DNA of 43,898 nt from the IMG/VR virus record IMGVR_UViG_3300031233_000001, one strand, 5' to 3'. The stretch is from a virus. Below the pieces are notes generated by a model. It ran no database searches. It was not told the DNA's origin and worked only from the letters and a program-made list of their open reading frames with translations. The first letter of the stretch is position 1. Every line of letters starts with the position of its first letter. Made by a program: the position numbers and the translations under genes. This document shows positions 1 through 43,898 of the stretch, piece after piece.

Positions 1-75
1 CCTATAAAGCCCTCTACTCCCTATTATACAATAAATAGAAACCCCCCTTTGTACTTATCTCTGAATTCTGTTTTG
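1..75. repeat. Terminal direct overlap, identical to 43824-43898; the contig closes on itself
   Basis: Bases 1-75 (cctataaagccc...ctgttttg) recur exactly at 43824-43898. Confidence 0.95.
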
Positions 76-127
76 GTAGACTCTCCGTGTAGAGTGTTTT
101 CTTGTCAGTTCGTCAGTATCGTCAGTA
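1..127 (+). repeat. Inverted repeat copy A, right part (continues from 43772-43823 across the junction; 179 bp in total)
   Basis: The reverse complement of 1-127 equals 28692-28818 base for base. Identity ends at 128 versus 28691. GC is about 38% over 1-100 by hand count. Confidence 0.95.
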
Positions 128-133
128 TTCGGG

Positions 134-162
134 TTGACGGATTGAGTCGCCCTATGTAACTT
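134..162 (+). promoter_or_regulatory. Candidate sigma70-type promoter for the replication arm (TTGACG-N17-TAACTT)
   Basis: TTGACG at 134-139, a 17-nt spacer, TAACTT at 157-162, 31 nt upstream of the ATG at 193. Same pattern as the site at 28889-28917. Confidence 0.35.
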
Positions 163-192
163 GACCGCCTACTATCTAATCACGGGTTTGTT

Positions 193-534
193 ATGAAATA
201 TTCACCCTATGAGGCGCGCGAGTTGTTGCCCGCGATCCAAGCGGCGGAAGCGTTTGCCGCCAAGCATGGGACGACGTGCGTGCTGCCTGACGTACACGGA
301 TTTCCGGTGGTGGACCCTGCGGACCTGGACGCGCTGGAGTTGAGGCGCCCGGGCTGGATCGTCTCGCGGGAGGTGTACGCCGCTATCCATAAGGCGAAGG
401 TTCCGACCCAAACCCACGCCATTCGCCTGGGCAAGCAGTTGGCCAAGCGCTATCCGCACACGCGGATGTACGGACCACTGCGCGCCTACTGGATCATGCC
501 CGCAGGTGTAGAACCCGACTATCACACGGCGTAA
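193..534 (+). CDS. Hypothetical early protein (113 aa)
   Basis: First ORF of the + strand arm after the repeat. No recognisable motif. Confidence 0.6.
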   Translation: MKYSPYEARELLPAIQAAEAFAAKHGTTCVLPDVHGFPVVDPADLDALELRRPGWIVSREVYAAIHKAKVPTQTHAIRLGKQLAKRYPHTRMYGPLRAYWIMPAGVEPDYHTA

Positions 535-570
535 GCTGACCCTCCACACCACACTCACCTCGGGGCGCCC

Positions 571-3072
571 ATGCCTTCCATCCGCTTCACCCTCGTCACC
601 GCCGACAATTGCGCGATGACCAAGACGTTTAGCCAGGACGCCTTTGGCAACGTCACCAGCTCCGCCATCGCCCACATGACCGCAGGTAACGCTAAGGTCA
701 TCGAGATTGATGGCCCCGAACAGCTCGCCGCGTTCCTGCCGCTGCTCAAGCCCAACCAAGCCATCACCTGCGGCGTGCCGCAAGTGGGCGACACATTGCT
801 CACCACCCGGGCCGGCGCGGAATTCAACCCCACTGCGGTGGCGCGCACTAACGAGGCCTTCCGTTACCTGGATGCGCCGGCCCTGATGCCAATCGATATC
901 GACACGGCGACTGGCATGTACCGCAGCGTCGGCGAGGTGCTGGACGCTCTGGAGGCCGCCTCACCCTGGCTGCGCCACGTCTACCGTGTCGCGCGCCCGT
1001 CGTCTTCATCCTACGTCGCCGGACGCGGTTTGCGCGGCGTGCACGTCTACGTCCCGGTATCGCGCGGCACCGACATTCCTGAGCTGGGCAAGCGCCTGCA
1101 AATCGAACAATGGGCGACCGGACGCGGCTCGATTGTGATCAGCAAGTCGGGCGCGCTGCTGGTGCGCCAGCTGTCCGACGCGCTGGTCTATCAGCCATCA
1201 CGCCTGATGTTCGAGGCTGCGCCACAGCTGGAGGGCGACGTGCAGCGCGTTGTGCCGCCCGCCGAGTCGTGGCTCGAACGCGCCGCCGTGATGGGGCAAG
1301 GCCGCCCCGCCAAGTTCAAGACGGCCGAGGGTTGGCTAGACGCCCAGGAATTGCCGCCGCTACGCGACATCGAACGCCGCCGCTTCGAGGTCAACGTGCG
1401 CCAGGCCAAAGACCGCATGCGCGTCGAGGCCAAGCAGGTCGCCTTGAACTACCACAAGGCGAACGCTCTGGCCGCCGGATTGGACGATGGTGACCGTCGC
1501 GGGGCCCAGGCGCTACGTGCCCTAGGGGACAAGCGACTACCGCCGTCCTGGCCCCTGGCGTTGGCCGGTAGCCCCCTTCCGGTGCCGGCGGGGGCCATCA
1601 TTGGCAACCTGCCGACCTACCTGGGGCGGTTCTGCGCCGACCCGTTTGACGCATTGCGCCCGGACCTGACCGAAAGCCACAAGACCAAGGCCGAGATTGT
1701 CGCCATGCACGGCAAACCCGGCGTGTGGTCGCACAAGCTGCAAGAATTCTTTGAGTTCTCTATGGACGGCGAGCCCGAGCTGTCCACCCCGCTGGACATC
1801 GCCGCCGAGAACCTGTGCGGGGTAATCGAGGAATGGCCCGACAAGAAAGACAAGAAACGCAATAGCCTGTCTAACGTGATTTTCGCGGTAGGGCTACTGG
1901 CCAAACAGGCCGATATCCGCCTCACCTTCGATGTGTGCCTGGACGCCTTTTCGCGTGATGAGGTGCCATCGGATGGCGAATGGTTGCGCGCGGTGACCCG
2001 CCTGGGCTGCTCGTGCGTGTCCGCCGGCACGCTGCGCGAGGCGCTGGAGGAACTGGCACGCGCTAATCCAGTAGATCCGTGGAAAGACGCCGTGCTCAGC
2101 CTGCCGCTATGGGATGGCAAGCCGCGCGTCGATTCGCTGTTTGTCGACACCTTCGGCGCTGTGCCCTGCGAGGCGCAGTCCTACGCTGCGCGCGCGGTGC
2201 TCGCCGGCCTGGTGATGCGCCAACTACTGCCAGGCGCGCCCGCCCCCGTAGTCCCGGTGCTGATCGGCCCGCAAGGGCATGGCAAGGGCCTGTTTATCGC
2301 CGAGATGGCTAAAGCCATGGGCTTTCCGCCACCGACCGAGCTTGCCTTCACCGATGATCGGCGCATGTCCATGGCCGCCGCCCGCGCGCCGCTCGATGAG
2401 CTGTGCGAGATGGCCGGACTGGGCAAGCGTGATGCTGAGGACGTGAAGCGCTGGACGACCGACACCCAGGACGTCTATCGCCGGCCCTACGACAAGAAAG
2501 AGGAAACCCACCCGCGGCGCTTTGTGCTGATCGGCACAGCCAACAAGAATGAGCTGAACCGTGACGAGACCGGCAACCGTCGCTTTATGCCTGTACTGAC
2601 CCTGCAGTCGCCCTCGTCCGACTGGTCGGTCGAGGTGCCCCAGCTGTTCGCCGAGGCCAAAGCGAAATACTGCACCGACATGGCTAGTTATTTCCGGCTG
2701 ATTCGCGAAGCGGCTGAGGCGGTATTCGAGTACAACATGGACGCCATGAGCCGCGGCGAGGGTATGCCGGTGTCCGATCTGGACGACCTGCTGCCGCCTC
2801 ACCTGGAGCGCTTGATGTCCGATAAGCACCGCGTGCAGTCATCGGCCATCCGCGTAGCGCTGGACGTGCAAGCTACCGGGCGCAAGTTCTCCGCGCACGA
2901 GGTATCGCGCTGGCTCAAGGCGCGCGGTTGGACGGCCGGCGCCGACAGTCGTGGCATGCGCTACTACACTGCGCCGCAAACTTTCATTGATATGTGCGAA
3001 ACATTAGTGCAAACTGCGCCTAACCCTTTCGCCAACCACACCGCGGAGAATCTGCACCATGTCGCAGCCTAA
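571..3072 (+). CDS. Primase/helicase: VirE/D5-type P-loop NTPase with a possible N-terminal primase-polymerase domain
   Basis: 833 aa. Walker A GPQGHGKG, and VLIGTANK...DETGNRRFMPV typical of VirE/D5-like primase-helicases. The N-terminal IDIDT acidic motif as a primase domain is inference. Confidence 0.8.
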   Translation: MPSIRFTLVTADNCAMTKTFSQDAFGNVTSSAIAHMTAGNAKVIEIDGPEQLAAFLPLLKPNQAITCGVPQVGDTLLTTRAGAEFNPTAVARTNEAFRYLDAPALMPIDIDTATGMYRSVGEVLDALEAASPWLRHVYRVARPSSSSYVAGRGLRGVHVYVPVSRGTDIPELGKRLQIEQWATGRGSIVISKSGALLVRQLSDALVYQPSRLMFEAAPQLEGDVQRVVPPAESWLERAAVMGQGRPAKFKTAEGWLDAQELPPLRDIERRRFEVNVRQAKDRMRVEAKQVALNYHKANALAAGLDDGDRRGAQALRALGDKRLPPSWPLALAGSPLPVPAGAIIGNLPTYLGRFCADPFDALRPDLTESHKTKAEIVAMHGKPGVWSHKLQEFFEFSMDGEPELSTPLDIAAENLCGVIEEWPDKKDKKRNSLSNVIFAVGLLAKQADIRLTFDVCLDAFSRDEVPSDGEWLRAVTRLGCSCVSAGTLREALEELARANPVDPWKDAVLSLPLWDGKPRVDSLFVDTFGAVPCEAQSYAARAVLAGLVMRQLLPGAPAPVVPVLIGPQGHGKGLFIAEMAKAMGFPPPTELAFTDDRRMSMAAARAPLDELCEMAGLGKRDAEDVKRWTTDTQDVYRRPYDKKEETHPRRFVLIGTANKNELNRDETGNRRFMPVLTLQSPSSDWSVEVPQLFAEAKAKYCTDMASYFRLIREAAEAVFEYNMDAMSRGEGMPVSDLDDLLPPHLERLMSDKHRVQSSAIRVALDVQATGRKFSAHEVSRWLKARGWTAGADSRGMRYYTAPQTFIDMCETLVQTAPNPFANHTAENLHHVAA

Positions 3073-3475
3073 GACTCACATTCTCGTCGGTCGTACCATC
3101 ACGGCCGTCTACCTGGCCGAAGACGAAACAGCCATCAAGTTCACCACAGACGCTGGCGAAATCGTCGCCAAGTGCCGTGCGGAATGCTGCTCGCATACGT
3201 GGGTCGAGCATATCGACCTGCCTGCACTCGGGCTCCCTGCAGTAGTCGTCTCGGCCGAGGAGGTCGAATTGCACGCCGAGTTGGACACGCGCGGCGGCGA
3301 GCTGGAGTTCTATGGTTTCAAGATCCTCACCGATCGCGGCGAGCTGCTGATTGACTACCGCAACGAGTCGAACGGGTACTACGGTGGATCGCTTGTGTGG
3401 CCCGGCGATCATTTCTATGGCGGCGTGCGCGGTCAGAACGTGTCGGCGGGGGATTGGCAGCAGGTGGTGGCATGA
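3059..3475 (+). CDS. Hypothetical protein (138 aa)
   Basis: Its ATG overlaps the end of the upstream gene. Contains a Cys pair (CRAECCSHTW). Confidence 0.6.
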   Translation: MSQPKTHILVGRTITAVYLAEDETAIKFTTDAGEIVAKCRAECCSHTWVEHIDLPALGLPAVVVSAEEVELHAELDTRGGELEFYGFKILTDRGELLIDYRNESNGYYGGSLVWPGDHFYGGVRGQNVSAGDWQQVVA

Positions 3476-3774
3476 GCACCTACAAACCCACCGTCTACGA
3501 TGACGCCGTGCCCGCCGGCACGCCCGACATGTTCACCGTCGAGGAAGCCTCTCGCTGGTTAAGCTGCGCCCAGCCGGTCCCGCTTAAGCTGCTCCAGCGG
3601 CTTGGCAAAGACTGCACCATGGTGTCGCGGCTGCACAAACACCCGATGGGCACCAAGCCCACGCCCGACAAGCCCTGGCCGCAGGAAAAGACCTACTGTC
3701 GCGAGGTGATCGTGTTGGTGTTTCAGACCTGCCCGGATACGGCGCCGTTTGTTCCGTCAGTGGTGCAGCCGTGA
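3472..3774 (+). CDS. Hypothetical protein (100 aa)
   Basis: The ATG at 3472 forms an ATGA overlap with the upstream stop. Preferred over the track start at 3397, which would overlap by 79 nt. Confidence 0.5.
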   Translation: MSTYKPTVYDDAVPAGTPDMFTVEEASRWLSCAQPVPLKLLQRLGKDCTMVSRLHKHPMGTKPTPDKPWPQEKTYCREVIVLVFQTCPDTAPFVPSVVQP

Positions 3775-3956
3775 GCAGTAAGACCGTAACGGCCGCGTTC
3801 GAGAAACTATGGAGGCGCGCCGACACGATGTGCCGCGACGAAACCACGGCGTTACTCATGGCCGCCTACACACAGGGCCGGCGCGAGGCACGAAATGAAC
3901 TGAAGCGCCAGCGCCAGCTGGAGGCGCGGCGGAAGCGCTTGACAAAGGCCGAATAG
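3771..3956 (+). CDS. Small basic hypothetical protein (61 aa)
   Basis: GTGA start/stop overlap with the upstream gene. Arg/Lys-rich C-terminus. Confidence 0.45.
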   Translation: MSSKTVTAAFEKLWRRADTMCRDETTALLMAAYTQGRREARNELKRQRQLEARRKRLTKAE

Positions 3957-3967
3957 TCCTTTACATT
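3939..3967 (+). promoter_or_regulatory. Candidate sigma70 promoter (TTGACA-N17-TACATT)
   Basis: Perfect -35 at 3939-3944, a 17-nt spacer, TACATT at 3962-3967. It is followed by the CACACCACACCAAGGA leader and the ATG at 3998. Confidence 0.45.
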
Positions 3968-3997
3968 CGCCCTACACACCACACCAAGGATAAGCAC

Positions 3998-4666
3998 ATG
4001 TCTTACGAATTGAACGAAACGTTGGCCCGCAAAGTACTCGATACGGTCGACGCCGGGCTAGTCGACGGACTCGGTAAGCCCACACCAGGCGCCATGTGCG
4101 TCGAGGCGGCCGTGTGCTACGCCATGGGTTTGCCGCATAGCGACAGGCCGACATGTGTCGGCGACGCTGTGCGCATTTTCAAGATCCGTATCAACGACGC
4201 ACTCTGGAGTTCCGATGCAGCCCGCACCGAGGGTTTGCGTCGCTTGGCTGTCGCGCAGCTCGGTTCAGATAGCATCGATCAACAGGAGTTCGTGCGCATT
4301 GTGACCGAACAGACTATTCGACAGATCGTGCCGCGGGCGCTACGTGCCAAGATTGGCAATCCGGCGCATAGTGAGAAACTCGAAGCAGCTGCGCGACAGT
4401 GTGAAAAGGACGGCAATCGCGAAGCTGCGTTAAATGCTAAGTCAGTAGCACGCACCTACGCCTACGCCTACGCCGCCTACGCCGCCGCCTACGCCGCCGC
4501 CTACGCCGCCTACGCCGCCTACGCCGCCGCCTACGCCGCCTACGCCGGCGTAGGCGGCGCCCGTGATGAAGTGCTGGCTACCGCATGCACGATTGCACTT
4601 AACGCACTGATCGAACTGCAATCGCCCGGCTGCCAGTTCTTGTATCTGTGCGATGCGGGGGCCTGA
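3998..4666 (+). CDS. Hypothetical protein with a Tyr/Ala repeat tract (222 aa)
   Basis: Clean ORF with an AAGGA ribosome-binding site. Contains TYAYAYAAYAAAYAAAYAAYAAYAAAYAAYAGVGGA, encoded by a GCC/TAC microsatellite. Confidence 0.65.
   Translation: MSYELNETLARKVLDTVDAGLVDGLGKPTPGAMCVEAAVCYAMGLPHSDRPTCVGDAVRIFKIRINDALWSSDAARTEGLRRLAVAQLGSDSIDQQEFVRIVTEQTIRQIVPRALRAKIGNPAHSEKLEAAARQCEKDGNREAALNAKSVARTYAYAYAAYAAAYAAAYAAYAAYAAAYAAYAGVGGARDEVLATACTIALNALIELQSPGCQFLYLCDAGA
4455..4559 (+). repeat. In-frame (GCC)1-3-TAC microsatellite ending in a 26-bp perfect palindrome
   Basis: Ten TAC codons separated by 1-3 GCC codons. 4534-4546 (cgccgcctacgcc) is the exact reverse complement of 4547-4559. 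Confidence 0.9.
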
Positions 4667-4669
4667 GTC

Positions 4670-4870
4670 ATGGATACTCCCGACAATCACTTTACCCGAC
4701 GCGCGGAAGCCCGCATGTCGCAGGGCCACACCCCCGAACGCCCCGCCGTGTGGCCGGTAGTGCTGCTGGCCATCGCGTGCTGGTGTCTGGTCGTGTGCGT
4801 CCTGACACTACTGGGCTTGCCCTTCGTGCGGTGGATCGTTGACCACGGCCACCCGGTGTGGCGCCACTAG
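4670..4870 (+). CDS. Small membrane protein (66 aa)
   Basis: Hydrophobic span WPVVLLAIACWCLVVCVLTLLGLPF. Starts 4 nt after the upstream stop. Confidence 0.5.
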   Translation: MDTPDNHFTRRAEARMSQGHTPERPAVWPVVLLAIACWCLVVCVLTLLGLPFVRWIVDHGHPVWRH

Positions 4871-4929
4871 CCGCAAACTGCCGATTGCGCTAAACTAACC
4901 GCCTGAAATCCACCACATAAGGCTAAACA

Positions 4930-6759
4930 ATGGGTAAGCTTGTCCCGCGCTGGTATCAGGCCGAGGCCTGCAGCGCCATCATGGGCGCGCTCGTTGTCGC
5001 CGGTAACGCCAACCCACTCGCCGAGATTGTCACGGGCGGCGGCAAGGCCCTGCTGGCGGCGATGCTAGCCGAGGAAATTAACCTACAGTGGCCCGGCGCT
5101 CGTGTGATGGTGCTGGCGCCGTCCATGGAGCTGGTCAAGCAAAACGTCGACGAGGCCATGGGTTATCTACCCCCGGCGCTGGTGTCGCGCGTAGGCGTCT
5201 ACTGCGCCGGGCTAAAGATGAAAGACCGCCTGTCGCAAATCATCTTTGGCACGCCTCAGTCCGTCACGCGCCAGGCCAAGCGCTTTGGCCGTATCGACTT
5301 TGTGATCGTGGACGAGGCGCACGGGTTCGACGTGGGCGCTAAGACCGCGCGCAAAATCGTCGACGAACTGACCGCCAACAACCCGGGCATGCGGTTCATC
5401 GCGCTGACCGCCACCGGCTTTTGCATGAAAGGCCAGAAGGTCGTCCCGCTCACACAATGCGGGCTGTTCAACGCGAAGGTGTACGACCTGACATCGGGGC
5501 GCAACTACAACCGCCTGGTGCGCGAGGGCTTCCTGGCACCGGTGGTCGCGCCCACGATTCGCTTCCCGCAGGTCGATACCGCAGGCGTCAAGACCAAGGG
5601 CGGCGACTTCGGCGAGGCCGAGCTGGCCCGCCGCGCCATGGAGGTCACCAAGGAAGCGGTCACTGTAGCACTCGATAACGCCACCGACCGCAAGCATTTC
5701 ATGTGGTTCGCGGTGAACATCGAGCATGCCCAGATGATTCACCGCGCGCTGGTGGAGGCCGGCGAGTCGTCCGTGTTGATCCATGGCGACCTGGAGCACG
5801 GCGAACGTGTGGAAGGTATCGAGTCGTATCTAGCCAAGGCCCAGCGCCACGTGGTCAGCGTGGCCATGCTCACCACGGGATTCAACGCCAAGTTCGTTGA
5901 TTGCCTGGTATGCCTGCGCCCGACCAAGTCGCTGGTGCTGTGGCGGCAGATCGTGGGGCGCGGCTTTCGACCTTATCCGGGCAAAGAGAACGTGCTGCTA
6001 CTGGACGGTGGCGGCAACATCGCTCGGCATGGACCGATCAATGCCGCCGTGGACGAGGGCGACTCGCGCGCTGGCCTGTGGCGCTGCACCGATGAGGTCG
6101 TGCATATGCCCGTGCAGGCGGGCAAACAGAAAGCCATGCGCGAGAAATCGTCCATTCGCTTTCCGGTCAATAACCCCACCCAGCCCGAGCCGGACTTGCG
6201 CCTGGTGCTGGAGCTGATGGAGAAAGACACCGAGGCCTGCGGCTATTTAAACGACGCCGAGCACATGACTTGTCGCCAGTGCGGCCGGCCGCGCCAGGGC
6301 TTCCTGGCATTGCGCCAGCGCCGCGAGAAGACCGAGCGGTCCATCTTTGGCGAGGGCGACTCCTACGAGCTGCACGATGAGGATTCGGTCGTGCTCAAGG
6401 ATGAGGCCTGCAAACTGACGCGCCAGCTGGAGGTGCGCGATATGTCCGTCGTGCCCGAGGGTAACAGCGTGCTGAACTTCGCTTTCACGACCGACTTTGG
6501 CCCCTACGCCTTGCGCCTGGACTTCGATCGCACCCAGGCGGACCCGAAATTCTACGCCCAGGCCCGCAAGTTCTTTCAGGCGGCCACCGGTCGCAACGTG
6601 CCGGGCGAGGCTTACCGCGTCGTCTTGCAACGTGAACTGATCCCGCAGCCTGTTGACATTACCCTTACAAAGTTTGAAAATGGTCAGGTATTCCTTACGG
6701 AATGCCGATTCATCCATGAGGGTAATCTAAGGAGTTTCCGTTATGACCCGCGCTTTTAA
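4930..6759 (+). CDS. Superfamily-2 DEAH-box DNA helicase
   Basis: Walker A TGGGKA, DEAH box VIVDEAH, LTATGF, motif VI VGRGFRP, and a C-terminal Cys pair CRQCG. Confidence 0.85.
   Translation: MGKLVPRWYQAEACSAIMGALVVAGNANPLAEIVTGGGKALLAAMLAEEINLQWPGARVMVLAPSMELVKQNVDEAMGYLPPALVSRVGVYCAGLKMKDRLSQIIFGTPQSVTRQAKRFGRIDFVIVDEAHGFDVGAKTARKIVDELTANNPGMRFIALTATGFCMKGQKVVPLTQCGLFNAKVYDLTSGRNYNRLVREGFLAPVVAPTIRFPQVDTAGVKTKGGDFGEAELARRAMEVTKEAVTVALDNATDRKHFMWFAVNIEHAQMIHRALVEAGESSVLIHGDLEHGERVEGIESYLAKAQRHVVSVAMLTTGFNAKFVDCLVCLRPTKSLVLWRQIVGRGFRPYPGKENVLLLDGGGNIARHGPINAAVDEGDSRAGLWRCTDEVVHMPVQAGKQKAMREKSSIRFPVNNPTQPEPDLRLVLELMEKDTEACGYLNDAEHMTCRQCGRPRQGFLALRQRREKTERSIFGEGDSYELHDEDSVVLKDEACKLTRQLEVRDMSVVPEGNSVLNFAFTTDFGPYALRLDFDRTQADPKFYAQARKFFQAATGRNVPGEAYRVVLQRELIPQPVDITLTKFENGQVFLTECRFIHEGNLRSFRYDPRF
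6653..6681 (+). promoter_or_regulatory. Candidate internal sigma70 promoter (TTGACA-N17-GAAAAT)
   Basis: Perfect -35 at 6653-6658, a 17-nt spacer, GAAAAT at 6676-6681. It lies inside the helicase 3' end, 62 nt upstream of the ATG at 6743. Confidence 0.4.
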
Positions 6760-6934
6760 GTTCGAACTGAATGCCCGCGTGATAGAGATGCACGGCGACA
6801 GGCGCGGGTGCGTCCGCGATAGCCGCAAATACGAGCCATGGAAAGGCGACGCCGCCATTAATATCTACCTGATCCAGTGGTTTTGCGGGGGTGTGGACTG
6901 GGTGTGGGAAGACGAGCTGGCGCTCGATCAGTGA
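6743..6934 (+). CDS. Hypothetical protein (63 aa)
   Basis: AGGAG ribosome-binding site at 6729-6733, 9 nt upstream of the ATG. Confidence 0.5.
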   Translation: MTRAFKFELNARVIEMHGDRRGCVRDSRKYEPWKGDAAINIYLIQWFCGGVDWVWEDELALDQ

Positions 6935-7143
6935 AGGCTTCATTACGACACAAGATCGAACATGCGCTAGCCGATGGCCCAGGCACCGCCGCTGACATCG
7001 CTGCGGAACTTGACCGCAACTCACGGCTTACCGGCGCCTATCTACGTGACCTGTGGCGCCGCGGCGCGCTAACTCGCCGCGCCTACTACCCGCCTGAGCG
7101 CGGGCCGTCTATTCGTCGCGTGGTGTGGATGTACTCGCTATGA
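6931..7143 (+). CDS. Putative winged-helix DNA-binding protein (70 aa)
   Basis: GTGA overlap with the upstream stop. The sequence ...GPGTAADIAAELDRNSRLTGAYLRDLWRRGAL looks like a small wHTH; this is inference by eye. Confidence 0.45.
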   Translation: MKASLRHKIEHALADGPGTAADIAAELDRNSRLTGAYLRDLWRRGALTRRAYYPPERGPSIRRVVWMYSL

Positions 7144-7204
7144 ACTACTACAAAGACGTGAATAAAGCGCTACAATCACGAAAGACCGCCACCGAGCCCA
7201 CCAC

Positions 7205-9172
7205 ATGACCACACAGCTATTTCTCGACTTCGAGACCTCAAGTAACTGCGATCTGGCCGTGTCTGGTCTGGCGCGCTACTTGGCCGATCCGTCCACACGC
7301 GCCACCTGTTTCACGTGGCGCTTCCCCGACATGCCCGCGGCGGAGCTGTGGGAGGCCGGCCAGATCGTGCCGCAACGCATCGTAGCGCACCTGGCTAGCG
7401 GTGGTGAGTTCGTAGCCCACAACGCACCGTTCGACTTCCACATCTGGAACGACGTGCTGCGTCGGGATCCACGCTACGCCCATTTGCCCGAGCTGAAGAT
7501 TGAACAGGTGCGCTGTAGCGCCGCCCGTGCACGCTACAACGGCCTGCCGGGCTCGCTGGCCGGTGCGTGCGAAGCGATGGGGCTGCCGGTGCAGAAAGAC
7601 ACCGAAGCCAAGCCGATCATGCTGCTACTGGCCGCGCATCCCGAATACACGCCCCAAACGCACCCGGAGGAGTACGCGCGGCTGTACAAGTACGCGCTGA
7701 TCGACACGGATGCGATGTTCGGCTTGTGGAATGCGACCGTACCGCTGCCGCCGCTGGAGCAGCAGTTCTTTGAGCTACACATGCGCGTGTCGATGCGTGG
7801 CTTCGGCTGCGATGTCGAGGCTGCCCAGGCCATGGAGGATTTGACTGCCTTCGCCGAGGCCCAGCTCAACTATGACCTAGCCGTGGCCACGCAGGGCGGG
7901 CTGTTGTCCACCACCGAGGTGGGCAAGATCAAGGACTATGCGGCGACCATGGGCGAGGATATGGACGACGCCGGCCGCGAGACACTCAAAACCCTGATGG
8001 GGCGCCCGGACCTGCCCGCGGCGCTGCGTGAGGTGTTGGCCCTGCGCCTGGACGCCTCGCGCGCCCCTAAGAAAGCCGGCGCGATCCTGCGCGCCCATGT
8101 GGACAGCCGCATGTGTCACGCGACTGTCTACCACGGCGCGCTGTCCGGTCGCACCACCGCGCGCGGCTGCGGCGGCGTGCAGTTGCTCAACGTGGCCCGT
8201 CCGCGCCCTGGCCGCTCGGCCGAGGATTGCGAGCGCTACCTGGACGCATGCAAGCGCCACGACATCGGTTACCTGTCTAGCCCGGAAGTGGGCCCGATCC
8301 TAGCTGCCCTGGCCGATGCGCAGCGTTCGCTGTTCTGCGCTACCAAGCCGGGCCACACGCTGGTCGATGCGGACTTGTCCGGCATCGAAGCGCGCATGAG
8401 CCCGTGGCTCGCTAATGACGAGGAAATGTTGACCGTCTATGAGGCGGGTGGCGATCCTTACAAAACGTCGGCTGTGGGTATTTTCGGTGTCGAATACGCG
8501 GATGTCACGAAAGATCAGAGACAGGTAGGAAAATGCGCCTCCCTCGCATTATCTTACGGCGGCGGGGATGGCGCGTTTGTCTCGATGGCGGCGAACTACG
8601 GCGTGCACCTCGAACCGGACGCGGTGACCGACATCGTATGGAAATGGCGTGAAGCCCGCCCCGCCTTTGAGCGCTGGTGGGCCGTGCTTGAGTACGCCGT
8701 GCTGATCGCGCTGGACCAGCCGGGCAAGCGCGTGCGCGTGCCCGTGGGCCGTGGCTGGTGCTCGGAGGTGACCTTCGTGCGTGACCAGCACGCATTGCGC
8801 ATGGAGCTGCCAAGCGGGCGCGCGATCAGCTACCACAATGCCCGCCTGTACCTGGACCCGGGTGCGAGTGCGCCGATCGCCGTCTATGACAAGCCCGAGG
8901 GCTACGTCGAGACGCTCGACCGCAAGATCCTTTCCAACAACATGACGCAAGGGCTTGCCCGCGACCTGTTCTGGCTGATCATGCTGTCGGTCGATAAGGT
9001 CGAGGACATCGTGCATGAGGTCTATGACCAGATGGTGCTGGAAGTGCCGATTGAACGTGCCCACGAGCGCCTGGAGCAACTGCTGGAGCGTATGCGCATC
9101 GCGCCGAGATGGGCGCCAGGGTTGCCATTGGAAGCGGCTGGCTACGTATCGCCGCGCTGGAGAAAGGATTGA
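7205..9172 (+). CDS. Family-A DNA polymerase with 3'-5' exonuclease domain
   Basis: Exonuclease motifs LFLDFETSS, HNAPFDFHIW, YALIDTD. Polymerase motif A DADLSGIEARM, motif B RQVGKCASLALSYGGG, motif C region VHEVYDQMV. Confidence 0.9.
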   Translation: MTTQLFLDFETSSNCDLAVSGLARYLADPSTRATCFTWRFPDMPAAELWEAGQIVPQRIVAHLASGGEFVAHNAPFDFHIWNDVLRRDPRYAHLPELKIEQVRCSAARARYNGLPGSLAGACEAMGLPVQKDTEAKPIMLLLAAHPEYTPQTHPEEYARLYKYALIDTDAMFGLWNATVPLPPLEQQFFELHMRVSMRGFGCDVEAAQAMEDLTAFAEAQLNYDLAVATQGGLLSTTEVGKIKDYAATMGEDMDDAGRETLKTLMGRPDLPAALREVLALRLDASRAPKKAGAILRAHVDSRMCHATVYHGALSGRTTARGCGGVQLLNVARPRPGRSAEDCERYLDACKRHDIGYLSSPEVGPILAALADAQRSLFCATKPGHTLVDADLSGIEARMSPWLANDEEMLTVYEAGGDPYKTSAVGIFGVEYADVTKDQRQVGKCASLALSYGGGDGAFVSMAANYGVHLEPDAVTDIVWKWREARPAFERWWAVLEYAVLIALDQPGKRVRVPVGRGWCSEVTFVRDQHALRMELPSGRAISYHNARLYLDPGASAPIAVYDKPEGYVETLDRKILSNNMTQGLARDLFWLIMLSVDKVEDIVHEVYDQMVLEVPIERAHERLEQLLERMRIAPRWAPGLPLEAAGYVSPRWRKD

Positions 9173-9287
9173 TGAATAGCCTGCCGATCATGCTCCCCGA
9201 CGCTGCCTGCCAGCGCGTGCTGGCGGCTATGGCGTAAAGACCAACTATCCATTACACTCACCACACAATCACCACAGGCAGACCGAT

Positions 9288-9674
9288 ATGAGCAACACCA
9301 TGATTGACGCGCTGGAAGCCGGCGCCAAGTGGGGCACGCTGACCCTTTCCGAACAGATCGCCGCCCGGGCTATCGCACGCCGCCTGGTGGCGATGGCTAC
9401 CGATGGCGCCTCGGCCGAGGATTGGCAGCAGCTCGCCGGCTATGCCAAATGGGCGCAGCACCCCGACGCGCTCAAGGCCGCTAAGCCCACATTGACCGTC
9501 GCCGGCCATTGGGTCGATTGGCGCGGCGGTTCGTTCCTGCCCGCACTAGCGTCCACGCGAGTCGATATTCAGTACCGAAGCGGTCGCGTCACTAAGAATA
9601 TTTCAGCCGGTGCTGTTTATTGGCAGCATACCGGCCATACCGCAGATGTCATTGCCTATCGCATCGCGGATTGA
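9288..9674 (+). CDS. Hypothetical protein (128 aa)
   Basis: ORF preceded by a CA-rich leader (TCACCACACAATCACCACAGG). Confidence 0.6.
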   Translation: MSNTMIDALEAGAKWGTLTLSEQIAARAIARRLVAMATDGASAEDWQQLAGYAKWAQHPDALKAAKPTLTVAGHWVDWRGGSFLPALASTRVDIQYRSGRVTKNISAGAVYWQHTGHTADVIAYRIAD

Positions 9675-9700
9675 CCGCGCCGCAAGTTTAGCGTTACACT
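9671..9700 (+). promoter_or_regulatory. Candidate sigma70 promoter (TTGACC-N18-TACACT)
   Basis: TTGACC at 9671-9676 overlaps the upstream stop codon, followed by an 18-nt spacer and TACACT at 9695-9700, 31 nt upstream of the ATG at 9732. Confidence 0.35.
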
Positions 9701-9731
9701 CCGCTCACATATACAAACGGAACGCCCGACA

Positions 9732-10022
9732 ATGACCAAGACCGCCGCTTCGGAACGCAAGCCCGAGGACTATTACACCCTGCCGCTGGATCTGTTTTCG
9801 GTCACCGACTTGACCGACGCCCTGGGCATCGAGCGCGCGGCGGCCTTGCTTGGCACGTCCAGCCGGGCCATCTATACCGTGCGCAACACGAACGAGATGG
9901 GCTTGGAGCGCGTTGGCAAGCTCCAGGCGGCCATCCGCGAGGACGAGACGGGCCATCGTGCCCGCCTGGTCCAGATGCGTAACCTGCAGTCCATCCGTAG
10001 CGCACAGCGCGCTGCCCGCTAA
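9732..10022 (+). CDS. Putative HTH DNA-binding protein (96 aa)
   Basis: The segment LTDALGIERAAALLGTSSRAIYTVRN resembles a helix-turn-helix; this is inference. Confidence 0.5.
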   Translation: MTKTAASERKPEDYYTLPLDLFSVTDLTDALGIERAAALLGTSSRAIYTVRNTNEMGLERVGKLQAAIREDETGHRARLVQMRNLQSIRSAQRAAR

Positions 10023-10049
10023 ACCCTCACCCCACCACCGGAGAACACC

Positions 10050-10691
10050 ATGCAACTGATTTTCAACAATCTAGATGAACTGAACGACATGCTCAAGGCC
10101 ATGGGCTATGTGCGCCGTGACACCATCGCAGAGCTGACCTGCGGGGAAATTACCCTGCGTGGCAGTGAGCAATTCGTGAAAGACCTAACCGAATCTGGCC
10201 AATTCGACCGCGCTGCCGAGACTGCGTTGCGTGACGTCGACAACCTGCCCGACGATGGCGTGCCTGAGCCCGCTACCAGCGGCCACACTCCCGAGCCGGC
10301 CAAACGCAAGCGCCGCACCAAGGCCGAGATTGAGGCCGAGAAGGCCGCGCAGTCGGCGGCCGCTATTGTGGTAGCCACCGAGACGGGCGACGAGCCTAGC
10401 GTCCCGCAGACGAGCCCGCTGGACAATCTCAAAGCGGAACCCGCCGTGGCGTCAAATGGCGGCCAGGCCCGTGCGGAGATTGCCGAAATGGCTGCGCTGT
10501 TCGACGGCGCTGACCGCCTGGCGCATATCAATGAAGGCCGCGACTTCATCGCCAAGCACGGCTTCCCGACCTATAACGAGACGATGCAGCTGGCCGACGT
10601 GCCGGCCAACATCGCCGGCCACACGCCCGAGCAGGTGAGCCGTCACCGTGCGGCGATGGCCTGGAAGGCTACGCAGCTGGCGGGAGGCTAA
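10050..10691 (+). CDS. Hypothetical protein (213 aa), acidic and disordered middle region
   Basis: GGAG ribosome-binding site upstream. No recognisable catalytic motif. Confidence 0.6.
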   Translation: MQLIFNNLDELNDMLKAMGYVRRDTIAELTCGEITLRGSEQFVKDLTESGQFDRAAETALRDVDNLPDDGVPEPATSGHTPEPAKRKRRTKAEIEAEKAAQSAAAIVVATETGDEPSVPQTSPLDNLKAEPAVASNGGQARAEIAEMAALFDGADRLAHINEGRDFIAKHGFPTYNETMQLADVPANIAGHTPEQVSRHRAAMAWKATQLAGG

Positions 10692-10694
10692 GCC

Positions 10695-10871
10695 ATGACT
10701 ACCTGGGAACCGGTACGTTGGGCGCTTTTCATCCTGATCATGCTTAACGTGGCTACCGCTGCGCACCAGCACGGGCGTTCAGGTCGGGTGTCGCGCGGAG
10801 CGATCAACACGGCCGCAGGCATTCTCTTTACCGTCGCACTGCTGCTGGCCCTGACGAACTTCGAGCTTTAG
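10695..10871 (+). CDS. Small two-pass membrane protein (58 aa; below the ORF-track cutoff)
   Basis: My own translation is MTTWEPVRWALFILIMLNVATAAH...AAGILFTVALLLALTNFEL. It starts 4 nt after the upstream stop and ends just before the terminator. Confidence 0.4.
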   Translation: MTTWEPVRWALFILIMLNVATAAHQHGRSGRVSRGAINTAAGILFTVALLLALTNFEL

Positions 10872-10892
10872 TCAGATTCGCAGACACGAAAC

Positions 10893-10918
10893 GAAAGGGC
10901 CGCTCACGCGGCCCTTTC
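10893..10918. terminator. Bidirectional rho-independent terminator between the convergent early and late arms
   Basis: 11-bp stem gaaagggccgc/gcggccctttc with loop tcac. T-rich runs on both strands. Confidence 0.6.
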
Positions 10919-11509
10919 TTATTTGCGCTTGCGGTCCTGCGCCATGTAGCCATCCGCGATGCCCGTGAGCGCCATGAGTGCGGCCTGCACGTCGTAGCCG
11001 TCCTTCGCGCCCTTGGAATCCTTGCCGCCGGCCTTGCGCTGTACGCTGTAGGCGATCGCCTCGGCCTGCTTGGGGGCCTTGCCACCCTCTTTAATTTCGG
11101 TCTTGATGTTTTCCGAGCGGGCTTTATCGCTCTTGCCTTCGATGAGGGGCATATCGGCTAGCTCTGTAAGGGTGGAAGGGATGACCGGCTCGGGCAGATC
11201 GTCAAAGCCGGCCCAGCGCGATGCCGTATGCTCGTCGTTCAAATCCGGCACGAACGCATCAGGTAGCGCCGCACCGAAACACGCAAAGCCGTCCTTGGTT
11301 GTGAACAATGGTGTCAGCGGGCCGGTGTAATCGAGCCCGATTTCTGCTTTGGTCTCGCGCCGCGCGGTCTGCTCGGCCGACTCGCCCTGCTCGATCGTGC
11401 CGCCAGGAAAGCCCCAGCGCCCACCCTGTACTGCAGACGGGCGACGCTTGAGCCACAGCACACGGCCGCCATGCGTGAACATCACACCAGCGGCCGTGGG
11501 CGCTGCCAT
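10919..11509 (-). CDS. Nudix hydrolase with a Lys-rich C-terminal extension
   Basis: Nudix box GGTIEQGESAEQTARRETKAEIG. Last gene of the head/sheath/tube arm. Confidence 0.85.
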   Translation of the reverse strand: MAAPTAAGVMFTHGGRVLWLKRRPSAVQGGRWGFPGGTIEQGESAEQTARRETKAEIGLDYTGPLTPLFTTKDGFACFGAALPDAFVPDLNDEHTASRWAGFDDLPEPVIPSTLTELADMPLIEGKSDKARSENIKTEIKEGGKAPKQAEAIAYSVQRKAGGKDSKGAKDGYDVQAALMALTGIADGYMAQDRKRK

Positions 11510-11511
11510 GG

Positions 11512-11943
11512 TTACAGTGCGCTGACCGTCAGGCGAGCGAATACGAACTCCACCACACCAGGCTGCAGTATCTTCTTGCCGCTCGGCGCCTTGTATCGAC
11601 GCATGAAGCCTCCCGTCAGGTCGTAGCGCTTGGACACCGCCGGCAGCGTAATGGTCAGGTTCTGCCCCAGCTTGGTGCGGTTGGTCACCTCGTACTGGTA
11701 AATCTGCTCAAACAGCGACAGTGACGCGCTGTCCGCCTTCAAGGTGATGCCGAGGGGGATTTCGTTAAACACGAAACCCGCCGACAGCTGGCCGTCGATC
11801 CCCATCGAATACTCTCCGTTTTCAACATTTTCAAAGTCGAAAGCGTCATCCGCGCCGTAACCCTGCAGGCGCTGGGCCTGTGGGAATAGCGCCTCGGTCG
11901 TCATCGCGAGGACCGAGTTAGCAACAGTGAGTGTGCCTGCCAT
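11512..11943 (-). CDS. Probable tail tube protein (143 aa)
   Basis: Size and position immediately downstream of the sheath-like gene. AAGGAA ribosome-binding site. Inference. Confidence 0.5.
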   Translation of the reverse strand: MAGTLTVANSVLAMTTEALFPQAQRLQGYGADDAFDFENVENGEYSMGIDGQLSAGFVFNEIPLGITLKADSASLSLFEQIYQYEVTNRTKLGQNLTITLPAVSKRYDLTGGFMRRYKAPSGKKILQPGVVEFVFARLTVSAL

Positions 11944-11952
11944 GTCGGTTCC

Positions 11953-13440
11953 TTAAATGACCGCGGTGGAGTTGATGGTGATCTGCTGAATCGAGCCGCC
12001 ATCTGTGTACCAGAAGGTAGCCGCCGGGCTGGTGCGATTCTGACGTGCCTGCGCAACGTTGGCCGGGTCGCCGAACAGACAATACCAGCCCTGCGTCTGC
12101 AGCGTCGTGCTGATGGTCCGGCCAGCCTGGGCGTCCACCTGGTTCTGCTGGCTCTCCGACAGCGTCACACCCTGGCGGATGATGCCCGAGACGACGCCCT
12201 GGTTGGCCACGTCGCGCACCGCGCTATAAAGCTCTGTGTAGCCGTCCTGGTTGTATGGGATCGAGTTGTAATTGATCAGCGCCTGGTAGAGCGCGAGCTG
12301 AATCTGGCGGTTGAGATAAATCTGGTCGACGTAGGTGTCGAGCCACAGGAACGAGCCGGACAGGTAGCCGTTTACCGACGTGGTGAAATTGTTGGCCGCA
12401 TTGGCAAACGCGCCGATATAGCTGTAGTGGTTCGAGTCGAGCGCATCGGAGGTGGGCTTATCGGTCACCGTGGCCGCCGTGCCGGCGACGAACTGGCGCG
12501 AATCGTAGTTCGTACGACCGTTCTGAACACTGAAGTTGATGGAAGCCGCCCAACCCATCGAGGCGCCGGCCGTGTCGACACCACCGTAGAGCGGCGCCGT
12601 GCCCTGATAGGGCTGCGCGAACACCTGCGCGCCGAACGAGACGGCGTTGTTTGGCACGATCGAGGCCGCTTCGGTATCCCAGGCCATGTAGGCATACTGG
12701 AAGTTCTGCCCGCTATTCCATGCGGCATAGGCCAGACGGTCGGCAATCACGGCCGCGTAGCTGGTCGTGAAGGTCATCCAGTTGGTCGTCTGGCTGATCG
12801 CGCGGTTCATCACCGAGGCGGGCGTGTCAGCGGCCGCACCGGTCGCCTGATTGAACGCGCCCACGCCCGCCGAGAGGCCGACAGCGGTCGCCAGCGTGCC
12901 GGTGATGGGCGAACACACGGCCGTCGGACCGGTGGCCGTCGTGGTCAGCGTGAAGCGCTGGCGCTGTGCGTCGTAGGCGATCGTGAAGTCGGGCGAGGTG
13001 AAGGCCGCCAGCATGATCGTCGCCGCGTTGGCGAAGCTGGTGGCCGCGGCCAGGTTGATGGTCGTGGAGGTATGCAGCGCGGCCGTGGTCACGATCAGCG
13101 TGCCGGTCAGGCTCTGCAGCGCGGCTAGGGTCAGGTTCGCCGTCGAGGCGCCATACACGCCGGCCGGGGCTGCCGTCAGCGCGTAGCCCACGAACTTCAA
13201 ATCGAACGGCAGCTGGCCACCGTTGACGATGCCCGGGAAATAGTTGTTGGCCAGTGTGGTTTCCGGCGCGGCGGGGCCGAACCAGTTGGACACAGCTAGT
13301 GCGCTGGTCAGGTCGAGCACCTGGCCGGGCGGCACGGAAGGGTCTTGCGTCACCACCAGGCCGTTCTGGCTGGAGCCCGCGCCGCCACCCGGGACGACAC
13401 CCGGCAGCACCTGCACTTTCTTGCTAATAGGGATAGTCAC
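11953..13440 (-). CDS. Probable tail sheath protein (495 aa)
   Basis: GTG start with a GGAG ribosome-binding site. Large structural ORF directly upstream of the tube-like gene. Family assignment not verified. Confidence 0.5.
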   Translation of the reverse strand: MTIPISKKVQVLPGVVPGGGAGSSQNGLVVTQDPSVPPGQVLDLTSALAVSNWFGPAAPETTLANNYFPGIVNGGQLPFDLKFVGYALTAAPAGVYGASTANLTLAALQSLTGTLIVTTAALHTSTTINLAAATSFANAATIMLAAFTSPDFTIAYDAQRQRFTLTTTATGPTAVCSPITGTLATAVGLSAGVGAFNQATGAAADTPASVMNRAISQTTNWMTFTTSYAAVIADRLAYAAWNSGQNFQYAYMAWDTEAASIVPNNAVSFGAQVFAQPYQGTAPLYGGVDTAGASMGWAASINFSVQNGRTNYDSRQFVAGTAATVTDKPTSDALDSNHYSYIGAFANAANNFTTSVNGYLSGSFLWLDTYVDQIYLNRQIQLALYQALINYNSIPYNQDGYTELYSAVRDVANQGVVSGIIRQGVTLSESQQNQVDAQAGRTISTTLQTQGWYCLFGDPANVAQARQNRTSPAATFWYTDGGSIQQITINSTAVI

Positions 13441-13486
13441 GGGTCGGGCTCCAGGAAAAGGGTTGCGAGAGGGATTCTATAGCAAA

Positions 13487-14023
13487 TCAGGGCGGCAAGT
13501 TGTCCGCCACGATGAGGGTTGTGGGCGGCACTTCGGTGAAGAAATCCTGCGGCAGCGACACGGTCTGACTGACTTGCGCGTATAACTTGATCATAAAGCG
13601 CTGCTCGTACATCTGCTCGCCGTTGGCAAAGTTCAACTGCACGGGCTCGTCGGCGTAAAGCGGTGTGAAAACAGCCGATGCGGCGTTGTTGTCGCAGCCC
13701 CACAGCGAGCGCCAGGCGATGGCGAAGGTATCGGCCCAATCGGGCGCGAGCGGCCCGTAGCAATCCACCTGGTAGTAGTAGGTCGTGGAGCGTTCCACGA
13801 TCTGGAAGCCACCAACGGGGTCGTAGGTGCGCACGCCCTGGTTCTGGCGTAGGCGCACGCCTGGCTGGATCACCGCATAGGTGCCCACGGGCGTCGCGGC
13901 CATGTTCGGGTTGGACTTGAACACGCTGGCCTGATCGGGCACGTCCAGCAGCTGCACGATCCACTGCCACACGCCGTTGAACACGACATCCTCACGGGCG
14001 CTAAGAGTCGCTACCGCACTCAT
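13487..14023 (-). CDS. Virion morphogenesis protein, function unknown (178 aa)
   Basis: The ATG at 14023 forms an ATGA overlap with the upstream stop. Preferred over the track start at 14125. Confidence 0.55.
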   Translation of the reverse strand: MSAVATLSAREDVVFNGVWQWIVQLLDVPDQASVFKSNPNMAATPVGTYAVIQPGVRLRQNQGVRTYDPVGGFQIVERSTTYYYQVDCYGPLAPDWADTFAIAWRSLWGCDNNAASAVFTPLYADEPVQLNFANGEQMYEQRFMIKLYAQVSQTVSLPQDFFTEVPPTTLIVADNLPP

Positions 14024-14451
14024 GGCGCAGGTACCGTGCCGTTGGCGATCAGCGCTTGCAGCTGCGCGAGCGTAGTGGCGTTGACCTGCCGGGAGACTTC
14101 CACGCTGCACCAGGTGGGCCACCACTCATTCACGCGACTGATGTACCACCACTCGCCGCCAATGTTGAGGATGTCGCCGCCTTGGCCGTCGGGCCGGCTC
14201 ATGTCGGCCAGGTTGCCGTACGCGTAGACGGTCGTGAAGTCGGTGGAGTAGTTCAGCGCGCGGTCGTGCACCCGCCCGCTGTGGTCCTTCGCCTGGACCT
14301 GCACTGTGATGGCTAACGTGGTGAATGTCGGCGTCAGAATGCCCTGGTTGTTGGTGTAGCCCGTGGAGCTGTACCACATGGCCGGCACGTCGTCATTGAC
14401 CGACGTAATCGCCCCGCGCACGATGTCGTGCATGTTGAGAAAAAACCCCAT
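14020..14451 (-). CDS. Virion morphogenesis protein, function unknown (143 aa)
   Basis: Lies in the late operon between connector-like genes and the sheath. Confidence 0.55.
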   Translation of the reverse strand: MGFFLNMHDIVRGAITSVNDDVPAMWYSSTGYTNNQGILTPTFTTLAITVQVQAKDHSGRVHDRALNYSTDFTTVYAYGNLADMSRPDGQGGDILNIGGEWWYISRVNEWWPTWCSVEVSRQVNATTLAQLQALIANGTVPAP

Positions 14452-14460
14452 TAGCGCACC

Positions 14461-15024
14461 TCACACGACATGTGCGTACACCTCGGCAGGCTGCGCCCAA
14501 GTCCGGCCTGTCTTGATCATGCTGATCATTGTGCGCGAAACGCCATATTCGGCCGCTAGTAACGCTTGCGAAGCGCCCGCAGCCAATTGCGCTTGGATCG
14601 CATCAACCTGTTCGGGCTGCAGCTTATAACGCGCGTTGGGATTGGTTCGACCGTGGAAACGACCGCGTTTTGCTGCATGTTCTTGGTTCGCTACTTTGGT
14701 GCACCATTCCAAGTTTTCGACGCGGTTGTCCAGCTTGTCGAGGTTCTTGTGATTAACGTCAGGCCACTGTTCGGGATTCGGCAAAAACGCCTCAGCTACC
14801 AAACGATGCACGCCAAACACACGGCTAGTTTTGGGCGCGACTTTGAATCCGATACCCAGATAAAGACGTTTGTGCCCGTAAGTCACGGGCGACAATACTT
14901 TCTCGGACACCTTGTAACTGGCGCCTGTGCTGCGCATAACAGTGCGAGCGCGCCGCCGCACGCGACCCCGGTTGCTCACGTCGTATTGACTTTCAAACCC
15001 TACAACCGGCTTCCACTGCTCCAT
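14461..15024 (-). CDS. HNH homing endonuclease (NUMOD4-like N-terminus plus HNH_3-type core)
   Basis: EQWKPVVGFESQYDVSNRGRVR, then HRLVAEAF...VNHKNLDKLDNRVENLEW. The start at 15024 overlaps the upstream stop (TAATG). Hand-counted GC is about 52% against 60-70% for the flanks. Confidence 0.85.
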   Translation of the reverse strand: MEQWKPVVGFESQYDVSNRGRVRRRARTVMRSTGASYKVSEKVLSPVTYGHKRLYLGIGFKVAPKTSRVFGVHRLVAEAFLPNPEQWPDVNHKNLDKLDNRVENLEWCTKVANQEHAAKRGRFHGRTNPNARYKLQPEQVDAIQAQLAAGASQALLAAEYGVSRTMISMIKTGRTWAQPAEVYAHVV

Positions 15025-15506
15025 TAGTCTTTCCCCATGGCCACTTCGGACTCGATGGAGTTTGACAGGTGTCCGGTCAGAATCAAACCATGTGAAAAGC
15101 CCTTGAACTCGGCCCACGACTCGGCGTTATCTGCCGGCCATTCGAGCACAGTAGCGCGCACGTCCTCTTTCATCACCTGGCCCACCGTGCCCAGCGCCGA
15201 CTCGGCGCCTTCGCCGTTCTTTAGTAGCGTCGTGAACGCGTTGGCCCAGGTGCTGGACTCTTTGGCAAACGTGGTCGACATGAAGGGTCGCGGATGATTC
15301 TGCCCCTCGCCGTATTCGAGCGCGGCGGCAATGAGCGCTACCGGCATGCCGGCGCGCGGATCCGGGCGCTTCTCGCCTGTGGCCGCGTTGGTCAGCACGG
15401 CAGCCGGATACGTCGCACCGGATAGCACGCCAGCGCGTACGCTGCCCGGCTTGAACTGGTCGGCCATGCTCGATGGCAGGCGCAGCCCGCGGCGAGTCAC
15501 GCTCAC
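15024..15506 (-). CDS. Head-tail joining protein, HK97 gp10-like (160 aa)
   Basis: The HPRPFM motif resembles the gp10-family ARPF signature. GTGA-coupled to the upstream gene. Inference. Confidence 0.45.
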   Translation of the reverse strand: MSVTRRGLRLPSSMADQFKPGSVRAGVLSGATYPAAVLTNAATGEKRPDPRAGMPVALIAAALEYGEGQNHPRPFMSTTFAKESSTWANAFTTLLKNGEGAESALGTVGQVMKEDVRATVLEWPADNAESWAEFKGFSHGLILTGHLSNSIESEVAMGKD

Positions 15507-15979
15507 GGCACGAACCCTTCCGGCACGAACCCGACGACAGGGCGCGAGCCGTAGGCGATCGCAAAACCGATGCCACTACCGCCGTTGAAGGCGTATTTTA
15601 GCGAGCGGAACGGCGCGGTGAAGGTCCAGTACATCGCGCCGTACTTGGTCTGCAGGAACCAGGGCGCGATGGCCGAGCCTGCCGGCATGACATATTCAAA
15701 CGAGGCCGTCACCGTGCCTTCCGTCGCCTGGCTGATGCGGCCAGGCGGCGGGTTAGTCGGCACGGTCGGGTTGGCTCCAAAGATGGTCAACAAGTGCGCC
15801 ACCAGCATGTAGAACAGCTGGGTGCGAAAATCCACGTCCATCACGGGCGAGTTGTCCGTGTTGTCGAGGATCGCCTGCTCGGCCAGAATGAACATCGCCG
15901 TCAGTCGACCCGTCGACACCGAGGTAAACTCGGGGTACTCGGCGATGAAGGCCGCCGGATCGAAGACGACGATGGCCAT
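15503..15979 (-). CDS. Head-tail connector/adaptor-like protein (158 aa)
   Basis: The N-terminus FDPAAFIAEYPEF resembles connector (DUF4054-like) proteins. Consistent with gene order. Inference. Confidence 0.45.
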   Translation of the reverse strand: MAIVVFDPAAFIAEYPEFTSVSTGRLTAMFILAEQAILDNTDNSPVMDVDFRTQLFYMLVAHLLTIFGANPTVPTNPPPGRISQATEGTVTASFEYVMPAGSAIAPWFLQTKYGAMYWTFTAPFRSLKYAFNGGSGIGFAIAYGSRPVVGFVPEGFVP

Positions 15980-15982
15980 GGT

Positions 15983-16360
15983 TTAAGCCTTGCCCGGATC
16001 GTCTTCGCCGTCGTTCTGGATCACACCCGGCAGATTGTTCGGGTCGATCGCCTCGAACCCGTTACGGTTCTTGGTCTTGTCGTTGGCTTCCTCGATCAGA
16101 TCGTCGCCGTCGCCGTTGGCGAACACGAACTCGTTCTTGAGCCACAGCGCATGCGCATGCTGCTTCTGGATGGCTTCCCAGTGCTCGACCGGCACATTCT
16201 GGGTGATGCCATGGCCGGCGATGTTGAACGGCGAATTGGCGCCGTGCAGCTTGACCACCGGGCCGGCGGTACCATCGGCAGCGAGCAGGTGAACGGTCAG
16301 GCCCTGCGGCAGTTTGCAGGCGATGGAAACGGTCTTAGCGGAACGCTTGGGAGCGGGCAT
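15983..16360 (-). CDS. Hypothetical late protein (125 aa)
   Basis: GGAGA ribosome-binding site 8 nt upstream of the ATG. First late gene after the 16.4-19.3 kb opposite-strand cassette. Confidence 0.55.
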   Translation of the reverse strand: MPAPKRSAKTVSIACKLPQGLTVHLLAADGTAGPVVKLHGANSPFNIAGHGITQNVPVEHWEAIQKQHAHALWLKNEFVFANGDGDDLIEEANDKTKNRNGFEAIDPNNLPGVIQNDGEDDPGKA

Positions 16361-16435
16361 GGAAGATTCTCCGTGTAGGTGGGCGAACGGTTTGGTGCGG
16401 TCAGCATATCAAACAAAATGAGCCTAGAATAGTTG

Positions 16436-16464
16436 TTGACATCGCCGTGAGGTGCGCCTAAGCT
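16436..16464 (+). promoter_or_regulatory. Candidate sigma70 promoter of the 16.4-kb cassette (TTGACA-N17-TAAGCT)
   Basis: Perfect -35 at 16436-16441, a 17-nt spacer, TAAGCT at 16459-16464, then the leader TCCACACCACAGGAG and the ATG at 16491. Confidence 0.45.
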
Positions 16465-16490
16465 TCATCCACACCACAGGAGACAGCGCC

Positions 16491-16691
16491 ATGACCACGA
16501 TGATTCCCGAAGCCAAGTTTTGCACCCACCAGGCGGTCAACGGCCGTCATTATGGCGTTTTCGTGGTAATGGGCCATCGCTGGTCGGAAACGGTCGGCGA
16601 GCACATCTACGGCGTGGTGCAGGTCAACGAGAAGGGTAAGCCGGTCAGTCGCGAAATGAACATGGTTGAATCCGCGCTCACGGCGGCTTAG
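16491..16691 (+). CDS. Hypothetical protein (66 aa)
   Basis: ATG at 16491 with an AGGAG site 8 nt upstream. Preferred over the GTG at 16452, which lies inside the predicted promoter. Confidence 0.5.
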   Translation: MTTMIPEAKFCTHQAVNGRHYGVFVVMGHRWSETVGEHIYGVVQVNEKGKPVSREMNMVESALTAA

Positions 16692-16693
16692 CC

Positions 16694-16984
16694 GTGAGCT
16701 GGCCCTGTCGCTGCCGCCGCAAAGCCTGCCAGGCCCGCCAGACGATCCGCTGGCACCCTGAGTCCTATGTGCGTCCGCCTAAGTGCCGGCACTGCGGCAA
16801 AGGGCTGCTACGGGTCGACGGGTGGCGCCAGGCGCACGAGCGGCACCGCAAGGACACTTGCCGGCCCGACCGTTCGGGCTGCCAGGGTTATCACTTTCCG
16901 CATCGGCGCGGCTCGCGCTGGTGCGACCACAATCCGGCCCTGACACCGGCCATGCTAGAGGAACGCGAACGATGGACACGCTGA
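16694..16984 (+). CDS. Cys/His-rich putative zinc-binding protein (96 aa)
   Basis: CRCRRKAC...CRHCG...C.GYHFPHRRGSRWCDH. GTG start. Confidence 0.5.
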   Translation: MSWPCRCRRKACQARQTIRWHPESYVRPPKCRHCGKGLLRVDGWRQAHERHRKDTCRPDRSGCQGYHFPHRRGSRWCDHNPALTPAMLEERERWTR

Positions 16985-16985
16985 T

Positions 16986-17405
16986 ATGAGCACCGCCCTG
17001 CAGCTCAACCCGCCACTGCCGATGACCTGCCCAAAGGGCGAAGGCTTCGCGCACCTGCTGATCGACTACGGCCCGGAATCAGATCTGTACTGGACGATCT
17101 TCATCACCGAGACCGGCGAGGTCTGGACGTACGCCAACCGGCACGTGCGGGCCAGCAAGAACATCACGCTAGGCCGCACGCTAGCGCCGAAGGCTGCGCC
17201 CGCGCCCGCTGTCGAGTCCGACGACGAGCTGCGCGAGCGCTTGCTAGGCATCATGGCGGGCTGCGGCGCTGCGGCCGAACGGGCTGCGGCCGTCCAAGTA
17301 GCTAGCGGTGCAGCATTGGATGAGGTTGCGGGGCTTTATGGCATCCGGCGCCGCACGCCTGCGCCTACGTACTTTAGTGGTCCGCCCTATGGCGGCCCAC
17401 GATGA
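16986..17405 (+). CDS. Hypothetical protein (139 aa)
   Basis: Tightly packed, starting 2 nt after the upstream stop. Confidence 0.5.
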   Translation: MSTALQLNPPLPMTCPKGEGFAHLLIDYGPESDLYWTIFITETGEVWTYANRHVRASKNITLGRTLAPKAAPAPAVESDDELRERLLGIMAGCGAAAERAAAVQVASGAALDEVAGLYGIRRRTPAPTYFSGPPYGGPR

Positions 17406-17617
17406 ACAAGCCGCATCTCACCAAGTCAAAACACTACCCAGCATGGTACTGCGCGGATGGTCGCTGGTGTGGTTGCGGCCCGACCGCGCAGGCTGCCTTT
17501 ATTGCTTGGCGCATGCGGACGCCTGGTGACAGTTGGGTCCATAACCAACCAAGTGCTATCCAAAGCCGCTGGTTGCATGCTACGGGTGGGGGAGTCGTGC
17601 GCATCACCGTGTCATAA
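17402..17617 (+). CDS. Hypothetical protein (71 aa)
   Basis: ATGA overlap with the upstream gene. Followed by a hairpin terminator. Confidence 0.45.
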   Translation: MNKPHLTKSKHYPAWYCADGRWCGCGPTAQAAFIAWRMRTPGDSWVHNQPSAIQSRWLHATGGGVVRITVS

Positions 17618-17620
17618 AGA

Positions 17621-17642
17621 AAGGCCGCCTTGCGGCGGCCTT
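17621..17642 (+). terminator. Hairpin terminator after the four-gene cluster
   Basis: Stem aaggccgcc/ggcggcctt with loop ttgc, followed by a weak T-tract (ttcctgtt). Confidence 0.45.
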
Positions 17643-17759
17643 CCTGTTCGAGCTGCGGCGGCGCCCACTCCGCCGGAGGTCTCAAACGACACTAGCATAT
17701 CAAACTGAGTGCTGTGCTAAGCATTGCGCCCCACGCGTCAGACGTGATAACCTGAAGCC

Positions 17760-19277
17760 ATGAACGCACCTATCACCACAGAAACCTGGCTGGCTCGTTT
17801 CGCCGCAAAACACGGCGACCGCTACACCTATCCGCCGCAGACGATCCACGGCGGCAAGGCCAAGATCACCATCATCTGTCCGGATCACGGACCCTTCAAG
17901 CAAGCGGCGGGCAAGCACGCTGAAGGCGACCATTGCCGAGAATGCAGCTACATCGCGCGCGGTGATAGGCAGCGCTTCGACACGCCAGCTTGGATCGTCA
18001 AAGCCCGCGCAGTGCATGGTGACCTGTATGACTATAGCCACGTGGAATATCGCGGCGATCAGCTATGTGTGGCGATAGGCTGTGCAGCGCACGGTCCTTT
18101 CAAGCAGGTAGCAGGCTGGCACACACAGGGGCGAGGCTGCCCCGCATGCGGAAACCTGCGCAAAGCAGCGGGGCGCCAGAAAGACTTGGCGCATTTCGTG
18201 GAACGTGCGCGCGCCGCCCATGGCGACAAATACAACTACTCGCAGACGGTCTACCGCCAGGCACTCGACAAAGTCACCATCGTCTGCCCTAAACACGGAC
18301 CATTCGAGCAGACTCCTGCAAACCACGGACACGGCTACGGGTGCCAAAAATGCGTCAGCGGCGCCCCTTCACCGACCGAGTGCGACCTGTTCGCTTTCGT
18401 GCAGGCGCTCTGTCCTGACGCCTACCAGTCCGATCGGACCATCATCAAGCCGAAAGAACTAGACATCGTCGTGCCGTCGCGTGGCGTAGCTATTGAGCTA
18501 AATGACGTGTACTGGCATTCCGATCGGCGCACGCGCGAGCGGGCCGCAGCACGTATTAAGCATCAAGCGTGCAAGGCTGCGGGCTACCGGCTGATCGCCA
18601 TTGCCTGCAAGGACTGGACCGAGCGGCGGGCGCCTTTCGAGAATCTGCTACGGGCGGCGCTGGGCTGCGACAACCGTCCGGCGCTGCATGCTCGCGATTG
18701 CACGGTTGAGCCGATTCCTAATACCGAAACGGTAGCGTTTCTCGATCGTCACCACCCGCAGCAGCCGGGCGCAGTCTATGCACACCGGTTCGGACTCGTG
18801 CACCCCGCGCACGGCCTGGTCGCGGTGATGACGTTAGCTAAGGACGCTTATGACCGCAACCGCGTCGAGTCGGGCGTGTGGGATCTCACGCGGTTCGCTA
18901 CGTCAGCGCGCGTGCGGGGCGGCGCATCCAAGTTATTCGCGCACGCCGTGCGCACGCTGGGCTGCCGCGAAGTTGTTTCCTACTCCGCCAACGACTGGTT
19001 CGACGGCGGCACGTACGCACACATGGGCTTCGAGCTGGCGCGCGAGATCCCGCCTGACTATCGCGTGTATCACCATGCACTCGGCTTCCGGCCTAAGAGT
19101 TCCTGGGCCCGTAAACAACTGCCGGCGCGGCTGCGACAGATAGGCCGCACCGACTTGGCATTCGATCCCGCGACTGATCTCCGTACCGAATGGGACATCG
19201 AGGACGCCGTGAACGCTTTTCGCATGTGGGACAGCGGGAAGAAACTGTGGCGTTGGATGCAGAAAGGCCCGGCATGA
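17760..19277 (+). CDS. Multidomain nuclease-like protein: three zinc-ribbon repeats, a PD-(D/E)XK (Vsr/DUF559-like) core and a C-terminal domain of unknown function
   Basis: Three repeats of HGD.Y.Y...I.CP.HG.F.Q....H..G.GC..C. Nuclease-like ELDIVVPSRGVAIELNDVYWHSD. The C-terminal 200 aa (FLDRHH...RFATS..VRGGASKLF...SYSANDWFDGGTYAHMGF) may have a GNAT-like fold; that is inference. Confidence 0.6.
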   Translation: MNAPITTETWLARFAAKHGDRYTYPPQTIHGGKAKITIICPDHGPFKQAAGKHAEGDHCRECSYIARGDRQRFDTPAWIVKARAVHGDLYDYSHVEYRGDQLCVAIGCAAHGPFKQVAGWHTQGRGCPACGNLRKAAGRQKDLAHFVERARAAHGDKYNYSQTVYRQALDKVTIVCPKHGPFEQTPANHGHGYGCQKCVSGAPSPTECDLFAFVQALCPDAYQSDRTIIKPKELDIVVPSRGVAIELNDVYWHSDRRTRERAAARIKHQACKAAGYRLIAIACKDWTERRAPFENLLRAALGCDNRPALHARDCTVEPIPNTETVAFLDRHHPQQPGAVYAHRFGLVHPAHGLVAVMTLAKDAYDRNRVESGVWDLTRFATSARVRGGASKLFAHAVRTLGCREVVSYSANDWFDGGTYAHMGFELAREIPPDYRVYHHALGFRPKSSWARKQLPARLRQIGRTDLAFDPATDLRTEWDIEDAVNAFRMWDSGKKLWRWMQKGPA

Positions 19278-19289
19278 GCCGGGCCTTTC
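19262..19289. terminator. Bidirectional terminator between the 505-aa gene (+) and the major capsid gene (-)
   Basis: 11-bp stem gaaaggcccgg/ccgggcctttc with a 6-nt loop containing the TGA of the + gene. T-runs on both strands. Confidence 0.6.
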
Positions 19290-19313
19290 TAAACGTTAAA
19301 CTATCGTTAACGA

Positions 19314-20327
19314 CTACACCCCAAGGGTCTGTGCACACGCCAGAGGACGAAAGATCACTGCACCCCACGATCCGGCGCTTTTCTTCTGGCGGTAGTACGA
19401 GCTGTACGTCTCGATCGCATGCGCGCGCATCTTCTCGGTAAACGAACAGGTTGCCGATTCCTGACCCTCGATGACCGGTGCCCACAGCTGCACCAGGCGG
19501 CCGGCAGCCGTGTCGAACTCCGGCACGGTGACGATGGACATCTTGGGGAACGCGTCGCGAATCAGCTTGGCGGCGGACAGACCATAGATGTTCGTGTTGT
19601 TGAGGTTGGCTGCTGCGCTCGGAGCGACGGCCAGGCGCAGCTCGTCTTCCTGCTCGATGATGCCCGCCGACTGGGTGACCAGCTGGCCGTACCTGGTCAC
19701 GATGTCGTTGTAGATCGCATCCGGGGTTGCGGTTGCCCAGTTGACCGGAGCGGCTACCGGGGCCACGAGGCGCGGGTCGTTGGTCAGGCCGTAATTCTGC
19801 AGGCCAGCCACGCCGAACAGGTACGTTGAGTTCAGGAACTTGGCGATACCCAGCGCGCTGGAATAGTTGAGCTGGGCGGCCCAATCCACACGGCCCGCGC
19901 CGGCCATGGCCAGCTCGCGCTGACCCCAACGGGTCCAGGTCTGGAAGAAGTAGGACTGGCGCTGCGGATAGTTGACGTTCGTGTTGCTGGTGCCGTCCGA
20001 CGAATAGTCGCCGTAGGTGGCGACACGTGTGGTCGGCTCAGCCTGGATGAAGGCAGCCGTCAAGGTGGTCCAGTCGCCCTTCTTGGACTCGCTGACAATC
20101 TCGGCGGCCTTCATCGGGGCGACGAGGACTTCGATCACCTTTGGGTCAACGTAGGTGGTCAGGAACGTGGGGATACCCGCGTTCGGGGTGCCGATAAGGG
20201 TCGGCGTCAGGCTCGCTGCGTCCATCGCGTAAGCACTGGAGGGGGTCGAGATGTCGGTCACACCCGGGGCCAGCACGACACCGCGCGAGGCAAGCTGGGC
20301 GATAAGCTGAGAGTCTTTCATGGTCAT
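19314..20327 (-). CDS. Major capsid protein (338 aa)
   Basis: Position after the protease/scaffold and decoration-like genes. Start ATG at 20327 with an AAGGGA ribosome-binding site. Followed by a strong terminator. Family not verified. Confidence 0.7.
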   Translation of the reverse strand: MTMKDSQLIAQLASRGVVLAPGVTDISTPSSAYAMDAASLTPTLIGTPNAGIPTFLTTYVDPKVIEVLVAPMKAAEIVSESKKGDWTTLTAAFIQAEPTTRVATYGDYSSDGTSNTNVNYPQRQSYFFQTWTRWGQRELAMAGAGRVDWAAQLNYSSALGIAKFLNSTYLFGVAGLQNYGLTNDPRLVAPVAAPVNWATATPDAIYNDIVTRYGQLVTQSAGIIEQEDELRLAVAPSAAANLNNTNIYGLSAAKLIRDAFPKMSIVTVPEFDTAAGRLVQLWAPVIEGQESATCSFTEKMRAHAIETYSSYYRQKKSAGSWGAVIFRPLACAQTLGV

Positions 20328-20334
20328 GTGTCCC

Positions 20335-20835
20335 TTATGCGCCCGTGTTGCTGATGATGACGGTGGCGCCCACCGTCGCCGACTCACTGACCAGCGTGTA
20401 GCCGGTGTCGATGAGGTTGCCGGCGATCGTGGCGCCGATGTTGATGAGGCCGGTGGTAAAATCCCACGCGATTAGTGCGCCGCGCGTCGGTGAGCCGGTG
20501 ATGGCGTCGGCCTTCACGAACCAGTCACCCGTGCCGAACAGCGACACCGGCTGGCCCGGCTGGATCGTGTATCCCGACTCGGCCAGATAGGTCACGATCT
20601 GCGCGTTATTCACGCGGTTCACGAAGCCCAGGCGCTGGATCGGTGCCGGGGTCACGCCCGGAATGGAGGTGACGGTGCCGTCGGTGTTGAGCACGGCGAA
20701 GCGGCCCACACTGACACCTGATGCGTCGGCCACGCACTTACCGGCGCCCGACAGCTTGAAGACCATCGGGTTAGTCGACGCGAAATCGCCGGGGACTGCC
20801 TGGGCCGGATTGATGTACACCTGATTCTGAAACAT
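20335..20835 (-). CDS. Head decoration/cement-like protein (166 aa)
   Basis: ATG at 20835 with an AAGGAAAAAA ribosome-binding site. Small beta-rich protein between the scaffold and capsid genes. Inference from position. Confidence 0.45.
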   Translation of the reverse strand: MFQNQVYINPAQAVPGDFASTNPMVFKLSGAGKCVADASGVSVGRFAVLNTDGTVTSIPGVTPAPIQRLGFVNRVNNAQIVTYLAESGYTIQPGQPVSLFGTGDWFVKADAITGSPTRGALIAWDFTTGLINIGATIAGNLIDTGYTLVSESATVGATVIISNTGA

Positions 20836-20849
20836 GGTTGTTTTTTCCT

Positions 20850-22223
20850 TTAGCCCAGGTTGCGGATCTTGGAGAGGGAGGCTAGCACGCCGTTCTGGTA
20901 AGTCGTGACACCAGCGGAATCCATAGCCATCTCGGTCTGTTGGCGCACACCGGCCGCGCGGCCAGCGGTCGCCACGTAGGTGTCCCACGCCACGCGCGCC
21001 TGGCCCTTAGGCACATTCGCCGGGTCGATGCCCACGGTCTTGAGCGCTTCGCGGTAGATGCCGGCGGCGCTGTCCATGGCGATGACATCGCCGAGCACGC
21101 CACGCGTGACACGCTTGGCACGCTCCACACCCGCCGCACGCTCGCGTTCCTGCTTAAGCGCAGCAGCGACAGCGGTCTGGGTGTGCTTGCGCACAGCGGC
21201 GTCCATAGCGATGGTCTTACCGCCACGCGCCGGGGTGCCTTCCTGCTCGGCCTGCTTGGGCATGGGGTATTCACCCTCCTCGTCCATCGCGCCTTCGCCT
21301 TCGCCTTCGCCTTCCTTGGCCTCGTCCTCGGCGCCCTTGGACTTCACGGCCGGATCCAGCTCGCCGTCTTCCGCCTCGCGGCCTTCCTTCTTGGTCGGAT
21401 CCTCGTCCTCGGCGTTTTCAGCGTTGGCGGCATTGGCCATCGGCTCAGCCGCGGGCTTCGCTTCGCCCGCGTTGCCGCCCAGCTTGCCGTGGATATTCTC
21501 CAGCAAACCGGCAATGTGCTTGAGCGCCTGGCCTACCTGGGCCATTGCGGAATCTTCGTGATTTTCGCCTGCAGCCGAGCCGGGAGGCCCACCTGCCGGG
21601 AGGTTATTCTCACCTGCCATTTCGTCTACTCCTTGCATGGATGGGTTCGGCCCTTGCGGGTCAAATAGTGCGCTATCGGCGACGTGCGCGCCACTAGCGC
21701 GTCCGTCGTCGACCAGTGCGACGTGGTTGCCTTCGATATTGCGCATTACGCCATCGTGGCGCCGGCCGTTCACTTCGCCGGCCTGCATATCGGGCTTGTA
21801 ACGGTAACCGCACGACAGATCGGTCATGGCTTCGGATTCGATCAGGTCAATGGCCTTGCCATCGGATACGAGCAAATCGCCGCGCAGGTGCTTGCCGTCA
21901 AATTTGACCGAATGGACCGCGCCGGCCTGATATTCCTTGCGCGGGTCGTCGGCGGTCTGCGGGATGTGCTTGATCATCAACGGCACGCCCTCGAAGGTCG
22001 ACGCCGCCCTGGCCATCTCGTCCGGGTCGCGATACAGGTCATAGACGTGATTGGGTTTGAGGCCCAACTGGTCATAGCCTGGGATCTCCGAGCCGCGGTA
22101 AGGGTTAATTTCCGCCGTGGACAGAATGCAGTTCTTGACGCGCATCCGGCCATCCGCGTCGCGGCTGCGCGCGGTCTGCTTATCGAAAGCAAATATGATG
22201 CGGTTATCAGGCATGCGTCGCAT
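20850..22223 (-). CDS. Prohead protease/scaffold fusion-like protein
   Basis: The N-terminal domain (PDNRIIFAFDK...GVPLMIKH...GNHVALVDDGRA) resembles DUF2213-type prohead proteases. Acidic E/G/A-rich scaffold-like C-terminal half. The start is uncertain (22223 or 22214). Confidence 0.6.
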   Translation of the reverse strand: MRRMPDNRIIFAFDKQTARSRDADGRMRVKNCILSTAEINPYRGSEIPGYDQLGLKPNHVYDLYRDPDEMARAASTFEGVPLMIKHIPQTADDPRKEYQAGAVHSVKFDGKHLRGDLLVSDGKAIDLIESEAMTDLSCGYRYKPDMQAGEVNGRRHDGVMRNIEGNHVALVDDGRASGAHVADSALFDPQGPNPSMQGVDEMAGENNLPAGGPPGSAAGENHEDSAMAQVGQALKHIAGLLENIHGKLGGNAGEAKPAAEPMANAANAENAEDEDPTKKEGREAEDGELDPAVKSKGAEDEAKEGEGEGEGAMDEEGEYPMPKQAEQEGTPARGGKTIAMDAAVRKHTQTAVAAALKQERERAAGVERAKRVTRGVLGDVIAMDSAAGIYREALKTVGIDPANVPKGQARVAWDTYVATAGRAAGVRQQTEMAMDSAGVTTYQNGVLASLSKIRNLG

Positions 22224-22266
22224 GGTAGCTAAGCGCGCACGCGTGCGCAATTAGTGAACGTGCGAG

Positions 22267-22295
22267 TTTATGCTGTCAAGGTGTTGACACGTCAA
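22267..22295 (-). promoter_or_regulatory. Candidate promoter for the protease-to-capsid unit (TTGACG-N17-CATAAA)
   Basis: On the minus strand, the -35 is at 22295-22290 and the -10 at 22272-22267. It sits back to back with, and overlaps, the + strand promoter. Confidence 0.35.
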
Positions 22296-22312
22296 TCTAA
22301 GAGTGTGAGAAT
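22284..22312 (+). promoter_or_regulatory. Candidate strong sigma70 promoter of the low-GC cassette (TTGACA-N17-TGtGAGAAT)
   Basis: Perfect -35 at 22284-22289, a 17-nt spacer ending in an extended -10 TG, and GAGAAT at 22307-22312. Confidence 0.5.
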
Positions 22313-22340
22313 GCCTTTACCATCCACCATAGGGCTAGAC

Positions 22341-22613
22341 ATGAACGCGAAGTTTGAGAAGTGGTACATCGACCTGATTAGCAACAAGCTAGCCCGTGCG
22401 CACAACAATCCTCTAGGTATGCCTACAGATGGCGACATGCGCCGGGCTATGGAGATGGGCTGGCAAGCTGCCATCCAGTCCCTTGAGGTGACGCCTGAGT
22501 TGTCGTCGATTGCTCACGAGGCGTATTCGGTAAAGCTTGTGTCTGGTGCGCACACGGCATACGAGTGCTGGGATGCTGCCCTCACCGCCGTATTCAACGC
22601 GATCAAGGAGTAG
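22341..22613 (+). CDS. Hypothetical protein (90 aa)
   Basis: The ATG at 22341 is downstream of the predicted promoter, whereas the track start at 22254 would precede it. Leader CATCCACCATAGGG. Confidence 0.5.
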   Translation: MNAKFEKWYIDLISNKLARAHNNPLGMPTDGDMRRAMEMGWQAAIQSLEVTPELSSIAHEAYSVKLVSGAHTAYECWDAALTAVFNAIKE

Positions 22614-22618
22614 GCGAA

Positions 22619-23164
22619 ATGAGTGAAATTATCGAATTCATTGAGTTTCCTAAGCTGGCTAGACTGGCTCGGGAAATCGTCGTTACAGAAAAGTTAGACG
22701 GCACGAATGCTCAGATTTATATCACTGAAGACGGACTTCTGTTGCCCGGAAGTCGAACACGATGGATCACGCCTAAAGATGACAACTTCGGCTTTGCTGC
22801 GTGGGTAAACGAGAACCGCGATGAAATATTGAAGCTTGGTCCGGGCCGCCATTTTGGCGAGTGGTGGGGCTGCGGCATTCAGCGGGGGTATGGCCTGAGA
22901 GAGAAACGATTTTCTCTTTTTAACGTGACTAGATGGGACGGCGATGGCCGCCCTTCATGCTGCCACGTTGTTCCGACACTGTATCGAGGCGAATTCAGTC
23001 AGGAATCCATCAACGCCGCCCTGTCTGAGTTGGCGATGAATGGTAGCCGCGCAGTTCCTGGCTTCACTAAGCCCGAAGGGGTAGTGGTTTTTCACGTTGC
23101 CGCTGGGGTTGGATTCAAAAAGACCATCGAGAAAGACGACGTGCCGAAAGGGATGCAGCGATGA
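22619..23164 (+). CDS. ATP-dependent RNA-ligase-like nucleotidyltransferase (181 aa)
   Basis: Motif I EKLDGTN, motif III HFGEWWG, motif IV PEGVVVF, motif V GFKKTIEKD. AGGAG ribosome-binding site 8 nt upstream of the ATG at 22619. Confidence 0.7.
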   Translation: MSEIIEFIEFPKLARLAREIVVTEKLDGTNAQIYITEDGLLLPGSRTRWITPKDDNFGFAAWVNENRDEILKLGPGRHFGEWWGCGIQRGYGLREKRFSLFNVTRWDGDGRPSCCHVVPTLYRGEFSQESINAALSELAMNGSRAVPGFTKPEGVVVFHVAAGVGFKKTIEKDDVPKGMQR

Positions 23165-23520
23165 TAACCCCCGACAACCGCGCTATGCGGGAGCTGGTGG
23201 ATGCGATCAAGAAGGACGCGAATCGCTACCTGAAGGGCGAATGCTCTTACGAAGAATACCTGAGGCTTCATAAGCACGCCGATGCACTGAAAGAAATCCT
23301 TGAGCGTCCCGTGGTGGTTGGTGCCGGTGAGGTTCGCCTTTGGGATACGCAATGGATAAACATCGTCAACCACGACAATTGCTATCGCGACTGGTCGAAG
23401 GATGACGCTATCGCACATGCCGTGAAGATGACTGAGAAAGCTATCGCCCGAAACGTGGCTGACGGGAAATTGCCGCCACGCGAAGAAACGACCGAATCGA
23501 TGGTGAGGGGGAAGTCGTGA
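23161..23520 (+). CDS. Hypothetical protein (119 aa)
   Basis: ATGA overlap with the ligase-like gene. Confidence 0.55.
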   Translation: MITPDNRAMRELVDAIKKDANRYLKGECSYEEYLRLHKHADALKEILERPVVVGAGEVRLWDTQWINIVNHDNCYRDWSKDDAIAHAVKMTEKAIARNVADGKLPPREETTESMVRGKS

Positions 23521-23996
23521 GCGACTTGCTTACCATGAACCAAGTTCTAGAAGTAACCAGTGATTACCCGGGCCGGATGAAGTCGGCTTACGTCCAATGG
23601 TACGGCAGGGGGCGCCGCCAGAACCGGTGCACGCCAGCAAAGGTCTTTGACCCTCTGCACGCTGAGTTCCATTTCACGCTTGACGGCGCGTCGGAGCCTG
23701 GGAACGGCCTGTTGCCACGCGCATCGACCGCTGACGAACAGTTGCCTTGGGCTGGTGAGCGCGTGTTCTGCAATCCACCGTGGTCAAATATCGCACCGTT
23801 CCTTGAACTTGCGCCGGATGCGGAGCTGGCCGTTTTCCTCGTTCCTGCCCGCACTAACGCCCGCTGGTTTCATCGTGCGCTTGAGCTTGGCGCTGTGCCG
23901 CGATTCTTCAAACCTAAGTCGAAGTTCGTTGGCGCACAGCACGTTTCGCCCGTGGACTGCGTACTACTCATATTCAGCAAGGACAACAACCCATGA
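23517..23996 (+). CDS. Phage-type DNA N6-adenine methyltransferase (Dam family)
   Basis: CTPAKVFDPL...FTLDGAS...WAGERVFCNPPWSNIAPF (NPPW catalytic motif). About 160 aa, typical of the small phage Dam family. Confidence 0.75.
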   Translation: MSDLLTMNQVLEVTSDYPGRMKSAYVQWYGRGRRQNRCTPAKVFDPLHAEFHFTLDGASEPGNGLLPRASTADEQLPWAGERVFCNPPWSNIAPFLELAPDAELAVFLVPARTNARWFHRALELGAVPRFFKPKSKFVGAQHVSPVDCVLLIFSKDNNP

Positions 23997-24166
23997 CCGC
24001 CGAACGAGATAGCAGGATGACGTTGGAGCAGGTGCGCGATTCGATTCGTGAGGAATCTAAATTCCAGCGAACCACGAAGCGCCACGTAACGTGCACCTTG
24101 ATGGATATTTGGACCAAAGCTATCGACGCCCACCTATCCCAGTGCGTGGAGAAAGGAAAGATCTAG
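23993..24166 (+). CDS. Small hypothetical protein (57 aa; below the ORF-track cutoff)
   Basis: ATGA overlap with the methylase stop. My own translation is MTAERDSRMTLEQVRDSIREESKFQ...CVEKGKI. Its stop overlaps the stop of the convergent MuF-like gene. Confidence 0.35.
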   Translation: MTAERDSRMTLEQVRDSIREESKFQRTTKRHVTCTLMDIWTKAIDAHLSQCVEKGKI

Positions 24167-25104
24167 TCGCGCTGGCGGTACGCGCCCGGGAAACCGGGCA
24201 CAGGCTCTAGTTTCTCGGGGTCAAACACCTTGCCGCTAGCCAGGTTGCGGCCAATCGCCGGAATCAACGTACGTGACCCGCAACGGCAACGTATAGCCTT
24301 TCCTGGCAGTACGTACCCAAAACCGTCGCCGAAATCAATTCCCACCTGAGTGTTGAAAATCCACTCCTCTCGGCTCGCGCGCACATGATTGACGCGAGGC
24401 TCCTTGCCGGCACTCGAATGCTTCCACACGGCCCACCACAGGCTTAATTCGCGTTGCCGCGCAGCGTTCATATCTGCGGTCAGCTTGTTCGACTGGTCGC
24501 GCGCAATCAGCGCCGCACGGTCGACGGTGATGCTGCCGCGCTTACGCAATGCGTCGGCCATGGTATGCAGGTCGCGGCCGGCTAGGAACGAACGGGTCAC
24601 GATGCCGTGCACGTCGGTGGCGAACTGCTGTGGGATGGACTTGATCAGCGACACATTCTCCGGCACGGCCACGTCCAGCACCGCGCGCTGCGCCGGAGTC
24701 CGTTGCATGTCTACCGTGAAGCCGGCGCGCCGCGCCTGGGCCTTCCACGCGTTCGCGTTGTCCCTGTAGCTCGCCCCAACCCAGCGCGTAGCCAGGCGCT
24801 TGGCGACGTCCTTGAAGTGACTCTCCCAATGTTTTTGCAGCCGGCCTAGCTCTGCGAGAAGGCGCTGTTGCGCAGTCTTCGGTGCGGCGTCCTGCGCTAG
24901 ATCGGGGATGCGCCCTGCGTCGGCATTGGCTTCCACAGCGGTCTGGTAACGATTGGAGATCCACCACAGGTAGCTCTTGACCATCGTGCGGGTTTCGCGC
25001 TCAAGCGCCGCCTTATAGGCCGCTTCCGTTCCGTGGTTGGGCAGGATCGGCGGGAGTTTCTTCTCTTTCTTGCCCGGCGCTTGCAGGTTCGTTGAGGTTG
25101 TCAT
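24163..25104 (-). CDS. Minor head morphogenesis protein (SPP1 gp7 / Mu F-like)
   Basis: ATG at 25104 with a GAGGG ribosome-binding site. C-terminal VNHVRASREEW...GKAIRCRCGS typical of this family. Overlaps the portal 3' end by 92 nt. Confidence 0.65.
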   Translation of the reverse strand: MTTSTNLQAPGKKEKKLPPILPNHGTEAAYKAALERETRTMVKSYLWWISNRYQTAVEANADAGRIPDLAQDAAPKTAQQRLLAELGRLQKHWESHFKDVAKRLATRWVGASYRDNANAWKAQARRAGFTVDMQRTPAQRAVLDVAVPENVSLIKSIPQQFATDVHGIVTRSFLAGRDLHTMADALRKRGSITVDRAALIARDQSNKLTADMNAARQRELSLWWAVWKHSSAGKEPRVNHVRASREEWIFNTQVGIDFGDGFGYVLPGKAIRCRCGSRTLIPAIGRNLASGKVFDPEKLEPVPGFPGAYRQRD

Positions 25105-26647
25105 TCGGGGCGCCCTCGTTGCCGATCTGTAGAATTTGCTGGGTGATGCCTGCGATGTCGTCGTCGGCCGGCTCGACGGCGTCGGTGCCGTCAAAGATAC
25201 CGGAATAGCCGCTAGACGGATCCGCCGCCAGGCGCTGCGCGACGTGCTGCGCATTGATCGCGCCCATGTCCACCCATTTCTGGTCGGCGTCGGCGTCCTT
25301 GTTGCGCTTGTCGGCCGCCTCCAGCGCGGTGAGTTCCTGCAGCGGCTCCCATTCCCATGTGATGCCATCGTCGATCGCACCGAACAGAGACAGCTGCACG
25401 ACTTTGAGCACGTTCTGCAGGAGCGGCGTCAGCGTGTTGCTCTGGTAGCCGCGCACGTAATCGTAGAACACCCGAATCTCGCCCTCGCTGGAGGCGTTCA
25501 GGCCAGTCGGCGTGAGGCCTAGCAGCTTGACCAGCGGGATATGCGACACGGCCGACATCTGCTCCTGACTCTGCGCCTGGAGCGCATCAAGCCCGGACAG
25601 CGGCGTATTGACCTGAAAGAACTCCTCGGTCGCCTTGTCCAGCAACATCAGATTGCGGTTGTCGCGGTACGCGTTGATCAGCATGGCGCGCTGCTGCAGC
25701 TCGACGTTCGCGCCCGGCTGCAAGGCCTGAGCCAGATCCATCGCCACGCCTGACACACTGAACTGCTTGACCGTGTCGCTGACCGACTGGCGCGTGCGCA
25801 GCCAGTTGTCGACGTAGGGAATGGCCAGCTGCGACATCGAGATGCCGCGGAATGAATACGTGGGTTTGAGCATGTCTGGCACGGGCCGCGACACGATCGT
25901 CTGCAGGCGCGTGGCGTGTACTTCGATACCGATCAGCCACCACGACGATGGCTTGTAGAAATCCGCCGCCGTGGGGTCGATCGAGTTGTAGAAGTTCGGC
26001 GTCACCCAGTAGGGCTCGACCACGCGCACGCCGATAAACGAGCCTTTGGGCACGCTGTACGGACGGAACACCAGCGGGGTATCCCGCGCGGTCTTGTCGT
26101 CCTTCATGCTGAAAAACATGTGCGCGCCACCGAAGGCCTGGTCGTGCACGACCGCCTGGCGCACGTGCGCACGCAGGTCGATGCGCTTGAGTTCTGCCTC
26201 GATGGCGGCCAGCGTCTCCGGCGAGGCGTCGCCCGCGGCCTTCACCTTGCCCCACATGCGCACCACCTCGTCGGCGAGCGTCTCGTGCATGGTGCGGTAC
26301 TCGGCCAGCTGGGCGAGCAGCGCCAGGGTCGGAAAGCCCGGAAAGCTGGTGGACTCCACGAAGGTCAGCGCATTGCTCGACTGGCCATTGAAGTCCAGCG
26401 CCATCTCGGCCGCCTTGCGCTCCGCCTGCCGGTACGCTTTCGGGTCCACCGTGTGCGCGGTCGCCGCGGCTATGGACGGGCTAGCCGATCCGCGCGGCGC
26501 ATTCTCCAGTGCGAGAGTGCCGACGGCGGGGCCAGTCAACGCCTTGTGAGCTGGATCGGCAGGCGCGCCAGGTTGTGCCGGCTTGGGTAGCGGAACCGGC
26601 ACGGTCGGGCGGCGGGGGGTTTGCTGTTTGTTCCGACGCTTGGTCAT
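25013..26647 (-). CDS. Portal protein (544 aa)
   Basis: ATGA-coupled to terL at 26647. Size and position are canonical. Confidence 0.8.
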   Translation of the reverse strand: MTKRRNKQQTPRRPTVPVPLPKPAQPGAPADPAHKALTGPAVGTLALENAPRGSASPSIAAATAHTVDPKAYRQAERKAAEMALDFNGQSSNALTFVESTSFPGFPTLALLAQLAEYRTMHETLADEVVRMWGKVKAAGDASPETLAAIEAELKRIDLRAHVRQAVVHDQAFGGAHMFFSMKDDKTARDTPLVFRPYSVPKGSFIGVRVVEPYWVTPNFYNSIDPTAADFYKPSSWWLIGIEVHATRLQTIVSRPVPDMLKPTYSFRGISMSQLAIPYVDNWLRTRQSVSDTVKQFSVSGVAMDLAQALQPGANVELQQRAMLINAYRDNRNLMLLDKATEEFFQVNTPLSGLDALQAQSQEQMSAVSHIPLVKLLGLTPTGLNASSEGEIRVFYDYVRGYQSNTLTPLLQNVLKVVQLSLFGAIDDGITWEWEPLQELTALEAADKRNKDADADQKWVDMGAINAQHVAQRLAADPSSGYSGIFDGTDAVEPADDDIAGITQQILQIGNEGAPNDNLNEPASAGQEREETPADPAQPRNGSGL

Positions 26648-28158
26648 TGGGTTGCCATCCGTAATACGTCCGCTGTGATAAGTGAGGCGATCGGCGACCG
26701 CAAGCATAGTTGATGTAATGCGATAGTCATCATGTCCACCATATCGTCGTTGGCCACGTCGGGGAAGCTGGTGATCTCGGCCACAACCGGCACGATGCCG
26801 GGATTCTCGTCAGGATGGGGGAGCATGACGCACTTATTTTGCCAGACCCAGCTTACCGCATGGGCACGCGCTTCTTTCGAGCCCATCGGCGGCACGCCGA
26901 CGAGACCGGTAATGTGTTTTTTTAACATGTCGATCAAGGCGCTGCCGTTGGCTGCGTCCTCGATGTAGATGCGCGCTACCCGTGGGTGCTTCTTCTTGAG
27001 ATCGACGATAGCCGATGCTGTGGCCATAAACGCGAGTTTCTCACGCCGCCAGTCCAGCAACCACACTCGATCGTCGCTTGTCTTGCCCCATACGCCGACG
27101 CCGACATAATCGCTCGCGTCGCCATCCTTGAAGGTAGCATCAACCGAAATTATGCACTGAACGAGGTTCGCCGGTAGCTCAGCGCGTCGGTAATATTGAA
27201 CATGATCGCGTTTGAAGATCGCTCCGTATTCTGCGAGCGGGGTTTGCTGAAAAAGAGATGCCCACCACATCTCGGACATGTGGGCTTTCATCTCGCGCAG
27301 CTTGGCCTCGCTGTGCAATTCAGGAACGAGCGCGCCTTCCGGCAGCTCTGGGTCGTAGCCAATCTCGCTGGGTAGGTTGAGCGCCGGGAACGACAGCCGC
27401 CGAAAGCGCGGATCACCTTCCATTTTACGCCGCACGCGCGCTAACAGATCGTTGGCTGACCAGGGTGTGCCAATGATGACGGTTCCCGATCGCTGTTGCA
27501 GGCGGGTAATGAGTACGGACTCGTACCATGCCTCTAGCCCGTCCTGCACGACGGTCGATAGCGCCTGCTGAGCGTTGGATGTGGCGTCGTCCACAATGGC
27601 GATGTCAAGCGAGAAACCCGTGAGGCCGCCGCCCACGCCCACGCCGCGCAAGCCACCGCCTTGCGGCACATCGAAGCCGTCGGACGTGCGCGTACCCTTA
27701 AAACCGATGAGCGCGGTGTGCGGGAAGATGGCCCGGTAGATGGGCTCGTCCATGATGCCCGCTGCGTCGCGCGTGTTGCGTCGCGCCAAACTGAGTGCAT
27801 AGGACGCGCAAGCGATACGCACGGCAGGCAACTCGCCAGTCAGCCGGCCGAACAAATAGGGCGGCAGGCAGCGTGCGATAAGCGAACTCTTACCGTGCTG
27901 GGGGCCTGCCGTGAGCATCAGGACCGGGCGCTTGCCGGCCAGCACGTCTTCCACGAAGACGTCAATTTCCCGGCACACCCGTGCCGAGAAGGCCGAGTGC
28001 CGGAAGCGCGGCCGGTGTACGGCAGACACGAACGCGGCGTAATTGGTTCGCGCCGCCTCGATCAAGAACTGAATGGGGTCCACGGCTTGCAGACTGCCAC
28101 CGCCAGGGCTCGCGGCCACGTTGGGCGGGTGGGTAACGGCTAGGCACGCGCCGGTCAC
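26644..28158 (-). CDS. terL: Terminase large subunit
   Basis: Walker A-like TAGPQHGKSS, Walker B-like LDIAIVDDAT, nuclease-domain ISVDATFKDGDASDY. GTGA-coupled to terS. Confidence 0.85.
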   Translation of the reverse strand: MTGACLAVTHPPNVAASPGGGSLQAVDPIQFLIEAARTNYAAFVSAVHRPRFRHSAFSARVCREIDVFVEDVLAGKRPVLMLTAGPQHGKSSLIARCLPPYLFGRLTGELPAVRIACASYALSLARRNTRDAAGIMDEPIYRAIFPHTALIGFKGTRTSDGFDVPQGGGLRGVGVGGGLTGFSLDIAIVDDATSNAQQALSTVVQDGLEAWYESVLITRLQQRSGTVIIGTPWSANDLLARVRRKMEGDPRFRRLSFPALNLPSEIGYDPELPEGALVPELHSEAKLREMKAHMSEMWWASLFQQTPLAEYGAIFKRDHVQYYRRAELPANLVQCIISVDATFKDGDASDYVGVGVWGKTSDDRVWLLDWRREKLAFMATASAIVDLKKKHPRVARIYIEDAANGSALIDMLKKHITGLVGVPPMGSKEARAHAVSWVWQNKCVMLPHPDENPGIVPVVAEITSFPDVANDDMVDMMTIALHQLCLRSPIASLITADVLRMATQ

Positions 28159-28631
28159 TGGCGGGCATCCAGAAGGCCGGCGGCAGCTAGCTCCTTGAGC
28201 TGCTCCACGTACGTCTCGCGCTGCTGGTCGGAGATGGACTCGGCGAAGGGCGCCGCGTTGGTGATTTCGAGAATGGCCTTATCGAAGCCCAGCAGCTTGA
28301 CCAGCATGGCGAACGATTTGTCCTTGCTGCGCAGCTTCGGGACGATCTGGCCCTGCTTTACATCCCAACCCTCAATCAGCCGGCCGAATTGCACGGACTT
28401 CATCCGGGCCATGTCGAACACGAACTGTTCCACTGCGCCCAGACCGCCGCAGGTAGCGCAGGTCATCTCGGTGCGCATCTCCGCATCGCCCAGTACGCCT
28501 ACCCCGTCGCAGCTGCCGCACGTGATGGCCTTCACCTGCAACAAGTCGGCGAGGTTGATATTGATCAGCCCGACCAGATCGGCCACAAGGGACGCTTTGA
28601 CGGGCTGCAGGTCGAAGGCGGTAGCAGTCAT
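28155..28631 (-). CDS. terS: Probable terminase small subunit with an inserted CxxCxGxG zinc finger
   Basis: First gene of the head arm, immediately upstream of terL. C-terminal KSFAMLVKLLGFDKA resembles small-terminase C-termini. CGSCDGVG...CATCGGLG. Confidence 0.55.
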   Translation of the reverse strand: MTATAFDLQPVKASLVADLVGLININLADLLQVKAITCGSCDGVGVLGDAEMRTEMTCATCGGLGAVEQFVFDMARMKSVQFGRLIEGWDVKQGQIVPKLRSKDKSFAMLVKLLGFDKAILEITNAAPFAESISDQQRETYVEQLKELAAAGLLDARQ

Positions 28632-28691
28632 GGCCCAAGTTTAGCCTAACGTGCGGGTTTGTTGCATTTTGGCCTTTTACCCTGGCGGTAG

Positions 28692-28870
28692 TACTGACGA
28701 TACTGACGAACTGACAAGAAAACACTCTACACGGAGAGTCTACCAAAACAGAATTCAGAGATAAGTACAAAGGGGGGTTTCTATTTATTGTATAATAGGG
28801 AGTAGAGGGCTTTATAGGAAACTGACAAGAATCTCGTCAGTCCTCAGTATTCACTGTCGTGAGGCTGACG
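28692..28870 (-). repeat. Inverted repeat copy B (179 bp, exact reverse complement of 43772-43823 joined to 1-127)
   Basis: Base-by-base comparison gives 179/179 identical. Flanking bases differ on both sides. Confidence 0.95.
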
Positions 28871-28888
28871 CGCGGAAATTTCGAATAA

Positions 28889-28917
28889 TGGACGTTAGCC
28901 CGGAAATGCGCTAAGTT
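28889..28917 (+). promoter_or_regulatory. Candidate promoter for the recombination/lysis arm (TGGACG-N17-TAAGTT)
   Basis: Same architecture as 134-162. It is followed by the leader TCCACCACAAAGGCCGCACC and the ATG at 28950. Confidence 0.35.
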
Positions 28918-28949
28918 CGCGCCCACATATCCACCACAAAGGCCGCACC

Positions 28950-30164
28950 ATGAGCGAAACACAAGAACTTCATAGCAAACTGTCAATGTCCGCCCGGTCG
29001 CGCTGGTCCAAATGCGCGGTCTCAGTCCCGTGGAGCGAGAATTTGCCCAACGAGTCAGGTCCGGCTGCCGAGGAGGGGACCATCGCCCACAAGGTGGCGG
29101 AGTTCTACGTGCGCCAGCGGTTCGGGCTGGAAGGTGCGAAACCCGGCATCCCGCCCGAGTACCAGCCGCCCGCCGGTCTGGACCTGAAAGGCCAGACGGT
29201 CAACGCTTGGAACGCCAAAATGCGCCTGCACGGGCAGGACTACGCGGCGTTCATTGCTACGCTAGTGGGCAATTTCCCCGATGTCTCGGTCGTGCTGGAG
29301 AAACGCGTGGCCGTGGATGGCATCACACCGCCGCTGTTCGGCACGGCCGATTGCCTGCTGTGGTTCCCGGGCATTCGGCGACTGGCCGGCGTGGATTACA
29401 AATACGGCTTTGGCGAGGTGGACGTGGGCACAGTCGACGCCCCCAACGCGCAAGTGGCCGCCTACGCGGTCGCCGCTGCCGAGACGTTCAAGCTCGCGCC
29501 CTTGACGGTCGGGCTGGCCATCTACCAGCCGCGGCGGATCCACGGCGAGCCCGGGCAGGTGTTGTTGTTGCCCGAGACGTGGCTGGCGTCCGAGCGTGCC
29601 AAGCTACTGGCCGAGGCCCGCCAGGTTGAAGCGGCGTTCGCGGGCCTACTCACGACGCCCGTACCGGGCAGCCATTGCCGCTATTGCCCGGTGGCCAAGA
29701 ATGCCCGCTGCCCGGCAGTCAGCACCGCCGGCAAGGTAGCGCTCCAGGCGCACACCCAGGCGGCGCTGGTGCACGACATGACCGATGCGGAGATACTCGC
29801 GCTGTGGTCGGTCAAGTCGGCGTTCAAGCATTTTTGGGAGGACATCGAGGAGCGCATCGACGAGATGGCCGACAAGGGCGCCGCTGGCCTGGTGGTGAAG
29901 GTGGCCACCGGTCGTAAGATGTGGGCCGATCCCGACGCAGCCGTGTTTACCTTGCTAGCACTTAACCGCCTGGACTTGCTGGCCCCTGCAGCCATCGGCG
30001 AGGCACTGGCGGCTATTCCGGCTGAGATGCAGGTCACGCTGATCAAGCGCGCCGCAGGGGCCCGCGCCATCCTGACCACTGAGGCGGCCGACCCGCTGAC
30101 CGTCGCTGCAACGTTCGACAAATATGCACACAGGACACTTGACAAGCCCGAAAAGAACGCATAA
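28950..30164 (+). CDS. PD-(D/E)XK exonuclease, Cas4/RecB-like (DUF2800-like)
   Basis: EEGTIAHKVAE, FGTADCLLW, VDYKYG (D...D-x-K) and a C-terminal Cys cluster CRYCPVAKNARC. Confidence 0.75.
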   Translation: MSETQELHSKLSMSARSRWSKCAVSVPWSENLPNESGPAAEEGTIAHKVAEFYVRQRFGLEGAKPGIPPEYQPPAGLDLKGQTVNAWNAKMRLHGQDYAAFIATLVGNFPDVSVVLEKRVAVDGITPPLFGTADCLLWFPGIRRLAGVDYKYGFGEVDVGTVDAPNAQVAAYAVAAAETFKLAPLTVGLAIYQPRRIHGEPGQVLLLPETWLASERAKLLAEARQVEAAFAGLLTTPVPGSHCRYCPVAKNARCPAVSTAGKVALQAHTQAALVHDMTDAEILALWSVKSAFKHFWEDIEERIDEMADKGAAGLVVKVATGRKMWADPDAAVFTLLALNRLDLLAPAAIGEALAAIPAEMQVTLIKRAAGARAILTTEAADPLTVAATFDKYAHRTLDKPEKNA

Positions 30165-30167
30165 TGT
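30139..30167 (+). promoter_or_regulatory. Candidate sigma70 promoter (TTGACA-N17-TAATGT)
   Basis: Perfect -35 at 30139-30144, a 17-nt spacer, TAATGT at 30162-30167 overlapping the exonuclease stop codon. Upstream of the SSB-like gene. Confidence 0.4.
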
Positions 30168-30282
30168 TTCACCGTGGCGGCGTCGGCGGCTGGCCTTGTG
30201 ACCTACCTGCAACCCCTGGCAGCAAAGTCACCCCAGCGCGGCCACACTTAATCCGTAATTCTCATACTTCGGAGTTTACTAA

Positions 30283-30921
30283 ATGGCTATCTCTGATCAC
30301 GTTGCAATTCTGACTCACCACGCTCTGGCCGCCGCCCAGCCCAACCGCAAGAAAGCCGGCAACCCGCTGCAGTTCTACGCCCTGCTGGCCTTCGCGCCGG
30401 ACGCGGCAAACGACCTGCAGGCGATCGCCAAGCAGGTCGCCCCGGGCGGTTCGCTCAATGGCCTGAAAGTCGGCGTGCGCCGTAACTCGCAGCTCGACAA
30501 GCCCGTCCCGGGCGTGCCGGCTGACTGGTTCATCATCCGCGCGGCGACGCAGTTCCCGCCGTATCTGGCCGATGAAGGCGGCAACCAGCTGGACCAGGCC
30601 ACGCATACGGCTGACATCCGTGTGAAGTTCTATGCGGGCAAGAAAGTGCGTGCGGCTCTCTCGGCCTACTACTGGCCCAACGAAGGCGGCGGCATCTCGT
30701 TCAATCTCGACGGCGTGATGGCTGTGAGCGATGGCGAGCGCCTCAACATCGGCAACACGGCAGCTAATGCGTTTGCGGGCTACGCTGACATGAACGTCGT
30801 CAAGCAGGAGCCCGCTGCTAGCCCGTCCGGGAGCGCCGCCACGGGCGCGTCGTCGGGCTCTACTGCCGCTGACCCGTTCCAGCAGTCGACCAAGCCCGCA
30901 ACGGCGAACCCGTTTGCGTAA
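30283..30921 (+). CDS. Putative ssDNA-binding protein (DUF2815-like)
   Basis: Follows the DUF2800-like exonuclease, as in other PolA phage replication modules. Ser/Ala-rich tail ending in DPF/NPF, like SSB C-terminal tips. Inference. Confidence 0.5.
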   Translation: MAISDHVAILTHHALAAAQPNRKKAGNPLQFYALLAFAPDAANDLQAIAKQVAPGGSLNGLKVGVRRNSQLDKPVPGVPADWFIIRAATQFPPYLADEGGNQLDQATHTADIRVKFYAGKKVRAALSAYYWPNEGGGISFNLDGVMAVSDGERLNIGNTAANAFAGYADMNVVKQEPAASPSGSAATGASSGSTAADPFQQSTKPATANPFA

Positions 30922-30940
30922 GCCTGTTCCACGTGAAACA

Positions 30941-30964
30941 CAGGGCGCCTCTGGGCGCCCTGTT
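30941..30964 (+). terminator. Hairpin (attenuating terminator) after the SSB-like gene
   Basis: 10-bp stem acagggcgcc/ggcgccctgt with loop tctg, followed by tccgttt. Confidence 0.45.
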
Positions 30965-30979
30965 CCGTTTGAGGGCCGC

Positions 30980-31363
30980 ATGGTACTGCTGACCCTCCCC
31001 TGGCCGCCGTCACTCAACCGGCTGTATCGCGCGGTCGGCGGCCGCATTCTGCTGTCAGCCGCGGCGCGCAAGTACAAAAAACAGCTGGCCAGTGCGTTGC
31101 CAAGTGGGCTGGTGTCGCCGCTGACTGGCCGCCTGGCCGTGCAGATGGTGCTACACGCGCCAGCGGCGCTGGGCCCTTTATTCGATGTCGCGAACCGGGA
31201 AAAGTTGTGTTTCGACACCCTCACGGAGCAACGCGTGTGGCTGGACGACTCACAAATCGACTGGCTGCTAATCGAGCGCGGCGCGCCGTCCGGTAAAGGC
31301 CATGTGACGCTGACCATTCGCGAGGTGGACGCGAGCCCGTCTAACGGTATACTTGCGACATGA
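30980..31363 (+). CDS. rusA: RusA-family Holliday junction resolvase
   Basis: LPWPPSLNRLYR...DVANREKLCFDTL...WLDDSQI. ATG at 30980 with a GAGGG ribosome-binding site. Confidence 0.8.
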   Translation: MVLLTLPWPPSLNRLYRAVGGRILLSAAARKYKKQLASALPSGLVSPLTGRLAVQMVLHAPAALGPLFDVANREKLCFDTLTEQRVWLDDSQIDWLLIERGAPSGKGHVTLTIREVDASPSNGILAT

Positions 31364-31382
31364 TGACCGACACGGGTTCCTG

Positions 31383-31853
31383 ATGCCGCGCATATCAGCC
31401 AGCGAAGCGGGCGGCCAAAACGTCTGCGCCTTCCTCGACATGCTCGCCGTGTCGGAAATTGGCGCGGCGCTGCTGGCCAAAAGCGACGATGGTTACAACG
31501 TGCTGGTAGGCGGGCAGCTCTTTGTGAGCTACGCCGATCATCCGAATATCTACAACCAGCGGTTCAACTCGACGGCGGCCGGCCGCTACCAGCTGCTGCA
31601 CCGCTGGTGGCCCGCTTACCGATCGCTGCTGCAGCTACCCGACTTCAGCCCATTGAGCCAGGACAAGGTAGCGCTCCAGCAGATCCACGAGCAGGGCGCG
31701 ATTCCCGACATTCAGGCCGGGCGCTTCGACCAGGCCGTGATGAAGGTCGCAAACATATGGGCATCTTTGCCTGGCAACTCGTACCAACAACATCAAAACG
31801 CGCCGAGCGACCTGCGCGCCGCCTACCTTGCCGCCGGAGGCACACTCGCATGA
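31383..31853 (+). CDS. Endolysin, lambda R-like lytic transglycosylase
   Basis: Colinear by eye with lambda R: FLDMLAVSE, AAGRYQLLHRWWPAY, DFSPLSQDKVALQQI, NIWASLPG. Confidence 0.85.
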   Translation: MPRISASEAGGQNVCAFLDMLAVSEIGAALLAKSDDGYNVLVGGQLFVSYADHPNIYNQRFNSTAAGRYQLLHRWWPAYRSLLQLPDFSPLSQDKVALQQIHEQGAIPDIQAGRFDQAVMKVANIWASLPGNSYQQHQNAPSDLRAAYLAAGGTLA

Positions 31854-32065
31854 TGCCAAACGATCCCATCATGGTCTGGGCGACCGGCGCCGTCGCCGCT
31901 GCGGGCGGCTGGTTCATCCGCCGCCTCGACCAGCGCGTCAGCAAGCTGGAATCGGACATGGCCGAGCACACTGCCAACAAGGAAATGCTCGATCGCATGT
32001 ACACCGAGCTGCAGGAACTGACCAAACTTACCAGCCGCATCGCCGGCCATCTCAACATCAGCTAA
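31850..32065 (+). CDS. Small membrane protein with N-terminal TM and a coiled coil (71 aa); lysis-associated
   Basis: ATGA overlap with the endolysin stop. TM segment IMVWATGAVAAAGGWFI. Confidence 0.5.
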   Translation: MMPNDPIMVWATGAVAAAGGWFIRRLDQRVSKLESDMAEHTANKEMLDRMYTELQELTKLTSRIAGHLNIS

Positions 32066-32076
32066 TAGGGATTCAC

Positions 32077-32412
32077 ATGGAACTGGACCCCGGGCTTATG
32101 CGCGAATGGATCGAAGCGGCGCGGGCGTTGCAAAACACGATGGAGCGCTTTCCACAGCGACACGCGACGGATGGCCAGCCCAGCGCCACCATGCACACCG
32201 GCAACGTATCGGTTCGAGTAGATGACGGCAAGACGCATCGTCTGATGCTGCTTTCCGTGTTCTCCGCCATCTTTTGCGCCGTGCTGTCACTGATCACGAT
32301 ACTAGCCGTCCTGGGCGGCGGTATGCTTTACTTGAACATGAAAGACCACTTGGACGCCATTTACATGATGGCCCCGCAGCTCAACCAACCCACTGGAGCT
32401 AAACGCCCATGA
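32077..32412 (+). CDS. Membrane protein (111 aa); holin/antiholin candidate
   Basis: ATG at 32077. Hydrophobic stretch LMLLSVFSAIFCAVLSLITILAVLGGGMLYL. Confidence 0.5.
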   Translation: MELDPGLMREWIEAARALQNTMERFPQRHATDGQPSATMHTGNVSVRVDDGKTHRLMLLSVFSAIFCAVLSLITILAVLGGGMLYLNMKDHLDAIYMMAPQLNQPTGAKRP

Positions 32413-32702
32413 GCATCATCGTCCTGACCCCCAAGCCGCCGCAGGCGCAGACCGCTGCCGCCAACACGTCCACCATCGCCCTGACCGAGACCAGCCTGGT
32501 CGCGCGTATCGGTGACGACTTCCTGCACCTGATGGGCCACGAAGGCTATCGTTTCGACACGTTCGAGCAGCTGCGCGACTACGCCCAGGCCCAGATCGAC
32601 GCCGCCGCGACGCTGGCCACGCTAGCGGCTAAGACCGACGCACCGGCAGCTGCCCCCGAAGTGGCGCTCGCGCCCGCAGCCGATAGCGAGCCCGCGGCTT
32701 AA
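32409..32702 (+). CDS. Hypothetical Ala-rich protein (97 aa)
   Basis: ATGA-coupled to the upstream gene. No TM segment. Confidence 0.5.
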   Translation: MSIIVLTPKPPQAQTAAANTSTIALTETSLVARIGDDFLHLMGHEGYRFDTFEQLRDYAQAQIDAAATLATLAAKTDAPAAAPEVALAPAADSEPAA

Positions 32703-32966
32703 ATGTTGGGCAAGATCCGCCAGCTGCTGCTCCACCTATTCAGCGAGCGCGACAATGCGACGCCTGATGTGGTGCGCGTGGTTGGCGGACTCTTGGCGTT
32801 CCTCGGTGGCATCGAGTACTTGGTGCTTAGCGCCTGGAACGTGATCGTCAACAAGGTGCCCTTTGACCATAACCATTATGGTGAAGGGCTATCCTTGGTC
32901 ATCGCCGCGCTCGGCGCCGCCGTCGCGGTGAAGGCCATCACCGAACAGAAGAACCCGCCGCCATGA
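32703..32966 (+). CDS. Two-TM membrane protein (87 aa); holin candidate
   Basis: TM segments VVGGLLAFLGGIEYLVLSAW and LSLVIAALGAAVAVKAI. Charged C-terminus. Confidence 0.45.
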   Translation: MLGKIRQLLLHLFSERDNATPDVVRVVGGLLAFLGGIEYLVLSAWNVIVNKVPFDHNHYGEGLSLVIAALGAAVAVKAITEQKNPPP

Positions 32967-33024
32967 AGGCCAATTTGCTGACCTGGTGCATCTGGCTCGT
33001 GCTGTACCCACCTGGAGCCCGCCC

Positions 33025-33555
33025 ATGCTCGCGTCCATATACGTCAAACTCGCCGCGGTAGCCGTCCTCCTGTTCGCCCTGGCGGGCTTCGGCCTGTGGT
33101 GCCATCACAAGGGCGCCACGAGTGTGCAAGCGCAGTGGGACGCCGCCAAGGCGGTGCAGACCGCCGCCGCCGACCGTCAGGCGCTCGCTAGCACTACGCA
33201 GACCCTAAGCTGGACGCAGCAGTTCGCCCAGACCGCTACCCACTACGAGGCCTTGAACCATGAAACGACGCCCGCCGTTGCTGATGCTGTCACTACTGCT
33301 GTTGCCGCTGGCACTGTGCGCCTGCGGGATGAAGCGCCCACCGTCGCCTGCCCTGGCACAGTGTCCGTCGCTGCCAGCCGTTCCCGCGCCGCTGATGCTG
33401 CCGCCACCCAAGCCCTTGCAGACCGCCTCACAAATTCAATCGCTGCTGTTCGAGCCGGGGACATCGCTGACGCCCGCGAGCGCCAGCTCGGTCAGCAAAT
33501 AATCGCCTTGCAGGCGCTGCTCGCGATCGAACGACAACAAAGCCCGGCACAGTAG
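33025..33555 (+). CDS. Rz: i-spanin (Rz-like)
   Basis: ATG at 33025 with a GGAG ribosome-binding site. N-terminal TM LAAVAVLLFALAGFGLW, then an Ala/Gln-rich periplasmic domain. Contains the embedded o-spanin ORF. Confidence 0.65.
   Translation: MLASIYVKLAAVAVLLFALAGFGLWCHHKGATSVQAQWDAAKAVQTAAADRQALASTTQTLSWTQQFAQTATHYEALNHETTPAVADAVTTAVAAGTVRLRDEAPTVACPGTVSVAASRSRAADAAATQALADRLTNSIAAVRAGDIADARERQLGQQIIALQALLAIERQQSPAQ
33260..33502 (+). CDS. Rz1: o-spanin (Rz1-like lipoprotein) embedded out of frame in Rz
   Basis: Signal peptide MKRRPPLLMLSLLLLPLALCAC with a lipobox Cys, and a Pro-rich mature part. Entirely inside 33025-33555. Confidence 0.6.
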   Translation: MKRRPPLLMLSLLLLPLALCACGMKRPPSPALAQCPSLPAVPAPLMLPPPKPLQTASQIQSLLFEPGTSLTPASASSVSK

Positions 33556-33561
33556 TGCCGG
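33544..33561. terminator. Short hairpin between the convergent lysis and tail arms
   Basis: 7-bp stem ccggcac/gtgccgg with loop agta. Weak T-tracts. Confidence 0.3.
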
Positions 33562-33573
33562 CACCATCGATCT

Positions 33574-34920
33574 TTACCATTCGAAGATAACGATACCGCT
33601 GGTACCGGCAGCACCGGTGGCGCCATTTCCTGCCGTGGTGCCATAAGCGCCGCCGCCGCCGCCGCCGCCCGCACCGAAACCGCCGCCCGCACCACCAGGG
33701 ACGCCCCCATTGGTGCCCGCGCGACCACCAGGGCCGCCACCGCCGAAAGGTGTAGCAGCACCATCACCGCCTGAACCCATGAGGTTACCGTCGAAGCCAT
33801 TCTGGCCAGACGGAGAACCCGAGCCGCCCAAGCCGCCCGGGCCGCCGCCCGCAATCGTGTTGCTGATTACAAACCCCCCGGTAGCCCCGGCGCCGCCTCC
33901 GGTAAGTGTCTGCAAGGCGCCGATGACAGTATTACCGCCGGCGGCACCGGCGGCACCGGCGGCACCGATAGTGACGGCAATCACCTGCCCCGGTGTGACG
34001 GTGAAAGGTACGCGGATGATGGACTGCCCAGCGCCGCCGCCGCCGCCGCCGCCGCCGCCCACACCAAGACTTTGGCCGCCTGAATTACCACTACCACCAC
34101 CACCACCACCACCACCTGCGCAACCTGACACCCAAATCGTCGTCACGCCGACCGGGACGGTGAAGTTGCCCGAAGCTGTGACACGCTGCACGCCTTTTTG
34201 CTGCACCTGCAGGGGCTGCGTCGCCGATGCGCCTGGGGCAATATTTTCCGCAAGTTGGGTGGTATTCGTCCCATCACCGCGCACGCGCGTAGGCGAACTA
34301 TTTTGTGGAATTATCACGCCCGAGCCTGCAGCGGTTTTCACGGTCACCGTGAAGGCACCTGTGCTCGTGTTGGTAACGGTCCACTCCTGCAGCCATGGCG
34401 GCACGACGATGACCAGGTTGCTGGTCAGTACGCCCGCGATCGACAGGCTGCGCTTAACGGCCTGCGCGGGCGTCAGTGTAACCGTGCCGCCTGTCTGGCC
34501 CGTAAGCGCTAGCGTGCCGTAGTTGTAACCGGGCACCCAGTTCGTGCCGACGGTGTCGGGATTGGCTGTGTTGTTGTCGACAACGGAGATCCAGTCGCCC
34601 TGGCCATCCGCAGTCGAGATCATGGCGCCTTTAGCGTAGCCGTTGACGTTTGGATCGGCCGACCATGTCGCGTCAAACGGGAGTGGACCGCCGCCCATAG
34701 CCCACCAGGTGAAACGGGCGATCTGGTTCATTGCGCCGTTGAAGTCTTCCAGCTGCGGCGGCACGCCGCCCGACTCCGGCGGCTGACCGGTCAACGGGGG
34801 CGAGCCTAGCGACAACGAGAAACGCGTGGGGTCGGCCGTGGTCGCAGGCAGCTCCACTTTCGCGCTGTCGTTGGTGGCGAACGGAATGGTCCATTTGAGC
34901 GGGGTTGCGGAAATTTGCAT
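33574..34920 (-). CDS. Tail fibre protein with a Gly-rich C-terminal domain
   Basis: The N-terminal GGVPPQLEDFNGAMNQIARFTWW motif is common in fibre proximal domains. Poly-Gly runs and GGxGG repeats. Last gene of the tail arm. Confidence 0.7.
   Translation of the reverse strand: MQISATPLKWTIPFATNDSAKVELPATTADPTRFSLSLGSPPLTGQPPESGGVPPQLEDFNGAMNQIARFTWWAMGGGPLPFDATWSADPNVNGYAKGAMISTADGQGDWISVVDNNTANPDTVGTNWVPGYNYGTLALTGQTGGTVTLTPAQAVKRSLSIAGVLTSNLVIVVPPWLQEWTVTNTSTGAFTVTVKTAAGSGVIIPQNSSPTRVRGDGTNTTQLAENIAPGASATQPLQVQQKGVQRVTASGNFTVPVGVTTIWVSGCAGGGGGGGGSGNSGGQSLGVGGGGGGGGGAGQSIIRVPFTVTPGQVIAVTIGAAGAAGAAGGNTVIGALQTLTGGGAGATGGFVISNTIAGGGPGGLGGSGSPSGQNGFDGNLMGSGGDGAATPFGGGGPGGRAGTNGGVPGGAGGGFGAGGGGGGGAYGTTAGNGATGAAGTSGIVIFEW
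34033..34116. repeat. Trinucleotide repeats (GCC)x9 and (ACC)x8 encoding Gly9 and Gly8 in the fibre gene
   Basis: 34033-34059 is gcc x9 and 34093-34116 is acc x8 on the + strand, which read GGC and GGT on the coding strand. Confidence 0.9.
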
Positions 34921-34929
34921 GGCGTGGCC

Positions 34930-35619
34930 TTATGGCTGATAGAACGGGCTTTGACTCCACCCTGTGACAGCGGCAGGATCGGCGCCGGTATTAGCGCCCG
35001 CGAACCCAAAGGGATTATAGGTCAACGTCTCGTAGATGTATTCGGCCGTCGTGCCAGCGGGCTGCGGGAACAGCCCCGACTCGATAATGGACTGTTCGAC
35101 CGGGGAGGGAAAGAACTCGAAGTGATAGCCGATGTGCATCGGGTGCGCCGGGTCGTAGCCCACATAACAACGCCCGCGACTGCCGAACATTGAGCGCATG
35201 AGCGCATTGATTGACGGACAGTCGGAGCTAGCGATATTGGCCGCAGCCTTTACCAGCAGCAGCTGACGGTACGCCTCATCTTGCAGGGGAAAGGCAGTTG
35301 TACCGGCGGCCGCGCCGTTGTACCAGGGCGCTTGCGACCAGGGCTGCCATTGCGTGCCCGGATGCGCATTGATATTCCAGCCGAAGTTATCGCCGGGTAG
35401 CTGCTCGATCTGCAGGTAACGCGACTGGCCGAGGATGCGCCCCCAGATGTCCAGACCGAAGCCTTGCGCCGTGGAGATGTCCCACACGTTGGCCAGGAAC
35501 CCGGCGCTAAATTGCGACACGTCGACCCATTGATCGAAGTCGGCCAGCAGCGCCAACAAGGTGTTGGAGTTGCTGAACTGCTTCATCACGGTCTTGCCGA
35601 GATAGGCGCTCACAGTCAA
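34930..35619 (-). CDS. Baseplate/fibre-adaptor protein (DUF2612-like)
   Basis: Follows baseplate J. TTGA start/stop overlap at 35619, with an alternative ATG at 35586. Family call from memory. Confidence 0.45.
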   Translation of the reverse strand: MTVSAYLGKTVMKQFSNSNTLLALLADFDQWVDVSQFSAGFLANVWDISTAQGFGLDIWGRILGQSRYLQIEQLPGDNFGWNINAHPGTQWQPWSQAPWYNGAAAGTTAFPLQDEAYRQLLLVKAAANIASSDCPSINALMRSMFGSRGRCYVGYDPAHPMHIGYHFEFFPSPVEQSIIESGLFPQPAGTTAEYIYETLTYNPFGFAGANTGADPAAVTGWSQSPFYQP

Positions 35620-36884
35620 ATGCTCACTGCGTTTACGGTGATGTTAAGCGCCAGGCAGACCGGCTGCTGGTCGATGCCTGGTGTCAGTGACGCGCCCGAG
35701 CTCGGGGCGGCTGTCGTGCTTACGAACAGGGCCACGGGCGTGATGTTGCCCAGGGCGAGCAATGGCGCGGCATACTCGGCGGCAACGATCTGCCCGCCGA
35801 TGCGCGCACGACTGACGGCGATCGTGCCATCTTCCGAGAGGAAGCCATCGGCGAACGTCGCGGCCACGGCCTGCTGCACCTGCTGCACGTAAGTGGCTGG
35901 CAGCGTCGACAGATTGGCCACGTTGACCGTGAAATAGACCTGCAGCACCTGCGGGCGCACGAAGTTGATCAGATAGGTGGGGTACGGCGCGACATAGTTT
36001 ACCGTGTCCTGCACGTTGACCGTGATCAGTGTGCCAAACCCCGCCGAGGTGGGCAGGCCGCAGCCGCAGTCAAGTTTGGAGTTGATGGCCGCCGCGACAT
36101 CTGCATCCGCGCCACCGCTGACGATGATGGCAATCGAGTGAGCAGGGATAGGATAGTGGGTCGTGCCGGCGTTGATCGCCGTGTCACCGCCGTTGTTGTA
36201 CACGTAGGCGTCCGTGACGCCCGTCACGTTGCCGATGGCCGCGCGCACGTTAGCCGGCTGGCCGACGCCGCCAATTTCGACCGATTCTGACCGGCGCTGC
36301 TCGAAGGACTGGCGCGATTCGGTGTCCGTGCCGGGTGTGCTGGCCACGCTGTTGCTGATGCTCTCCCACCCTGGCACCTGCTGGTAAATCGTCAGGTCAT
36401 TGACACCCGCTGCCGGTGCGCTGCCGGTGACCGTCGCCTGGAGTGTCACTGCAGCCGTGCTGAGCGGCCCGAACGTGACGTCCGTGGTCGTCGCCCAGAT
36501 TGTGTCGTCACTTGACTGGGCTAGCGAGCCGGCGGGTAGCAGTTGCGACGGCGTGCCCACGACGGTCGCTGCGACGGTCGCTGCGGTCGCCGCCTGGCGA
36601 GTTAGAAAGTAGATGCGCCCCAGCGCGTCCTGATAGGTGCCCTGCGAGGTCATCGGGTCGACGTTGGCGACCATCTGGGCGAGCGCGGCAAAGAACGCCG
36701 ACACCATGTAGGACTGCGACTGCTGCAGCTGCCCCTGAGGCGTCGTCAGCTCTGTGTTGAGCGTCTTTCCCGTGAGGGCGAAGGCTTGCACCCAATCCTG
36801 TTGTACGCCCGCCAGCACGGCCTGCGGTGCGGGAACGGATACGCCCGTAGGGGTAAAGGTCGGCAGAGGTACGTTGGTGGTCAT
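35616..36884 (-). CDS. Baseplate J-like wedge protein
   Basis: 422 aa. PGTDTESRQSFEQRRSESV resembles the E(S/T)D..R.R baseplate J signature. Position between the spike and the fibre adaptor. Confidence 0.7.
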   Translation of the reverse strand: MTTNVPLPTFTPTGVSVPAPQAVLAGVQQDWVQAFALTGKTLNTELTTPQGQLQQSQSYMVSAFFAALAQMVANVDPMTSQGTYQDALGRIYFLTRQAATAATVAATVVGTPSQLLPAGSLAQSSDDTIWATTTDVTFGPLSTAAVTLQATVTGSAPAAGVNDLTIYQQVPGWESISNSVASTPGTDTESRQSFEQRRSESVEIGGVGQPANVRAAIGNVTGVTDAYVYNNGGDTAINAGTTHYPIPAHSIAIIVSGGADADVAAAINSKLDCGCGLPTSAGFGTLITVNVQDTVNYVAPYPTYLINFVRPQVLQVYFTVNVANLSTLPATYVQQVQQAVAATFADGFLSEDGTIAVSRARIGGQIVAAEYAAPLLALGNITPVALFVSTTAAPSSGASLTPGIDQQPVCLALNITVNAVSI

Positions 36885-36914
36885 AGGCCGATTCTATCCG
36901 ATGTCGGGCGAGCG

Positions 36915-37631
36915 TTAGAGGGTCATGTTACCGGTATTGCTCGGGCCCGTCTGGACGCCCGGGTGCACGTGGTTGTTGACGCTGCCGCGCGGCACGATGA
37001 CATCGGGCGCCGTGATATTCAGGTTGGTCGTGATGCCGCTAGCAGTCATTTGCCAGGTGCCCGAGCCCGTCGTCTGGGTGATGCCGTTGGGCGCCGACAT
37101 CGAAATGGTCGTGGCCGCTTCCAGCGTCAGTGTGTCGGTGGACTTGATGTCGATCCCGCCGGCCGGATTGAACTTCACCCACTGGGTCGGGTCGGCGTTC
37201 AGCACGCCACCAAAGTAAAGGCCGTCTGCCGTATTGAACGCCCGGTTAGTAGGCGCGGCGCCTTCCTTCTGGGTCGCGATCACGTTGGTGATGTCACGCT
37301 CGGCAAAGATAGCCAAGCCGATGTCGCCCACGACGGGCGCGAGAACGATCGCCGAATGGCCGCCCTGCAGCTGAAAGTAAGGTATTTTGTAAATGGGCGT
37401 CTGGGCGATGACGTATCCGTTGGTATCCTGGTCCAGCACCAACGGCTGCACGTCGACAAATCCCACCTTACCCGCCGTGGGGTAGACCGCCAGCACCTTC
37501 ACCAGATCGGCCGTGTGGATCTGCCGAATCAGGTTGGTGATGATGAACAGTTGCGCCTGATCGGGGTCGAATTGCGCCTCGAACGGACTGTTGTACTTGG
37601 CCGGCGGCGGGGTAAGTGTGGTTGTCGACAT
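36915..37631 (-). CDS. Baseplate central spike (gpV / gp138-like)
   Basis: N-terminal OB-like region (ADLVKVLAVYP...VDVQPLV), beta-helix-like repeats, and a C-terminal NNHVHPG (HxH apex-like motif). GGAGG ribosome-binding site. Confidence 0.55.
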   Translation of the reverse strand: MSTTTLTPPPAKYNSPFEAQFDPDQAQLFIITNLIRQIHTADLVKVLAVYPTAGKVGFVDVQPLVLDQDTNGYVIAQTPIYKIPYFQLQGGHSAIVLAPVVGDIGLAIFAERDITNVIATQKEGAAPTNRAFNTADGLYFGGVLNADPTQWVKFNPAGGIDIKSTDTLTLEAATTISMSAPNGITQTTGSGTWQMTASGITTNLNITAPDVIVPRGSVNNHVHPGVQTGPSNTGNMTL

Positions 37632-37634
37632 GGC

Positions 37635-37802
37635 CTAGCCTCCGTAGAGCTCGACGCTGACGACCGTCCATAGCGTGCCGGCCACCTGCGCCGTAGCCAC
37701 CGTCTGCGCGGTCGGCAGGTCCACCGCATTGATCAACACCGACCGCTGGGGGTAGACCGGATGTTTGAACCAGGCCAGGTAAGGCGCTACGACGCTAGCC
37801 AT
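37635..37802 (-). CDS. Small baseplate-module protein (55 aa; below the ORF-track cutoff)
   Basis: My own translation is MASVVAPYLAWFKHPVYPQRSVLINAVDLPTAQ...VELYGG. It fills the gap exactly, overlaps the upstream stop by 8 nt, and carries the ribosome-binding site of the next gene. Confidence 0.4.
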   Translation of the reverse strand: MASVVAPYLAWFKHPVYPQRSVLINAVDLPTAQTVATAQVAGTLWTVVSVELYGG

Positions 37803-38718
37803 TGGTTACCCCCGCGGGTTGTCCGCTGTTGTTGCCCTTCGCACCGAACGAGTTAGCGGCAAGCTGTGTCGTCCACTGGCCGCCCGGCAGATTGGGCTCT
37901 AGTGTATGGGATAACACGGCGGCGACCCATAGCGTGCGCGTCACGAAGTCAAACTCAGGCACCACGATATTGAGCGCGCAGCCGGGCGTGATCAATGGGT
38001 TAAAGAGCGTGGCAAGCGTTAACCCACTGGTGGAATACACCGGATAACCCTGCAGGCCCGTGTCGGCCGACACGTCAATTTCGTCAGACGTGAGGGGCGC
38101 TAGCGCGGTGCGCACCTGCAAGCGCTGCAGGTTCGGCGTCCAGGTCAGGTCAGGGTAGTGCGCCATGAGCTGCCCGACCTGATCTAGCGCCGCGCCCGTG
38201 ACGCGTGTAGCTGGTAGCTGGTAGGTCGGTGCACTCGCGGCGTAGTCGACCTGGAAACCGGCCGGGCCGGCGATCGCTTCCAGCGCGGACTTGAGCGTCA
38301 CACCGCCCGGCGTGCTGTAAGGGCTCGCCGGCTGCAGGGTGAGCGCCATGCCGGCGTTTGCCTCGATGTCTAGAAACACCTGCGGCATGCGCGAGGCGTT
38401 CACTGCTGACCAGGTGATGACGCCTTGGAAGAACGGTATAAAGCCCGAGCCGTCCCAGACGTTGATCATCACGGTGTCAGTGCCTTGCGGCGTGAGAGAT
38501 TCCAGCCACAGGCGCGCAATCTGGTTCATAGTTGCCAGCGGCACGCCGTAAATTTCAATCTTGGCGTTGCCAAACTGCTTGCCGCCCTGACGCACCATGA
38601 TGCGCATGCGGTGCTGCTGAAACGTGTAGGTCTGCTGCGCCGGATTGCCATTGGCATCGGGGCGGCTGACCGTCACAACCACCTGGGCAATGCGTGCAAC
38701 ATACGGATTGAAGGGCAT
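37795..38718 (-). CDS. Baseplate hub-like / tail protein (307 aa)
   Basis: Immediately downstream of the tape measure (TGATG overlap). Function inferred from position only. Confidence 0.45.
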   Translation of the reverse strand: MPFNPYVARIAQVVVTVSRPDANGNPAQQTYTFQQHRMRIMVRQGGKQFGNAKIEIYGVPLATMNQIARLWLESLTPQGTDTVMINVWDGSGFIPFFQGVITWSAVNASRMPQVFLDIEANAGMALTLQPASPYSTPGGVTLKSALEAIAGPAGFQVDYAASAPTYQLPATRVTGAALDQVGQLMAHYPDLTWTPNLQRLQVRTALAPLTSDEIDVSADTGLQGYPVYSTSGLTLATLFNPLITPGCALNIVVPEFDFVTRTLWVAAVLSHTLEPNLPGGQWTTQLAANSFGAKGNNSGQPAGVTNG

Positions 38719-40517
38719 CAACGCACCGCCGAGTTATACGACTGCACGCCACTTTGCCGCGCAATGCCAGTGGCTAGCTCGTTTGGCGTGTTGGCCACCA
38801 CCGTCATCGACTGGATCGAGAAGGTGTTTCCCGCCGTGTCCTTTGAACCGTTTGCGCTCGACGTCTGCGCGCCGTTCGCACGTTGGTATTGCGCAGCAAT
38901 ATCCGCCGCGCGCTGGCCGCGTTGGGCATCGGCCGCCGCGTCGCCGTGTGCCTCGTAAACTCGAGAGTAGGCCGAGCCCAACGCCCGCGCATCGTCGCCG
39001 CCACCGGCAAACGATTCGGCCAGCTTGGACTTCTCATAAGGGTCGGTCAGCATGAACTGAATCTGTTGATCAACGCTCGCCTGGTCGGGCGTCACGCCGT
39101 AGCGTGCGCGAAACGTTTCGGTACGGGGGCCGCGCCACTGCGCTAAACCGCGCGCGCCCGTGCCGCCGCCTTCCCTGTTGACGTTAGCCGGGTTGAGCGA
39201 GGACTCCGCCTGCCAATTCGCCACCACAGCCGCCGCCTGCGGCACGCTGAGGCCGTTCTGCACCAGCTTGCTGGTAAGGGCTAGGGCGTCGGAAGGCGCG
39301 GCCTGGCCGGGCGCGGCCGCGGCCGCGGCGGCAGGCGGCGCATTGATCCAGTCGATCGCCGTCTGCGCCGGCGCCGGTCCGTTGGCGCGCGCGTTCTTGA
39401 CCGTCTCGGACCATAGATTCTTGGTCCACTCCCACGCGCCGCCCACGTCGGCCTTGAACTGCGGGTTCAGTTTCGGTAGCAGGCTGGACGCCCAGGCTGT
39501 GACGTCCTTGAGCACTTGCCACAGTTCCTTCAGGCCGAAGGCCACCACGTCCACAACCTGACCGACAGCGTCGAGCGCGACCTCCAGCCCGTGCAGTGTG
39601 GCACCGAGCGTCGGCGATTCCTTGTTGACGACAGTCATAAAGCCGTCGAGGCCGCCACCCGCGGCCGCCACCCTGTCTGCGAACGCGCTAGCCTGCACGG
39701 CCGCGCGTGACAGCCAGTCGGCGACACGTTCCGTCACCGGCTGCAGCGCCGTAGCTAGTGTGTTAGATAGGCTGACTGCGCTGGCTTTCATCGCGGCTAG
39801 CGCATCGGACACGGCGTCCAGCGCCTTGCGGTTCTCGGTGGACGCTTCGGCCAGCGAGCGCGTGTAAGCCTCGCGGGCATCGGTCTCCGACTTGATCATC
39901 AAAATCAGGTCGGGTGACACGCCCTGTGCCGATAGTGTCGATTCGAGGTGTTGCTGCTGGGCAGGCGCGGCGCGGCGATAGACGTTCTGGGCGTTCGCCA
40001 GGATGTCAGGAATCGCCATGTCGGGCGACACGTTGATGCCCGCACGTGCGAATGCCTGGAGCGTCGGCGCCTCACCGGTGAGACGGAACTGTTTCTGCTC
40101 TTTGGCCAGATTGGCAATTGCGTCCGCGCCGGCATCCGCGTCCGCGCCCAGGCGGCGCGCCGTGGAGCCCCACGCCTGCAACTCACGGTTCGATAGGCCC
40201 GTGCTGACGCCCTGCCGGCGCAGGCCGAGCTCGAACGCGTTAAGCGACGTGAGCGAACCGACGATAGCGGCGCCCAGGCCCGCCACCGCTAGCACGACGG
40301 CGCCCATGGTCTTAGTGAACGCTTTGGCTTCGGTCGTCAGTGCGCGCCAGCGCTTCTGCTGGCCCTCGTCCCGACGCTTGCGCTTGACATCGCGGTCTTT
40401 TTGCTTGGACTCGGTTTTGTCGACCTGGTCATCGACCTGCTTTTCGGCTTTCTTGTACTCGTCCGCCTTGAGGCGGAGCACCACCACCAGCTCGTCTACC
40501 ACATTAGCGTCAGTCAT
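38718..40517 (-). CDS. Tape measure protein with a C-terminal lysozyme-like domain
   Basis: 599 aa. Charged coiled-coil N-terminus, an Ala-rich helical body, and ANWQAESSLNPANVNREGGGTGARGLAQWRGPR (tail-lysozyme-type motif). Confidence 0.7.
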   Translation of the reverse strand: MTDANVVDELVVVLRLKADEYKKAEKQVDDQVDKTESKQKDRDVKRKRRDEGQQKRWRALTTEAKAFTKTMGAVVLAVAGLGAAIVGSLTSLNAFELGLRRQGVSTGLSNRELQAWGSTARRLGADADAGADAIANLAKEQKQFRLTGEAPTLQAFARAGINVSPDMAIPDILANAQNVYRRAAPAQQQHLESTLSAQGVSPDLILMIKSETDAREAYTRSLAEASTENRKALDAVSDALAAMKASAVSLSNTLATALQPVTERVADWLSRAAVQASAFADRVAAAGGGLDGFMTVVNKESPTLGATLHGLEVALDAVGQVVDVVAFGLKELWQVLKDVTAWASSLLPKLNPQFKADVGGAWEWTKNLWSETVKNARANGPAPAQTAIDWINAPPAAAAAAAPGQAAPSDALALTSKLVQNGLSVPQAAAVVANWQAESSLNPANVNREGGGTGARGLAQWRGPRTETFRARYGVTPDQASVDQQIQFMLTDPYEKSKLAESFAGGGDDARALGSAYSRVYEAHGDAAADAQRGQRAADIAAQYQRANGAQTSSANGSKDTAGNTFSIQSMTVVANTPNELATGIARQSGVQSYNSAVR

Positions 40518-40520
40518 AGG

Positions 40521-41114
40521 TCAGCCCACGATGTAGGCGCTGGCGTTTGCAAGCGCGGTTTGCGGGAGGCTGGCGACGGACGTGAACAGCTGCCCGAGCT
40601 GTTGCACCGGCCCTGCGAGTGCTTCCAGCGGGTTGGTGTAGCCGCCCGCGCTGGAATCGATTTGGGTCACCTGCGTGAAAATCAGCTGCAGGCGCAGGAT
40701 GTTGCTGCCGCGGTCCGGGCGCGTCTCGTACGACAACCCGGTCAGGGTGTAGTCGACGAACACATCCTGCGGCGAAATGAGCGTGTACAGCTGCAGCGGA
40801 TTGTTCGCCTCCAGCTGGCGGATCGCCGCGAGCCAGGAGAAGCGCGCGAGATCGCTGCCCGTCTTGATCATCTCGACCGTTACGGTCTGCGGCCGGCGCA
40901 CCTTGTTGTAGAGCGCGAACGCGCCCGTTTCCACCGGATAGTCAGAAATCTGCGTTTCGTACCGCGGCGAAAACTCGCCCCACGAGGAGGGGATGGTCAG
41001 CGGGATCAGGCTGTCAGACGCCACCACCGCATAGATCGGCGTCGGCGGGTTCAGGCTCGGAATGTTCGACGCAATGAGCGCCAAAGCATTAAAGGCTGCG
41101 ACCGACGCGACCAT
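40521..41114 (-). CDS. Tail-module protein of unknown function (197 aa)
   Basis: GGGAG ribosome-binding site. Directly upstream of the tape measure. Confidence 0.5.
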   Translation of the reverse strand: MVASVAAFNALALIASNIPSLNPPTPIYAVVASDSLIPLTIPSSWGEFSPRYETQISDYPVETGAFALYNKVRRPQTVTVEMIKTGSDLARFSWLAAIRQLEANNPLQLYTLISPQDVFVDYTLTGLSYETRPDRGSNILRLQLIFTQVTQIDSSAGGYTNPLEALAGPVQQLGQLFTSVASLPQTALANASAYIVG

Positions 41115-41118
41115 GATC

Positions 41119-41523
41119 TTACGCTCCCATGTCGAAATTCAGCTTGACGAACGCTAGCAGGATATCCCCAAGCGTGCGGATCTCGCGAATGTCAGTGGGG
41201 AGTAAAGCGCGCCACGCCTCGGGGTGCTGCGGGTCCGGTGCGATGCGGACATAGCGCAAGGCTTCGGTCACCAGCGCGTGGACGGCGGCCGGGTCCGCGC
41301 CCTGGAGTACCTGCAGAATCGCGTCAATCGACTCGAAATTATCGCCATCGCCCTTGGTCATCAAGGCGGACAGCAGCGCTTCGTAGCTGGCCACCTTGAG
41401 CGCGGACAGTAGGCGCAGGACGTAGCCCGACAGCGCTAGCGGGTCGACTTCGGAGACTTCAAAGCGCTTGCTGGTGTCGCGGCCGTAGCTGGCAAAGAAC
41501 GCGGTGACCTTGGTGTCATCCAT
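41119..41523 (-). CDS. Possible tail assembly chaperone (134 aa)
   Basis: Acidic helical protein two genes upstream of the tape measure. Position-based inference. Confidence 0.4.
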   Translation of the reverse strand: MDDTKVTAFFASYGRDTSKRFEVSEVDPLALSGYVLRLLSALKVASYEALLSALMTKGDGDNFESIDAILQVLQGADPAAVHALVTEALRYVRIAPDPQHPEAWRALLPTDIREIRTLGDILLAFVKLNFDMGA

Positions 41524-41525
41524 GG

Positions 41526-42101
41526 TTAATCCTTGTGGGCTTGTTGTTGGTAGGCGCGCCAGGCGTGGATCGCCTCGACGTTGACCAGTTCGACCAGATT
41601 GAACACGTCCTCGGTGCTAAGCACCGTCTCAAGTTCGCGGTAGGTGGCCTGTTTGGAGTGTAACACCGCGGCGATATGCGGCGAACAGAAGGCGGCGCGG
41701 GTGTCAGCGCTGCCGGACTTGATCGAGGCAATCTGCATGGCGATCGGGATGCCGACCGTCTCGCGACCGATCAGGAACCCCACGTGCAGCAGCAGGGCAG
41801 CCTGCTGGAGCCGTGAGATCGAGCGCCAGTCCTTGAGGTGATGCACCACGTCCAGGCGCTCACCACTGACCAGCGTGCCATCCACGAAGGGCTGGAGCAG
41901 CAGCGAACCGCGCTCGCCGAGCGCCCGCACCGCCTCGGTGTGCTTCATGGCCAGGGCCACCACCCCGCCCTCGGGCGCCTCGCCTATGGCCGCCAGGGCG
42001 GCGCGGGCGCAGCGGTCCGCCACCAATGCCGGTAGCTCGGTCAGCTCGATGGCGCGGCCACTGTCGCGACCGGTCAGTTCGACGCGCGCGGACTTAAGCA
42101 C
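41526..42101 (-). CDS. Tail-module protein of unknown function (191 aa)
   Basis: GTG start overlapping the upstream stop by 8 nt. Confidence 0.5.
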   Translation of the reverse strand: MLKSARVELTGRDSGRAIELTELPALVADRCARAALAAIGEAPEGGVVALAMKHTEAVRALGERGSLLLQPFVDGTLVSGERLDVVHHLKDWRSISRLQQAALLLHVGFLIGRETVGIPIAMQIASIKSGSADTRAAFCSPHIAAVLHSKQATYRELETVLSTEDVFNLVELVNVEAIHAWRAYQQQAHKD

Positions 42102-42291
42102 GGGGTAATTGCGACGTGTCGAAATCGTCAGGCACGCGACAGATGACGACCGTCTCGCCTTTACCCCCTAACGCTAAGTTGTTGCTGTTAGGCGCCAGAC
42201 ACAGCACGTAGTCCGCTGCGCCAAGTGCGTTCAGCTCTGCGCAGACTTCGCGAGACCAAGAGGTCGCCAGCATGAATGAGACGAGCTTCAT
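42094..42291 (-). CDS. Small hypothetical protein (65 aa)
   Basis: The ATG at 42291 forms an ATGA overlap with the upstream stop. The longer track ORF (to 42648) overlaps two other genes. Confidence 0.45.
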   Translation of the reverse strand: MKLVSFMLATSWSREVCAELNALGAADYVLCLAPNSNNLALGGKGETVVICRVPDDFDTSQLPRA

Positions 42292-42515
42292 ACGAAAGCC
42301 TCCACGGCCCGGCGCCAGCGGTCGCGGTCGCCCCCTTCCATGTAGAACTTGCTGGCCGTGATCAATTCCTCGACGGCGACTTTCAGCGCGGCATAGTCGC
42401 GCTGGTGGCCGCGCACGGTGCCGGGCTTGAAGTACTCGGGGAACATGGCCGCGTCGTCCATGTAGGCCTGGACGGCGTACAGCGTGGCCAGTGCGTCGAT
42501 ACGTTTGGCGGTCAT
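42288..42515 (-). CDS. Small hypothetical protein (75 aa)
   Basis: TGATG coupling to the upstream gene. Confidence 0.45.
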   Translation of the reverse strand: MTAKRIDALATLYAVQAYMDDAAMFPEYFKPGTVRGHQRDYAALKVAVEELITASKFYMEGGDRDRWRRAVEAFV

Positions 42516-42706
42516 CACCAGTTACCCCCTGCGGTTTCGGCTTCGCCGAACGTGCACGGTCCGCACATGCCGGTCGCAGGTACGACCGGTACCTGGCCAC
42601 AAACTTCGCACTCGTGGGCCCAGTCGGGCGCAGTGCTGTTTGGATCAAGCGCCGCGGGTTCGGTGCTGTTCGGGTCCATGTGCCCGACGCGATGTCTGGC
42701 GGTCAT
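42515..42706 (-). CDS. Small zinc-ribbon protein (63 aa)
   Basis: CEVCGQ...GMCGPCTFGEAET. Confidence 0.5.
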   Translation of the reverse strand: MTARHRVGHMDPNSTEPAALDPNSTAPDWAHECEVCGQVPVVPATGMCGPCTFGEAETAGGNW

Positions 42707-42816
42707 GGCAGCACCCGATCAATCCAGGTAGCTAGCGCCATCACGCCGACGGCGAGGCTGCAGGCCCCGATCAGTACCAGGGCATAGATCAAATCATCAC
42801 GGCGTTTCTGTTTCAT
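42703..42816 (-). CDS. Very small membrane protein (37 aa; below the ORF-track cutoff)
   Basis: My own translation is MKQKRRDDLIYALVLIGACSLAVGVMALATWIDRVLP. ATGA-coupled to the next gene and preceded by the CCACCACAAGGCCGCACC leader. Confidence 0.3.
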   Translation of the reverse strand: MKQKRRDDLIYALVLIGACSLAVGVMALATWIDRVLP

Positions 42817-42846
42817 CGGTGCGGCCTTGTGGTGGTTGGTAAGGCG

Positions 42847-42875
42847 AATCTAACGGCATGTCGGCAGCTTGTCAA
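42847..42875 (-). promoter_or_regulatory. Candidate sigma70 promoter of the tail arm (TTGACA-N17-TAGATT)
   Basis: On the minus strand, the -35 is at 42875-42870, followed by a 17-nt spacer and the -10 at 42852-42847. It lies directly after the terminator hairpin. Confidence 0.45.
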
Positions 42876-42888
42876 GTACCCAGAAAGG

Positions 42889-42922
42889 GAAAGGGCCAGC
42901 GAGTTGCCCCGCCGGCCCTTTC
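42889..42922 (-). terminator. Hairpin terminator downstream of the two-gene baseplate unit
   Basis: 9-bp stem gaaagggcc/ggccctttc with a 16-nt loop. The minus-strand tail is ccctttct. Confidence 0.5.
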
Positions 42923-42984
42923 TGCTTGCTACAGCCACCACAACCGCGCAAGCCACGTCGCACCACACCAGGGGAGACGCCTAC

Positions 42985-43013
42985 ACCCTAGCCGTCACCC
43001 ATGCCGTTGTCAA
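42985..43013 (-). promoter_or_regulatory. Candidate sigma70 promoter with no ORF downstream (TTGACA-N17-TAGGGT)
   Basis: On the minus strand, the -35 is at 43013-43008 and the -10 at 42990-42985. Only about 90 nt separate it from the terminator at 42889-42922. Confidence 0.3.
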
Positions 43014-43019
43014 GCTGCG

Positions 43020-43343
43020 TTATGGATAGGTCACGCCGCCATTGTCGTCAGGGTCGCCGTAGAGCAGCAGATACTGCGTGCCAAACCCGGTGTAGACCGG
43101 ATCCGACGTGCCTAGCAGGTCGACCCAGAAAAGCCCGTGCGGCAGACCGGTGTAGGGCGACGAGTTGAGATTCGTACGGTCCAGGCAGATGCGGCCCGCG
43201 GCGATGCTCACGCCGTTGTACACGATGTCAGCGAACAGGCCGCCATCGGTGGATGTCAAAGTGAACTGCGCGGTTTGGTTATCCAGCACGCAGGAAAACG
43301 TCTGGATGGCCAGGGGCAGCACGGGGATGACTTGATAGCTCAC
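43020..43343 (-). CDS. Virion/baseplate-associated hypothetical protein (107 aa)
   Basis: The GTG at 43343 forms a GTGA overlap with the upstream stop. The Arg-rich N-terminal extension in the track ORF is unlikely to be real. Confidence 0.5.
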   Translation of the reverse strand: MSYQVIPVLPLAIQTFSCVLDNQTAQFTLTSTDGGLFADIVYNGVSIAAGRICLDRTNLNSSPYTGLPHGLFWVDLLGTSDPVYTGFGTQYLLLYGDPDDNGGVTYP

Positions 43344-43726
43344 AAGGCCACCTGGCCGCCGTTGCCGGCGATGTCGGACACGTTGAGTACGCCGCCGATG
43401 ACGCGCTTGGATCCGGCCGTGAAGGTGAACTGCGCCAGCGCGGTAGCGCATAGAGGTACCTTGAGCGCCTCCGTGTTGAAGACCGACTGCAGCAGCGACA
43501 GGTTGGGCGGTCCGCCGAAGTACGCAGGGTAATTAATGCCCTGCGTAGTGTCGAAATACACCTCGCCTTGCCAGGCCTGTACGCGGGTAGCTACGTCCTG
43601 GGCAAGCCGCATGCCTGGGCTGGTCTGGTCGCTCTGCGGCGTAGCGTCGCCGACCGTGCGCAGGTTCCCGCGCGAATCCGTGTCCAGATCCCAAAGTGTG
43701 ATATCGAGGGCCAGCGTGTCGGTCAT
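43340..43726 (-). CDS. Baseplate wedge-like protein (gpW/gp25/XkdS-like), 128 aa
   Basis: LALDITLWDLDTDSRGNL...LAQDVATRVQAWQGEVYFDTTQGINY fits the gpW/gp25 pattern. Start ATG at 43726, with an alternative at 43762. The track GTG at 43783 lies inside the repeat. Confidence 0.45.
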   Translation of the reverse strand: MTDTLALDITLWDLDTDSRGNLRTVGDATPQSDQTSPGMRLAQDVATRVQAWQGEVYFDTTQGINYPAYFGGPPNLSLLQSVFNTEALKVPLCATALAQFTFTAGSKRVIGGVLNVSDIAGNGGQVAL

Positions 43727-43771
43727 GGCCGCATGGTAGCGCGCCTCTGGGTTTAATTCCATTTCTCGAAT

Positions 43772-43898
43772 CGTCAGCCTCACGACAGTGAATACTGAGG
43801 ACTGACGAGATTCTTGTCAGTTTCCTATAAAGCCCTCTACTCCCTATTATACAATAAATAGAAACCCCCCTTTGTACTTATCTCTGAATTCTGTTTTG
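43772..43898 (+). repeat. Inverted repeat copy A, left part (43772-43823) plus the redundant terminal 75 nt
   Basis: The reverse complement of 43772-43823 equals 28819-28870 exactly. Identity ends at 43771 versus 28871. Confidence 0.95.
43824..43898. repeat. Terminal direct overlap, identical to 1-75
   Basis: Exact 75-nt identity with the window start. Confidence 0.95.

What the first reader, a model, noticed from the sequence alone, without database searches (positions are those of the whole stretch)
1..127. The repeat has origin/operator-like architecture: an AT-rich core flanked by GTCAGT hexamer arrays
Seen directly: one end carries three direct GTCAGT hexamers at 104, 112 and 121 (TTGTCAGTTCGTCAGTATCGTCAGTA, spacing 8 and 9 bp). 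The other end carries ACTGAC-N9-GTCAGT (43801-43821) and the inverted pair CGTCAG/CTGACG (43772 and 43802). A 12-mer, TTCTTGTCAGTT, occurs at both 43811-43822 and 99-110, bracketing the AT-rich core (ctattatacaataaatagaaa). That core contains a perfect TATAAT, on the minus strand at 28-23 and on the plus strand at 28791-28796. Because the copies are inverted, the triple-GTCAGT end faces the replication arm at copy A and terS at copy B. The palindromic end faces the baseplate unit and the exonuclease arm. Inference: short iterated sites next to an AT-rich unwinding element is the classical layout of an iteron origin. It would equally suit a shared operator hub controlling all four arms. Candidate binders are the small wHTH (6931-7143), the HTH protein (9732-10022) and the primase-helicase.
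Basis: partly seen in the sequence, partly recalled or inferred. Interest (0 to 1): 0.7.

Follow-up and report, generated by a model that had tools for sequence, protein, structure and literature searches.

The report
Twin iteron-flanked probable phage replication origins
A 179-bp AT-rich element, flanked by short repeated hexamers and present in two identical inverted copies between the phage's four gene blocks, is real, is conserved across the Bcep781/OP2 family of soil and plant-pathogen phages, and most likely is a duplicated replication origin recognised by the phage's own primase-helicase.

Summary
The window is a circular 43,823-bp phage genome carrying a perfect 179-bp inverted repeat, called R here (43772..127 across the junction, and 28692-28870). 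Each copy holds five exact GTCAGT/ACTGAC hexamers, against 0.2 expected. All hexamer clusters in the genome lie in R.

R is not a quirk of this genome. All nine fetched complete relatives (Bcep781, OP2, XPP1, KPhi1, XapPhi1, NEB7, PhiXhv-18, PQ43W, Adzire), plus three metagenomic relatives for which both copies were recovered, carry one pair of near-identical AT-rich repeats in the same two divergent intergenic hubs. In most of them a lineage-specific short motif lies in opposite orientations on either side of the core. In close relatives the core has diverged while the hexamers stay in place.

The R core is the least stable duplex in the genome. The adjacent primase-helicase is a homologue of SaPI1 Rep1 by sequence and by predicted structure, including a C-terminal winged helix. 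Rep1 is a self-loading initiator that binds hexamer iterons flanking an AT-rich centre. All four gene arms have their own promoters outside R.

Best reading: a twin SaPI/P4-type origin, possibly also regulatory (confidence about 0.5). A pure operator hub remains possible. No binding or replication data exist.

The parts
43772..43898 (.). R copy A, left part (palindromic end plus start of the AT-rich core). 43824-43898 duplicates 1-75 because the contig is circular.
1..127 (.). R copy A, right part (AT-rich core 1-103 plus the triple GTCAGT array). With 43772-43823 this makes the 179-bp element.
28692..28870 (.). R copy B, the exact reverse complement of copy A. Its AT-rich core is 28716-28820.
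104..126 (+). Iteron array, copy A: GTCAGT at 104-109, 112-117 and 121-126. It faces the primase arm.
   Evidence: position conserved in L009, L010, L015, L025
43794..43821 (.). Iterons at the other flank of copy A: ACTGAG 43794-43799 (degenerate), ACTGAC 43801-43806, then nine bases, then GTCAGT 43816-43821. The outlying CGTCAG is at 43772-43777.
   Evidence: the TATAGGAAACTGAC-N9-GTCAGT block is the best conserved part of R
28693..28715 (-). Iteron array, copy B: ACTGAC at 28693, 28702 and 28710. It faces terS.
28821..28870 (.). Iterons, copy B: ACTGAC 28821-28826, GTCAGT 28836-28841, CTCAGT 28843-28848, CTGACG 28865-28870. They face the exonuclease arm.
571..3072 (+). Primase / SF3 helicase (833 aa) with a VapE-like domain. 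The helicase part is a homologue of SaPI1 Rep1. It is the proposed initiator.
2734..3069 (+). C-terminal domain of the primase-helicase (aa 722-833). It is predicted to be a winged helix (recognition helix about aa 775-784, wing 788-800) and is the proposed iteron reader.
134..162 (+). Sigma-70-like promoter of the primase arm, outside R: TTGACG, 17 bases, TAACTT.
   Evidence: read; same type in relatives. Below the strict scan threshold.
28889..28917 (+). Sigma-70-like promoter of the exonuclease arm, outside R: TGGACG, 17 bases, TAAGTT. Relatives have TTGACG-N17-TAACGT.
28638..28666 (-). Promoter-like site of the terS/head arm, outside R: TGCAAC, 17 bases, TAAACT, then 6 bases to the ATG at 28631. 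This looks like a leaderless start.
43733..43761 (-). Promoter-like site of the baseplate/tail arm, outside R: TGGAAT, 17 bases, TACCAT, then 6 bases to the ATG at 43726. This looks like a leaderless start.
28155..28631 (-). TerS-like protein (158 aa) with a CxxC...CxxC zinc ribbon. First gene of the head arm, next to copy B.
43340..43726 (-). First gene of the baseplate arm. The homology-supported start is ATG 43726, not GTG 43783.
28950..30164 (+). Exonuclease, first gene of the recombination/lysis arm, next to copy B.

Best explanation
R is a replication origin present in two copies. It is of the type used by self-loading SF3 primase-helicase initiators, such as SaPI Rep/PriRep and P4 alpha.

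Proposed mechanism. The C-terminal winged-helix domain of the phage's own primase-helicase (571-3072) reads the GTC(A/T)GT hexamers. These lie in opposite orientation on the two sides of a roughly 105-bp AT-rich core. Initiator molecules assemble on each flank, melt the core, and load as helicase hexamers that prime bidirectional synthesis.

Each copy sits between two outward-facing promoters, with the triple array ending 6 nt upstream of the -35 of the primase-arm promoter. Initiator binding therefore probably also modulates transcription, as an autoregulatory or early/late coupling. The two copies are kept alike by gene conversion, because both must match one initiator specificity.

Shown here:
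- the repeat, the hexamer enrichment and their layout;
- family-wide conservation of the layout;
- the minimum in duplex stability;
- homology of the helicase and C-terminal domain to SaPI1 Rep1;
- promoters lying outside R.

Inferred:
- binding of the winged helix to the hexamers;
- melting, helicase loading and origin activity;
- any regulatory effect.
For: (1) Layout. There are 5 exact plus 2 degenerate hexamers per copy, with at least 2 on each side of the core pointing in opposite directions and spaced 8-9 bp. PMC9371898 describes SaPI origins in the same terms: 6-12 penta- or hexanucleotide iterons, an AT-rich centre, at least two iterons on each side in opposite directions, read by the winged helix of the Rep C-terminal domain, and two iterons in 19 bp.

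(2) Initiator. Primase-helicase aa 491-721 matches PDB 7PDS, the SaPI1 Rep1-DNA complex, with E=2.5e-23. An AlphaFold model of aa 470-833 (pLDDT 85) has 7PDS chains as its best PDB matches (E=1e-16, about 366 aligned columns for a 364-residue query). The model predicts a helix-helix-hairpin winged helix at aa 754-800.

(3) Stability. The R core is the least stable duplex in the whole genome at 40, 80 and 120-bp windows, z = 4.2-4.8.

(4) Selection on the sites. In 7 close relatives the core is poorly alignable, but the TACTGACGA..CTGACGA, TATAGGAAACTGAC and CGTCAGTTCGTCAGT blocks are kept.

(5) Family-wide pattern. All 9 fetched complete genomes, and the metagenomic relatives with both copies known, carry one repeat pair in the two divergent hubs. 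Identity is 91-100%, or 72% in Adzire. The repeats are unrelated between genera. In 10 of 13 elements the top k-mer lies in opposite orientation on the two sides of the least stable window. A replicon-specific initiator/origin pair would behave this way.

(6) Promoters. The four arms have their own promoters outside R, so R is an extra element, not merely promoter DNA.

(7) Host factors. Motifs differ between phages that infect the same host genus (KPhi1, OP2, XapPhi1), which argues for a phage-encoded reader.
Against: - There are no binding, replication-start or coverage data.
- GC skew is uninformative.
- SaPI and P4 origins are single-copy and lie downstream of or within rep. Here there are two copies, and only one is next to the primase gene.
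- Covariation between the winged-helix recognition helix and the motif is only partial. PQ43W has nearly the same helix as the window but a different motif.
- Adzire keeps a similar two-copy element although the helicase part of its large replication protein is not detectably VapE-like.
- Both copies sit exactly at the two divergent transcription hubs. In the direct-repeat genomes the repeated unit also includes promoters. A regulatory element would show the same placement.
Confidence: 0.5

Rival explanations
1. R is purely a transcriptional control module: an operator or enhancer hub. A phage-encoded regulator binds the hexamer arrays upstream of the four outward promoters. It looping-represses or activates them to time early (primase, exonuclease) against late (head, tail) expression. 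The AT-rich core serves as a UP-like, bendable or nucleoid-protein-binding spacer, or carries internal promoters.
For: - Both copies lie exactly at the only two major divergent junctions.
- The arrays lie 36-100 nt upstream of the four inferred transcription starts (read).
- In the direct-repeat genomes the repeated unit includes either the early promoters (XapPhi1, PhiXhv-18) or the late-side leaders (Bcep781).
- The spacing from array to terS -10 is 48/49 or 58/59 nt in six relatives, which keeps helical phase (sequences).
- The core contains -10-like boxes: TATAAT, and the conserved TATAGG.
Against: - No sigma-70 promoter inside R passes the scan.
- TATAAT is not conserved.
- The same triple array sits at different distances from the primase and terS promoters: about -43..-65 against -61..-85.
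- The family-wide HTH protein (9732-10022) does not co-vary with the motif.
- ORF 193-534 is missing at that position in L009, which has the same motif.
- A plain operator would not need the genome's least stable 100-bp segment, nor opposite-facing arrays on both sides of it.
Confidence: 0.25
2. R is mainly a recombination 'hinge'. It is a pair of homologous sequences kept by, or exploited for, recombination, allowing gene arms to be inverted or exchanged (flip-flop isomers, module shuffling), with no origin or operator role. A variant of this idea is a selfish miniature inverted-repeat element that landed twice.
For: - The family shows three arm arrangements around the two hubs.
- Inside the window's own clade, L022 and L025 have terS|R|baseplate. 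That is exactly the product of a crossover between the inverted copies.
- The phage encodes an exonuclease and RusA, and relatives annotate an annealing protein.
- R has inverted hexamers at its ends, like terminal inverted repeats.
Against: - Position, copy number and layout are conserved in more than 45 genomes across four host groups, unlike a mobile element.
- No target-site duplication is visible at the repeat ends (read).
- No R-like sequence was found in bacterial genomes. The single genome hit, like one of the two metagenome hits, is a chance match in an unrelated contig.
- All 16 OP2-like genomes with inverted repeats have the same arrangement, and contigs of close relatives run straight through R, so inversion is rare and not an ongoing 50:50 flip-flop.
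- Recombination explains why the copies stay alike, but not the selection on the hexamers.
Confidence: 0.08
3. R is a pac site of the phage P1 type (hexamer clusters flanking a cleavage region), recognised by the adjacent small terminase.
For: - One copy is next to the TerS-like gene in all 10 complete genomes examined (the window).
- Hexamer clusters on both sides of a central region resemble P1 pac (my own knowledge of P1).
- The TerS-like protein has a zinc ribbon that could bind DNA.
Against: - Two pac sites, inverted in some genera and direct in others, would be odd.
- The TerS-like protein is 57-84% identical across lineages whose motifs differ completely, so it does not look like the specificity reader.
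Confidence: 0.04
4. The repeat, or its perfect identity, is an assembly artefact.
For: - The 127/127/75-nt figures are the signature of a k=127 graph path.
- Many public contigs of this same phage break inside R at k=141.
- Perfect identity could come from collapsing two slightly different copies.
Against: - An independent 43,952-bp assembly (L026) has the identical R in the same context.
- Every relative has the equivalent pair, including the 2005-2006 records OP2 and Bcep781.
- Relatives show 91-99% identity between copies, so a real near-identical pair is expected.
Confidence: 0.02

Closest known systems
SaPI replication origins with Rep / PriRep self-loading SF3 helicase-initiators (Staphylococcus aureus pathogenicity islands)
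   Same: Both have hexanucleotide iterons (6-12), an AT-rich centre, and at least two iterons on each side pointing in opposite directions. Iterons are closely spaced (two in 19 bp). The initiator is an SF3 helicase with a C-terminal winged helix, and in SaPI5 it is fused to a primase (PMC9371898). The window's primase-helicase is a sequence and structure homologue of SaPI1 Rep1, PDB 7PDS.
   Different: The SaPI ori is single-copy and lies immediately downstream of rep. Here there are two copies, and the one next to the primase gene lies upstream of it. Both copies lie between divergent promoters of a virulent 44-kb myophage. Binding and origin activity are untested here.
Satellite phage P4 ori and crr, bound by the alpha primase-helicase (my own knowledge: Ziegelin, Lanka and colleagues, 1990s)
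   Same: One polypeptide combines a primase, an SF3 helicase and a C-terminal DNA-binding domain that reads short iterons. Two separate cis elements in the genome both carry the iterons.
   Different: P4 iterons are octamers (TGTTCACC). Ori and crr are not copies of one another and are not at divergent promoter hubs. No detectable sequence match to P4 alpha appeared in the PDB search.
Herpes simplex virus oriS, and the SV40 origin/control region (my own knowledge)
   Same: An AT-rich centre is flanked by inverted binding sites for a helicase-type initiator and sits between divergent promoters. HSV oriS is diploid because it lies in inverted repeats, and those repeats are associated with segment inversion. 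In SV40 the initiator also autoregulates the adjacent early promoter.
   Different: These are eukaryotic viruses with unrelated sequences and a different initiator in HSV (UL9, SF2). The comparison is by analogy only.
Baculovirus homologous regions (hrs) (my own knowledge)
   Same: Repeated AT-rich imperfect palindromes are dispersed in a viral genome. They act both as enhancers and as candidate origins, and they are hotspots of recombination.
   Different: They have many copies and many palindromes per hr, they bind IE-1, and they are eukaryotic.
Classical iteron origins of plasmids (pPS10, RK2, F, P1 oriR)
   Same: Repeated initiator sites lie next to an AT-rich unwinding element, and the initiator gene is nearby.
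   Different: Plasmid iterons are about 17-22 bp, direct, in helical phase and on one side of the unwinding element, and they come with DnaA boxes. Here the sites are hexamers at 8-9 bp on both sides, and no DnaA box is present.

Membership tests
SaPI/P4-type origin of a self-loading SF3 helicase-initiator | Six to twelve penta- or hexanucleotide iterons | tested here: met
   There are 5 exact GTCAGT/ACTGAC sites, 1 CGTCAG and 1 ACTGAG per 179-bp copy. This compares with 0.2 expected, and 0 of 5000 shuffles reached 5.
SaPI/P4-type origin of a self-loading SF3 helicase-initiator | AT-rich centre with iterons on both sides, at least two per side pointing in opposite directions | tested here: met
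   In copy B the order is three ACTGAC, a 105-bp core of about 35% GC, then ACTGAC-N9-GTCAGT-n-CTCAGT. The core is the least stable duplex in the genome. The same opposite-orientation layout appears in 10 of 13 related elements. On one side of the window's copy the second site is degenerate.
SaPI/P4-type origin of a self-loading SF3 helicase-initiator | Cognate SF3 helicase-initiator with a C-terminal winged-helix domain, encoded by the same replicon | tested here: met
   Pfam finds a VapE-like domain. phmmer against 7PDS (SaPI1 Rep1) gives E=2.5e-23. Foldseek against 7PDS gives E=1e-16 over about the full 364-residue model, which includes a predicted winged helix.
SaPI/P4-type origin of a self-loading SF3 helicase-initiator | The initiator binds the iterons specifically | not testable with these tools
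   Only indirect evidence is available. The recognition-helix region differs between lineages with different motifs, but the correlation is partial, and PQ43W is an exception.
SaPI/P4-type origin of a self-loading SF3 helicase-initiator | The element supports initiator-dependent replication, and replication starts there | not testable with these tools
   GC skew gives no signal. No coverage or replication data were available.
SaPI/P4-type origin of a self-loading SF3 helicase-initiator | [quoted passage not shown] | tested here: not met
   There are two copies. Copy A ends 444 bp upstream of the primase-helicase gene, and copy B is about 15 or 28.6 kb away. This concerns placement, not mechanism.
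Classical plasmid-type iteron origin | Direct iterons of about 17-22 bp in helical phase on one side of an unwinding element, with DnaA boxes | tested here: not met
   The sites are hexamers at 8-9 bp spacing on both sides. No TTATCCACA with up to one mismatch occurs in R.
Bidirectional sigma-70 promoter region | Paired -35 and -10 hexamers with 16-18 nt spacing inside the element, in both directions | tested here: not met
   The scan found none in or around either copy. TATAAT has no -35 and is not conserved. The promoters of all four arms lie outside R in this clade.
P1-type pac site | Preferred packaging cleavage within the element, with limited permutation from it | not testable with these tools
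   The literature describes the Bcep781 group as highly, perhaps completely, circularly permuted (PMC2771037). The TerS-like protein is conserved across lineages with different motifs.
Site-specific invertible segment (Hin/Gin/Fim type) | A dedicated invertase or recombinase gene and short crossover sites | not tested
   No recombinase is annotated in the gene tables of the relatives, but the window's genes were not all searched. The inversion seen in L022 and L025 fits homologous recombination between the 179-bp copies.

The most novel reading that the evidence does not exclude
The Bcep781/OP2-like myophages may run on two identical hub elements, each with three roles. Each would be an origin for the phage's SF3 primase-helicase, a shared control region for the divergent gene arms on either side, and the hinge at which those arms are inverted or swapped. 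The two copies would evolve in concert with the initiator's specificity. That would make R a bacteriophage counterpart of HSV oriS or baculovirus hrs. The arm shuffling seen between genera, and the flipped isomer within the window's own clade, would then be a direct consequence of the duplicated origin.
Probability: 0.2. Interest if true: 0.75.

Novelty: new variant of a known kind. Interest (0 to 1): 0.55.

Why it matters
Replication origins are unknown for most virulent phages, and none has been described for this family in the papers that could be searched. If R is the origin, several things follow.
- It gives a testable initiator/origin pair: the winged helix of a VapE-type primase-helicase and GTC(A/T)GT hexamers. 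The family includes biocontrol phages of Xanthomonas, Ralstonia and Burkholderia.
- It extends the SaPI/P4 self-loading initiator logic to full-size lytic myophages.
- It offers a natural case of a duplicated origin kept identical by concerted evolution while its sequence turns over completely between genera.
- It would explain a practical nuisance: short-read assemblies of these phages break or become ambiguous at R.
- It would explain why gene-arm order differs between genera.

If R is instead only an operator, it is still the family's central cis-regulatory element and the binding target of an unidentified regulator.

Tried and rejected
- **Literature.** No searchable paper mentions these repeats. 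The original Bcep781 genome paper (Summer et al. 2006, J Bacteriol 188:255) and the SaPI ori papers could not be opened. An earlier description of the Bcep781 intergenic repeats therefore cannot be excluded.
- **Nucleotide similarity.** A blastn search of the copy-B intergenic region against 50,697 phage records found nothing.
- **Exact searches of collections.** Searching the triple array in viral contigs and the core in metagenomes found nothing. The degenerate pattern gave two chance hits in AT-rich bacterial contigs, L021 and L030.
- **GC skew.** No origin signal.
- **Sigma-70 and terminator scans of both hubs.** No promoter passed, and the one terminator-like hit lies outside R.
- **RNA genes.** Rfam and tRNA scans found none. 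The idea of an RNA or DNA hairpin from ACTGAC-N9-GTCAGT was dropped, because the two half-sites are not kept complementary in L016 and L012.
- **DnaA boxes.** None in R.
- **Alternative binders.**
  - HTH protein 9732-10022: the HTH region is conserved between lineages with different motifs.
  - ORF 193-534: absent at that position in L009, with no family hit.
  - ORF 6877-7143: no family hit.
  - TerS-like protein: too conserved to be the specificity reader.
- **Ongoing 50:50 flip-flop.** Not supported. Contigs of close relatives run through R in a single arrangement, and all 16 OP2-like genomes share one arrangement. The many contigs that break at R do so at exactly k=141 inside the repeat, which is an assembler effect.
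- **Polarity rule.** An attempt to find a universal rule for which arm the conserved TATAG box points to failed across genera (sequences).
Full report
**1. What is in the sequence**

The window is a circular assembly. Bases 1-75 repeat at 43824-43898, so the unit genome is 43,823 bp with 62.5% GC.

The finding's interval 1-127 is the right-hand part of a 179-bp element, which I call R. R spans the junction (43772..43823 plus 1..127). It recurs as an exact reverse complement at 28692-28870. The lengths 127, 127 and 75 are what a k=127 assembly path through a 179-bp repeat yields.

The repeat is nevertheless real. An independent 43,952-bp assembly from another sample carries the identical element in the same context. 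Every relative has an equivalent pair (see section 3).

There are also two degenerate sites: ACTGAG at 43794-43799, matching CTCAGT at 28843-28848.

R has 42% GC, and its roughly 105-bp core has about 35%.

**2. Is it more than chance?**

Yes.
- GTCAGT/ACTGAC occurs 5 times per 179-bp copy. The mean in 5000 dinucleotide-preserving shuffles was 0.20, and none reached 5.
- Allowing any hexamer class, a count of 5 was reached in 7 of 5000 shuffles.
- Genome-wide there are 32 occurrences against 16.3 +/- 4.1 expected. The excess equals the 10 sites inside the two copies.
- Clusters of three or more sites within 60 bp occur nowhere else.

**3. Setting and relatives**

R lies in the two intergenic regions from which the four major gene arms diverge.
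- Copy A separates the baseplate/tail arm (minus strand, first gene 43340-43726) from the primase/replication arm (plus strand, from 193).
- Copy B separates the terS/head arm (minus strand, from 28631) from the exonuclease/lysis arm (plus strand, from 28950).

The phage belongs to the Bcep781/OP2 group: Naesvirus, Kantovirinae and allies. Its primase is 50-59% identical to those of Burkholderia, Xanthomonas and Ralstonia phages.

I fetched nine complete relatives, and every one has the same feature. Each carries one pair of AT-rich repeats of about 100-510 bp, placed exactly in the two divergent hubs.

| Orientation of the two copies | Genomes |
|---|---|
| Direct | Bcep781, PQ43W, XapPhi1, NEB7, PhiXhv-18, Adzire |
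| Inverted | OP2, XPP1, KPhi1, the window |

Within a genome the two copies are 91-100% identical (72% in Adzire). Between genera they share no detectable similarity. This is concerted evolution of two copies.

Most lineages have their own short motif, arranged in opposite orientations on the two sides of the AT-rich core:

| Lineage | Motif |
|---|---|
| Window | GTCAGT |
| Bcep781 | TGACAGAT |
| OP2 | GCGAGCTCTACCGTAA |
| XapPhi1 | GAACCAAACGTAC |
| KPhi1 | GTCTGTAT |
| PQ43W | GGTACGGAGGAC |
| Adzire | CTWTCACAC |

An unbiased k-mer count reproduces this opposite-orientation layout around the least stable 60-bp window in 10 of 13 elements.

**4. Close relatives show selection on the hexamers**

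IMG/VR and metagenome contigs 63-88% identical in the primase or exonuclease protein (L009/L013, L010/L017, L011/L016, L012, L014, L015, L022, L025) keep the same plan.
- On the terS/primase side there are two or three ACTGAC sites.
- On the other side the order is TATAGGAAACTGAC, nine bases, GTCAGT, two bases, GTCAGT, and a CTGACG about 20 nt further out.
- In L011, L012 and L016 some sites read GTCTGT, the KPhi1 version.

In a seven-genome alignment the hexamer blocks and the TATAGG box are conserved, while the core between them is hardly alignable.

Copies within one phage are always inverted. Their identities are 100% over 179 nt, 94% over 202, 91.6% over 214 and 99.4% over 171.

**5. Promoters lie outside R**

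In this clade all four arms have their own promoter-like sites between R and the first gene.
- Early-type (primase and exonuclease arms): TTGACG-N17-TAACTT at 134-162 and TGGACG-N17-TAAGTT at 28889-28917. Relatives have TTGACG-N17-TAACGT.
- Late-type (head and tail arms): TGCAAC-N17-TAAACT-N6-ATG at 28666-28629 on the minus strand, and TGGAAT-N17-TACCAT-N6-ATG at 43761-43724 on the minus strand. With only six bases between the -10 and the ATG, these look like leaderless starts.

These sites were read. They fall below the strict consensus scan, which found nothing in R either. R is therefore an additional element between two outward promoters, not simply promoter DNA.

**6. What R most likely is**

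Three independent lines point to an origin of the kind used by self-loading SF3 helicase-initiators.

(a) The R core is the thermodynamically least stable segment of the whole genome at 40, 80 and 120-bp windows (z = 4.2-4.8).

(b) The layout matches the published description of SaPI origins point for point (PMC9371898). That description is: six to twelve penta- or hexanucleotide iterons, an AT-rich centre, and at least two iterons on each side pointing in opposite directions. The iterons are read by the winged helix in the C-terminal domain of Rep, and two iterons fit in 19 bp.

(c) The gene next to copy A encodes an 833-aa primase fused to a VapE-type SF3 helicase.
- Residues 491-721 match PDB 7PDS, the SaPI1 Rep1-DNA complex, at E=2.5e-23.
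- An AlphaFold model of residues 470-833 (pLDDT 85) finds the 7PDS chains as its best solved-structure matches (E=1e-16, about 366 aligned columns).
- The model ends in a strand-helix-helix-hairpin winged helix at residues 754-800.
- The next matches are the NrS-1, ASFV and mpox primase-helicases and MCM. The viral library returns VapE-type phage primase-helicases.

The proposed mechanism is as follows. The winged helix reads the hexamers. Initiators assemble on both flanks, melt the core and load two helicase rings. This step is inferred by homology and was not tested.

The triple array ends 6 nt from the -35 of the primase-arm promoter, so autoregulation by the initiator is plausible, as with SV40 large T antigen or plasmid Rep proteins. 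This too is inference.

**7. Evidence that cuts the other way**

- There is no experimental or coverage evidence, and GC skew is flat.
- SaPI and P4 origins are single-copy and sit beside or within rep.
- The recognition-helix region of the winged helix differs between lineages with different motifs and is alike in W, L009 and L010, which share GTCAGT. However, PQ43W has almost the same helix as the window and a different motif.
- Adzire keeps a two-copy element although its 917-aa replication protein shares only the N-terminal primase-like region with the window's protein.
- Placement at the two transcription hubs, and the inclusion of promoters within the repeated unit in the direct-repeat genomes, are what a regulatory module would also show.
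- In six relatives the distance from the array to the terS -10 is 48/49 or 58/59 nt, which keeps helical phase (sequences). This hints at a transcriptional link.

I therefore put the origin reading (with or without a regulatory side) at about 0.5, and a purely regulatory hub at about 0.25.

**8. Other rivals**

*pac site.* One copy always adjoins the TerS-like gene, and P1 pac has hexamers on both sides of its cleavage region. Against this:
- two pac sites in variable orientation are unlikely;
- the Bcep781 group is described as highly, perhaps completely, circularly permuted (PMC2771037);
- the TerS-like protein is 57-84% identical across lineages with entirely different motifs.

*Mobile element.* This is unlikely, given the fixed position in more than 45 genomes, the lack of target duplications, and the absence from bacterial genomes.

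*RNA gene or hairpin.* There are no Rfam or tRNA hits, and the palindrome halves are not kept complementary in L012 and L016.

**9. Recombination at R**

The inverted copies are substrates for inversion of the 15-kb exonuclease-to-baseplate segment.

All Xanthomonas and Burkholderia genomes, including 16 OP2-like genomes with inverted repeats, have the window's arrangement. PQ43W has that segment flipped. Adzire has yet another arm order.

Two contigs from different samples within the window's own clade (L022, L025) read terS|R|baseplate. R keeps its orientation relative to terS. This is exactly the crossover product.

Inversion at R has therefore happened on a short evolutionary scale. However, contigs that run through R in one arrangement argue against a constant 50:50 flip-flop. 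The many public contigs that stop inside R do so at k=141, which is an assembler effect.

**10. Novelty and verdict**

The architecture is origin-like in a specific, known sense (SaPI/P4 type, not plasmid-iteron type; there is no DnaA box), and the primase-helicase is the best candidate reader. The TATAAT and the HTH-protein suggestions do not hold up.

I found no description of these twin elements in the searchable literature. The 2006 Bcep781 paper could not be read.

I class R as a new variant of a known kind. It would be an SF3-initiator iteron origin that is duplicated, embedded in the two divergent transcription hubs of a lytic myophage family, evolving in concert, and acting as a recombination hinge. 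Without binding or replication data this remains a well-supported hypothesis.

Noticed in passing
window 28629-28666 (-) and 43724-43761 (-); same in L009-L017, Bcep781, XapPhi1, OP2, KPhi1: The first genes of the head and tail arms have a -10-like TAnnnT hexamer only 6-7 nt before the ATG and no Shine-Dalgarno sequence. This suggests leaderless late mRNAs across the family. The early arms instead have TTGACG-N17-TAAnnT promoters with leaders.
   Followed up: partly
L022 2640-2880 and L025 7720-7960, compared with window 28692-28870 and 43724-43772: Two contigs from different samples, 75-88% identical in protein to the window, join the terS arm to the baseplate arm through R. This is the flipped isomer expected from recombination between the inverted copies. 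L014/L023 has the same right half of R next to the exonuclease, and its contig starts inside R.
   Followed up: partly
L002 (PQ43W), L020 (Adzire), compared with the window and L001, L003-L008: The four gene arms are arranged in three different ways around the two hubs. Most phages have terS|exo plus baseplate|primase. PQ43W has terS|baseplate plus exo|primase. Adzire has the same hubs as PQ43W but with different arms converging. The arms behave as modules exchanged at R and at the convergent terminator regions.
   Followed up: partly
window 1-127, 43772-43898; L027-L029: There are assembly signatures at R. The window's 127/127/75-nt repeat figures fit a k=127 graph path. In at least 37 public samples the same phage is assembled as contigs of about 28.6 kb that stop exactly 141 nt into R. 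The orientation of the 14.9-kb segment relative to the rest depends on read pairs spanning R.
   Followed up: yes
window 43340-43783 (-): The mechanical ORF start, GTG 43783, lies inside R. Homologues in L010, L022 and L025 and the conserved upstream sequence place the real start at ATG 43726, so the gene does not overlap R.
   Followed up: yes
window 28155-28631 (-): The TerS-like protein has a CxxC...CxxC zinc ribbon with a variable insertion of 0-25 residues between the cysteine pairs, and a very conserved N-terminal helix. It gave only sub-threshold Pfam matches and a PHROG family of unknown function. Its C-terminal half resembles small-terminase cores.
   Followed up: partly
window 4453-4569, within ORF 3998-4666: There are irregular 9/12-nt tandem repeats (CGCCTACGCCGC...) inside a replication-arm ORF. 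Similar coding repeats occur in XapPhi1 (44730-44940), KPhi1 (43660-43959) and PQ43W (1190-1530, 40361-40960).
   Followed up: no
L007 (PhiXhv-18) 29694-30053: The primase-side hub carries a tandem duplication of a 131-bp core unit of its repeat, so one hub has two cores and the other has one.
   Followed up: no
L005 (KPhi1) 2269-2344, 6044-6119, 6419-6494, 43086-43161: There are four copies of a 76-nt sequence containing TTGACA-N17-TAGGAA-type promoter-like boxes within the replication arm. This suggests a reused early or middle promoter cassette.
   Followed up: no
window 16421-16449: An internal sigma-70-like promoter, TTGACA-N17-TAAGCT, lies upstream of the small plus-strand unit that starts at 16452, inside the structural region.
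   Followed up: no
L009 9690-10000, compared with window 193-534: The 113-aa ORF that opens the primase arm in the window is missing at that position in the closest complete relative (88% identical primase). It is also present in L010, L011, XapPhi1, NEB7 and PhiXhv-18, and unannotated in KPhi1. It is therefore dispensable or mobile.
   Followed up: partly

What the first reader, a model, noticed from the sequence alone, without database searches (positions are those of the whole stretch)
28692..28870. Perfect 179-bp inverted repeat pair splits the circular genome into 28.6-kb and 14.9-kb arcs, each copy at a divergent operon junction
Seen directly: 28692-28870 is the exact reverse complement of 43772-43823 joined to 1-127 across the circular junction (179/179). 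Identity stops abruptly on both sides. The copies cut the circle into arcs of 28,564 bp (128-28691) and 14,901 bp (28871-43771). Copy A lies between the baseplate unit (-, start 43726/43762) and the replication arm (+, 193). Copy B lies between the terS/head arm (-, 28631) and the exonuclease/lysis arm (+, 28950). Perfect identity of about 38% GC non-coding DNA in a 60-70% GC genome implies ongoing homogenisation or strong constraint. Inference: as in the yeast 2-micron plasmid, herpesvirus and plastid genomes, such repeats permit flip-flop inversion and two genome isomers. No serine or tyrosine recombinase is encoded. Inversion would therefore rely on homologous recombination, and the phage's Cas4-like exonuclease, SSB-like protein and RusA sit right next to copy B. 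In the flipped isomer both early arms would diverge from one copy and both morphogenesis arms from the other, which is a more canonical layout. The orientation shown may be one of two coexisting forms, or it may be unresolved by the assembler.
Basis: partly seen in the sequence, partly recalled or inferred. Interest (0 to 1): 0.85.

Follow-up and report, generated by a model that had tools for sequence, protein, structure and literature searches.

The report
Paired junction repeat in four-arm phage
The perfect 179-bp inverted repeat is real, and it is this phage's version of a paired control cassette that all 17 examined genomes of its phage family (window included) carry at the two points where their gene blocks diverge; the copies are kept alike by gene conversion and have flipped genome halves in the family's past, but nothing shows two coexisting genome forms in this phage.

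Summary
Observation confirmed. 28692-28870 is the exact reverse complement of 43772-43823 plus 1-127 (179/179). GC is 41.9%, not 38%, against 62.5% for the genome.

Caveat: the 75-nt terminal overlap lies inside the repeat, so this contig never crossed copy A. Independent contigs do show copy A intact.

The phage belongs to the Bcep781/OP2/Bakoly four-arm myophages. All 17 genomes where both junctions could be read (window included) carry a 110-513 bp repeat pair at the same two divergent junctions. Eight pairs are inverted and nine are direct.

Copies are mostly 93-100% alike within a genome (range 77-100%). They are 78% alike or less, or unalignable, between genera. OP2 against XPP1 gives 10 genome-specific sites and 0 copy-specific sites, which indicates gene conversion.

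Relatives with exactly the flipped layout exist (PQ43W, IMG/VR L029). The junction repeats have therefore mediated arc inversion during evolution.

All four same-species assemblies that cross the repeat, the window clade and 13 OP2-like isolates show only the window's layout. A 50:50 flip-flop is therefore unsupported, and a minority isomer is untested.

Most likely function: an orientation-independent late promoter/operator cassette, possibly also an origin, with 8-nt motif clusters at both ends.

Interest is moderate.

The parts
28692..28870 (.). Repeat copy B (179 bp), between the terS/head arm (-) and the exonuclease/lysis arm (+)
   Evidence: The identical sequence is crossed in the independent JGI contig L052.
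43772..43823 (.). Repeat copy A, first 52 nt (reverse complement of 28819-28870). It continues at 1-127 across the circular join.
   Evidence: Intact copy A with both flanks is seen in the independent contigs L057/L072 and L076.
1..127 (.). Repeat copy A, last 127 nt (reverse complement of 28692-28818)
43824..43898 (.). Terminal duplication of 1-75. It lies wholly inside the repeat and is an assembly overlap (127+127-179), not a separate feature.
   Evidence: inference from the contig end positions
28692..28720 (+). X-end motif cluster: three direct copies of ACTGACRA (TACTGACGA, TACTGACGA, ACTGACAAGAA)
   Evidence: In one search there are 11 matches in the window against 1.8 expected, and 10 of them lie in the two repeat copies.
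28820..28870 (.). Y-end motif cluster: ACTGACAAGAA (direct), TCTCGTCAGT and CCTCAGTA (inverted), then GCTGACG. It forms an imperfect terminal inverted repeat of about 19 nt with the X end.
   Evidence: One search gives z = 3.6. The same layout is seen in relatives.
28789..28822 (+). AT-rich core blocks: TGTATAAT (28789-28796) and TATAGGAAAC (28813-28822). The second block is conserved in the window clade.
   Evidence: The consensus sigma-70 scan found nothing here, so any promoter role is inferred.
28889..28917 (+). Sigma-70-like promoter candidate for the exonuclease arm, just outside the repeat (TGGACG-17 nt-TAAGTT)
   Evidence: The block TTGACGTT...GCGCTAACGT is conserved in 6 relatives. 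The phiXaf18 record annotates a promoter at the equivalent place.
134..162 (+). Sigma-70-like promoter candidate for the replication arm, just outside the repeat (TTGACG-17 nt-TAACTT)
   Evidence: read directly from the sequence
28155..28631 (-). First gene of the head arm (small-terminase position, 158 aa). It starts 60 nt from copy B.
   Evidence: It is homologous to Bcep1 gp20 and lies upstream of terL.
28950..30164 (+). PD-(D/E)XK exonuclease (DUF2800), first gene of the exonuclease/lysis arm
30283..31363 (+). Enc34-type ssDNA-binding-like protein (30283-30921) and RusA resolvase (ORF 30914-31363)
43340..43762 (-). First gene of the tail arm (baseplate wedge homologue, 140 aa). Its start is only 9 nt from copy A.
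193..3072 (+). Start of the replication arm: a 113-aa protein (193-534) and a VapE-like primase-helicase (571-3072)

Best explanation
The repeat is this phage's pair of a junction cassette. All 17 examined genomes of the Bcep781/OP2/Bakoly four-arm myophage lineage (window included) carry it twice, once in each of the two intergenic regions from which the four gene arms (head, exonuclease/lysis, tail, replication) diverge.

Shown:
- The cassette is AT-rich.
- In this clade it is bounded by mutually inverted clusters of an 8-nt motif (ACTGACRA here).
- It is essentially the only non-coding DNA upstream of the tail operon (9 nt remain outside it). It is also most of the DNA upstream of the head operon.
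- The two early arms have their own sigma-70-like promoter candidates just outside it.
- The cassette occurs in either orientation and next to any combination of arms in relatives.
- The copies evolve in concert.
- Relatives show the exactly flipped arrangement.

Inferred:
- It is an orientation-independent cis-element. Most likely it carries outward-facing late promoter/operator sites for a phage DNA-binding protein. It possibly also has origin function.
- The copies are kept identical by gene conversion through homologous recombination, using the phage exonuclease, ssDNA-binding-like protein and RusA and/or host RecA.
- Because the copies are inverted here, a crossover between them would flip the 14.9-kb arc without breaking any operon.
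- In this phage one layout predominates. Flip-flop, if present, is a minority event and not a 50:50 equilibrium.
For: Family trait: 17 of 17 genomes with both junctions readable have a repeat pair at the same two junctions.
- Layout T1 (terS|exo and baseplate|primase) with inverted repeats: window 179 bp/100%; L017 110 bp/85%; IMGVR_3300027857_000028 202 bp/94%; sample 3300044719 171 bp/99.4%; sample 3300044981 210 bp/92.9%; KPhi1 197 bp/99.5%; OP2 326 bp/99.4%; XPP1 324 bp/95.7%.
- T1 with direct repeats: Bcep1 370 bp/93.5%; PhiXhv-28 195 bp/99.5%; L034 257 bp/96%.
- T2 (terS|baseplate and exo|primase) with inverted repeats: L029 170 bp/98.2%.
- T2 with direct repeats: PQ43W 513 bp/98.8%; L039/L063 263 bp/95.4%; L044/L064 404 bp/87.6%; Bakoly and Adzire 196 bp/77%.

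Concerted evolution: elements of different genera are 78% alike or less, or unalignable. OP2 against XPP1 gives 10 genome-specific sites and 0 copy-specific sites.

Motif clusters: ACTGACRA has 11 matches against 1.8 expected, and 10 of them are in the repeat copies. Genome-specific motifs sit at the element ends in relatives. End-to-end inverted similarity has z = 3.6-20.8 in the window clade, L029 and L034, and 3.1 in KPhi1.

Geometry and promoters.

Recombination genes present and no invertase found.

Single layout in all crossings: window, L052, L057 and L076. It also holds for window-clade contigs L006, L007, L009-L011, L014-L017, L022 and L023, and for 13 OP2-like isolates.

The NJ tree shows that layout is largely clade-specific.
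Against: - No experiment or transcript data bear on function.
- The simple sigma-70 scan finds no promoter inside the repeat.
- Inverted end clusters are not significant in OP2, PhiXhv-28, PQ43W, L039 or Adzire, so the 'symmetrical ends' model may hold for only part of the family.
- In T2 genomes one copy lies between two early arms, where a late promoter is not needed. A second role or pure conversion-driven persistence is therefore required.
- Most same-species assemblies break at the repeat (more than 40 samples). A mixed isomer population would also produce this. MEGAHIT, which ignores read pairs, must break there anyway.
- Only four crossings exist for this species.
- The tree is a single-protein NJ tree without support values.
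- In two cases the two junctions came from different contigs of one sample and are assumed to belong to one genome.
Confidence: 0.62

Rival explanations
1. Active flip-flop. Homologous recombination between the two 179-bp copies continually inverts one arc. Every population would then hold both genome isomers at appreciable frequency, as in plastids, herpes simplex virus and the Anabaena cyanophages A-1(L)/N1/Elbi.
For: - Perfect inverted repeats and phage recombination genes are present.
- Either isomer keeps all operons and their upstream DNA intact (sequence logic).
- The flipped layout is viable in nature (PQ43W and L029).
- Gene conversion shows that the copies do interact.
- Most assemblies fail to resolve the repeat.
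- There is a direct precedent in tailed phages. IR-flanked segments of about 30 kb coexist as two isomers, with no recombinase yet identified (bioRxiv 10.64898/2026.02.14.705889).
Against: - All 4 same-species crossings, all window-clade contigs and 13 OP2-like isolates show one layout.
- Layout follows phylogeny rather than being mosaic among close relatives. This is unlike the cyanophage case.
- No isomer-2 junction was seen in any contig read.
- The pattern scan for it cannot be counted, because the positive control also failed.
Confidence: 0.2
2. The cassette is primarily a replication origin present in two copies, or a bipartite origin like P4 ori/crr or SPP1 oriL/oriR. Iteron clusters bound by the adjacent primase-helicase or another initiator would flank an AT-rich unwinding core. 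This is not exclusive of a promoter/operator role.
For: - Clusters of 8-nt motifs flank an AT-rich core. The two copies are the lowest-GC spots of the genome.
- Copy A lies next to the VapE-like primase-helicase arm.
- Orientation independence and retention between two early arms in T2 genomes fit an origin better than a late promoter.
- The resemblance to P4, SPP1 and HSV oriS is from memory and was not tested.
Against: - GC skew simply follows transcription direction and gives no origin signal.
- Nothing links the motif to any protein.
- The tail operon still needs a promoter, and the cassette is the only DNA available.
Confidence: 0.2
3. A MITE-like mobile element that inserted twice into AT-rich intergenic DNA.
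For: - It is AT-rich, has abrupt boundaries and has imperfect terminal inverted repeats.
- The L029 element has 33-nt perfect terminal inverted repeats.
Against: - There is no target-site duplication. The flanks are GGTAG|...|CGCGG at copy B and CCGAA|...|ATTCG at copy A.
- There is no third copy in the genome.
- There is no match in 50,697 phage records or IMG/VR.
- The pair sits at the same two junctions in all 17 genomes and diverges together with them.
Confidence: 0.03
4. Assembly artefact: a chimeric or wrongly duplicated sequence.
For: The contig ends lie inside the repeat, and the 75-nt overlap is generated by it.
Against: - Independent JGI and ENA assemblies from dozens of samples reproduce both arcs ending in the repeat.
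- Several of them cross it.
- Sequenced isolates of relatives have the same feature.
Confidence: 0.01

Closest known systems
IR-flanked genome isomerism in Anabaena cyanophages (A-1(L), N1, Elbi, A-Lf14 and others; bioRxiv 10.64898/2026.02.14.705889)
   Same: - Tailed phages with circularly permuted genomes.
- A pair of inverted repeats of a few hundred bp bounds a large segment.
- Opposite orientations are found among relatives.
- No dedicated recombinase has been identified; that paper leaves both a site-specific recombinase and general recombination open.
   Different: - In the cyanophages both isomers were shown to coexist in every culture, and orientation is mosaic among close relatives.
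- Here orientation is clade-consistent and only one layout is seen in all crossings.
- Here the repeat sits exactly at the two divergent operon junctions, is shorter (179 bp), and is direct in nine of the 17 genomes.
Plastid inverted repeat, herpes simplex virus inverted repeats (with oriS between divergent immediate-early genes) and yeast 2-micron FRT repeats (from general knowledge)
   Same: - Two inverted copies split the genome into two unique arcs.
- The copies are homogenised.
- Inversion leaves genes intact.
- HSV oriS also has binding sites flanking an AT-rich centre between divergent promoters.
   Different: - Those repeats are kilobases long and carry genes. The 2-micron plasmid uses the FLP site-specific recombinase.
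- Equimolar isomers are documented there and not here.
- Here the repeat is a 179-bp non-coding cassette.
Junction repeats of sequenced relatives (Bcep1/Bcep781 group, OP2 and XPP phages, KPhi1, PhiXhv, PQ43W, Bakolyvirus)
   Same: They have the same four-arm architecture, the same two positions, similar size, GC and motif-cluster layout, and the same within-genome homogenisation.
   Different: - The sequence is not alignable across genera, and the motif differs (GTGACAGAT in Bcep1, ACGGTAGAG in OP2).
- Orientation is direct in Bcep1, PhiXhv-28, PQ43W and Bakoly.
- I found no mention of these repeats in the papers held. The primary Bcep781 paper (two look-ups) was not available, and the OP2 paper was not looked up.
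Site-specific invertible segments of phages (Mu G/Gin, P1 C/Cin)
   Same: A DNA segment bounded by inverted repeats in a phage genome.
   Different: Those use a serine invertase gene next to short crossover sites and switch tail-fibre genes. No such recombinase was found here, and the segment is a third of the genome.
Duplicated or bipartite phage origins (P4 ori/crr, SPP1 oriL/oriR; from memory)
   Same: Two separated clusters of the same short motif, each with AT-rich DNA, and one of them next to the initiator/primase-helicase gene.
   Different: No evidence here for initiator binding or for replication initiation at the cassette.

Membership tests
Recombination-driven genome isomerism via large inverted repeats (plastid IR, HSV, Anabaena cyanophages) | Two inverted copies divide a circular or permuted genome into two unique arcs | tested here: met
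   179/179 inverted pair; arcs of 28,564 and 14,901 bp
Recombination-driven genome isomerism via large inverted repeats (plastid IR, HSV, Anabaena cyanophages) | Both arc orientations coexist in one population (all four junction combinations present) | tested here: inconclusive
   No reads were available. Four same-species assemblies that cross a copy all give the window's layout (window, L052, L057, L076). More than 40 assemblies break at the repeat. The pattern scans of the JGI collection failed their positive control.
Recombination-driven genome isomerism via large inverted repeats (plastid IR, HSV, Anabaena cyanophages) | Arc orientation differs among relatives, with breakpoints at the repeats | tested here: met
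   The flipped layout occurs in L029 (inverted repeat), PQ43W, L039/L063 and L044/L064. It is not seen among close relatives: the window clade and 13 OP2-like isolates are uniform.
Repeats under concerted evolution (gene conversion) | Copies within a genome are more alike than orthologous copies between genomes, and shared substitutions are genome-specific rather than copy-specific | tested here: met
   Within-genome identity is 93-100% in most genomes, against 78% or less, or unalignable, between genera. OP2 against XPP1 gives 10 genome-specific and 0 copy-specific sites. This was not testable within the window's own species, where strains are 99.9-100% identical.
Site-specific inversion systems (Gin/Hin/Cin, FLP/FRT) | A serine or tyrosine recombinase is encoded by the element or genome | tested here: not met
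   Pfam scans of 30 non-structural proteins gave no resolvase, integrase or recombinase hits. Structural proteins were not scanned, but they are homologous to annotated virion proteins.
Iteron-type replication origin | Clusters of short repeated motifs flank an AT-rich region | tested here: met
   ACTGACRA clusters at both ends; 41.9% GC against 62.5% for the genome
Iteron-type replication origin | Initiator binding and initiation of replication at the site | not testable with these tools
   GC skew is uninformative
MITE or other small mobile element | Target-site duplication and dispersed copies at unrelated loci | tested here: not met
   No direct duplication of the flanks. Only two copies exist, at the same conserved positions in all relatives. 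No hits in the phage database or IMG/VR.
Bcep781-like four-arm myophages (Naesvirus, Kantovirinae, Bakolyvirus; proposed Anamaviridae) | Four gene clusters on alternating strands, with homologous head, tail, exonuclease/lysis and replication genes | tested here: met
   Synteny and 46-70% amino-acid identity to Bcep1. The architecture is described in PMC2771037.

The most novel reading that the evidence does not exclude
The paired junction cassette is a built-in hinge of a whole family of virulent phages. It would be an orientation-free switch and/or origin element that is continually homogenised. Recombination over the whole repeat, or only over its short inverted end clusters, would then repeatedly re-wire which gene arms are neighbours. 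That would generate all four observed states: two layouts, each with direct or inverted repeats. Members with inverted repeats, such as this phage, would exist as mixed populations with a measurable minority of the flipped isomer.
Probability: 0.2. Interest if true: 0.75.

Novelty: new variant of a known kind. Interest (0 to 1): 0.55.

Why it matters
- It turns a single-genome oddity into a family-wide rule. All 17 examined genomes of this group of plant- and soil-pathogen phages keep two homogenised copies of one cassette at their two divergent junctions. The group includes biocontrol candidates against Xanthomonas, Ralstonia and Burkholderia.
- This points to a shared control or origin element for all four transcription units. 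Such an element is worth mapping if these phages are to be engineered.
- It gives a clean natural example of concerted evolution and repeat-mediated arm rearrangement in virulent phages.
- It carries a practical warning. These genomes assemble as a dumbbell graph, so 'circular' contigs, terminal repeats and arc orientation in metagenomic catalogues can be artefacts of the repeat.
- If a minority flipped isomer is found, the family would be a second, independent case of recombinase-free genome isomerism in tailed phages.

Tried and rejected
- Rfam and tRNA scans of the window found nothing.
- The consensus promoter/terminator scan of both junctions found no sigma-70 site inside the repeat.
- RNA folding gave z = -0.33 on the plus strand and -2.17 on the minus strand. 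The latter is due only to pairing of the inverted end clusters, so there is no sign of a structured RNA.
- blastn of the 179 bp against 50,697 phage records gave no match. An exact 21-mer in IMG/VR gave no match.
- A pattern scan of JGI metagenome contigs for the isomer-2 junction (terS flank, 170-190 nt, baseplate flank) found nothing. The control pattern for the intact repeat also found nothing, although a JGI contig with the intact repeat exists (L052). That collection evidently lacks this phage, so both nulls are uninformative.
- The look-up of encoding contigs with the exonuclease collapsed all places into one, so it could not show which gene lies across the junction.
- Strain-level co-conversion could not be tested, because all same-species contigs are 99.9-100% identical.
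- GC skew only tracks transcription direction.
- Aligning the arm-proximal leaders of L029 to the window to place the inversion breakpoints to the base was inconclusive, because the sequences are too diverged.
- Literature: the papers held on these phages do not mention the repeats. The Bcep781 paper was not held and the OP2 genome paper was not looked up, so prior description cannot be excluded.
- The MITE and assembly-artefact readings were rejected, as set out under the rival explanations.
Full report
**1. The observation**

Reading the sequence and an exact comparison confirm the repeat.
- 28692-28870 is the perfect reverse complement of 43772-43823 joined to 1-127 (179/179).
- The window carries a 75-nt terminal duplication (1-75 = 43824-43898), so the circle is 43,823 bp.
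- The arcs are 28,564 and 14,901 bp.
- Beyond both ends only about a third of the next 14 bases match.
- The repeat finder finds no other repeat of comparable length.
The two copies are the lowest-GC spots in the genome.

One caveat matters.
- The contig starts with the last 127 nt of the reverse-complemented repeat and ends with its first 127 nt, and 127+127-179 = 75.
- The apparent circular overlap is therefore what a path arc1-repeat-arc2 through a k=127 graph with a collapsed repeat would give. This contig never crossed copy A. This is an inference from the numbers.
- Independent assemblies settle the matter. Looking up the exact flanking proteins in public assemblies shows this phage in about 30 or more collection blocks.
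- MEGAHIT k141 contigs of 28,846 bp (28,564 + 2x141) and 15,182/15,183 bp (about 14,901 + 2x141) end in 141 nt of the repeat.
- JGI contigs cross exo|repeat|terS (L052), and baseplate|repeat|rep113 (L057/L072, L076), with 100% identical repeats.
- The repeat, its perfect identity and copy A are therefore real.

**2. What the genome is**

megablast and tblastn place the window among the Bcep781-like small myophages. These are Naesvirus, Kantovirinae (OP2, KPhi1) and Bakolyvirus, grouped as the proposed 'Anamaviridae' (PMC13168109).
- The literature describes them as four gene clusters on alternating strands with highly permuted genomes (PMC2771037).
- The window has the same four arms: replication (+, 193-10691), head (-, 10919-28631), exonuclease/lysis (+, 28950-33555) and tail (-, 33574-43762).
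- Pfam confirms a VapE-like primase-helicase, a DEAD helicase, Pol A, a PD-(D/E)XK exonuclease (DUF2800), an Enc34-type SSB-like protein and RusA.
- Pfam finds no serine or tyrosine recombinase among 30 non-structural proteins.

**3. The repeat is a family trait**

I compared both divergent junctions in every relative for which both were available. These were eight isolate genomes (Bcep1, Bakoly, Adzire, PhiXhv-28, KPhi1, PQ43W, OP2, XPP1) and eight IMG/VR genomes. The IMG/VR loci were fetched with the exonuclease, primase, terL and a 422-aa baseplate protein that lies mid-arc, so that one 21-kb locus spans both junctions.

All 17 genomes, window included, carry a repeat pair of 110-513 bp at exactly these two junctions.

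I write T1 for the window's layout (terS|exo and baseplate|primase). I write T2 for the layout with terS|baseplate and exo|primase.

| Layout, repeat orientation | Genome | Repeat length / identity |
|---|---|---|
| T1, inverted | window | 179 bp / 100% |
| T1, inverted | L017 | 110 bp / 85% |
| T1, inverted | IMGVR_3300027857_000028 | 202 bp / 94% |
| T1, inverted | sample 3300044719 | 171 bp / 99.4% |
| T1, inverted | sample 3300044981 | 210 bp / 92.9% |
| T1, inverted | KPhi1 | 197 bp / 99.5% |
| T1, inverted | OP2 | 326 bp / 99.4% |
| T1, inverted | XPP1 | 324 bp / 95.7% |
| T1, direct | Bcep1 | 370 bp / 93.5% |
| T1, direct | PhiXhv-28 | 195 bp / 99.5% |
| T1, direct | L034 | 257 bp / 96% |
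| T2, inverted | L029 | 170 bp / 98.2% |
| T2, direct | PQ43W | 513 bp / 98.8% |
| T2, direct | L039/L063 | 263 bp / 95.4% |
| T2, direct | L044/L064 | 404 bp / 87.6% |
| T2 variant, direct | Bakoly, Adzire | 196 bp / 77% |

In Bakoly and Adzire the distal arm adjacencies are also changed. For samples 3300044719 and 3300044981 the two junctions lie on different contigs, and I assume they belong to one genome.

**4. Concerted evolution**
- Between genera the elements are at most 78% alike over parts, or cannot be aligned at all. The 179 bp has no blastn match in 50,697 phage records.
- Within a genome the copies are usually 93-100% identical.
- Between the close pair OP2 and XPP1, 10 sites in the 326-bp repeat are genome-specific, meaning both copies of one genome differ from both copies of the other. 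No site is copy-specific.
- That is the signature of gene conversion after the two phages diverged.
It could not be tested inside the window's own species, because all strains are 99.9-100% identical.

**5. Anatomy and likely function**

Anatomy:
- The element begins with three direct copies of ACTGACRA.
- It has an AT-rich core with TGTATAAT (28789-28796) and a clade-conserved TATAGGAAAC (28813-28822).
- It ends with one direct and two inverted motif copies plus GCTGACG.
- The motif is strongly confined to the element: 11 matches against 1.8 expected, and 10 of them lie in the two copies.
- The ends form an imperfect inverted repeat of about 19 nt.
- Relatives have the same plan with their own motifs (ACAGACGA, GTGACAGAT, ACGGTAGAG, GTACGGA).
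- The L029 element has 33-nt perfect terminal inverted repeats.
- The end symmetry is not significant in OP2, PhiXhv-28, PQ43W, L039 and Adzire.

Geometry:
- The tail operon's start codon is 9 nt from copy A, and terS is 60 nt from copy B. Promoters for the two morphogenesis operons must therefore lie in or very near the cassette.
- Each early arm has a sigma-70-like site just outside it. These are TTGACG-17-TAACTT at 134-162 and TGGACG-17-TAAGTT at 28889-28917. The latter block is conserved in six relatives and is annotated as a promoter in phiXaf18.
- The simple sigma-70 scan finds nothing inside the element. There is no Rfam hit and no convincing RNA structure.

Inference:
- The cassette occurs in both orientations and next to every combination of arms in viable phages. 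Whatever it does must therefore be orientation-independent.
- My best reading is outward-facing late promoter/operator modules at its ends, recognised by a phage DNA-binding protein.
- An origin function (iterons plus an AT-rich core, next to the primase-helicase arm) is a serious and non-exclusive alternative. One reason is that in T2 genomes one copy sits between two early arms and is still maintained.

**6. Does it flip?**

Evidence that flipping has happened in the lineage:
- A crossover between inverted copies would invert one arc and keep every operon attached to its own upstream DNA.
- Exactly that product exists. L029 (inverted repeats) and PQ43W, L039 and L044 (direct repeats) have tail and exo arms in the same internal order as the window, but terS now faces the baseplate gene and the exonuclease faces the primase.
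- The junction cassettes have therefore been inversion breakpoints in the lineage.

A single model can connect all four observed states (inference only):
- Whole-repeat recombination links T1-inverted and T2-inverted.
- Recombination between the short inverted end clusters of different copies links T1-direct and T2-direct.
- Recombination between the two ends of one copy flips its core, switching direct and inverted.

Evidence against a standing 50:50 mixture in this phage:
- All four same-species assemblies that cross a copy show T1 (window, L052, L057, L076).
- All window-clade IMG/VR contigs that cross a junction show T1.
- All 13 OP2-like isolates with a 326-bp inverted repeat have terS|repeat|exo in one piece, as do KPhi1 and MYK3.
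- On a single-protein NJ tree the layout is largely clade-specific.
- This differs from the Anabaena cyanophages. There both isomers coexist in every culture and orientation is mosaic among close relatives (bioRxiv 10.64898/2026.02.14.705889).

What remains open:
- Most assemblies of this phage break at the repeat. MEGAHIT must break there in any case, so this says little.
- My direct scan for the isomer-2 junction in JGI contigs found nothing, but its positive control also failed, so it does not count.
- A minority isomer is therefore neither shown nor excluded.

**7. Comparison and verdict**
- The element works like the inverted repeats of plastids, HSV or the Anabaena cyanophages. It offers homology for inversion and is homogenised.
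- The defining feature of that group, coexisting isomers, is untested here, and the indirect evidence leans against equimolarity.
- It is not a site-specific inversion system, because no recombinase is present.
- It is not a MITE, because it has no target duplication and no dispersed copies.
- It is not an artefact.
- It resembles iteron origins in anatomy only.
- I found no description of these paired junction repeats in the papers I could read. The original Bcep781 paper was not available and I did not look up the OP2 genome paper, so novelty at the family level is probable but unproven.
- I rate it a new variant of a known kind, of moderate interest. The family-wide paired cassette with concerted evolution and all four topological states is the notable part, more than the flip-flop idea itself.

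Noticed in passing
window 1-75 and 43824-43898: The 75-nt 'direct terminal repeat', which would flag this contig as circular or complete, lies wholly inside the inverted repeat. It equals 127+127-179, so it is a by-product of a collapsed repeat in a k=127 graph. Catalogues that call completeness from such overlaps would be misled about how the circle was closed.
   Followed up: yes
window 134-162 and 28889-28917: Sigma-70-like promoter candidates (TTGACG-17-TAACTT and TGGACG-17-TAAGTT) lie just outside each repeat copy on the early-arm side. The exo-side block is conserved in six relatives and is annotated as a promoter in phiXaf18.
   Followed up: partly
window 4453-4569: Imperfect tandem array of 9/12-nt units (GCC/GCCTAC) inside ORF 3998-4666. 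It encodes a low-complexity Ala/Tyr-rich stretch in a replication-arm protein of unknown function.
   Followed up: no
window 16452-19277 and 22254-23996: Two plus-strand gene islands are embedded in the minus-strand head arm. One holds a 505-aa protein with a weak REase_MTES_1575 hit. The other holds an RNA ligase (PF09414) and a Dam methyltransferase (PF05869). They look like inserted accessory modules.
   Followed up: partly
window ~6626-6800 and ~22250-22750: Further low-GC spots (45-47% GC in 150-nt windows) besides the two repeat copies. The second coincides with the start of the RNA ligase/Dam island.
   Followed up: no
L029 1029-1198 and 20206-20375: The junction element of this relative, which has the flipped layout, carries 33-nt perfect terminal inverted repeats (CTTAATAAGGGCCGGAACAGACGACACAGACGA). 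The two copies therefore align both directly (76%) and inverted (98%).
   Followed up: partly
L003 (PhiXhv-28) 29260-29626 versus 46130-46369: The baseplate|primase junction holds the element partly duplicated in tandem. Two adjacent segments each match overlapping parts of the single copy at the other junction.
   Followed up: no
L002/L004 (Bakoly, Adzire): Bakolyvirus genomes differ from the window by more than a simple flip. The distal arm adjacencies are also exchanged (exo arm end meets sheath; tail fibre end meets replication arm end). This is equivalent to a flip plus inversion of the whole early module. Their repeat copies are only 77% alike.
   Followed up: partly
L004 (Adzire) 1-224 and 44499-44732: The record ends carry arrays of 15-nt-period tandem repeats, unrelated to the junction element.
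   Followed up: no
L059 (ENA ERZ27248934 k141_789316) 1-100: One sample has a single-base variant inside the repeat copy next to the replication arm. It is the only within-species repeat polymorphism seen. It could serve as a marker for conversion or flipping in read data.
   Followed up: no
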